A DNA stretch of 64,000 nucleotides, from NCBI GenBank assembly GCA_964016885.1, contig OZ024752.1, positions 44,702,001 through 44,766,000 on the forward strand. Direction: 5' to 3'. The position numbers and the translations under genes are program-made. The notes under the pieces are model-generated. The model was not told the origin of the DNA. It searched no databases and saw nothing but the letters and a program-made list of their open reading frames with translations. Shown in pieces: positions 1 through 64,000 of the stretch (its first letter is position 1; every line of letters starts with the position of its first letter). This stretch comes from Eledone cirrhosa (taxonomy: Eukaryota).

Positions 1-402
1 TTTTCCTTATTAAATTGGTGTTTGGAACATAACTTAACTAAGGTTCTTACATATAACTACTACGCAAGGATTTAGAAAAATATAAACACATTAAATTAAA
101 TATCTTTACATCATAGAACACAGTTTCAGGTGGTTTGGTATCAAAATATTTAATGGCATTTCATTTAAAGTTAGAAAAAACATTTAAATGAAGAAGGATG
201 GGAAAAGCATTAGGGGAAGCTGTTAGAAAAAACTGGCGATGGGCTTGTAACCTGTCTCGGGAGGCATGGAATGGACGCACAAAGATTGCATATTACAAGA
301 CCCCAAAAGAGAGTTTAGACTGGAACAAACCTTAATAATTGAGAATTGGAGAAAGTTGCTTCTGACAGGACTTACTGGAAAGAAAGGGTTTTTGAGGATT
401 CT

Positions 403-527
403 GTAGTAGTAGTAGTAGTAGTAGTAGTAGCAGCAGTAGTAATAGCAGTATTAGTAGTAGTAGCAGTAGTAATACTAGTAGTAGTAGCAACATCAGTAGT
501 AGTAGCGGCAGCAGCAGCAGCAGTAGT
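403..527. repeat. (GTA)n/(GCA)n trinucleotide repeat
   Basis: Directly visible; a similar (ACT)n/(ACC)n tract lies at ~50015-50110. Confidence 0.9.
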
Positions 528-691
528 TGACACTGAACTTAGTGCTCCTGTGGGAGCCCCTACACGGACACACTACCGAGGTTGACAGACATAGACAGGT
601 CTCTGGGAGACGCAGGACATGGCGGCGATGATGAGGGACAGAGAACTTGTCCACGGGTCTCGGGAATTTTACCCGCCCTATATATATATAT

Positions 692-742
<51 letters not shown>

Positions 743-951
743 TAACAGATTAAAGTTTAAGCAAAGAATCGCTGCTTTCACCCTTGTCCGACGAACAAAT
801 GAGGACGTTTTTCGTATTCGTCTTATTCGGGAAACCTCTGGTAATGAGGTAATTATATTGTATTGTTTATTATACATTAAATTTTGCTCTGGTACTTACA
901 TAGAGCACTCTTCACTCCTATGATTATCAATTTTCAACGGAAACTTCAATA

Positions 952-992
<41 letters not shown>

Positions 993-1034
993 CAATATAT
1001 AGAGGGGAAAACTATTTCCTTTGAGCTCATTTAA

Positions 1035-1068
<34 letters not shown>

Positions 1069-1071
<3 letters not shown>

Positions 1072-1166
1072 GTGGTCCCCAAAAATGTATACACACTTCA
1101 GCAGCATTCTAATAAATATTGCCTGTACAGGTAATCAATGTGTGCATACATTTTTTGGACACCCTA
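1069..1166. mobile_element. Tc1/mariner-type MITE (~100 bp)
   Basis: Terminal inverted repeats of the CAGGGTGTCC type within (TA)n. Near-identical copy at 46869-46968 and a partial copy at ~26195-26255. Confidence 0.65.
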
Positions 1167-1183
1167 TATATATATATATATAT

Positions 1184-1340
1184 AACGAAGGAATTGTGGT
1201 AAGGAACCAGATGGACCATAACGCACCAGAGTACTCAATACTTAGGGTAGTAGAGTGGGTAATAGGAAAAAGTAAGACCCCGTCTAGAAATAGCCGTCGA
1301 AACGGCTTGAGCTCTGCCGTCGGGGTCATACTTTTTCCTA
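1184..1340. mobile_element. Penelope-like short element (family B), copy 1
   Basis: Embedded in (TA)n. Shares sequence with 46311-46572 and 57050-57150. Contains a hammerhead 3' half: GAAAC-GGC...GCC-GTC-GGGGTC. Confidence 0.5.
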
Positions 1341-1360
1341 TATATATATATATATATACA

Positions 1361-3102
1361 TACACTTCTTTTCAAATTATTATCGACGTAACATTTTTTA
1401 AAAATTGTATTTAAAGACTACTTGTTGAAATTCAACGAAATTTTCACAGCAACAGTTATATCGTTATGGTGTGTAAAAAACATGAGGTTCTGTAAAACAC
1501 GGAAGAAACTATGGCTATTTACTAAATTTACGTAAACTTTCACTGTTTGAAATTATTAACAAGGTGTAATTAAAAGTTATGTAAATAAGAAAGTATCAAA
1601 ATTAAAAACTGATAGATTAGCTTGTTAGTAAGGGATATATGAGGTTAGTAGGAGATATATGAGCTGGTTAGTACAGGTTAGTAGGGGATATATGAGGTTA
1701 GTAGGAGATATATGAGCTGGTTAGTAGGGGATATATGAGGTTAGTAGGAGATATATGAGCTGGTTAGTAGGGGATATATGAGCTGGTTAGTAGGAGACAT
1801 ATGAGGTTAGTAGGAGATATATGAGCTGGTTAGTATGAGATATATGAGCTGGTTCGTAGGAGATATATGAGCTGGTTAGTAGGGGATATATGAGGTTAGT
1901 AGGAGATATATGAGCTGGTTAGTAGGAGATATATGAGGTTAGTAGGAGATATATGAGCTGGTTAGTAGGGGATATATGAGCCTTTGTTTGAAATATGTAG
2001 GAAAAGGCGCCGGTCCACGGAACATGTTAATTTCTGGATCTTCTCTTATGTTATACCACGGGGTACATCCTCTATTGCCTGCCATAGTTCATCCTTGATC
2101 CTATATTAACATCCCTTCTTGTAAACTCGTCACTTTAGAATACTTCACGGGTTTTCTATAAGGTTTAAGTCAGGGGAACAGACAGACCACTTCATCTTCC
2201 GAGGTCCACATTAGCCTCATTATTGCAGATACTCTGTAGTTTTCTTCGCTGAATGCGAGGGCGCATTATCTTGCATGAATATTATGGCTAATCAAGGTTC
2301 AAGGTGTTCCCTCAGAAAGGCTATGTAAGCATCTGCAGTCATTTTAACACCGTCAAGGCGGACCAACCATAAAACCTCCTCCTCTTTGATGACGATTTTG
2401 TTTATTTAAACACCATCAGGGCCATTAAGAGTAGCATAAGTTTAATCCATAAACCAAACTTCTGAAAAGTCTACCTTCATGTTATCTTCTGCCTATTTTA
2501 GACGATTTTGTTTAAAGGGGGCCTTTTAACTGATGTCAATGGTTTACAGCTCCACGCTTAATTCGTGAGAGAGAAAGTTAAGAAATGGCCCTCGTCTCAT
2601 CTCTTAAGTATTTTCGTAGGAGTTGTAACACATTTTTTCACAGTTTAATTATATCTTCTAATTACACGGTTTAGACATATTTGTCCTTCTGAACGAATTG
2701 CGAGCAATCTTTGGTGTTATTCACGTATGCGTTATGTTATTTATATATTTAAAACATATTTACAACGTTATTCTACTGTAAATTTATACAACTGTAATAA
2801 AAAGTTTTCAATGTTATTTTAGATATTTCTAATGTTGACTTACCTTTTGCAAGTTCACAATCAAGTTACATTTACGACCCATAATTACACAATTATCAGA
2901 CCACTTGTTGATAATTTGGAACACTGAACGTTCGTGTAAATCACGCAAATGGCCGCGGTTTCTGGAGACTTGCGTGAAACCTCACGATTTTTACACCACG
3001 TGAATATAACTGTTGACATTATGTGGACATTTCGTTGGATATCAAGTAGTTTTTAAATAAAATAAACACGTTTCACATTGTTAATAATTTGAAACGGTAT
3101 GT
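1361..3102 (-). mobile_element. Degenerate Tc1-type (DD34E-like) DNA transposon with long imperfect TIRs
   Basis: The ends ~1361-1495 and ~2970-3102 are diverged inverted repeats. Minus-strand transposase remnants in 2180-2500 read MKVDFSEVWFMD*TYATLNGPDG, RHQRGGGFM, GVKMTADAYIAFLREHLEP and FMQDNAPSHSAKKTTEYL, with stops and deletions. Confidence 0.75.
1620..1981. repeat. 19/23-bp alternating minisatellite inside the Tc1 relic
   Basis: Unit gag(ctg)gttagtagg(a/g)gatatat. Confidence 0.9.
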
Positions 3103-3120
3103 ATATATGTATATGTTTAA

Positions 3121-3360
3121 TATAGAAATGGCTTCTACAGGACTAGAACTGTTTCATTCGAAGGAAATCATCGTTTTATTTTGTGATGGTTAGGTGCTAA
3201 AAGATATGTGTATCCCAGGTTCAATCGGGGCTTTCCTGATGATTTCCTTCGAATGAAACAGTTCTAGTCCTGTAGAAGCCATTTCTATATCACACATTTA
3301 TACTCTTGCTATGTATTGAGTACCTTACTTACTGTGGTTACCCCCGATTGAACCCGGAAT
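3121..3360. mobile_element. Penelope-like non-autonomous element (family A) with an inverted partial terminal repeat; related fragments at ~40538-40657 and ~63563-63640
   Basis: 3121-3172 is the reverse complement of ~3238-3289, and 3214-3230 is inverted relative to 3342-3357. Flanked by (TA/CA)n and carries a hammerhead core. Confidence 0.55.
3229..3280 (+). ncRNA. Type I hammerhead ribozyme motif inside a Penelope-like short element
   Basis: Stem I GGCT(T)TC/GAAGCC; core CTGATGA (3236-3242); stem II ttc-cttc-gaa with a T.T at its base; GAAA (3255-3258); stem III CAG/CTG with loop ttctagtc; cleavage triplet GTA (predicted cut after 3274). Confidence 0.6.
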
Positions 3361-3730
3361 ACATACACACATATGTATATATATATATATACCCATGCTA
3401 ACGTGGTAAATTGACATTAAACGACGAGACTGATACATATATATATATTTGTATGTATAATTTCTGTACCTACATGGAAACTTGCACAAAATGTGTGAAG
3501 CACTCAATATCATTTTGTTTTCTGTATTTTTTTTTTAAGGTTTGTTAATGGCATTTAAACTGGCCAGAATTCTCTCACCTTTTTCTGTTCAAACCAGCCA
3601 TATCTGGCCAGTCATACTGATGTTAAGGTATTGTTCTCAAAATCTCATAGATTTGATATGTGAAATAAAATGTATGCCGTAACTCAATGCCATGAAGCAT
3701 GTTGCCCGATGCTCTAGTGATACTGCCAAA

Positions 3731-3898
3731 AATAATTGTTTCTACTTTCGACACAAGGCCAGCAATTACTGGTACTTTATTTTATCGACCCCCGTAAGGA
3801 TGAAAGGCCAAGTTAACCTCGGGATTTGAACTCAGACCGTAAAGAGACGTAACTATGCTGTAAAACATGGCGTCCGACTCTCTACCGATACTGCTAAT
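3731..3898 (-). mobile_element. tRNA-derived SINE, same family as 35305-35500
   Basis: Reverse-complement match to the head, core and tail. Confidence 0.8.
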
Positions 3899-5160
3899 AA
3901 TAATGAACTAGAGGAATAAGAAAGAATAGTTAATAGCAATGTAAAACATTAGCTATAGTTTATGGAAATATACAGATGTGATCTGTTGGAACTTGCAATA
4001 GAAAATAGAATCAGTTTGATTCTGGCTGATTAATAACAACTAAAGTTTATCATTAGATTAGATGAGAGAGAGAGAGAGATTATAGAACCAGCAAGACTTT
4101 ATAGAGAGAGACATTACAGTATGCCTTTATATTTATATATATATATACAGAGAGAGAGATTACAGCACCACCAAAGCAGCAAGACTTTACAGAGAGAGAG
4201 AGCAAATGTAAAAGGACAAAGATGAAATTAAAAAAAACAACAAAAAGCTCTGCCCTGGCCTATTTCCTAACATAAAGGATGTTTACTGAGAGGAATGTAG
4301 GAGAGAAGTTTTTCATGTTTATCAGTAGATAAATCTGAAACCTCTATTTTTCCCTCTCAACTAAATACAACAGTCCCACCTCCAAAACAATGAACTTATT
4401 GAAGTCATATCTAGTACTTCCTGTTGTTACACTAATGTACTTTCATCCAGTTCATTTGACTTACATCAGTCAATGTAATTTGCTACTAATACTAGCAACA
4501 ATAAAAACTTAACCCTTTCATCATCACATTTCCAATGAAATACACACTACGTTAATCACTATACCCCCCCCCCCCCCCCACCCGTGTCAAAAATCTACCA
4601 TGTGTCCTTGGAAGTTTTTTTTTTTTTTTTTGGTACTCTGGTGATTATAGCTGGGGAGGGGAATCTGGATTCCCTGCACTTCAAATTCATGGGTGGAGTG
4701 GTGAACCTGACTAGCATGGGTGCTGGGTTTGTTTGGGGAGGGAAGGGGTGAGAGTGGCTGTAAGGAGTGATAGTTGGAGGAGAGGCACATGAATGTATCA
4801 GGTTACATTTTATGCTGGTAGTTGGCCCTCACCAGTACAGCAGGTCACCATTCTCCAGTTCTTTGTCTACCTAGGTCTCACTTATCCATGAATCCCACCC
4901 ACAGATTTCTCCTCACTTCTTCACAGAACTGTCATCTTCATTATACCTCACATGTCTCCAACATCCTAACCACCCTCTCTTCTTTAATATAGTCTTCATC
5001 TGCCAGAAATCGTTCTATACGAGTGAGACACGGTCACCCGACCAAACCTGTCTGACCCATGCTAGCGTGGAAGATGGACATTAAACAATGATGATGATGA
5101 TGATCTGCCAACACACAATTATTTAAAAAATAAAAGAAACCAGGATGAGAGTTGAATAAG

Positions 5161-5166
5161 TTTATT
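5161..5166 (-). terminator. Putative polyadenylation signal (AATAAA) of CCT4
   Basis: TTTATT on the plus strand, about 160 nt downstream of the CCT4 stop codon. Confidence 0.55.
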
Positions 5167-5326
5167 TAGAATGAGACACAAATAATTGTAAATGCAAATA
5201 TCTTAAATGTATGCCAACAAAAAAAACAAAAAAAAAAAAAACAGAATATCCACTTGATAGAATGACAATAGCAATGGTTGTAAGCTGTTCCAGTAATACT
5301 GCAGATCACTTGTGGAATTGATATTT

Positions 5327-14956
<9,630 letters not shown>

Positions 14957-15303
14957 TTTGATAGAGTTTAAATTAGGAAACTACAGACCGGTAAACTATA
15001 TCTTAGAAGAGACTGAAGCTTCTAGATGAATTATAATTATCGTTCTTGAATCACACCCCGAACTCTCGTCCTAGTCACGTTCATGTGAGATAATCACTTT
15101 TATTTTAATTAATTTTTATTTATATATTATACACATATTATATATACATATATATTTAAACATATATATATTCCAGATAATAATATAATAAAATTCGTTA
15201 AAATAATTACTTATTAATTTCTTTCACTAAAATTTGTGACGTCACTACCCGCCAGCTTTCTGGCGGTAAACTTCAGTTGTTTAATCTCAGACAGACTTTC
15301 GTC
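14957..15303. promoter_or_regulatory. Bidirectional promoter/5'UTR region shared by CCT4 and DTL
   Basis: Only 347 bp separate the divergent ATGs. Contains an HSE-like GAAgcTTCtaGAT (15015-15027), the CRE palindrome GTGACGTCAC (15236-15245) and an inverted pair of E2F-like sites CCGCCAG/CTGGCGG (15249-15266). Confidence 0.75.
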
Positions 15304-18300
15304 ATGTTTAATACTCTTGTTAATATCAATCTTGGATGGAGAAAATTTAGTGAGTAAATGCATATAATTTGAATATAATTAATATTTATGAATCTGAAAG
15401 TATATTGTCAGAATACATTTTTCTTTCTTATTTTGCAGTTTTTTTAAAAATTATATTTAAAAAAAAGTTTTATTTAAAGTCTGGGAACTGCATTATTTCA
15501 CATGTGCACAACAAGGGCCACGTATTTTAGAGGAGAAATTGATTTCATATTTATTTTATCGAATCTTAATGATGTCAGTTATTTTTATTCAACTTACCAA
15601 TTTAGGAGAAAATGTCCCCTCGTGTAATCCTTGCAGCGACGGTTCGAATTCTTTGCAGAGATTTGTTTTTCCAATTTAAATTCTAATATACTAAATCTAC
15701 TGTAACCGTTGTTACTAACAATATTTTGTAGTTTCTTTTTATATTTACCAATGAGAATGATGCTAATGTGTTGTTTAGCCCTTGGTCAGTGTAACATCCC
15801 AGCAAACCTATGATCAAAGGTTTTCCAGTTGTGGCCATCCCGTCTGATTCTCAGACATAGCGTATCTACGACTGAATATTATCCCTCGTTAGCTGGAGTA
15901 GAGGCTGTCTTGTTAACCCTATGATCGATATCGAAGTTACTATTGATTGATCTGCTCCAGTGTGTATGTTAGTGTGTGTAATATACATATGTGTATGTGT
16001 ATATATTTGTTTTGTTGTTTACCAATGGGTAGAACTGGTCATTCCGGTTAGTAAATCAGGATGTAAAAAATTAAAGCACTCGACGTTATGTGGTATCCCA
16101 TGGCTGGTGCAGGGTCAGTTATTTTGTCTCAGTTTGATGCTTAGAAACGTCTAATATTAATAACAAGTTTTGCTGGCCTTGTGCCTAAAGTAGAAACAAT
16201 TAATAACAAGTTTTAAATGTAACTTCCTTCTCGTCTTTGTTGTTTTACAGCACTTTGCCCTACACCTAAACTACCTCTTGTTAATGTATTAAGAAATCTA
16301 AAATGTTCCAGGTTGGATGTTTATGGCCAAGATTCTCAGGTAACTTTAAATGTTTTTATCATCATCATCAGCTTAATAATACCACACAAATATTTCCCTG
16401 TATATCTGGGGCCCTAAACTAAGTCTTAACCTAAGGTTACCTTGTACCAAATATATCAAATACTCTTTGTCGTACATATGTACCACCAGCCTCCTTATAT
16501 ACAGTAATTTCAAGGTGTTTTTCTGTTACAGATAGCTGCTGTCCCCCCCTTGGCCTGTAATTTCAGTAAAGGTACAGTATTTTCACACATATCTGCTTAT
16601 ATCTCCATATAAATACACACCTGTGGTGGTGGTCACCCCTTCTTCCAGACCCTGGCTATATCTGTGGTGGTGGTCACCCCTTCTTCCAGACCCTGGCTAT
16701 ATCTGTGGTGGTGGTCACCCCTTCTTCCAGACCCTGGCTATATCTGTGGTGGTGGTCACCTCTTCCTCCAGACCCTGGCTATATCTGTGGTAGTGGTCAC
16801 CCCTTCCTCCAGACCCTGGCTATATCTGTGGTAGTGGTCACCCCTTCCTCCAGACCCTGGCTATATCTGTGGTGGTGGTCACCCCTTCCTCCAGACCCTG
16901 GCTATATCTGTGGTGGTGGTCACCCCTTCCTCCAGACCCTGGCTATATCTGTGGTGGTGGTCACCCCTTCCTCCAGACCCTGGCTATATCTGTGGTGGAG
17001 GTCACCCCTTCCTCCAGACCCTGGCTATATCTGTGGTGGAGGTCACCCCTTCCTCCAGACCCTGGCTATATCTGTGGTGGTGGTCACCCCTTCCTCCAGA
17101 CCCTGGCTATATCTGTGGTGGAGGTCACCCCTTCCTCCAGACCCTGGCTATATCTGTGGTGGAGGTCACCCCTTCCTCCAGACCCTGGCTATATCTGTGG
17201 TGGTGGTCACCCCTTCCTCCAGACCCTGGCTATATCTGTGGTGGTGGTCACCCCTTCCTCCAGACCCTGGCTATATCTGTGGTGGAGGTCACCCCTTCCT
17301 CCAGACCCTGGCTATATCTGTGGTGGAGGTCACCCCTTCCTCCAGACCCTGGCTATATCTGTGGTGGAGGTCACCCCTTCCTCCAGACCCTGGCTATATC
17401 TGTGGTGGTGGTCACCCCTTGCTCCAGACCCTGGCTATATCTGTGGTGGAGGTCACCCCTTCCTCCAGACCCTGGCTATATCTGGTGGAGGTCACCCCTT
17501 CCTCCAGACCCTGGCTATATCTGTGGTGGAGGTCACCCCTTCCTCCAGACCCTGGCTATATCTGTGGTGGTGGTCACTGTGTTTAGATATCACACCAGAC
17601 ATCCTTATTTAACAATCAACAGCCATCATCACTAATCAAGCAAACTTATATTCAAAAGACATTGAGATGGTGGAATGTGGTTTAGAGATAGTTTGCTGTT
17701 ATTGCTGAAGCTATTATTTAGAGATTAAATTTGTAATTTATTTCTCTAAAACAAAACAATAATAAAATTATTATTTTTTACTGTTCTCAATCTAAAAAAT
17801 TGTTTCTTTTTTTTTTAGTAAAATCCACTCCTAATATACTTGGTCTTTCGGATGAAAATGGTTGTGTTATTTTATTTGACACAAATAAATATGGTGAAGA
17901 AGCTGTTTTAAAATGTAAGTATTTAATTATCTATTTATTTCTGCCAATAGTTAAGTTGTCCATCCGTCTTTACACAACCTCCGAAGCTGTCTATCCATCG
18001 TCAGTGGTCTCAGCTCACATACACTCAACACTTTGCTATCTTCCAGGAGGCTGTCCTTCTACCCCTGTGTGTGTGAGTTATCCATTTGATGGTTCCCACA
18101 AAAGAACATCACTTGCTCTCTCTTCCTGGTGACAAACGCACAAACTTACAAGTTTTTATCTTTTCCATTACTAATGGAAGCTACAGATGTAAATCTCCCC
18201 TGGTCAGTGATTCCATGAAACATTAAGTAATGATGATGAAGTACCATGCACAACATTCTTGTCTAGCAGCCATCAATTCTGTTTTCTAGTTCCCTTCTTA

Positions 18301-21300
18301 TGCTCCCTCCATACTTCTAATCTAGACAAGAGAACATTTATATACCATAGAAACTATGTTTCATTATATTGGATTGGCAGTATCGGTAGAGGGTCGGACG
18401 CCATGCTAGGGCGGTGGATTGGCAGTATCAGTAGAGGGTCGGACGCCATGCTTTGCAGCAAAGAGTCACGGCCTTTTATGATCTGAGTTCAAATCCCGTC
18501 GAGGTTAACTTTGCCTTTCATCCTTACGGGGTCGATAAAATAAAGTACCAGTAATACACTGGGTAATTGCTGGCCTTGTGCCAAAATTAGAAACAATTAT
18601 TTAACGAAGTAATTGTGACAATTAACCGTGCAGTTTTGATAGTTTCAATTGATGTAAATCTACCATTTATTTCTTCTTTCCAGATTGGACAGCTCACAGT
18701 AATGCCATATTTGATTTGGCATGGATGGAAAATGAACACAAAATGCTTACTGCTTCTGGTGACCAAACTGTTGTCTTATGGGATGCTCTCGGCCAGCAAA
18801 AAATACAGACATTTAAAGGACATAGTCGCAGTGTTAAATCTGTGTGTTTCAGTCCATCTAACAATTGTAATTTAACATTTTAAAATCTATTAACAAAACA
18901 CTAAATATCACAGATAATCTTACTAAATTTCTGCATCAGTTCTATTTCATTCTCTATTTACTCATAGCATAATGTTATTTTAACAAAATTATATATATAT
19001 ATATATATAGTCCCTAAATATAATTACTTTTTTATTTTTTTATTCCTCTAGCTATTTTCTGCTCTGGTTCAAGGGACGGTCAAATTCTAATCTATGACAC
19101 GAGGGTCTACTCCAAAGGTAAGTAAGTCACTACAGGCTTTGTAATGCTAAGGGAGCATATGGCATCTTACATGCAGTTATATATATACACATACATACAT
19201 CATCATCATTTTACATCCACTTTTCCCTGCTTGCAAGGGTGGGATGGGTCCTATTCAGCACAGCATATCTCCTCTGTGAGTTTCAGCCATCTGAGGTCTG
19301 CTCTCACCACCTGCACCCATGTTTTTCGTGGTCTTCCTCTACTGGCATTTCTTAGCACTTCTTTACCCAGCGGTCATCCTCCATGTGCATACCACCGCAG
19401 TCATATATACACACACACACATATATATATATATTGTTGAAATTTTGTAATAAATTTGATTGGGAAAGATTTCATATTAGTTCATTACATATCTTTGTTC
19501 TTCAGATGGTTACATGAAAAGTGTAAATGCTATAAAGAATGCCCATTCCATAGGACCTGAGATGTCCATTAGAAGAAACTACAGGAATAAAAGCAATGTA
19601 AGAAATATTCTTTATTGTATTTGTTTTAAATTGGATCATCATTACCGTCTTCATCAGATTGATAACTCACATCACTCTTTATGTCATGATTGAATAATGA
19701 TAAAGACAGGTTATGTATCTTATATCTAGATATCATATCACAGCTAATGTATCTTATATCTAGATATCATATCACAGCTAATGTATCTTATATCTAGATA
19801 TCATATCACAGCTAATGTATCTTATATCTAGATATCATATCACAGCTAATGTATCTTATATCTAGATATCATATCACAGCTAATGTATCTTATATCTAGA
19901 TATCATATCACAGCTAATGTATCTTATATCTAGATATCATATCACAGCTAATGTATCTTATATCTAGATATCATATCACAGCTAATGTATCTTATATCTA
20001 GATATCATATCACAGCTAATGTATCTTATATCTAGATATCATATCACAGCTAATGTATCTTATATCTAGATATCATATCACAGCTAATGTATCTTATATC
20101 TAGATATCATATCACAGCTAATGTATCTTATATTGTGGTTCACTTATAAAGTATTTTATTTTGCATTTCAGGATAACAGACAACAGAGCGTCACAGCTGT
20201 CCTCTTCCAGACCGACAACTTACTTGCCTCAGCTGGAGCAGTTAACAGGTTAGTTTTTCATCTTTACCATATCTGCTAATGTTTTAAGTACCACTTACTG
20301 TTATGATAATTACCACACCAAATACAGGCAATAACAACCCATAATGTTAAGTATGACCTCATATAAAAATAAAATGGCAGCCTGAAATTTCTTCTAAAGA
20401 TGTCGATATAAAGTCTTTCTTCTGAAGACATTCATATAAAGTCTTTCCTCTAAAGACGTCCATCCTTTCTCTCTTCAGCACTGTTAAGATGTGGGATTTA
20501 CGGAAGTGCAACAGTTTAAACCAAGATCCTGTTCCAGCATCTATGTTTATGTGCAGTAAAAATGCAATGAGGAACTTTGGTTTGTAAACATTTCTATATA
20601 TTCATATATGAGAGTTTCCTCTTTGTAGGAAAATCCTAAAAATTATTTTAGTTAATCTAACTTTCCAGGGTTTTATGTTGAATGGAAGTAATACATACAA
20701 AATGTAATTGCTTTTTCTTTGCACCTGTTTGTGTTTATAGGAGAGTTCATACCTCTCTTCCTCACTTTTAGGACAAAAGTCTGAAACATTAGAATCTTCA
20801 TTCCTTATAGTATTTCTAAAACAAATCTATATAAATATAATGAAAGACTGATTTATTACTAATTAAACAGATAAACATAGTCTCTACTTCATTACTATGT
20901 CCATAATTATATTTTTAGGAATCACCAGCCTTGCCCTCGATCCCAGCCTTAGCCGTTTGTTTGCAACATGTAAAGATCACTCTGTATATATGTATGATTC
21001 CGCCACTTATGCTCGTGAACCTGGTAAGTTATTTTATTATTGATTAATTTTGTCTGGTTGTAACACATCTTCGTCCTCCTATGTAATCATCAGATTTTCC
21101 AGGCTTGCATGGATTGAACGGGCCCTTCTCAGCTCGTCATCTCTCCACTTGTGTTCTTTCGTCATCTACTCTGCCAGTCTTAGTAATTTGAGGTCGGCTC
21201 TCACAACCTCTGCCCAGGTCATTCTTGGTCGTCCTCTACTGCAGCTTCCTTCACCCCTCGGTCATTGACCATGCACATAACATGTTCTTACCAACACACA

Positions 21301-24250
21301 TATATATATATATAAAATGGCAAAGACCCTTTTTATATTCAGCCATAAAAATTATGCCAATATGACCAAGGTGTGGTCATCTATCTTGTCTAATATCAGA
21401 GCATGACAACCCATCCAGTATGGGGAACAGTAACGGTGATGATATTCTTGGTTAGCCTGCCGAACATCCAGCTGTATCTGTTGTCTACTCAGTCTTCAAT
21501 TCCAATCAACTCCTTTTCTATATATATATATATATATATAGAGCCTGTCCATTTTCCTCTTTACAGGCGATCCATTTTAAATATCTCTGATATAAATTCT
21601 TGTCTATTGTCTTTTATTTTGTAGTTCGTGTGTACAGAGGTTACCAAAATACTTCGTTTTATATCAAAGCTGCTGTCAGTCCTTGTGGTAGATTCTTTGT
21701 CAGCGGATCAAATGATGATAATGCCTATATATGGGAGGTTTGTATACAATAGTATATATATCATCATCATCGTTTAACGTCCATCTTCCACGCTAGCAGG
21801 GGTTAGATGGTTTTGTTCCATTTGATGCGGGAATGGTCGGGAGACCATGTCTCGCTCGCATGGAAGCGTCTCTGGCAGGTTTTTTTTACAGCTGGATGCC
21901 CTTCCTAACACCAGCCACATTTACAGTGTGGACTGGGAGCCTTTTTACCATGTCTCCCACATGGCCACCTTACAGTGTGGACGGAACGGGAAAAGGAGGG
22001 TGGGGTGTACATTAAGAGGTACCTACTGACTGTATGCAATGGTAGTCTGGTTCTGTACAACTGCATGGGGCCAAAGGTCTCGATCCAGTTTCATTGTCTT
22101 AGAGAGGTGTAGGTGGGCAATATAAATGTAAATATTAAAGGGTTAACCATCTTGTCACAGCATGTAACAAATGGGTTCATAGAATAATAAAATGTGTCTT
22201 TTTTCTCTTCTAGGTTGAAGGTTCTGAATATCCCTGCATTACTTTAGCTGGTCATAGAGCAGAGGTGACTGCTGTTGCCTGGTCACAACATGATTTTGGC
22301 AAGGTTGGTGTCTCTACAGTTTCAATGTCTGTTTATATAATTATCTAGCTTCTTGTCTACCTACCTGGTATCTGATGTTCTAACAACTCTACCAATTCAC
22401 CAACTCTGGCTAACATATATCTTATAAGTTCCCTTGTTAGACACTTACTATCACATTTCTTTATATATCGCTACATAAGTTCTCTTGTTAGACACTTACT
22501 ATCACATTTCTTTATATATCGCTACATAAGTTCTCTTGTTAGACACTTACTATCACATTTCTTTATATATCTTACAGATTGCGACTCTCTCCGATGATAA
22601 TACTATGAGGATGTGGCGCTTAAGTTGCCGAACTCTTCCTGCAGATGTTTTTGAATTGAGTGGATCAGCAACAGACTATAACCATGGTAAGTGTTTAAAC
22701 TGCCTTATACTATATACCACAGTACTGCAACAGTTCATAGTTTGAGTAAATTCACCAGGTCCTTTCCTTAAAATGTGGACCCTCTTTACAAGAACATCCA
22801 ACGTTTACTTTTTAAAAATAAAAACTAACAATAACCCTTCAGCATTTAAACCAGCCAGAATTCTGGCAGCTTATACTGATGTTAAGGTATTGTTTTCAAA
22901 ATCTCATAGATACAATAGTATATATATAGAGTAATGTAAATGTTATGTGAGGTAAAGCCTTTACTGTGGAAATACAATAGTATATCTAGAGTAATGTGAA
23001 TATTTATAACTTTTACTATGTTTCTATTGCAGAAATGACTCCATCTCCTCCACCACCAACATCTACCTGTGAAAGTAGCCAAACTTTGACACCTTGCAGT
23101 GATAGTACACCACCTTTTATTGGTTTAAAAGTGAGAACTCCACCAATTAGTTCACCAACTACTTTGTCCATTAAAGACTGGCTGAAAAAGTCTGTTAGTG
23201 ATTGGAATTCTGTGAATTCTTCAGACAACAGCCAGAATGAAATAGATGGATTGATAGGGGAACAGGATAGATCTCAGGAAGAAACTTCTCCTCCGTGTAG
23301 CAATGAAAAGATGAAGAAGAAAATGAAATTTAGTGCTAAACGAAAGCTGGAGTGTTCTTATACTGCCGCAACATGTGAAAGTTCAAGTAAACAAAGAAAC
23401 ATTGGAAACAGTCCTAACTGGGAACACTCTCAACGTGAAGGAAACTCTGAGAAAAATCCCTTATCTAGTAAATGTCTGTTCCCTGATAACAAACAAACAA
23501 AAAAACCATCAGTTGATATACAAAATACACCAACAAATCCAGACATTTCTCTGTGTGAGAGGACTCAATCTGAAAACGAATTGACTGCCTCTAAAGCATT
23601 AAGTAATTCCCCCAGTTTTTCAGTAGCTTCTGTTTACAATGTTCTCAGATCTCCAGGACATCGACAGTCTAGTAAAAAAACACCAAAATTTTCCAGAAAT
23701 ATCCGGAAACCTTTACAAAAAGGATCCCCAGAGGTAAGGATTTAATTTCTTGCTAGTTTGATAATACCAATGAATATGGAGTCCACTTGAGACTGTGGGA
23801 CAGAAAAGCCAGTTTCATTATTAGCCACTAAATCTTAGTATATATATATAATGATTTAATGTCCACCTTCCCTGCTAGCAAGGCTTGGACAGGTCTATAT
23901 AAACCATCGTTTAACGTCTATCTTCCACGCTAGCATGGGAATTGTCCCACTTGAGGCAAGATTGGTCGGGTGACCATGTCTCACTCGATGCCCTTCCTTA
24001 CAGCGTGGACTGTATTTTTTTTTGTCATGACACCTACTTGACCTGATTAGTTTGGAACCAACATAACTTTATAGAGAAAGGGTGGTGTTGGCGGGAGTGG
24101 AAGGATTATATATATATATCACTATGTACTGTATTGTTTTCCTATTTGTATAATTCAAGTCTATATATGATGTTTTTCTTTTTCTATTTTCAGTCATTTC
24201 GCAACCAATCCATACTGGCCTTTATGAGTCAAAACAGATCTCACAACTAA
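15304..24250 (+). CDS. DTL: Denticleless/Cdt2, WD40 substrate receptor of the CRL4 ligase, 15 coding exons, ~654 aa
   Basis: Phase-consistent exons: 15304-15349, 16251-16339, 16532-16571, 17819-17914, 18684-18866, 19052-19117, 19506-19597, 20172-20248, 20479-20579, 20919-21023, 21625-21737, 22214-22303, 22578-22686, 23033-23733, 24194-24250 (total 1965 nt). The peptides VPPLACNFS, WTAHSNAIFDLAW, TASGDQT, FCSGSRDGQILIYDTR, QQSVTAVLFQ, KMWDLRK, QNTSFYIKA, GHRAEVTAVAW and IATLSDDNTMRMWRL match Cdt2 WD repeats as recalled from human DTL. An S/T-P-rich disordered tail follows. Confidence 0.94.
16620..17578. repeat. 41-bp minisatellite (~23 copies) in DTL intron 3
   Basis: Unit ctgtggtggtggtcaccccttcctccagaccctggctatat, with near-identical copies. 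Confidence 0.95.
18368..18601 (+). mobile_element. tRNA-derived SINE with a duplicated 5' head
   Basis: ggattggcagtatc.gtagagggtcggacgccatgct occurs twice (at ~18371 and ~18416), followed by the full body. Confidence 0.8.
19713..20132. repeat. 34-bp minisatellite (~12 identical copies) in DTL intron 7
   Basis: Unit atgtatcttatatctagatatcatatcacagcta. Confidence 0.95.
22424..22577. repeat. 51-bp tandem triplication ending at the DTL exon 13 acceptor
   Basis: Copies start at 22424, 22475 and 22526. Confidence 0.85.
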
Positions 24251-26834
24251 CACAGATGAAAACCACCTTATATTCCATTCATCATCTCACTGCAAAAGGA
24301 AAGTTTCTCTCTCATATCTACCACATTAACCTTATGTGAGGATTATAGAAGAAATCTCAGTACCTGAAGAATACATCTTGCTTTGACCTTGTTTCAAAGG
24401 TCCCTATAACATTTTACTCTATATTTACTATTGTATTTTTCTTGGTAAACACTTTACTTCACATAATGTTGATAAGAATACCTTAACATCAGTTTGAGGT
24501 GAGAGAATTCTGGCCGGATGTGACTGGTTCAAATAACTTTACCTTATTTCACACCCATTATTACTTCCTGGGTAAGAAGCACAGTGAGCGAGAGTTCCAT
24601 CTGCAATTTGTGTATATAATAAAGTGGGACATGTATTTGATACCCATGTGCAAAGCAGGGCATATTTTTTTTTTTTTAGATTGTATATTTTTATATTAAA
24701 GTTGGCAGGAAGAGATTTTTATTTTATTTTTTACTATTTATGTGTACAAGTTTCCACACTAACATGGGTTAGACACGCAAATATATCTGTCAATTTGTAC
24801 CTAATCAGGGAAAAACAACAGGCTACTGTTATCCCATGGACATTATTCGACTTTGCCTTTCATCCTTACGGGGTCGATAAAATAAAGTACCAGTAATGCA
24901 CTGGGTATTTGCTGGCCTTGTGCCTAAAGTAGAAACAATTATTAATTTGTGTAATTTAAAGATGATTGTCACTTCAGTTTCAAAGATATGACATCACATC
25001 TCATATAATATCAAACAATACCATAATATCAGTATGAGTGGCCGGTTACAGCCAGTTTGAACAGAAAGAGGTGAGAGAATTCTGGTCAGATAAGAAGATT
25101 TTGACCAATTCACTAATTACCCAAATGTTTCTACTTCAAGGTCACTTGGTATTTACCAATATTTTACATTAAAAAGAATTCCATATTTACAAACATACAC
25201 AATACAATTACCAAATGCCCCTCACCCCTACATTCGGGACCCAAGAATAGACCATAAAACTGCTTGACTGGTTTGATTTTTTTCCATACAGGCGATGTTC
25301 ATTCCATTTTCTAAAGAAAGAAACACATGTATGTTTCTTTATATATCTAACATCTCTGTCTGATAACAATCCATAAACCTTTGGTAATGGAGTAGTTATA
25401 TTTTGTGTTGTTCACTTTCTAATTAAATATATATATAGAGGGGGTGTTAACATTTTAAAGAAAATATACGAAATGAAATGTTTGTCAAATCTGTAAACTC
25501 ATTTTACAGAGAATTTATGGACACAAAATATCTTTTTTTCCTTAATGATTGCGTCAACTGATAGCTTACAAAAATTGTGACTTGGTTTCTTATTGCTGTA
25601 TATTCAACTATTGTTTTAGTTAAATCAAGAACATGAATGGATGATTAAATATTCGATTGATATTTTTTAGTCATGAGTATAATAAAGATTTTAATCACAA
25701 ATAATTCTATTTTGTTGGATTTGATTTATGTGACGCATGGAAGAAAGTTGAGCTAACCAAAATCTTTCTTGTATTTTGAATTGTCCATTCTAACCCTAAC
25801 TCCGTCTCTCTCGAAGAATGTACAAAGATGTCATACTCAACCACAGATAGAGATGTCCAACTTTATTTTGAAAACTTTTGCTTATAAAAATATTTTTGTT
25901 TGTTTTTGACAAGCAATACATTCATACAGACGTCTGGAAATTTCGCCAGTTATCACATTGACAAAATTTCCAGTAGAAATTAGTCATTTTTTACGACAAT
26001 CACTACAGAGCACATAACATTCGTTGTATTGCTTAATCCAACAGTCTAAAATCAGGATATCAGTGAAAGTTTGCCAATCAAATACTTTTGTAAATTATTG
26101 AATGTCATAACAGAGGGAAAATATATCATGGTTGGACGGTTCTTTCTCAGCACAGCATCTTTCTGCCAGTCTTAGTGAGTTAAGGCCCGATATATATATA
26201 CACACTTTTAATAGAATACTATTGAAGTGTGTATACATTTTTAGGGACACTTTGTATATGTATATTAAGCGACTACTCTCGATAAATGGTTCAACGAATG
26301 GAAACAGGCAGTAACGTTTATCAGAATATTTCACTTTGATAAACATTAATCTCTTAATTTCTAAAGTGATAGAAATCAATATATATGATATTTCCAATAA
26401 AATTTAAAGCTGAATATCACGAGGAGCTGATATATATCAAGCGAGTTTGAAAATAGAAGCTTCCACCATACATTTGACTAAAGAAATCTTTAGCCTGATA
26501 GTGGGGTTTAGAATCCAGTAAGAAATGGAAAAAGATGAGTATTGACGTACATGGGAGTTGAACCCACATCCTTCCTTATCCAGACCACTGTGCAACCATT
26601 ACATCACCCATCTCTTTCCATTCAAATTAGAAGCTATATATACACAATGAGTTTTTGCCCATTTCTCAGACATAAAACGGGAGGATTATATACAAATATA
26701 TACGGTATGTAACTCAAATGCTGGCACTCAATATGTACAAGTGATCTGTGTCTTATCTATGAGGGAATAGTTTTCAAGTAAAATGTTATAAAATATATAG
26801 TTTTAACTAAAAAATCAAAACTACTTATCAATAT

Positions 26835-29800
26835 TCATTCAGTTTGGCAGTCTAGTTTTAAGTTTAAACAACTGATGTTCTCTTTCAAGGATATTTTTAT
26901 TCCTCTGAAAAACAAAAAAGAAAGTACAAGCTTTAAAACGTGTAAAATATATTTCAGATATAAAATTATTAGGTTAATTTTAGTGTGTGTTCACTACATG
27001 CATCATCATCACTGTTTAACGTCCATTTTCCATGCTAGCATGGGTTAGACGAGTTGTGAGACAAGTCAGATCAGGTGTCCATGTCTTGTTCATGCAGAAC
27101 TGTTTCTAGCTTGGTTTCTACAGCAGGATGTCCTTCCTAACGACCACCATATTTACAGTGAGGAGGCTTTTAAAAACATACTTTTTATAGTCTAGAACAG
27201 TTACAGAATACTAAACACCTGCAATACCTTTATTACAATCACAGTCTAAATATATTTTTATACAAGTATGGAACATAACATAGAATAAAACAGAAGCAAG
27301 CACTAACAAACTACCTGCATCGGTTGTTGTCAGGACACTGCATCCATCAAAACCTCCATGCTTCCTGAAATTCGCCAACATTACACTTGATATTCCGCCT
27401 CCATATGCACGTATCTGTGTGTACATCATGACTCATACACTGTTCACTTTCCTGATATTTGTACATTATTCTATCTACTATGGTCTGAATTCAAATCCCG
27501 CCAAGGTTAACTTTGCCTTTCATCCTTACGGGGTTGATAAAATAAAGTACCAGTAATACACTGGGTTATTGCTGGCCTTGTGCCCAAAGTAGAAACAATT
27601 ATTCTATCTACTATACATGCACCTTTGATGAGTTGTAGTGCACCTGAGCACTGTACACAATAATTTCATTATATATATTGAATAGCTTCAAATTTATATT
27701 GAAACATTCTCAAGTAAAATGAAAGAAATATAGATGCTAATGGCTGTATTTTATTACATATTCATCTTTCAGAGACAGAGTGTAAAAAAAGCTATAACTC
27801 ACATGTCATCTTCACTATCAAGTGTTGTGTCGGAAGGAAAAAAGTCAGCTTGCTTGATTGATAACCAAACATTTTTCAGTTCTGATTTGAAGCATTTTGA
27901 ATCTGTGTTAAAAAGCAAAAAGTTAAAATTTACAGCTCCAGTAAAATGTGTGAACAAAGGAGAGTCAACATTTAGATTGGTGAGACTGATGTGGTTGGTG
28001 TTTATTTTAACATCTGTAAATCAACAGCTGCAAGAATAGCATGGCTAGGGAGGGAATTCCACAGTGTTGATGTACAGGGGAAGAAGGATTGGAGAAAGTA
28101 GTTATTACAAGACATGAAGGTGAAAGGAGAGATATATAATATAGGTGATGAGTAAAAAAAAGACAGGTGTGTGATGGTGATATACAATTCACTAATTCTT
28201 AGGAGCAGAGACTGTAGCAGTAATGGTAGAAAAGGCAACGAATCTGTAGACTTCAGGTTGATACATATTGAACGGTGACTTTCTAAATTGTTATAACAAT
28301 TCTAAGAATCATATATTAACCCTTTAGTGATTACATTACTCTATATATAAACTATTGTATTTTTGTGGTTAGTTACGGCTGGTTTGACTAGAAAGAGGTG
28401 AGAGAATTCTGGCCGGAAATGGCTGGTTTAAATGCTAAAGGGTTAATATAGAAGGTACGACAAGATAAGAATAGAAATGTCTAATAATACATACGGTAAT
28501 TTAAAGTGTTAAGCATATATAAAAGACTGTGAAATTGGTGGTAATTCTTTAATGTATCTCCTTCTGATTTCGTGTATATATCAAGTTCTTTAAAAAAACA
28601 CCTATAAGTAAAAAATATATCAATATATTAATAGAATGCCAGGTAAATGGAACTATGTCTACAAGTTGACCACAAAAGTTGCTATTAACAATGTAATGTC
28701 TTCTTTGCCTACTAATTCATGAGAGGGTTGTAGAGGGCAGAGTCCTCAAACACTCCTTCTAGTGGGTCCTGTCAGAAGCAACCATCTCCAACTGATCTGG
28801 CTGGATCCTCAAGCAAGACCACCCAAACTCATGGATGTTATCCAACCATCTTTCTTGGAGTCTACCCCTGGGTCTCCTGCTGGTTGGTTTTTTCCTCTAA
28901 AATCTGTCCAGTGATTCTTTCCTGAGACATTCTAACCACATGTCCATAGCATCAGAGCTGTAATCTCTCAATTCAGAGAAGTAATGGCTTTACCTGGAGT
29001 AACTCTCTGGTCTCCGAGTTACGTACTCTATCGAGTAATGTTAGTCTAAAAATCCTTCAGAAAAACCCACAATGCAATGCTATCCTCATAATTTCCTAAT
29101 CTCTTTGCCTGTGTTAATCTCTAACAACTAAAATGTTATGCTCTGATTCTGAAATAAGACAAGAAACTGCTGAGAAATGATCCTCAGATGAATTATGATC
29201 GAGTCATTGCATATGAAACTATTTTATTGGTTGTTATACGCTTTATAGGCTTCGGTGGAAGATATTGTTTGAAACCAAGTTGTCCAGTGAAAGCAACCAT
29301 CAACCGATGTTTCAGTGTGGATTGTACTATGACCTCAAGTCTCCATGTATCCTTTCAATAAATGGCCAAACATGGACAAGTTTGTCATGGTCAGGGTGGC
29401 CATGAGCTGGATTCATGGGTGACATCTGACTTATAGAAATACTGGTTCAATTTGTTCAGTCTGATCCTTATAATCAATACCCCAATTGATTTTTATATTC
29501 TTTCAATTCAAGATCTCTCTGTGATAAAGAAAATTGTAACTTAGAAGAATTTGTATGACATTATTATAAAATGAGAAAGAGGAACCAAAAGAATGACATA
29601 CCTTATTAAAAAAGGTTTTTCAAAAGTAATACTCAGTAGCCATAATGATACAGGCTTTAGATCCTTGAAATTCGAAGGTAGTTCATCGATGTTGCTCTGC
29701 AGACAAGAATACTGTACGATTTAGTAGAAGGATGAGCACTATTTGAATTACATAACTGATTTGATAATAACATTCTCACACCCAAACTGCTTAAACAAGA

Positions 29801-32074
29801 CAAAATAACACATTTTAAACTAAAACCACCCAACTTTATTATGTTACAAATATTATGTTAATAATAAAACAATACTAAACAGCAGACATTTTAGTTGTTT
29901 TTCAGTTAAAACTAAAAATTGATTCTGGACAAACAACAGACAATATTGGAAATAAAAATATGAAATGGAAAGAGAGATTATTTAAAAAAAAACAAAAAAA
30001 AAAAAACAACAGTTTTTGGTGGAATAAACTCCAAACTATACAAGAATATTATCTTACCTGTTCACTAGCGAGAGAAAGTTCTGAAAATATTGCACTTAAA
30101 ATAGTTTGAAAGTAGCAATTTAACATTGACTTTTTGTGAAGAGAAAATCCATAGATTGCTGATAGGAAATTGGACATGTGTAACTTTGAAGCTTTCAAAA
30201 TCTGTTAAAAACATTGAACAGGAGTTAACATGAGCTAAATAATATTTTATTTATTTATTCTAATTTTTTTTTGACATTGTAGCAAATGAGTTTTCTATGA
30301 GGGCAGTACGAAGTATACATCCAGTGAAGCACACAGTCCACACTGTAAAGTGGTTGTGATGGTGACATGACAGAAAGTACCCAGTCCACACTGTAAAGTG
30401 GTTGTGATGGTGACATGACAGAAAGCACCCAGTCCACACTGTAAAGTGGTCGTGATGGTGACACAACAGAAAGCACCCAGTCCACACTGTAAAGTGGTCG
30501 TGATGGTGACATGACAGAAAGCACCCAGTCCACACTGTAAAGTGGTCGTGATGGTGACACAACAGAAAGCACCCAGTCCACACTGTAAAGTGGTCGTGAT
30601 GGTGACATGACAAAAAGTACCCAGTACTCACTGTAAAGTGGTCGTGATGGTGACACGACAAAAAGTACCCAGTCCACACTGTAAAGTGGTTGTGATGGTG
30701 ACATGACAGAAAGCACCCAGTCCACACTGTAAAGTGGTCATGATGGTGACATGACAGAAAGCACCCAGTCCACAATGTAAAGTGGTCGTGATGGTGACAC
30801 GACAGAAATCACCCAGTACTCACTGTAAAGTGGTCGTGATGGTGACACGACAAAAAGTACCCAGTACTCACTGTAAAGTGGTCGTGATGGTGACACGACA
30901 AAAAGTACCCAGTACTCACTGTAAAGTGGTCGTGATGGTGACATGACAAAAAGTACCCAGTACTCACTGTAAAGTGGTTGTGATGGTGACACGACAAAAA
31001 GTACCCAGTACTCACTGTAAAGTGGTCGTGTAGGTGACACGGCAAAAACACACTTTCCACAGAGTAAAGTGGTCGTGTAGGTGACACAACAAAAAGGACC
31101 CAGTCTACACTGTAAATGTTGTTGGTGTTCGGAAGGACATCCAGCTGTAGAAACCAAACCAGAATTAGTTCTGTATAAGCAAGACATGGTCACCTGACCT
31201 AGCATTGACCACAACAGGACAACTCGTCTAACCTATGCCATCATGGAAAAACTGACGTTAAATGGTGACGGATGATGTATAGACAGTGTTGTGTTATTTT
31301 ATGCCACCTTATAACAGTATATCTGTACACACACAAACAAAAGTCAAAAATAATTCTAAAAACATATTAAAATTCTACTTACCAACATTAGTGAGTGTGT
31401 ATTAGAACTAGTTACAGCCAAATTCACAACAGAATCTAACAACAACTTGATAGTATTATGTACTGCCTGTTGAATTTCATCATCGGTGGAACAGTTGTTA
31501 GATATAATTTGAATCAAACATTTCATTATGATAGGAAGCAGTTTCAAAGTATGTTCTGAAGAATTAAAAAAGAAAATACAACCAAAATATATTATCTTTA
31601 AATAAAACTGTAATTGTTGGAAAAGAAATCAAGTTTGCTAACAACAAATCTAGACATTCCACTCTACAGCTATGATATTTAATTCTATGAAGCAAGATTA
31701 ACTTTAACCCTTTAGCATTCAAACTGGCATATCTGGCCAGAATTCTTTCACCTCTTTCTGTTCAAACCAGGCCACTCATACTGATGTTAAGGTAATGTTT
31801 TCAAAATAAATAATATCAAAATCTCATAGATTTGATATTATGTGAGGTAAAGCCTTTACCGTGAAAATACAATAGTATATATAGAGTAATGTAAATACTA
31901 AAGGGTTAAAGGTGCAACATGGAAGGGCTGCAGGAGATCAATGAAGGTTCTACCTTATTCAATGATTTTAATATTTATGCTCTTCAATAGAATGTGAACT
32001 GGTTTAAAATAATATATCACTTGGCCAGTAACATTAGTTAGCAGCTATTTGAAACATATATAAATAATGGAATT

Positions 32075-32131
<57 letters not shown>

Positions 32132-35100
32132 CAGACCATTAGTAAAACAGCCATGGAACAGTTCTTTAAGATGACTATATTGAGAATTATTCATTTTAAA
32201 CATCAGTAAATATGTGTGGGTCAAGGTAAAAAGATGCTGAAAAAACAAACAAAGGGAGATTAATTTGAGTTTGAAATAGAAGGAATATAATCCATTATTA
32301 TCTTCATTGAGGTCATTTCCATCAAAATATATATTGTACAGGCCAGAAGCACCCAGTACACTCTGTAAAGTGGTCGTGTAGGTGTCATGACAAAAAGCCC
32401 CCAGTCCACATTGTAAAGTGGTCATGTTGATGTCAACAAAAAGCACCCAGTCCACTCTGTAAAGGAGTTATGAGATCTTTATTCTTATCCTTATTAAAAA
32501 CAACTAAAATGCAATTCCTTACCTCCAGTAAATTACAAGAGAGTGTAATAGTATTAGTCCTGTCATTTGAACAATGTCTTTTTCTGGAAGGTTCCAAACT
32601 GGAATTTTCATTATGGAAAACAAGTAGAATATTTTGTGCCCAGATATAAAACTGTTTCATTGTTTTCTCCAAACAGACAATAGTTTCTTCATCTTCTTGA
32701 TAGAGAACCTAAAAATAAAATTTAACAGGTATTATTTCAACCATTTGTTTTGGTATATAGGACAGAATTTAAAACTAAAAAAAAACAAACAATTTTAATC
32801 ATCCCAGAACAAGGATCATTTTAACCCTTCAGCATTTACATTACTCCATATTTACTTGGGGCGGTGGATTGGCGGTATCGGTAGAGTCGGACGCCATTCT
32901 TTATAGCATAGAGTTATGGTCCTTTACGGTCTGAGTTCAAATCCCACCTTTCACCCTTACAAGGTCGATAAAATAAAGTACCAGTAATGAACTGGGTTGA
33001 TTTAATCGATTTCCCCCTCCCCCCCAAATTACTGGCCTTGTGCCTATACTAGAAATCATTGCTCTATATTTACTTTATATTTTCACAGTAAAGGCTTTAC
33101 GTCATATTTCACATAATATTGAATGTTGAACATATCAACCACTAGTTGATCTCTGGCAATGAGCTAATGTAGAGAACTACATTGTTTCTGTTGGACATAT
33201 CCAATAAAGATAATTACCCCAACATAAAGCAGCAGATTTATTCGAATATAAAGACAATAGGCATCTTGCAGGAAGGTATCATCTGTATTTTGACTCATTT
33301 TCAAGCCAACAGTCAAGCGCTGTTCCAATAAATTCTGGAAATGAAATAAATATAAATTTGATTAAAAATACTTTCAGTAAAAATTTAAATTTTGTAAATA
33401 TTGCAGATAAATTCTAACAGTCTCTATACCAAAATTGATCGGTTAATAGATAAAAAAAAAATCTATTATAAATGAATTAAAGTATATTTAACAGAGGAAA
33501 AGATGTAGAAGTATATTTTGTTAAGTATATATACGTCTAACCCATGCAAGCGTGGAAGATAGACGTTAAACGATGATGATGATGATGTTGATGATATACA
33601 TTAATTGAATTACTTACCACTACAAATTTGAGCTGGTCCAAAATATCAATAATTTTTGACTGGTATTTATCGAAGAGAAGAGAACGACAATTTGGCTGTT
33701 CAATAATAAATAACAAGAACTTCAAAGCTAGCGTTGGTTTCGGAATAATTTCTTCTCGAAATCGGACTCGATTTTTTCTAGATTGCTGAAGGTAAAAAGA
33801 AAGAAAACAAAACGAAAACCATCAAATAAAATACACATTGCAAAATTTTCTCAAAATAAATAAATATGTAGCTGGTCATAAGAAACAGTTCTATCTCAAC
33901 ACTGCTTGTATGTAGTTAGTCATAACAAACAGCTGTATTACTATTTCAAGAACCACATCTACCTAAATTCTACTTATATGTAGTTGGTCATAACAAACAG
34001 CTCTATCAATCTAAACACTACCTATATGTAGTTGGTCATAACAAACAGCTCTATCAATCTAAACACTACTTATATGTAGTTGGTCATAACAAACAGTTCC
34101 ATTACTATTTCAAGAACCACATCTATCTAAATACTTACATGTAGTTGGTTGCTAGTTGTATTTTACTATTTGTTAGTGTTATTCTATTAACTAGTACTCA
34201 ATAAATATCCAGCTAAATCCTATCTAAAGAAGTAGATATGTCTCATATTATCTTCAGCAGTAACTTTTAACACTCATATAATATACGAGAGACATTTATT
34301 TACTCTATTATAGTAGAGACAAAGAGAGGAGGGTTTATAAAAGACTGGAATTTTTTATGTGATGCAGTCAGTGGTGTTGTCTAATTTTCAAAAATGTCTC
34401 GTTAATGTAGTTTGGTGTGGTACAGGATGTTAAGAGTTAAACAATTAATTAAAGCTTACTTTAGAAATTAAGGAACGATTTAATTCTGTGTTCATGCCAT
34501 CTGCCAACCACTCCTGAATTAGATCAAGTAAACCATTCATATGACCCCACGAACAGGATGTCTGTATTAGTGCTGAGAAGTCTTCCTTTTCAGACTCTTT
34601 ATCATTTAGTTTCTTGAGTTTAGAGAGACACTGGTGGCTGCACGAAACCAATAAAAATAATCGATTTTAATTAGGAAAACAGGATTTGAACAGAATATCG
34701 GAGAAAGGAAAAGCAATTTGAAAAGTTTATTTCATACAAAAATAAAATACTTTTAAAAATGAAAAGCAGATTTTATATTTAAAAAAAAAATGAAAATGAT
34801 TGTGTAGTGCTCAGGTGCAATGACGACTGTATAAATTAATTAAGAGACAAAATAGCGTAAATAATTGACAATAATTAAGTTACCTGAAATATGGTACTAA
34901 TTTAGGAGGCAGTTTCCCTGCAATTATAATTAATGTTGACACCAGCTGAGGATCCTACAAAATAAAAAATATATATATATATATATGAGATTTTGAGAAC
35001 AATACCTTAATGTCAGTATGAGCGGCCAGTTATAGCCGGTTTAAACAGAAATATAAGATTGCACCCCAGTCTTATGTGCACTTCTGGTATCTTATGCCAT

Positions 35101-38100
35101 AGGTTATTTCATAATTTCATAATTCAATAAAAAAGCAGTTACCTGAAATTCTTTCAGCATTATAGAAAGTGCTTTAGAAAATATTTTATCCAGCTTTTCT
35201 GTTAATTCATGACTGGTAGTCTACAAAAATAAATTAAAAAACAATCAAATATGTGGGGTTCCATAAAAAAAAAACAAAAACAAAACATTATTTAATGTCA
35301 CATGGATAGGGCGGTGGATTGGCAGTATCGGTAGAGGGTCGGACGCCATGCTTTCCAGCATAGTTACGTCCCTTTACGATCTGAGTTCAAATCCCGCCAA
35401 GGTTGACTTTGCCTTTCATCCTTACGGGGTCGATAAAATAAAGTACCAGTAATGCACTGGGTAATTTGCTGGCCTTGTGCCTAGAGTAGAAACAATTATT
35501 TAATGTCACATGTATATTCAGAATAAAATTTTAATTTTGCAATATTAATCATTAACTTCAGAAAACCATCTGACCACGTACTAACCATCTCACCATCTGA
35601 CCACGTACTAACCATCTCACCACCTGACCACGTACTAACCATCTCCCCATCTGACTACGTACTAACCATCTCACCACCTGACCACGTACTAACCAGGAAA
35701 CCACCTGACTACGTACTAACCATCTCACCATCTGACCACGTACTAACCATCTCACCATCTGACTACGTACTAACCATCTCCCCATCTGACTACGTACTAA
35801 CCATCTCACCACCTGACCACGTACTAACCAGGAAACCACCTGACCACGTACTAACCATCTCACCATCTGACCACGTACTAACCATCTCCCCATCTGACTA
35901 CGTACTAACCATCTCACCACCTGACCACGTACTAACCAGGAAACCACCTGACCACGTACTAACCATCTCACCATCTGACCACGTACTCACCATCTCACCA
36001 CCTGACCACGTACTAACCAGGAAACCACTAGACACATTTTATCCTAAACAGAATTCAAGAATGTTTTTGCAACTTTTTGATAATTTTCTATAAAAAGTTG
36101 ATGAAAGGAGGTGAGATATGACATTGAAGACAACCATAAATACCTCAGCAAACCCTGGTTCAATCACAGTCCATAATATAGTAATAGAATCCAAAAAGCC
36201 TTGAATTATATTCTTCTCCAAATGAAAGACACATTCAGTTCCCCAATCTTCTTCTAAATCACTAGATTTATCCTGGAAAGAGAGTAAACTTAAATTACCT
36301 TAAATCTCATACATTGTTATATATTCTACAACTATACTTGAATACAATAATTATAAGATTAACAATGCTATGGCTTATATAACATCTCTTTAGCAATCTT
36401 CATAATGAAACAAATAACATATTTCTTTTCTTAAGAAGTAAAGTTAACCATCTCCAGTTAAATCACCATTTAAACATCCAAATGAGCTCTGGAGACGGAC
36501 AGGACCTATTGGAAGGAGTATTTCAGGACTCCGCCCCCCCCCGTCTCTCTCAGGTATAATTGGGCGAAGAAGAATATGTCAAACATCAACTTGATTACAA
36601 AGATGTTATTTTACAAAATTCTTCCAAATTATTAAAATTATTTAAAAAAATTAATTGGAACATTTAAAATTTAATCGAATCATTATAAAATATAGAAGTG
36701 AAAGGATTAAATCGTTAACTTATTAAACATTGCTAATTATTAGAAATGTTTTTACCTTTGAAGTGCAACTTTGAAATGCAACTTACCTTTGAAGTTTCAC
36801 TGTCAATAATGGATTCATCAGCAGTCCGTTTCTTATCACGGATATAACGAAGTATACAGGAACACAGCAATATAATAAAAGAAACTAAAAATAAAATAAA
36901 ATATTTTCATAGTAGTTTTATAACATAATTCAACAGCGCCTTCGGTGCTGGGAAATACGGTAATTTAATGTCATCTTATTTTGGCTTTTCAAATGACTAA
37001 ATATAATAAAAACAACTCACCGACTTGCTCTAAAGTCATAAACTTTGGAGCATGTTGGAAGAATACACGTGATGCTGCTGGATTAGTTTCTAGTAGTGAG
37101 ATGACTCGGTTGATTTTAACTTCAACTGGTTTATCAAGAGGGAGATAATTATTAAATATAACCTTCATAATACGTCGAGCTACAGGCTGGGAGTCAGTAG
37201 CTAGTCTTATCAGCAAGTGTTCAACAGGTACAATAGACCAGTACTAACAAAAGAAAACAATTATAACCATTAATTAATAAATATATATATAAAGAATTGT
37301 TTTTAAAATATAAAAACTGGAAAGAAGTAGGTGGAGAAGTTAAAACAGCTTGAAATACAGCAATTTATCATAATAAACTGTACATAAGACTACGTATCAT
37401 ATTTCCTTTATTATAATAACCAATACATAAAGCTATGTATCATACTTTCTTCAAAGATTTTTTTCAAACAAGCATGTGTACAAAATCCTACTGTGTTAAA
37501 AATAATTAACTGTGGAGCAAATTATTCATTAAAGTATTACGAGATACAGTTTCACATTAAATATTGATTCACAATTGTTTCATCCTTATTGGGACTTATC
37601 GAAATCAATCATTTTATAAACAAATACCTCAACATATTGATCTCAGCACACAGACCAAGATGGAGGCTACACTACTTAAACATCATTATGAAGGAATGTG
37701 ATTAACTTTCAAACTTAGGACCAATAAAACTATAAATATAATTAATTTCTAGCCTAATTCTTCAACTGCAATAAATAAAATATACAAGTAAAAACTATAA
37801 TATTCATAAATCAAATGATTATGTAAAGAAGATGTAAGATGATAACAAGCAAAAACTCTCAGGTTACCTTAATTTTACGTAAACCTTTTACTTTTATAAG
37901 AAGGTTAACCATAGCAATGCGGACCCTCTCTGATGAGTCATGAAAGAGATTCTGGAGCTCAGGAAGAATAGGATGTAGAATCAAATGACAGTAATGGCAA
38001 TTAAAGAGAAGAACGATGCCCTGTAAATAAATAAAATGGTAATTAAAAAGAGTAAGACCCTTCAGTGACCAATAAAACCATAATGGAATATTAAAAAAAA

Positions 38101-41100
38101 ATGTTCAACATATTTTGCAGAATTAACAAAAATACCAAAATAAATATTTTCATTCATCTTCATCATTATTCTTCAATATAATGGTAATTATCAATTCTTT
38201 ACTCAGAATTTAAGGGCCAAAAGACTGGCTTGAGGGAGGTTTTTTTTTCTCTGAAGACCTTCTGCTGCTCCACTGAGAGTTTCTTACCAATATGTATTAA
38301 AACTCTGACTTTACCCTCTTCTTTCAAAACTTGTACAGAGTTATCCATTTTACCAAATTATATAATTCCCTAGATATGTATTACAGTCAGAAACACCCTT
38401 CATACCTTTACAATAATAATTCCTAAGGTCATTGATACTAAAACTGTTCCATTAACCCTTTACCATTTACATTACTCTATATTTACTATCATATTTTTGT
38501 GTGGTAAAGACTTTACTTCACATAACATTTACATTACTCTATATATACTATTGTATTTTCGTGGTAAAGGCTTTATCTCACATAACATTTACATTACTCT
38601 ATATATACTATTGTATTTTCGTGGTAAAGGCTTTATCTCACATAACATTTACATTACTCTATATATACTATTGTATTTTCGTGGTAAAGGCTTTATCTCA
38701 CATAATGTCGAATCTATGAGATTTTGAAGTTATTTATTTTGAGAACAATACCTTAATGTCAGAATGAACGGCCAGTTACAACCAGTTTGAACAGAAAGAG
38801 GTGAGAGAATTCTGGCCAGATATGGAGAGTTTAAATACTGAAGGGTTAAAGCAGTGACTAAATTTCCATATAAGTAAAAGTACAAACATATCTTCTGATT
38901 GAAGAAGAAACATGTAATATTTACTTTTAAGACTGATTCTCGTACTTCAGCACAGCTACTGTCCCAAGCTAATTCTTCAATTAAAGTTGTAATATAAGAT
39001 CTGATTACTTCTTTTGGTATCATCTGCCAATAGGCAGATAAGATTTGACAAACACCCAAAATAGCACGACTTCGAATTGCTGGGCAGGGATCCATTAATA
39101 GAATCTGTGAGAAAGACAAAACAATAATCATAATCAGTTATGAGAGAAAATACTATTCAGATATATATAAATAAGATATCTAAAATTAATTTAATTAACA
39201 CAAAATCATCATAATTATCTCTGTATAACTTAGTTAACGATGTGTGATTAATTGTACTACTTAAAATTTTCTAATTTAAAAAAAAAAAAAAACATTTTAT
39301 ACTTGACAAAACTTACATCCAAAGCATTGAACTGATTCTGAAGTAGATCATTGTTAATTTGTACCCCACTTGTAGGATTCTGGATGGGAAACGCATCAAT
39401 AAGAAGATACAAGGAGTTGAGTCGAATCACAGAATTTGTTGCCTGAAGAGAGAGAAAAGAGAAGAGAAATTAGTTACTGATTTTTCCCCCCAAAACAAAA
39501 AAGAAAACCTAATAACTTTCAGACATTTACCTTTAAAGATCTCCATAAAAGTGGGCCATAGAGATGGTGCAACATTTCAGCAACTCCTTTCTGTTTTTTC
39601 TGCCTGTGTATGTAGGCTATAATCTAAAACATTAATCAAAACATTCATAAAGAAATTATCTTGACATTATTTCAAACAATAAGATAGCAATATTTTGATA
39701 CATGTCCATACTAAGAAGCTTCATTTCATATACTTTTGATGGATTAAAAATTGTTACCACTTAGAATTTAACTACTATTGACTCCAAAGCAGAGGTAGAC
39801 ATTGTATGTGGTGGGATAACACAGAAAATATACTGTTTGTGGTGGGATAACACAGAAGGTATACTGTATGTGGTGGGATAACACAGAAGGTATTCTGTTT
39901 GTGGTAGGCTAACACAGAAGGTATACTGTATATGGTGGGATAACATAGGCTAACATGGAAGGTGGACTGTATGTGGTAGGCTAACACAGGAATAGTTGGT
40001 AGTAAAAGCAAAAATGAAATAAATTTTTTCATTATTCGAGACTCAAGAGTAAAACTATTGAGAAAACCTACTTTAACAATGCCTGACTTTGTCTAAATAC
40101 TAAACTTCATGTTGAGACACCAACAGAAACCCAAGTGTCAATATATCAACAATGTATTTTCATTTATATACCTTTATGTTTTGGTGAATAAAGTTTTTCA
40201 AGTAAAGAGTGTTGGTATGTGTGAAACCCAAGCACAGTAACACTGAAATAACAGCAAACAATTTAGAAGAAAGAAGGGGACGCCAGTATACAAGAGATGA
40301 TATCATTGGCAGGAGTTTCTTATGGAAATAATGTCAATTATATCAAAAGGATTAAAGTTAAGATAAAACTTACTTTTCTCAAATCTTTCACTAACTGTAT
40401 ACCAGATGCATGAATAGCATTAGATAAGATGTCTTGAATGATTCCAATTTCAATTTTCTAAAAACAATGGTAAAAGTTTTACATGTCAATATCAATGGGA
40501 ATTTGATATGGAAAGAAAAAAGCAATTTATAGATATATTTCTTTTGAATGAAACAGTTTTAGTCCTGTAGAAGCCATTTCTATATTTAACTTGATGTTTA
40601 TACTTTACTAATGTATTGAGTATCTTAGTTACTGTGGTTACCCCCCAACTGAACCCAACACACACGCATACATATATATATATGAGAGGAAATAGAAATA
40701 TCTGTTTTATGTAGGCTAATTCATGTAAATATACATTGTGGGTTAGTCAATTATATAACAATCAGCTCTCAGGTAATTACATAACTGTATTGAAACATGG
40801 TAGAGACACTACTTGGCAATAAATCTTCCTTTGAATTTTAACAGATTTTGCCTAGTTTTTCCTTATACCCTATTCCCTTTATATTTACACACACACACAT
40901 TCTAGTGTGGAAGATGGACATTAAATGACACACATGGTTCAACTTCGCTGAAGCTAACAGGAATATATTAATAAACAACAACTAACCGGTTTCATTTCAT
41001 CAGTACTCATTTGCCAGGTACGGAAGTAAATCAGTCCATAATTTGGAATCAGATTTCTGTAAAAATATAAAATACAGACATAAATATACAAGAAGATATC

Positions 41101-44100
41101 TCTTCAAAATTTTACACAAGTATTCCGTACTCTCCTATAATTACTTTAGATTCCAGTTCCTTACTTTACACAACCTAAAGCCCCATATACCATCGGGTAA
41201 AGAGAGAGAACTGTTCATCATTAATAACAACACATACAACGAACAGGCTATCACCCAAAGCACCCAGTCTTTACTATAAAGTGGTTGTGTAGGTGTCATG
41301 ACAAAAGACACCCAGTCCACACTGTAAAGTGGTTGTGTTGGTGTCATGACAAAAGGCACCCAGTCCACACTGTAAAGTGGTTGTGTTGGTGTCATGACAA
41401 AAGGCACCCAGTCCACACTGTAAAGTGGTTGTGTAGGTGTCATGACAAAAGACACCCAGTCCACACTGTAAAGTGGTTGTGTTGGTGTCATGAGAAAAGA
41501 CACCCAGTCCACACTGTAAAGTAGTTGTGTAGGTGTCATGACAAAAGGCACCCAGTCCACACTGTAAAGTGGTTGTGTTGGTGTCATGAGAAAAGACACC
41601 CAGTCCACACTGTAAAGTAGTTGTGTTGGTGTCATGACAAAAGGCACCCAGTCCACACTGTAAAGTGGTTGTGTAGGTGTCATGACAAAAGACACCCAGT
41701 TCACACTGTAAAATGGTTGTGTTGGTGTCATGAGAAAAGACACCCAGTCCACACTGTAAAGTAGTTGTGTAGGTGTCATGACAAAAGGCACCCAGTCCAC
41801 ACTGTAAAGTGGTTGTGTTGGTGTCATGACAAAAGGCACCCAGTCCACACTGTAAAGTGGTTGTGTTGGTGTCATGACAAAAGGCACCCTCTCACCAAGC
41901 CACCCCAACCATTCACAGCACCCACCACCCATTTCACAAACACAATACATAAAAGCAGCTAACTCATCAGAGCTTTATAAGTTTTACACCCTTGATTCCT
42001 CCCTAACAGCTAAGCAGGTACCCAAAAGCATCACAGGTATCACACAACCAAAGTCTGCAACCCTAAGTTGTTCCAGTTATTCCAAACAGTTGCAGCAGAA
42101 CACAGAATATACAGCCTTATAACTAATAACAAGATATTTACCTAGGAACTGTAACCAATGTTTTCTTTATGAGTTCATGACAGCTTTTCATAAAATCAAA
42201 ATTCAATGGCAATATAGATCCTAGTACTCGCACTCCCTAGAAAGATAAAACAAAAACATAAATAATCTTCTGTACTTATCTGATAACATGTATATATTAC
42301 ATGGAGATAAAACCATGAAATAGATAAGGAAATGGATTGATCAACTTACATCTTGTTTTCTTAGAAATCGTGGACTCACAAAACTTTCAGAAATTAAATT
42401 TTTCAGATCTTGAGAAACAGAGTCATCGAAATTAATTAAAGGAAAAACATCACGGAACTGCCAAAGTCTCTTCATTGTTTTACACTAAAAATATATAAAA
42501 TAAAACGGTGAAATCTCTCTCTCTATATATATATATATATCCACATATGTGTTTAATCTAATTCCCACACCTTTCCTGTCCAACCCATACAGGTGTGGAA
42601 ATAACAGTTATGTATGATGATTAAGAAAAAAACAGATCATGAAATATATACTAGAAAACAGAAGCCAACTTACAGTAGATTTTCCATTCAGATTTATTTG
42701 AAATAAATACTGAAGTGTATTTTCATAAACAGCCTCTCGACCTGGCTTTTCCATTGCCCAAAACATTTCAAACAGTTCTGAGAAGTTGTTCTTCAAGTTA
42801 GCCACAGTGTCAGGCAATGGTAAAAGTAAATCTGAAAGTAAAAAAATAATAATAATTATAATCTTCTAAAATATAACCTTGTATGTAAAATTAGAATTAC
42901 TCCACCTAATTTAGTTGAGATACTAACACCCCTCCTCAGCTTGTCTGGGAGGTCAGTAGCCTCACTTCAGTAGTGACTTGGTCTATGTAGACTTGTCTAA
43001 CCCCTACTAGCAGGGAAAGTGGATGTTAAACGATGATGATCTGATAATTTATCAAAAAATTTATTGAACAAAAATTAGAATTTGTAGTCTTCAAAAAAGC
43101 TAATAAGCTTTAGAAAAAATTGGAACATTTACATTAGTTAACCCTTTAGCATTTACATTACTCTCTATATATACTATTGTATTTTCATGGTAAAGGGTTT
43201 ACCTCACATAATATCTCACATAACATTTACATTACAGAAAGAGGTGAGAGAATTCTGGCTGGATTAAGCCAGTTTAAATGAACATACACAAAAATAAAAT
43301 TTGTGCCAATTAAGAAACATTTCATTTAGGAATTTCTAGAAATTATATTTACCATGAAATAATATACACATTTCCAAAAGAGGAGGTGGTATCCCTAATT
43401 TGTCAGACATAACTGTAGCTGTTGCTAACACAGTTAAACAATCAAGAGATCGGAACACTTGCACCATTTCCTGTAAGAAAAAAATTATATATTAAAAATT
43501 TTAATAATTTAAAAAGCCATACAATGCATTAGAAAATTAAAGGTGCCAAGATAACAATAGAATCTTACCTTAGCAAATTTAATAATCCCAAATATTTTCA
43601 TGTTTAAAAACCCATTACCAAGTGAGTATCGCTGTGAAGGTCTTAAAGGATCGGTTGGAGATGAGTTGTTAGAAAAGTAGATTTAAGTTAAATATGTCTT
43701 TTTTTCATTACATTTAACTTAAATCTACCTTACCTACCAACTAATCTCCGATTGATCCTTTAAAACCTTCACAAGGATACTTCCTTGATAATGGCAAAGC
43801 TAACTTCGGCAGGCTTTGAACTCAGATTGTAAACGGTTGTAACCCTCTCACATAAAGCATGTTATCCGATGCTCTACCAATACTGCCAATCCATCACCCT
43901 TAACTAAATATTATTGCTCCAAGTACCCCCAACACTTTTTAAAATATTAAAATATATTGTATAAACTTACGTCCTGTGAGGAGTTATGACTTGATTCTAA
44001 ATTCAGCAGGAGAGTTGTGGCAATTTTAAGCAAATTTTGCCACAATTCTTCCAGTCCTTTACGGCTGTAACCGCTAAGGACTTCTTCCCAAACGTCATGA

Positions 44101-45822
44101 GAATTGCTTTTCTGTAAAAAGACACACAAAGAAAAAAATTATACATTTCATGACTTTGATTTATGTAAAAATTTACTTTAAAATTAAATGAAAAAACAAA
44201 ACAAAATCAATGTCGACTCTGATCGAGACGAAGCGAGAGTGTAATTGAATACATAAACATTGAGAAAACTCATCGCTAGGACCGTTAAAGCAGCTAAATG
44301 TTGTCAAAGACAGAGATAGGCAACAGAGAGACAATCTACAAGGTGGTCCCCCACCTTGTAGATTGTCTCTCTGGTGACTACTGCCTGTTTTAGCGATGAG
44401 CTATCTCATTTTTTTATATACAGGGTGGTCCGAAAGTCTTGTCACCCCTACATATTGTTTTAACTTTCATTATTTCTTACGGGGTCGATAAAATAAAGTA
44501 CCAGTAATGTACTGAGTATTTGCTGGCCTTGTGCCAAAAGTAGAAACAATTATTTTTGTTTTAATATAAAATATATCACTAATTATAATATATAATAATA
44601 ATATAATTTTCTTTTTGGTAGAGGGTGACAAGACTTTCGGACCACCCTGCACTTTAGAATATTTTTACAATAAATTAGCACAACAATGTAAATAGTAATC
44701 GAACCAAATTTATGTCTAAAATTCGTGATCACTAATTATCAATATTACCTAACATAGCTTGTAGTTTTAGAGAGGTTTCGCTATAGGTATATAAAATAAC
44801 GGAAACTTAGACATTGTCTTGCCTTATTTGGTGAGCAGCAATTACAGACTGTTGTCAACTGCATGAAATAATTATCTTATGTTGTTTATTATATATATAT
44901 ATATATACAGATGTTAATATATATACATACACCGATGTTAATATACATACACATATAGATGTTTACATACATACAACGATGTTAATATATATATACATAT
45001 ATACAACGATGTTAATATATATACATTGATGTTAATATATACATACATATATACAACGATGTTAATATACATACACATATAGATGTTTACATATATACAA
45101 AGATGTTAATATATATACATTGATGTTAATATATATATACAACGATGTTAATATATACATACATATATACAACGATGTTAATATACATACACATATAGAT
45201 GTTTACATATATACAACGATGTTAATATACATACACATATAGATGTTTACATATATACAACGATGTTAATATATATACATTGATGTTAATATATATATAC
45301 ATTGATGTTAATATATATATATACAACGTTGTTTATATATATACATTGATGTTAATATATATACATTGATGTTAATATATATATATATACAACGATGTTA
45401 ATATATATACATTGATGTTAATAAATGTATAACACTATTAATTATTAAAGATAATCTAAACACATTATAATATTTCAGATCCAGACTTTATCCTATTACA
45501 ATAATTGTTTACATTTGTCAAGAAGGAACAGTCGACATTCGTTTAAAAGGTTGACAGTAATATTTCATAACACCAGTGTTGACAAAGTCTTCTCATTGAA
45601 CAATATTGTCAAATATTATCATAAAAAGTTATTAATTTAAAGTATTTTAATTAATTTAAAACATTTTAAACACATCAAACACTCGTTTGTTATGAAAAGA
45701 AAAAAATAGGAAAGGTTTGTTATGTAGAGAAAACGTGTATTTACTGCCTGTATGATAAAAGAAACAAGTTGTACGGGGTCCTCCTTAGCTACAACAGCAG
45801 TTAATTCATTTCGTCTCACCAT
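26835..45822 (-). CDS. NCAPG2: Condensin-2 complex subunit G2 (HEAT-repeat protein), 28 coding exons, ~1155 aa
   Basis: Phase-consistent exons: 45745-45822, 43971-44111, 43353-43470, 42674-42831, 42350-42484, 42142-42236, 40987-41056, 40374-40457, 39531-39623, 39317-39442, 38925-39104, 37868-38020, 37021-37243, 36787-36884, 36144-36272, 35143-35220, 34884-34954, 34460-34637, 33618-33785, 33218-33334, 32523-32708, 32137-32236, 31383-31555, 30058-30201, 29602-29696 (acceptor could be 29711), 28495-28601, 27803-27902, 26835-26904. The peptides SRKGLEELWQNL, IYFRTW, GVAEMLHHLYGPLLWRSLKATNS, LLMDPCPAIRSRAILGVCQILSAYW, FHDSSERVRIA and VEHLLIRLATDSQPVARR match CAP-G2. The last few exons are less certain. 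Confidence 0.9.
30331..31115. repeat. 48-bp minisatellite (~16 copies) running into a SINE/RTE-tail repeat (to ~31277)
   Basis: Unit aagtggtcgtgatggtgacatgacagaaagcacccagtccacactgta. Confidence 0.92.
31704..31909. mobile_element. piggyBac-like MITE (TTAA flanks, TIR CCCTTTAGCATT); other copies at 6325-6525, 28316-28446, 38452-38849, 50138-50924, 51490-51777 and 61539-61754; fragments at ~3550-3670, 22833-23002, 43139-43280 and 63760-63885
   Basis: TTAA|CCCTTTAGCATT...AAAT(G/A)CTAAAGGG|TTAA with a conserved internal sequence. At 61539-61754, removing the element and one TTAA restores the LINE frame KLINDIM, confirming a TTAA duplication. Confidence 0.8.
32858..33060 (+). mobile_element. tRNA-derived SINE inserted into a TTAA-MITE fragment
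   Basis: Same head and core; MITE sequence is present on both sides (32822-32856 and 33061-33125). Confidence 0.7.
35305..35500 (+). mobile_element. Full-length tRNA-derived SINE with an 18-bp target-site duplication
   Basis: A-box-like TGGCAGTATCGG, B-box-like GAGTTCAAATCCC, core GCCTTTCATCCTTACGGGGTCGATAAAATAAAGTACCAGT and tail GTAGAAACAATTATT. The direct repeat attatttaatgtcacatg occurs at 35287-35304 and 35495-35512. Confidence 0.85.
35564..36028. repeat. 27-bp minisatellite (~17 copies) with higher-order variant periodicity
   Basis: Unit accatctgaccacgtactaaccatctc, with a recurring ccaggaa variant. Confidence 0.92.
38452..38849. mobile_element. piggyBac-like MITE with an internal 60-bp tandem expansion (~4 copies)
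   Basis: TTAA flanks; a 60-bp unit is repeated over ~38465-38705. Confidence 0.8.
39800..39990. repeat. ~31-bp degenerate minisatellite (~6 copies)
   Basis: Unit gtatactgtatgtggtgggataacacagaag. Confidence 0.8.
41257..41890. repeat. 48-bp minisatellite (~13 copies), same family as 30331-31115
   Basis: Unit aagtggttgtgttggtgtcatgacaaaaggcacccagtccacactgta. Confidence 0.92.
44421..44649. mobile_element. Tc1/mariner-type MITE carrying a nested SINE 3' fragment (~44477-44553)
   Basis: Perfect 27-bp TIRs cagggtggtccgaaagtcttgtcaccc / gggtgacaagactttcggaccaccctg, with TA on the left flank. Confidence 0.75.
44905..45422. repeat. Degenerate AT-rich minisatellite in NCAPG2 intron 1
   Basis: Recurrent gatgttaatatatatacat / acaacgatgtt units of variable length. 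Confidence 0.85.
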
Positions 45823-45960
45823 TCTCACAAGAAATTTTATGACAATTTGAGCGACTGGCTCCCAATTTCTTCTAGAAACAACGGAATATTGTGAAAAATT
45901 GTAAATGGCGCCAATATAAATCCAGTCTCGTTCATTTTGAAAATTCTCGTCGCGTCCAAC
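45823..45960 (-). promoter_or_regulatory. NCAPG2 5'UTR/core promoter with E2F-like and CHR-like motifs
   Basis: CpG-enriched patch upstream of the ATG, with the palindrome TGGCGCCA (45906-45913) and TTTGAA (45936-45941). Both motif types are typical of cell-cycle gene promoters. Confidence 0.45.
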
Positions 45961-46037
45961 GAGATCTTACAACCGGTGACAGTTGATAGTCTCTCCTACA
46001 TTTACACACCCACCTCCACTTTTAATTTCTTTATAAT

Positions 46038-46210
46038 AATTGTTTCTACTGTTGGCACAAGGCCAGCAAATATTCAGTGCATTACTGGTACTTTATTTTA
46101 TCGACCCCGTAAGGATGAAAGGCAAAGTTAACCTCGGCGGGATTTGAACTCAGAATGGCAAGGGCCGTAACTCTATACGTCAAAGCATGGCGTCCGACCC
46201 TCTACCGATC
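46038..46210 (-). mobile_element. tRNA-derived SINE just upstream of NCAPG2
   Basis: Reverse-complement match to the family. Confidence 0.8.
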
Positions 46211-46310
46211 TGTACTCTTTCATACCTCGAGTATCCATTTCCAAATATTAAAAAACCGTTATATATATATATATTGTAACACACACACACATATATATAT
46301 TTATATATAT

Positions 46311-46572
46311 ATAGGAACGAGTAGGACCCCGACGGCTGAGCTCAAGCCGTTTCGACGGCTAATTCTGGACTAATTTGAGTCCAGAATTAGCCGTCGAAAC
46401 GGCTTGAGCTCAGCCGTCGGGGTCCTACTCGTTCCTATTACCCACTCTACTATCCTAAGTAGTGAGTACTTTGGTGCGTTATGGTCCACCTGGTTCCTTA
46501 CCACATTTCCTCCGTTATAGTAGAGTGGGTAATAGGAACGAGTAGGACCTACTGGAGTCCTACTCGTTCCCA
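46311..46572. mobile_element. Penelope-like short element (family B), with a ~61-bp perfect inverted duplication
   Basis: Arms at ~46311-46371 and ~46378-46438 are exact reverse complements. Contains GAAA-CGGCT-tgagctc-AGCCG-TC and has (TA)n flanks. Confidence 0.55.
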
Positions 46573-46831
46573 TATATATATATATATATATTGTTATACT
46601 TTGGGAGGGTCATGCTGCCAATAAAAACATACGCACCAGTTTGTCTTCACTTTAATTTATTACGAATTTTCGGTTGGTTGTTTATTTATTGTCAAAGCTG
46701 TTTCGTCACACATTCTGTAACCTCCTCAGTTACTAAGATGGTGTAGAGCAGAACGAAGGAGAGACATAAAATAACAAATTAATCACTGAGGAGGTCACAT
46801 GTGTGACGAAAGAGCTTATTACTACACACAT

Positions 46832-46868
<37 letters not shown>

Positions 46869-46871
<3 letters not shown>

Positions 46872-46968
46872 GGTGTCCCAAAAAATATATACACACTTCA
46901 ACAGCATTCTAATAAATATTGCCTGTACAAGTAATCAAAGTATGTGTACATTTTTGGGGACACCCTGC
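46869..46968. mobile_element. Tc1/mariner-type MITE (~100 bp), same family as 1069-1166
   Basis: TIRs cagggtgtccc / gggacaccctg and the same internal sequence. Confidence 0.65.
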
Positions 46969-46993
46969 ATATATGTATGTGTGTATGTATTTA

Positions 46994-47035
<42 letters not shown>

Positions 47036-47159
47036 CTATTGAATAAAATGACAGGAAACCAGATTGTTGAAATTTCTTTAAAGTTTTATTTCTGCAGACA
47101 CTATATATATTTCAATGTCCAGTACAATCCCAGCGACATCATCAGGTGTATTGCATAAT

Positions 47160-47465
47160 ATAATTGTTTCTACTTTAGGCATAAGACCAGCATTTACGCC
47201 AGTACATTACTGGTACTTTATTTTATTGATCTTGTAAGGATGAAAGGCAAAGTTAACCTCGACGGGATTTGAACTCAGACCGTAAAGGGCCGTAACTCTA
47301 TGCTGCAAAGCATGGTGTGTGACCCTCTACCGCCGATACTGTCAATCCACTGATTTATAAATATAAATATAATTGTTTCTACTTTTGGCACAAGGCCAGC
47401 AATTATCCCAGTACATTACTGGTTCTTTATTTTATCGACCCCGTAAGGATGAAAGGCAAAGTTAA
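47160..47465 (-). mobile_element. Two adjacent SINE copies (one near-full, one 5'-truncated)
   Basis: Reverse-complement matches at ~47160-47350 and ~47370-47465. Confidence 0.75.
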
Positions 47466-47785
47466 TGTAACAAAATTAGACTTGAGGTGCTGTCCAAAGG
47501 ACAGCACCTTACAACACTTGAAAAACATTAAAAAACACAGTCAAACAAATTTAATAGAAAATATATTTTGTTTATTTTCTTTCAGTAAAATAGATTACAT
47601 CTTCCTTTTGTTTTAAGACATTTTATTTGGTTTCTTTTACAGAGAAATAAATACAGTGGAATGTAGTAAGATGTCTGTGTAGGGATGAAATATTTACAAT
47701 GGTATATTTTTCTTTCCCCCCTCTCTAAAACTAAGAATTTTATATATTAAAATAAAGCAAACATCGAAAGTTGTTGTTCATGAAT

Positions 47786-48118
47786 GTATATTGAGTATAC
47801 ACACACAATGTTGGTATATATATATTGAGTATACACACACAATGTTGGTATATATATATTGAGTATACACACACAATGTTGGTATATATATTGAGTATAT
47901 ACACACAATGTGGGTATATATATTAAGTATATACACACAATGTGGGTATATATATTGAGTATATACACACAATGTGGGTATATATATTGAGTATATACAT
48001 ACAATGTGGGTATATATATTGAGTATACACACACAATGTGGGTATATATATTGAGTATATACACACAATGTGGGTATATATATATTGAGTATATACACAC
48101 AATGTGGGTATATATATA
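47786..48118. repeat. 31-33-bp minisatellite (~10 copies)
   Basis: Unit tatattgagtatatacacacaatgtgggtata. Confidence 0.9.
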
Positions 48119-48177
48119 ATAACTAACAGCTTTGGGTGTCTCAGCATATTGGCATATTTTTTCATTGTTTTATTTTA

Positions 48178-48208
48178 CACACAGACAGAGGGAGAGAGAG
48201 AGAGAGTC

Positions 48209-48257
<49 letters not shown>

Positions 48258-48372
48258 GATAGAGAGAGAGACAGATAGAGAGAGAGAGACAGACAGAGAG
48301 ACAGAGAGAGAGAGAGAGAGACATAGACAGACAGAGAGACAGAGAGACAGACAGACGGACAGACAGACAGAG

Positions 48373-48405
<33 letters not shown>

Positions 48406-48416
48406 GATAGACAGAC

Positions 48417-48447
<31 letters not shown>

Positions 48448-48480
48448 GAGAGAGAGATAGACAGACAGAGAGAGAGAGAT

Positions 48481-48557
<77 letters not shown>

Positions 48558-48598
48558 GAGAGAGATAGACAGACAAACAGACAGACAGAGAGACAGAG

Positions 48599-48643
<45 letters not shown>

Positions 48644-49870
48644 GACAGACAGACATACAGAGAGAGAGAGAGATAGACAGACAGACATACAGAGAGAGAG
48701 ACAGAGACAGACAGACAGACAGACAGACAGAGAGAGAGACAGACAGACAGAGACAGAGAGAGAGACAGACAGACAGACACAGACACACAAACAGACAATG
48801 ACACACACACAGATACACTGACAGACACACAGACAGACACACAGATAGACACACAGACACATACACTGACACACACAGACACAAAAACCAGACACATACG
48901 TACATAGACACACACATATATACACACACACACACATATATAGACACACACATATATAGATACACACACACAGCCACAGACATACACATAGACTCAGACA
49001 CACACTGACACAGCGACACACACACAGACACATACATACAGACACACACACGCACATAAGCCACACACAGACACATACATACGTAGACACACACAGACAA
49101 ACAGTCACACACTGACAGATACACATACACACACACAGACACATACAGATACACACACACATACAACCACAGACAGAGACACAGCTACACATACATATAG
49201 ACACACACACACATATACATACAACCACAGACAGACACACACATATACATAAAACCACATATGGAGACAGACATACATACACACACATATACATACAGAC
49301 ACACACACATACAACCACAGAGACACACACATACAACCACAGAGACACACACACACATACAACTACAGACACACACACATACAACTACAGACACACACAC
49401 ATACCACAGAGACACACACGCATACAACCACAGACAGACACACATACAACCACAGATACACACACACATACAACCACACACACACACACACAACCACAGA
49501 CAGACACACATACAACCACATACACACACACACATACAACCACACACACACACACACATACAACCACAGACAGACGCACATACAACCACACACACACACA
49601 CACATACAACCACAGACAGACACACACACAACCACAGACAGACACACACATACAACCACACACACACACACACATACAACCACAGACAGACACACACATA
49701 CAACCACAGACAGACACACACATACAACCACAGACAGACGCACATACAACCACACACACACAACCACACACACACACACACACAACCACACACACACACA
49801 CACACAACCACACAACCACACACACACACATACAACCACACACACACACATACAACCACAGACAGACATA
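48178..49870. repeat. 1.7-kb compound microsatellite: (AG)n > (AGAC)n > (AC)n > ACATACAACCACAGAC units
   Basis: Directly visible; it produces many spurious ORFs in the track. Confidence 0.95.
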
Positions 49871-49921
49871 TTTAAAACATAACTGACAAATGTCCAGGCC
49901 ATCGTCTTCTATATCTCCACC

Positions 49922-50016
49922 TTACACATTGTAAGCCATGTAAGGAATTCGTTTGACAATGTGCTGCAAAGGCAAACAGAAAGAAGGAAAGTAAGAAAAG
50001 CAATGAATTTAATAAT

Positions 50017-50055
<39 letters not shown>

Positions 50056-53000
50056 CACTACTACCATCACCACCACCACCACAAACACTACTACTACTAC
50101 TACTACTATAAAACCCTTGACATGTGTGACCTTGTGTTTAACCCTTTAGCATTTAAACTAGCCATATCGGGTCAGAATTCTCTCACCTCTTTCTGTTCAA
50201 ACCGGTTATAACTGGCCATTCATACTGACGTTAATAATATCAAAATTAATAATATAAAAATCTCATAGATTCGATATTATGTGAAGTAAAGTGTTTATTG
50301 TGAAAATACAATAGTATATATAGAGTAATGTAAATATTATGTGAGATATTATGTGAGGTAAAGCCTTTACTGTGAAAATACAATAGTATATATAGAGTAA
50401 TGTAAATGTTATGTGAGATATTATGTGAGGTAAAGCCTTTACTGTGACAATACAATAGTATATATAGAGTAATGTAAATATTATGTGAGATATTATGTGA
50501 GGTAAAGCCTTTACTGTGAAAATACAATAGTATATATAGAGTAATGTAAATGTTATGTGAGATATTATGTGAGGTAAAGCCTTTACTGTGAAAATACAAT
50601 AGTATATATAGAGTAATGTAAATATTATGTGAGATATTATGTGAGGTAAAGCCTTTACTGTGAAAATACAATAGTATATATAGAGTAATGTAAATGTTAT
50701 GTGAGATATTATGTGAGGTAAAGCCTTTACTGTGAAAATACAATAGTATATATAGAGTAATGTAAATATTATGTGAGATATTATGTGAGGTAAAGCCTTT
50801 ACTGTGAAAATACAATAGTATATATAGAGTCATGTAAATGTTATGTGAGATATTATGTGGGGTAAAGCCTTTACCGTGAAAATACAATAGTATATATAGA
50901 GTAATGTAAATGGTAAAGGGTTAACAAAGAAATACTAATTAATACCAGTTAAGGTGCTTAGTATAAGTCCCTGTATGGTATGAAGTTCACATGTACAAGT
51001 GGTTAGAATCCTTGACTCGCTCATAAGATCAGTTCGATTCCCAGACTGGGCAGTGCGTTGTGTCCTTGAGCAAGACACTTACTTTTAAATTTTCTCAATC
51101 CACTCACTGCTAGGGGAGTTAACTCTGTGCCAGCAGCTGCTAGGGGAGTTAACTCTGTGACTAACTGGTGTCGCGTTAGAGTGGTGTATTCTCAATCACT
51201 TAACGCCAAACAAAATTGGGATAAGATCCAGCCTGATGAAGAAAAATGGAATGAGATGTTTGGGTCATGTGTTGAGGAAAATGGTGGTGGTGGTGAACAG
51301 TGGTAATGTCTACTCACACTATTGTAGATGAAACTGTCGGCTGCTTTACCATAGTCCCAGCCACAACATTCCAAACACCTGAAACAGAACAATACTATAG
51401 AACTTATCACTTTTAGTATCATAACTAACACAAACACTTCTCCATTCAACATATCTCCTAATTAAACACTCATCAATTACAACAGTGTCTTAACCCTTTA
51501 GCATTTAAACCGGTCATATCCGGTCAGAATTCTCTCACCTCTTTCTGTTCAAACCGGTCTTAACTGGCCATTGATACCGTCATTAAGGTATTGTTCTCAA
51601 AATAGATAATATCAAAATCTCATAGATTCAATATTATGCGAGATAAAGCCTTTACAATGAAAATATAATAGTATATATAGAGTAATGTAAATGGTATGTG
51701 AGATATTATGTAAGATAAAGCGTTTACCATGAAAATACAATAATAAATATAGAATAATGTAAATGCTAAACGGTTAAAGCAAGTCAAATAAAAGACACAC
51801 AAAAAAAAAACACTCGATAAAACTTACCATGTACTAAACTGTGGGGTGAAATTTGTAAACAACGAAAACTGTTCCATCATAATTCTTTTGAGAGCTTCGT
51901 CAAATTCATTAGACTTATCTTTGTTGGCTTTCTTACCACTTTTGGGGATAGATGGTACTAAGTGTTGTCTAACAGGAAAGAAACTGTCACAGAATTGTGG
52001 TACTTGTGGGAACATATAATGAACAGAATCAGATGGGAAAGTCATCCCGGCAGTACCGTCTTGTAGGAATCCTGATGGGTTGAAAAAGTTGTTGACTGGG
52101 AAGTTTGAGTAACTGGTGCATGGCATTATCTGGAATAAAACACAATTATATCGAATGAGAGTGTATATAGGTGTAAATATGGCTTACCTGCATATGTTTG
52201 TAAGTTATGTACATGTGAAAAAGTGTGTATATGTATGATGTATATATATGAATGTGTGTATGTATGTTTGTATGTTTGTATATATGCATGTATGTGTGTA
52301 TATATGTGTGTATGTATGTATGCCTGTATGTATATAAATACATCCATCTGAGGATCTGAATAAGGTGAAACATTTGTTCTCGGTATGGTGAACTGTTGTG
52401 GAACTACTTCTATATATATATATATGTATGTATACATGCACACACACACACACACATGTATATATATATGTGTGTGTGTCTGTGTGTGTGTCTTATTGAG
52501 GCATTAATCCACTGATATCACTCTACAGCTAATTAGAATTGACTCGATTCTGACCAATGTCTATGTAAATAAATAAGCAAAGAGAATGACTTTTCAATGT
52601 ACCAATATAAGACCTGCGAATGTTTACCTTACAATGTCTTTCATGGACGTCTGTTTCTGCCACTACTTGCTTCTTCAGTCAGTGTAGAAAGAGACAAGTT
52701 TCCATGAAGCCTTACTATAAATAGCAGTCAGTCACAACAGGGATGAATATAAAGTGATCGCAACATAGAAGGGGGATAAAGGAAACATATTTGTCTACAA
52801 CCTAAAAAAACTCATGTTTTAACCAAAGAGATGGAAATACCTCTCTCTCGAGGAAGGACCAGTTTAAAAGTGCCTCCTCCAATATACAGTGGTGGCCATA
52901 ACTAGACCCTGAAACCAATGGTACACATACATGTTAAGTGTATGAAAATGTTTATACTAAATATAGGGTAAAGACCTCTTTCGGTCAACAATGACCATGG

Positions 53001-53650
53001 GGTTTGCACCTACAAAGCTCTACTCTGAGGTGCAACAGGCAAGGTTGTTTGTGGAACTATAGGGTAACTAAAAATCCATAAACATCACAAGGTACAGCTT
53101 GTTTTATCAAATTAAACCAGTTATTTACTGAAAAAAACAAAAGAGCTGCTCATCAGGAGAAACTAAACAATGTTAGTATTTGTCTTCAAAACCGTTTGCC
53201 AGGAATAACTGGGAATTCAAAGAGTCGGATCAGATGTTGCAAAGCATCCAGTCCAACTCTTTTTAACAATTTCATCATTCCTCTAACCCTGGACTGGAAC
53301 CTTATTTATGGATCTTGAAAGAATATAAGGAAAATTTCACCTGAGTGGGATTTGAACTTAGAACACAGAGAGCTGGAACAAATACTGAGGAGACATTTTA
53401 TCTGACATTTTAACTACTCTGCCATTTTGATATTAATTCACAGGAAATTATTTACAACTAATTAGAAACTCATTGCTGATTATTCAACCATTTAAATATT
53501 TGGCAATTTAAACTAAAAAGTAATGATTCAAGAAGCTTCAGCTTCTAATATATACTCACTCTTCTTTAGGTATTGAGTACTATTTTCGTTTGTAAACAGA
53601 AATGTTCAAATTGACATATTTGTATACATATTACACACACACACACACAC

Positions 53651-53688
<38 letters not shown>

Positions 53689-56600
53689 GTATATATATAT
53701 GTGTGTATGTGTATATATATACACACATGTGTGGATGTATGTATCTAAGTATGATATATATAGGCATAATTATGCCTGGATGTGAAATGAAATGTTTTAC
53801 ACTTGCTTTTCCATGCTTACATGGGTTAGACGGGTCATTTCCAGCACAGCATCCCTCTACTTGTTGCGGTCCTTTCTTATCTCCTCTGTCAATTTCAGTG
53901 ATTTGAGATCAGCTCTAACAACCTCTGCCCAGATCTTCCATCATCTTCCTCTACTGCAGCTTCCTTCCACTCGGATTTCTTTGCACTACTTCCTGTACAC
54001 TACATCTGATTCCTCTTATATCCAGCTTTTCTCTCATCTCATCCATGCTTTGCCATTCATGCATGTTCAGTGCTTTTCTTGGAGCATGTTCACTGCGTTT
54101 CTCTCTAGTCTTTGCATATCTTCTGCATTCATTGTTCATGTTTTGCTGCTATGCAACATTGCACTTTGCACACAGGCATCATACAGCCAGTTCTTTTTCA
54201 TACAGAGAAACCTTTTGTTGTCATCAGGGGCAGTAGCTCCCTTAAACCTTTTCCATCCTGTTCTTACTCTAGCTACTATACTCTCAGAGCAACCTATTCC
54301 ACTGCTACTTTGATCAAATAAGTAGCAGAAGCTATCAACCACTTCTATGGATCATTCCTGGGATCGGAAATTTTTTATTTCACTGAGGCTTCAACTATCA
54401 ATGATCCATGTACCACATACGATGTCTACAGACTCTCTCTCACACACACACACATATATATATAAACATACATGTATATATATATATATATAATAGATAT
54501 ATATGTAATAGTGAAGGTGTGTGGCTGAGTGGTTAGAGTATTGGATTCACAATCGTGAGGTTGTGAGTTCAATTTCTGGACTGGGTGATGTGTTATGTCC
54601 TTGAGCAAGACACTTTATTTCACGTTGTGGCCGGTAGATAGTATTAGCAGTTGGAAAGATCAATGGAAACATTGTTTCCTCGGTCCGATTTGATGAAAAG
54701 TCGATCGACTGTCTATATATGTGTATATAAATATGTGTATGTGTGTGTGTGTTAAAGTATGTATCTATGTATGGAGCTAATGTAGCCACATCAAAGCTCT
54801 CTTCTGCCTTCCACATTATTTTCCACCATTCCTCTTACCCAGTTACTTTCACCATTCTTCAAAACATCACCTTGATATCTCTTTCCAGATGAAATAATCC
54901 TAGCTGAAACAAACTTGATCACAAGTCTATTTAATCAGGGATAACTGGGGACTAAATAACAATAACTATAGTCACTATAGCACACTTTACAACAGCTTAG
55001 ATCTCACACATATTTCACTTTTGTGGCTTCCTTTTATTTTCAGTGAATTCACTTCTATAAAATTTTACATACTTTCCTTTTTCACATCTTAATTTATAAT
55101 CTTTATAGGTGCAGACATGGCTGTATGGTTAACAAGTTTGCTTCACAGTTACATAGATTTATGAGTGTACTTTGGTAGACAGAAGCTTGTATGAGATCTA
55201 AGCTGTTGTACACACATATATATATATATACATATACACTTATACACACTCATACACACACATATATAGGGTGTACATTAGAATTATCATGTGTATGTAT
55301 ATATAACAAATTTTTACAGGCATTAGAAAATTAAATTTCGTCACTTTATTGTCATTATAAGCATTCAAGGCACAAACCTTATTTTCTATTGGTGGGTCTA
55401 TCCAGTTCTTGCTGTCACGAAAGTTTAGAAAGCTGTAAGGGATATCATAGTTGTAAAATCCCCCATTGTTGAACACCTCATCGGAGGGTTCACGTATCGC
55501 ATAGTGCTGTTCATCGGGTAAACTGAGAGTTTGGTTGGGAAAATAACAACTGGTTGCTTCCTGTGTGGTCTGTGATGAAATTGATGGATTCGAGCTTTGG
55601 CTGTAATCCAATGGAAGAAAGAACTCCATGTTTGGCACTGTGTATTCATTGTGCCACACATTTTTATCATATTCACAAAAGTTCTGCTGATATGTAGTAT
55701 AATCATCCACCGCGTGACTCCACCTCCACGATGGAGGGTTGTATGAGGTGAAGTCCTCCCTTTCCCTGTTTCGAGATTCAGTAAATGATGGCTTTTTCGT
55801 GGAGACTTGTTGCTTCTGTGGACTATCTTGACTGGGTTCAGTACTTTTAGGGGAAGACTCATAATCATGGCTGCTACCAGGATAATTACTACGTCGTTCT
55901 TCCTCGGAATGTCTCGACCCACGACTGCTGTTCTTACTCTTTGACAAAGTCTGGTAACTCTTCTTTCTTGGATAACATTGGATGTTATCTGACGACCGAG
56001 GGGTGAAACTTCGATGCCAAGTATGGGTTTGTTCACGTGATGGTGTACTGGAATCTCGACGTTTGGAAACAGTGTACTCGCCTTTCGATTGATGACGGTT
56101 TGTCCTTTTTGGAGGCTTCTGTTTTTCAGATTTGGAATGACTATCTGAAAATCAAAATAAATGTTTATTATTATTTTCAAAAGGAGGTGCCCCAGCATGG
56201 CCACAGTCAAATAACTGAAACCAGTAAAAGAAAAACAACACTAGAAATGAGAGGAAAGTTCGTTTATCATTCACCATTTTTTTCACATCTTTAGATATAG
56301 ATATTGGTAAATCTTAAATTTTTAAGTAAAAGTAAATACAAAGGTAAAAGCTTAAGAAACACTTCCTTTTCAATTGAGGGCCTCCTCATTGTTGGTGGAA
56401 CCCTTCACTAGTTGATCTCAACCACTTTTGAGGTTTTGTATAAACATATTTATTAGTAGAGTGTTGAGTAAAACAGGTATAACATGTACCCCTTGCTAGC
56501 CTACATCAAAGACGATGTAGTATTGATTGTTTTATTGAGTCTGACCAGTAGAAGGCTCTGCAAGAGTATGGGATTGATGGGCAGTTCCCTGTTGCCTTGA

Positions 56601-57016
56601 ACTCCCTGTTTTCTACTATAGCCTCAGGTTGAAAGTGGAATTTGGCAGGCAGAAACTGCAAAAGCCTATATATGTGTTTAATGTAACTATTCGACAAAGG
56701 GAGATCGACAAAATAAGTACCACCAAGACAGTGCGTTAATATTGTTGCAGCTTAATTCCCCGAAACCAGTAAAATAATAAATGATTTAAATTGTTTATTA
56801 TTAGACAGGACATCAACGATATCGTAATAAAGACCAAGTGTAATAAATATAAGGTGGTAGAGTTGTTACGGCGTCGGATAGAATACTTTGCAGTATTCAT
56901 TCTGGGTATTTGAGCTCTGAGTTCAAATCCCGCCGAGGTTAACTTTGTCTTCCATCCCTTTCGGGTTCGGTAACGTGTTAGTCCAGTACTGGAGGGATCG
57001 ACACTCCCTCTCGCTG

Positions 57017-57050
<34 letters not shown>

Positions 57051-57393
57051 AAACGAGTCAGGACCCCCGACGGCCGTTTCCTATTATCCACTCTACTTCC
57101 CTAAGTATCGAGTACTCTGGTGCGTTATGGTCCACTTGGTATCTTACCACACTTTCTTTGTTATATATACAAGGAAGAAATTAGCTGTGGTGAAACCTGG
57201 AGAGAGATGGGTGCCGTCAGGCTGGTTTAAATTGCCGAAGTTGCATTTGTTGACGGTGTCTTATACTTCCATTAAGAAGTCAATAACAGTGAGAACAACG
57301 AAGCTAGAATTTAAACAAATAATAATCTGACTAGATATTAAATTACTTACTTTGAATAACAACTGACTTCAGTCGGGTACACTGCAATTCCAT
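49922..57393 (-). CDS. Uncharacterised protein: long Ser/Arg- and Tyr/Phe/Pro-rich low-complexity region plus a C-terminal NXF1/TAP-type UBA-like (TAP-C) domain
   Basis: Well-supported exons: 57351-57393 (frame open up to an acceptor at 57484), 55378-56144, 52342-52409, 51828-52129, 51318-51378 and 49922-49963 (stop). A bridging exon of phase 0 to 1 is needed; the best candidate is 54624-54708. The last three exons give KRIMMEQFSLFTNFTPQFSTW|CLECCGWDYGKAADSFIYNS|HIVKRIPYMAYNV*, which aligns by eye to the NXF1 C-terminus. The true 5' end is uncertain; a phase-compatible upstream exon candidate is 59943-60097. Confidence 0.7.
50138..50924. mobile_element. piggyBac-like MITE with an internal 72-bp tandem expansion (~9 copies)
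   Basis: TTAA flanks and TIRs. The unit tattatgtgagatattatgtgaggtaaagcctttactgtgaaaatacaatagtatatatagagtaatgtaaa is repeated over ~50270-50910. Confidence 0.8.
53806..54400 (-). mobile_element. RTE-clade LINE 3' fragment
   Basis: Remnant peptides VDSFCYL..SSG.GCSESIVARVRTGWKRFK, LYDACVQSAML and EMREKLDIRGI. It ends in the ccatg..agcatggaaaa tail shared with many short repeats in this window. Confidence 0.7.
54511..54627 (+). mobile_element. Second tRNA-derived SINE family (5' part); related fragment at ~50998-51085
   Basis: Head gtggctgagtggttagag...gtgagttcaattt with A/B-box-like motifs, followed by gtccttgagcaagacacttt. Confidence 0.6.
57050..57165. mobile_element. Penelope-like short element (family B), deleted copy
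   Basis: Shares cctattatccactctac...gagtactctggtgcgttatggtccac with 46433-46500 and is flanked by (TA)n/(AG)n. Confidence 0.5.
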
Positions 57394-59439
57394 ATTGAAT
57401 GTAAACACATCGGATAACTTAATTATTTCACAAGAAACATCATAACCATTATCAACTGCCTCAATTTCTTTTCCAATGTCCAGTCTATAAGTTTAGGTTA
57501 TTTTAACTGATTATTCCCGCTAGTTTGTTTACAATATAAAAACGATAATGAAATAATATAAACACGATTAAAAGCCCTGATTTGTTTTAATTGTGTTGTT
57601 GTTGTTTTTAAAACAATGTTTTGACTACATTAATCGGTTCTAAACATACCAAATATAACTTCTAATTAACTAATTAATTAAATTAACTACTAATATATCT
57701 GTAACACAATATTTCCAACCAAGTTTTAAATATATTTGTAGATATAAATTCCAGTGTTTAATTTTGGGGGAAATGAGATATTTCCACGTAAATTCGTCTT
57801 TATTCTTTCTCGTTTTACACCTTTTAAATGTTTCGCGTCCTCAAGAGAAACGGTTAATTGCGGCGTTTTCATAAGTTTCTCTCTCTTTTCTCACATTTTT
57901 AGAAGATAATTCCGAACCATTTAATTTCGTCAAAATCATGTTTTATTCCCCCCGTTTGTTTTATATCTAAATTTTTGTTTTTGTTTTTGTTTTGCAAATT
58001 TCTTGAATATTTTAAAAATAGAAACTTAACATTTTAAAAATAAGAATACTTCTCTTCTTCTTTGCCCACTTATTTCTGAGAGGGTCGTTATATATTTTAG
58101 GATATATCGTTGAAATATTTGTCTTTTTCTTCGCCTACGTATTCCTGAGAGGGTCATGGAACAGAGTCCCCAAACATTCCCTCTAACATGTCCTGTCAGA
58201 AGCAACCGTCTCCAACTGGTCCAGCTGGATCTCAAGCAAGACCAGCCAAATGTTATCCAACCATCTTGCTCAGGGTCTACCCCTGGGTCACCTGCCGGTT
58301 GGTTTTGCTCGTAAAATCTGTCCAGCGATTCTTCCCTGAGATATGAACAGGATTGACATGCGCACCCGGGTTGGAAATGGTATCATGGCTGACGGGTATG
58401 ATATTAAGAATACAATTTACAAAATGCCCCCGCCAAAAAGCGGAAAAAAGGGGAGAAAATAAAAAGAAAATGGGATTGAGGAGGAGACAAACTCTACACC
58501 CTTAGCTGGACGGTGTATCTCAGATCTGCTGCACTCCACCAATAAGATGGCGAAAGCATTTCCGCAGAGAACAGCCAGCGATACCCACCATATCAACCTT
58601 TCCTTCTTCAGACGGGATGCCGCCAGCCTGGTAACTTAATCTTCTCCCACTCCCCCGAGTTCCTAACAACATTGTCCGGGTTTATAGCCAAAATTATGAG
58701 GTTAAACCGGAGAAAATGTTGCAATAGTGGTGACCCATATGAGTAACTTATCCAACTAAAACGGGAAAAGGCTCTTATCTTGTCTGGGCAGTAATTATTT
58801 TAATGTGCAGTTGACCTTACTTCTGTAGTTCTAAATCTAACGTTGTACAGTAATTTAACATTTTGTGCTAAATATTACATGCACTTACATGGTAAACAAA
58901 GAATAGATGAATTACAACGCTAATAAAATGTTAACAACAGACATTACAAGTGCTTCTTCTCAAACCCAGAGAACAAGGAGTCATAACACACGCCTCAAAC
59001 GTCTGAGCAGTTCCAAAATATCTTTAAAACGAACCCTGCTTCTCGGACAGGCTTCAGCTGTGACGAGAAACCGACCGTGTCGAGTTTCCCGTTAGTTTCT
59101 TTTGTTTTCACATGTCCACATCTTCTCATTTCATTTTTATTCAACTGGGGAATACTTGGAGCTGTCGATCTGTTCTTGTCCATTAATAATAATAATAAAC
59201 TTTCCACTCTCAAGCGTGAACCTAATACTAACACTTTGCACTGCACTATTCGCTTTGTTTTTGTTTTCTGTTTTAACTATATATATATATAACTTTGAGT
59301 ATGTGTTGGTTGTTTATATATATATATATATCTTTGTAGACTCTATTTCCATGTTCCATGCCAGTACGAATTGAGTGAATGTCCTTGATGAGTGATTAAC
59401 TAATCTTGAAACAGCGCTATCTGACATTCCCAATCGTAT

Positions 59440-59735
59440 TGGACAGACAGTTCATCGCACTTTCTACAAAGATGTCTTGGAACGACTTCGAAAACAGTTC
59501 CAGTGAGTCCAATAGGACATTGCACAATAACTCACCTGCTCACACACTTTCGATTAGAGAATTTCTGACGAAGAAAAACATCCCTTCTTTTCCAAATGCT
59601 CCCTAATCTAGCTCCATGTGATTTTTACCTCTTCCTTAAGTTGAAATCAACGTTGAAGGGTCATTTTTGGGACTGTGGAAAACATAAAAAATATTCTAAC
59701 CGACGAGCTAAGGATACTCACAGAAAATGACACAG
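59440..59735 (+). mobile_element. Mariner transposase pseudogene fragment
   Basis: Broken frames read GQTVHRTFYKDVLERLRK, LHNNSPAH..IREFLTKKNI and LAPCDFYLFLKLKSTLKG, the last matching the mariner YSPDLAPCDF region. Confidence 0.75.
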
Positions 59736-61254
59736 TAGGTGTCAGCAGGTATTTGGTTGTAATTTCTAACAGGCCTAGCTATACGTTGGCTCGATTCCGA
59801 GTATTATTTCTACATTCAGCAAAACATTGTCACCATGATGTTTATGACGGACATAGCTGGACAGTTTCAGTTTGCTATGGAATAGCTGTTGGCAGAAGTT
59901 ACAGAATAATTTGGACGGAAGATGTAGTACTTTAATCTTTACCGTCCTTTCAGTGCGTCGTTGATCCTTGTGCTAACTTTCTTGGACACAATGAAGTGTA
60001 GAACTATTGAACTGCAGTGAACATGTAGTAATAACAATACTGAACGACGGTAGATTCCTTTGATAAAACCAGTGAAGCGGTGCTTGAGTAATGTCATTGT
60101 TCAATCAGTAAAAAACAAGTTCGTAATTCTAATAAACTACATAGCATTAGCTAAGGGAGTTAACTATGTATTGTCTTGAGTTACGTCCCGTGAATAATCC
60201 ACTGCTAAATATTAAGTGGTTTATTTTGTCAAATTCTCAGATACAGGTGATTAATTCCACAAGTATTGGCCTTATTTCCAACAAACATTCAGCTCCTTCA
60301 TCCTTTGACTTCCTTACATCCCTAAACGACAACCACATGACATGTAGAAGTTATAACATCACTCTAGACATTTTACTATAATTTGTTCACTATTATTAAC
60401 AATTTTTACTGTTTATTGAGGGATAGCAGGGCCGTGCCCATGACCCTTTTAAGGGCCACCAAGACTGGTGTGTGGGAGGGAGGTATCCCCAAAGCAGAGT
60501 CAATATTTGCAACAAGGTAAACTTCACTAAAGGCACTGGTGGTGTTAAACCAGGTAATGTATTAATCCTTTTGATACCAAACCACCACTGATACAAAAGT
60601 GTTATCTTTATCTAAAATCCTTTTACTATAATTTTAGGTAAAAACCTTTGTTAAGTTATGTTCCAAATACTAGTTTAATAATGATAGTTATTTTACAAAA
60701 TTGCCCTGAATTCTTGATTATTTCCAAAATGACTTTCATTAGAAATATGGCAACAAAAGAGTTAAGTCTACCACCCATGAGAATATAAGAACTCATAGTG
60801 TTAATTTTGTATTTCACACTTCCCAGAAGTGATGAAATTCTTACCAATTATACAGTGGAGCCAATTCTATAGCTTGTTCCTTTCAAATGGTCAGAGGAAA
60901 TCAATACAGTTATACATAATTTAGCACAACACTTACAGACTGTAATGTTCCAGAATGAAACTGCAAAAATATTTGTGATGTTTTCTAACCTTGGTAAAAT
61001 CCCTCATGTCATGGGAGAGATTGTAATTGATTTAACTGACCCAAGACTTGACTGGTACGGGGGTAGGTGTGAACTCAAAACATTCTAGGATAAAGAAGCT
61101 AAATACAGCAATCTAATCTAACGTGTTTCCAATTTTGAGATGATTTCCTGGACTCTTTTTACCATGTGGGGGACCAAGCAATCTTTCTAGTGTTGGTATT
61201 ATAAAATGTACCGAGTTACGGGTGAGGAATTGAAGAATGTATTCACTCAAAGAT

Positions 61255-62080
61255 GAACAAAGTGCCTGGATATGACTCTTTGAGTACAAAGATTGTTAAA
61301 ATTGCATATGAATCAATAAAAGTCCCATTACTACATGCCTTTAAAACTTCATTTGCGTGTGGATGAAATGAAAATAGCAAAAGTCCTGCTGCTTTTTAAA
61401 TCAGGAACAAAGACAGAAGTTGATTACAGACCAATATCATTCTTACCAGTCTTCTCCAAATTACTGGAGAGACTCATTCACTCTCATCGTTTGGTTTTCA
61501 AAATAATTCCAGTGTAAACTATGGACTGATAAAACTCATTAACCTTTTAGTATTTACATTACTCTATATTTACCATTGTATTTTTGCGGTAAAGGCTTTA
61601 CCTCATATAATATTGAGTCTATGAGATTTTGATATTATTTATTTTGAGAACAATACCTTAACATCAGAATGTGTCGCCAGCTATAGCCGGTATAAACAGA
61701 AAAAGGTGAGAGAATTCTGGCCAGATATGGCTGGTTTAAATGCTAAAGGGTTAATGACATCATGACAGCTTTGTCAAATAAACATGTTCCACTTTTTGAC
61801 CTCAGTAAAGCTTTCAACACTATTGATCATAGAATACTCATAAAAACTTGAAAATTACTGGGAAAGAACTTATCATGGTTTGAAAGTTACTTAGACAATA
61901 GATACCGCCATCATCTTCACCGTTTTACATCTATTTTTCCATGCTAGCATGGGTTAGACGAGTTGTCCTGTTGTGGGTAATGTTAGATCAGGTGACAATG
62001 TCTTCCTCATACCAGTTTGTACAAATTGTTGACACTGAATCCAAGCACAGCCAATACCTTGTGGTGTCCCTTAAGGCTGA
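61255..62080 (+). mobile_element. CR1/Crack-like LINE reverse-transcriptase relic, interrupted by a MITE and a SINE-tail fragment
   Basis: Fragments PGYDSLSTKIVK, KIAKVLLLFKSG..DYRPISFLPVFSKLLERLI, FDLSKAFNTIDHRIL, LSWFESYLDNR and CGVP, with frameshifts and stops. Confidence 0.75.
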
Positions 62081-62111
62081 ATATTACATCCACTCCTTTT
62101 TCAATAACAAT

Positions 62112-62304
62112 AATAATGTTTCTACTTTTGGCACAAGGCCAGCAATTACCCCAGTGTATTACTGGCACTTTATTTTATCGACCCCGTAAGGATGAAAGGC
62201 AAAGTTAACCTTAGCGGGATTTGATCTCAGTTCGTAAAGGGCCGTAACTCTATGCTGGAAAGCATGGCGTCCGACCCCCTACCGATACTGCCAATCCACC
62301 ACCC
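62112..62304 (-). mobile_element. tRNA-derived SINE, full length; partial copies also at ~10593-10697, 24848-24943, 27482-27602 and 43797-43900
   Basis: Reverse-complement match to the family. Confidence 0.8.
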
Positions 62305-63483
62305 GTAATAATAATAATAATAACAACAACAAGAATAACCATAAAGTTCCGTCTGTCTTTACTACATTCATTCATTTGTGTTTTGAAAAGAAATGAAAAA
62401 TAATAAAAAATAAACAAGTCACTTTGTTTTGTCTTTTTTTTCTATAACATCACAATTTGGCTGATTATGTTTTTTTTTTTTTTTTTCTATAACAGAAAAT
62501 AAAAATAAAATAACAAATATATTAATATAACAGAAATAATAAACATCTCTCTAGTGACATGTTAGGGTGGGGTAGGGTGGGGTGTGAGGTATTCTTCTCT
62601 CAATGTATCAATGTGTAAGAAGATGGACATAAAAGTAGGATATATGGATATATATATATAAGTATGTATGCATATATATATATATATATATGTATATATG
62701 TTTGCGTGCATATATATATGTGTATGTATGTGTATATAAATATATATGTATGTGTGTATGTATATATTTCTGGTCTCTGGTGCCCTATCATCATCATAGG
62801 CAGCTTTTGCTGTTGAGAATTTGATTCTCTTGAATTTACGTCTTTTATTATCATCATCATCGTTTTTATACTCTCTTTTCTTTGCTGAGTTGGACTGGAT
62901 GTGACTTTTTGAGGCAATGTTTTACACCCAGGTACTCTTCCTGGTGGCAACCCTTATAGTTGCCTCATACAACACTCAAGGACAGGGTGCACCTATTCTA
63001 AAAAACCAGGATATATTCAGCAAAAGATAGAAATCCCTAACAAATATCACTGTGATGTTCAACGTGAAGAGAAGTGTAAGGATATTATTATTATTATTTA
63101 TCTAGAGGGTTATTTATGACATCAGTATTCTAAAGCACTCCGTCAATTCTGTAAGCTGGTTGGCATTAGGAAGGGCACCCAGTTGTAGAAAACCAAGCCA
63201 AAATCGGATCATATGAACAAGATGTGGTCACCTGACCTGCCTGGGCTCATAACACGACAGCCCATCTAATCCATACAAGCATCGTAAATAGACGTTAAAC
63301 AGTGACGATGATGATGATGATGATGACGAGAACAACGCATTCATATACATATATTGACATTATAGCATGTGTGTGTGTTTATGTGTGTGTATGTGCATGT
63401 ATATACATACACATACATATTGATGTGATAGTATATATGTATTAATATATGTACAGTGTGTGTATGTATGTCGTATATATATG

Positions 63484-63542
<59 letters not shown>

Positions 63543-64000
63543 TAAACACAATTTAATATGGGAATGGCTTCTACAGGACTAGAACTGTTTCATTTGTATG
63601 ATTGAGTACCTTATTTATTATTGTGGTTACCCCCGATTTCACAAGGGGATCTATATATATATATATAAGAGTGAATGTATGGAGCACATTAAACCAGTAA
63701 TAACAATATTATTTGACAGGAAAATAAGTTTCATTTCAGTATGAAATAACTGTCCACTTTAACCCTTTAGTATTCACATTACTCTATATATACTAGTGTA
63801 TTTTGAGGGGTAAAAGCTTTACCTCACATAATATCGAATCTATGAGATTTTGATGTTATTTATTTTGAGAACAATACCTTAACATTAATCATTAGTACTT
63901 TAAAGAAAGCAGATTGTAGATATTATTTAAAATATCTAAGCCCTCTGATCAAGGTTAAATCCTTTCAAAGTGGCTGAGTAATGAGTCTTGTTCCTCTGAA

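What the first reader, a model, noticed from the sequence alone, without database searches (positions are those of the whole stretch)
49922..57393. Spliced gene keeping only the NXF1/TAP C-terminal UBA-like (TAP-C) domain, fused to a long novel low-complexity region
Seen: three phase-consistent terminal exons encode KRIMMEQFSLFTNFTPQFSTW|CLECCGWDYGKAADSFIYNS|HIVKRIPYMAYNV*. Knowledge: this aligns with the NXF1/Mex67 C-terminal domain (human, from memory: [53 protein letters not shown]), including the CL...WDY..A..F and IP..AF/Y motifs. That domain binds FG-nucleoporins. The two introns also fall where I recall them in NXF1. Seen: the upstream exons (roughly 400 aa) are S/R/K-rich and then Y/F/P/Q-rich, with no recognisable RRM, LRR or NTF2-like domain, which NXF proteins normally have. 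Inference: a lineage-specific NXF offshoot made by partial duplication and exon recruitment. It could be a nuclear-pore-targeting adaptor, a competitor of bulk mRNA export, or a repurposed germline factor, as happened with Drosophila Nxf2/Nxf3 in the piRNA pathway.
Basis: partly seen in the sequence, partly recalled or inferred. Interest (0 to 1): 0.8.

Follow-up and report, generated by a model that had tools for sequence, protein, structure and literature searches.

The report
Octopus gene keeping only NXF tail
This five-exon gene model, conserved in octopuses and the paper nautilus, keeps only the small end domain of the mRNA export factor NXF1 on a long tail predicted to be disordered, so it likely cannot export mRNA and more likely uses that almost unchanging domain to dock onto a protein partner that is still unknown.

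Summary
Five GT-AG exons on the minus strand give an open 404-aa frame. Orthologues of the same length exist in three Octopus species and Argonauta hians. They pass Pfam's TAP_C cut-off and have no RRM, LRR or NTF2 hit. The domain folds as a UBA bundle; its best match is human NXF1 UBA (Z 8.0); the rest is predicted disordered. A complete NXF1 lies elsewhere. New: a second TAP-C-only paralogue (about 1,310 aa, G000:C28) shares the helix 2 intron and lacks helix 4. Both domains are more conserved than NXF1's own: 55/61 and 47/47 against 43/54 identical to Argonauta. Only one of the two introns is shared with octopus NXF1. No RNA data were available, so splicing rests on database gene models. 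Function is untested; a repurposed protein-docking module (as in fly Nxf2) is my best guess, nuclear-pore binding the main rival. Databases list both genes as uncharacterised; my ten literature searches found no description. The scan earlier noted a TAP-C domain outside NXF in Naegleria.

The parts
57351..57393 (-). Exon 1 (coding part): ATG at 57393, 14 codons + 1 nt, phase-1 donor GTAAGT
   Evidence: 14/14 identical to O. sinensis and O. bimaculoides models, 13/14 to Argonauta
55378..56144 (-). Exon 2, 767 nt: S/R/K-rich basic part (aa 15-148) then aromatic, acidic S/P/N/F/Y part (aa 149-270); predicted disordered; single copy in the genome
   Evidence: 79% and 63% identity to P0001 and P0002; no Pfam hit over cut-off
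51828..52129 (-). Exon 3, 302 nt: low-complexity linker (aa 271-344), then start of the UBA-like domain; phase-2 donor
51828..51907 (-). Extended helix 1 and helix 2 of the TAP-C/UBA-like domain (from aa 345)
   Evidence: aa 344-371 are 28/28 identical in three orthologues; helices 339-359 and 363-372 of P0001 at pLDDT about 90
51318..51378 (-). Exon 4, 61 nt: end of helix 2, Trp-Asp-Tyr loop, helix 3; phase-0 donor at the same position as in octopus NXF1
   Evidence: 76.5% DNA identity over 81 nt with the C28 paralogue exon
49922..49963 (-). Exon 5 (coding part), 13 codons + TAA: helix-4 segment with Ile-Pro-x-x-Ala-aromatic motif
   Evidence: matches the last exon of octopus NXF1 at C1555:41483 with one extra residue; 12/13 identical to Octopus orthologues
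50246..50920 (.). Tandem array of about 72-nt units inside intron 4; not coding for this gene
   Evidence: seen
47622..47627 (-). Candidate AATAAA polyadenylation signal about 2.3 kb after the stop, beyond simple repeats; use is inferred only

Best explanation
The locus is an intact, conserved octopod gene model whose 404-aa protein has a predicted disordered N-terminal region of about 340 residues and a C-terminal UBA-like domain likely copied from an NXF export-factor gene, and it likely works as an adaptor that docks through this domain onto one specific protein partner rather than exporting mRNA. Shown: exon structure, TAP_C match, absence of the other NXF domains, a separate NXF1, a second TAP-C-only paralogue, near-invariance of the domain. 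Inferred origin: a DNA-level partial duplication of the 3' end of an NXF gene (introns kept, so not a retrocopy), recruitment of unrelated upstream exons, then a second duplication before Octopus and Argonauta split. Inferred mechanism: without RRM-LRR and NTF2-like domains it would not bind RNA cargo or NXT1 in the NXF way and has at most one FG site, where export needs two. The three-helix core would bind a partner helix on its helix 1/helix 3 face, as fly Nxf2 UBA binds Panoramix, and the basic then aromatic-rich disordered tail would supply nuclear targeting and weak multivalent contacts.
For: Intact frame and same model in four other species. TAP_C 31.5 and 29 bits, no LRR, NTF2 or RRM family at E<=10. 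LRR and NTF2 family hits in the genome are at C1555 (canonical NXF1) or unrelated places, none on C12; NXF1 hits the window only at exon 4 and one chance place. Among 11 UBA-like loci of this genome plus two NXF1 proteins, NXF1 scores best: 70-82 against 38/33 for the full DCN1-like domain and at most 56 for the others, several of them only partial exons. Fold: top VIA match 1oai, Z 8.0, 59 of 59 aligned. Domain conservation exceeds NXF1's: 55/61 (this gene) and 47/47 (paralogue) against 43/54, while upstream regions are 55-65% and 26-54% identical to Argonauta. The paralogue lacks helix 4 yet its core is invariant, so the constraint does not need an intact NXF-type C-terminus. The position of Nxf2 V800 (Panoramix contact, passages of 10.1101/608273) is Phe in both paralogues but Gln in octopus and human NXF1 (register). 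Pocket position 606 is Asn in both paralogues, Leu or Phe in NXF1. Two FG sites are needed for export (passages).
Against: No partner is known and no binding or expression data exist. Of six hydrophobic Panoramix-contact positions this protein has five large hydrophobic residues, but octopus NXF1 already has four, so the gain is one residue; the two acidic Nxf2 contacts (E799, D837) are Leu and Tyr here. FG-pocket features are partly kept (Cys588, Trp594, Asp595 equivalents, small Ser at 602, no Nxf2-type Glu/Lys pair). Z 8.0 is modest for a small helical bundle, rows within 1 of it are tied (FAM100B 7.1, Chaetomium Mex67 7.0), Foldseek gave no E<=0.001 match, and the fold alignment included two NXF1 rows.
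Confidence: 0.5

Rival explanations
1. Nuclear-pore adaptor or competitor: the domain still binds FG nucleoporins and carries the disordered, basic tail (and what it binds) to the pore, or competes with NXF1 there.
For: Equivalents of human Cys588, Trp594, Asp595, Tyr596, Phe603, Pro613 and Ala616 are kept, 617 is Tyr, 602 is small (Ser), and the Nxf2 salt-bridge positions are Cys and Asn. A Cys lies in the Chaetomium pocket (passages of PMC4498709). Helix-4 exon kept in this gene; best fold match is the FxFG-bound NXF1 UBA. N-terminal 148 aa have 31 K+R against 17 D+E.
Against: One site gives weak binding, and mutation of either site abolishes nucleoporin binding of human NXF1 (passage of 10.1101/609693). 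Position 606 is polar. The paralogue lost helix 4 and an O. bimaculoides isoform model skips it. Helix 4 has pLDDT under 50 in the model. FG binding alone would not obviously explain higher conservation than NXF1's own domain.
Confidence: 0.27
2. Ubiquitin-reading adaptor: the domain acts as an ordinary UBA and binds ubiquitin or a ubiquitylated factor.
For: UBA fold shared with ubiquitin-binding TDP2 and Dcn1 domains, Z 6.9 and 6.4; a near-invariant target such as ubiquitin would explain near-invariance of the domain (inference). That yeast Mex67 UBA binds ubiquitin is recalled.
Against: No UBA, UBA_4, UBA_8 or CUE Pfam hit for either paralogue; 13-18% identity to those structures.
Confidence: 0.12
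3. The domain comes from another UBA-like family (DCN1, p47, UBALD/FAM100, TDP2) and resembles TAP-C by chance.
For: Foldseek ranks FAM100B UBA first, just ahead of 1oai; the phase-2 intron is absent from octopus NXF1; the tree of 12 short rows did not resolve the placement.
Against: TAP_C is the only UBA-clan Pfam hit; pairwise scores favour NXF1; the terminal Ile-Pro-x-x-Ala-aromatic exon, the C-terminal position and the phase-0 intron match NXF1.
Confidence: 0.06
4. Pseudogene remnant or a wrongly stitched model.
For: No spliced read was seen here; relatives' proteins are predicted models, and the O. vulgaris model uses another start.
Against: Open frames of 399-416 aa in four other species, indels in frame, domain far more conserved than flanks; between paralogues pN 0.23 against pS 0.59 over 46 codons.
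Confidence: 0.03

Closest known systems
NXF1/TAP (Mex67) mRNA export receptor; UBA/TAP-C domain, Pfam PF03943, PDB 1oai
   Same: C-terminal three-helix UBA-like domain plus helix-4 segment, about 32% identical to octopus NXF1 over 53 aa; shared phase-0 intron before the last exon.
   Different: No RRM, LRR or NTF2-like domain; unrelated disordered N-terminus; extra phase-2 intron; helix 1 extended by about eight residues in the model; pocket position 606 Asn.
Drosophila Nxf2 in the SFiNX/PICTS/Pandas complex (PDB 6opf, 6iew)
   Same: An NXF paralogue whose UBA is repurposed as a protein-docking module; fold match Z 6.7, 61 aligned; hydrophobic residue at the V800 position.
   Different: Nxf2 keeps RRM-LRR units and an NTF2-like domain and binds Nxt1 (passages); here none is present. 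The Nxf2 pocket-closing salt bridge and its acidic Panoramix contacts are absent. No Panoramix-like partner was looked for or found.
Domain-reduced NXF variants: human NXF3, short Nxf1 from intron retention
   Same: NXF relatives that lost domains and took tissue-specific roles (passages of PMC12234887; search listing of PMC5170612).
   Different: NXF3 loses the pore-binding C-terminal domain and keeps RRM and NTF2-like domains; the octopod genes keep only the C-terminal domain.
Database entries LOC118762906, LOC106881497 (UniRef 'TAP-C domain-containing protein'), Ahia01_000352700
   Same: Orthologues of this gene, 66-82% identical.
   Different: Automatic annotations only; none of the four LOC ids searched occurs in the main text of any paper held.

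Membership tests
NXF/TAP/Mex67 export receptors | C-terminal TAP-C/UBA domain | tested here: met
   PF03943 31.5 bits, cut-off 21.3; VIA Z 8.0 to 1oai
NXF/TAP/Mex67 export receptors | RRM and LRR RNA-binding unit | tested here: not met
   No Pfam hit in orthologues; LRR_NXF hits not on C12; NXF1 does not align to the N-terminal region; pLDDT under 50 for 27-338
NXF/TAP/Mex67 export receptors | NTF2-like domain that binds NXT1/p15 | tested here: not met
   NXF_NTF2 hits only at C1555 and a weak one on C3; none in the protein
NXF/TAP/Mex67 export receptors | FG-nucleoporin binding by the UBA pocket | tested here: inconclusive
   Residue comparison mixed: 588, 594, 595 kept, 602 small, 606 polar
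NXF/TAP/Mex67 export receptors | mRNA export activity, nuclear-rim localisation | not testable with these tools
   needs cell assays
TAP-C domain family (PF03943), descent from NXF | Closest UBA-like relative is NXF1; shared gene structure | tested here: met
   pairwise scores 70-82 against at most 56; one of two introns shared; tree unresolved
Nxf2-type piRNA silencing factor (SFiNX) | Nxt1-binding NTF2-like domain and RRM-LRR units | tested here: not met
Nxf2-type piRNA silencing factor (SFiNX) | Hydrophobic helix 1/3/4 face binding a partner helix | tested here: inconclusive
   5 of 6 contact positions large hydrophobic against 4 of 6 in octopus NXF1; acidic contacts absent
Nxf2-type piRNA silencing factor (SFiNX) | Gonad-biased expression, transposon de-repression on loss | not testable with these tools
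   no expression table with these gene ids found
UBA_4/UBA_8 domains (DCN1, p47, TDP2, UBALD) | Pfam match to PF14555 or PF22566 | tested here: not met
   no hit in P0001, P0002, P0006, P0007; neither locus among genome hits

The most novel reading that the evidence does not exclude
Octopods built a two-gene family of NXF-UBA-only proteins whose nearly invariant domain binds a shared, octopod-specific RNA-silencing or export-gating factor, an independent counterpart of the fly Nxf2-Panoramix module that holds back transposon or edited transcripts in germline or neurons.
Probability: 0.13. Interest if true: 0.82.

Novelty: new variant of a known kind. Interest (0 to 1): 0.5.

Why it matters
The NXF paralogues described in the papers I read keep the NTF2-like domain and often lose or close the UBA. 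Here only the UBA is kept, in two genes, and it is under stronger constraint than in the essential export receptor. That points to a new, specific interaction in octopod nuclei and gives a small soluble bait (about 60 aa) to find it. If the partner belongs to transposon control or RNA retention, it would link export-factor repurposing to the repeat-rich cephalopod genome. If it binds FG repeats, it is a natural one-site pore adaptor. Without expression or binding data it remains a well-supported orphan gene family.

Tried and rejected
RNA evidence: no RNA holder listed. The three coded runs laid on 51250-57800 cover introns as evenly as exons, so they are DNA of one sample, possibly the assembly's own; none of the 15 joints shown (174 not shown) is a predicted splice junction; exon 5 lay outside the stretch. 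Complex prediction of the domain (P0001 336-401) with a 41-aa FG-rich stretch of a nucleoporin-like exon on C24: score 0.01, no verdict, no evidence either way. The best Nucleoporin_FG hits in the genome were tandem-repeat artefacts. Tree of 12 short rows: 0 of 9 inner branches starred, long branches, uninformative. Single-sequence fold of the paralogue's first 1,200 aa: pLDDT 29, not usable. ESM Atlas: domain hits at 0.80 or less, leads only; no usable hit for paralogue residues 220-700. PDB sequence search: 1oai first but E 0.32; GDF5 hits at E 0.5 judged chance. A candidate extra exon at 57147-57300 has stops in all three frames as translated with flanks and is absent from orthologue models: rejected. 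First DNA pattern missed the window's copy through one extra base; the corrected pattern found exactly the two paralogues. No remnant of the helix-4 exon within about 50 kb after the paralogue's exon B. Gene ids not found in supplements: PMC9476566 (12 of 22 files searched), PMC11202624 (no per-gene table), PMC9712504 (one scanned file unread); unread files and closed bioRxiv supplements may hold expression data. One paper id was not held, so human intron positions stay unchecked. TAP_C hit on C20 is another UBA-like protein, score 25-30.
Full report
Observation. On the minus strand, exons 57393-57351, 56144-55378, 52129-51828, 51378-51318 and 49963-49922 are bounded by GT-AG introns of phases 1, 0, 2, 0 and give an open frame of 404 aa. 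The window is G000:C12:44702001-44766000 of a 3.0-Gb genome. A search with exon 2 found 2 proteins among 281 candidates: Octopus sinensis LOC118762906 (401 aa, 79% identical) and Argonauta hians Ahia01_000352700 (404 aa, 63%). The first cluster also holds O. vulgaris and two O. bimaculoides isoforms. The O. sinensis, O. bimaculoides and Argonauta models begin with the same first exon and join the same exons as my model; the O. vulgaris model has another start. All are predicted models; I saw no spliced RNA.

The domain. P0001 and P0002 score 31.5 and 29 bits on Pfam TAP_C (cut-off 21.3); no LRR, NTF2, RRM or other UBA family appears. The matched stretch is identical in the window's protein. 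AlphaFold2 on a 10-row alignment that included two NXF1 rows gives pLDDT about 90 for residues 340-380, helices at 339-359, 363-372 and 377-386, and under 50 for 27-338 and most of the last ten residues. Of 48,161 chains the top VIA match is human NXF1 UBA with FxFG peptide (1oai, Z 8.0, rmsd 2.9, 59 aligned), then FAM100B (7.1), Chaetomium Mex67 (7.0), TDP2 (6.9), yeast Mex67 (6.8) and fly Nxf2 (6.7); such Z values are modest for small helical bundles, and Foldseek gave nothing at E<=0.001. To test other origins I scored the domain against 11 UBA-like loci of this genome and two NXF1 proteins: NXF1 70-82 (z 11.7-17.6), the full DCN1-like domain 38 and 33, the others at most 56, several being single-exon parts (family names of these loci are recalled).

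A separate NXF1. Contig C1555 carries LRR (26716-28189), NTF2 (36773-38745) and TAP_C (40698-40835) in order, and octopus NXF1 maps there exon by exon. No LRR or NTF2 hit lies on C12, and NXF1 aligns to the window only at exon 4 and one chance place. NXF1 has a phase-0 intron four residues after the helix-3 Phe, followed by a 12-aa last exon; this gene has the intron at the same place and a 13-aa last exon with the same Ile-Pro-x-x-Ala-aromatic motif. NXF1 has no intron at the Trp|Cys position where this gene has a phase-2 intron. So one of two introns is shared; either NXF1 lost the other after the duplication or the offshoot gained it. Kept introns argue for a DNA-level partial duplication (inference). 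In the three Octopus species this gene and NXF1 are recorded on contigs of the same length, so likely the same chromosome; in Argonauta they are not: weak evidence.

A second TAP-C-only gene. G000:C28 holds a 1,303-codon open frame that ends in the same helix 1-2 segment, with the same phase-2 intron and a 59-nt next exon. Its orthologues are O. bimaculoides LOC106884196, O. sinensis LOC118767288 and Argonauta Ahia01_000734800, 1,271-1,318 aa, TAP_C 27.4 and 26.6 bits and no other family over cut-off. Its donor is shifted to phase 1 and its models end a few residues after helix 3, without helix 4; the Argonauta model has a longer unrelated tail. The N-terminal regions of the two paralogues do not align. 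An exact pattern found these two loci only. A profile search of 1.84 billion representatives gave 4 hits at E<=0.001: this gene, two paralogue-2 proteins, and P0008, an unnamed 87-aa ENA protein that is 81% identical over 27 aa, ends at the same exon boundary and has unrelated upstream sequence. No named hit lies outside octopods; absence elsewhere may reflect missing annotation.

Selection. Against O. sinensis, O. bimaculoides and Argonauta, residues 344-404 are 60/61, 60/61 and 55/61 identical (344-391: 48/48, 48/48, 46/48), residues 15-343 by region 73-84% and 55-65%. In the paralogue the 47-aa core is 100% identical in all three comparisons while upstream blocks are 26-54% identical to Argonauta. 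NXF1's own last 54 aa are 43/54 identical between O. sinensis and Argonauta. Between the two paralogues pN is 0.23 and pS 0.59 over 46 codons (corrected by hand, omega about 0.23, small sample). This excludes a decaying remnant and points to a strongly constrained surface.

Mechanism. [quoted passage not shown] This protein lacks the RNA-binding unit and the NXT1-binding domain, so it is not an export receptor of the NXF kind (inference from shown absence). With human numbering from 1oai the pocket side keeps Cys588, Trp594, Asp595 and Tyr596, has Ser at 602 (small, as the Zhao preprint says FG binding needs; octopus NXF1 has Val), lacks the Nxf2 Glu/Lys pair, but has Asn at 606 where NXF1 has Leu or Phe. 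On the other face, five of six Nxf2 hydrophobic contact positions are large hydrophobic (four of six in octopus NXF1), the gain being Phe at 577 in both paralogues; the acidic contacts are absent. The paralogue keeps an invariant core without helix 4. I therefore favour a repurposed docking module for one specific partner (0.5) over FG binding (0.27) or ubiquitin binding (0.12). The tail is Ser/Arg/Lys-rich (31 K+R, 17 D+E in 1-148) then aromatic and acidic (34 F/Y/W in 149-343), which would suit nuclear targeting and multivalent contacts; untested.

Comparison and novelty. Known reduced NXFs keep the NTF2-like domain: human NXF3 lacks the LRR and the pore-binding end (passages of PMC12234887). 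My ten literature searches showed no description of a UBA-only NXF derivative or of these genes, and none of four LOC ids occurs in a main text held; subscription papers are mostly not covered. UniRef labels the O. bimaculoides entries 'TAP-C domain-containing protein'. An earlier scan note reports a TAP-C domain with zinc knuckles in Naegleria (unchecked), so the domain may leave NXF more than once. Papers seen: passages of 10.1101/609693, 10.1101/608273, PMC4498709, PMC12234887; abstract of PMC7785250 (not used); supplements searched for PMC9476566, PMC11202624, PMC9712504; the rest as search listings.

Verdict. A real, conserved octopod gene and one of a pair; not a member of the NXF export receptors, but derived from one. 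New variant of a known kind; interest 0.5, limited by the lack of any expression, localisation or binding data.

Noticed in passing
G000:C28:57654785-57662290 (+), L008 2785-6693 and L009 231-289: Second TAP-C-only gene with a giant single coding exon of about 1,290 codons, Phe/Leu/Lys/Cys-rich, no Pfam family, no Atlas hit; core domain invariant in four octopods; helix 4 lost.
   Followed up: yes
G000:C1555:14489-41520 (+), L012-L015: Canonical NXF1 sits on an unplaced 137-kb contig; linker and UBA helices 1-3 are one exon.
   Followed up: yes
window 51192-51317 (-): Read-through of intron 4 stays open for about 40 codons; an O. bimaculoides isoform model (X2) ends this way, giving a form without helix 4 like the paralogue.
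   Followed up: partly
window 6749-11711 (-): Exons of a TCP-1/CCT chaperonin subunit (Pfam Cpn60_TCP1); CCT4 by recall.
   Followed up: partly
window 17737-28036 (+): Exons resembling a WD40 protein with a long Ser/Pro-rich exon at 22990-23742; DTL/Cdt2-like by recall, no Pfam confirmation.
   Followed up: no
window 31359-44138 (-): HEAT-repeat gene downstream on the same strand (weak HEAT hit); condensin II subunit NCAPG2-like by recall.
   Followed up: no
window 46310-46435: Near-perfect inverted repeat of about 55-nt arms, with related copies at 46540-46570 and 57050-57150; looks like a small non-autonomous mobile element.
   Followed up: no
window 50246-50920 and 16570-17632: Tandem arrays (about 72-nt and about 69-nt units) giving long spurious open frames; the first is built from a dispersed repeat with many copies in the window.
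   Followed up: no
L058 1049-2803 (-) and L059 129-2486 (+): Long FG-rich exons (21 and 7 FG) on C24 and C3, likely nucleoporins.
   Followed up: partly
P0008 (unnamed ENA record): 87-aa protein ending at the same exon boundary, closer to this gene than to the paralogue, upstream sequence unrelated; may mark a more distant relative.
   Followed up: partly
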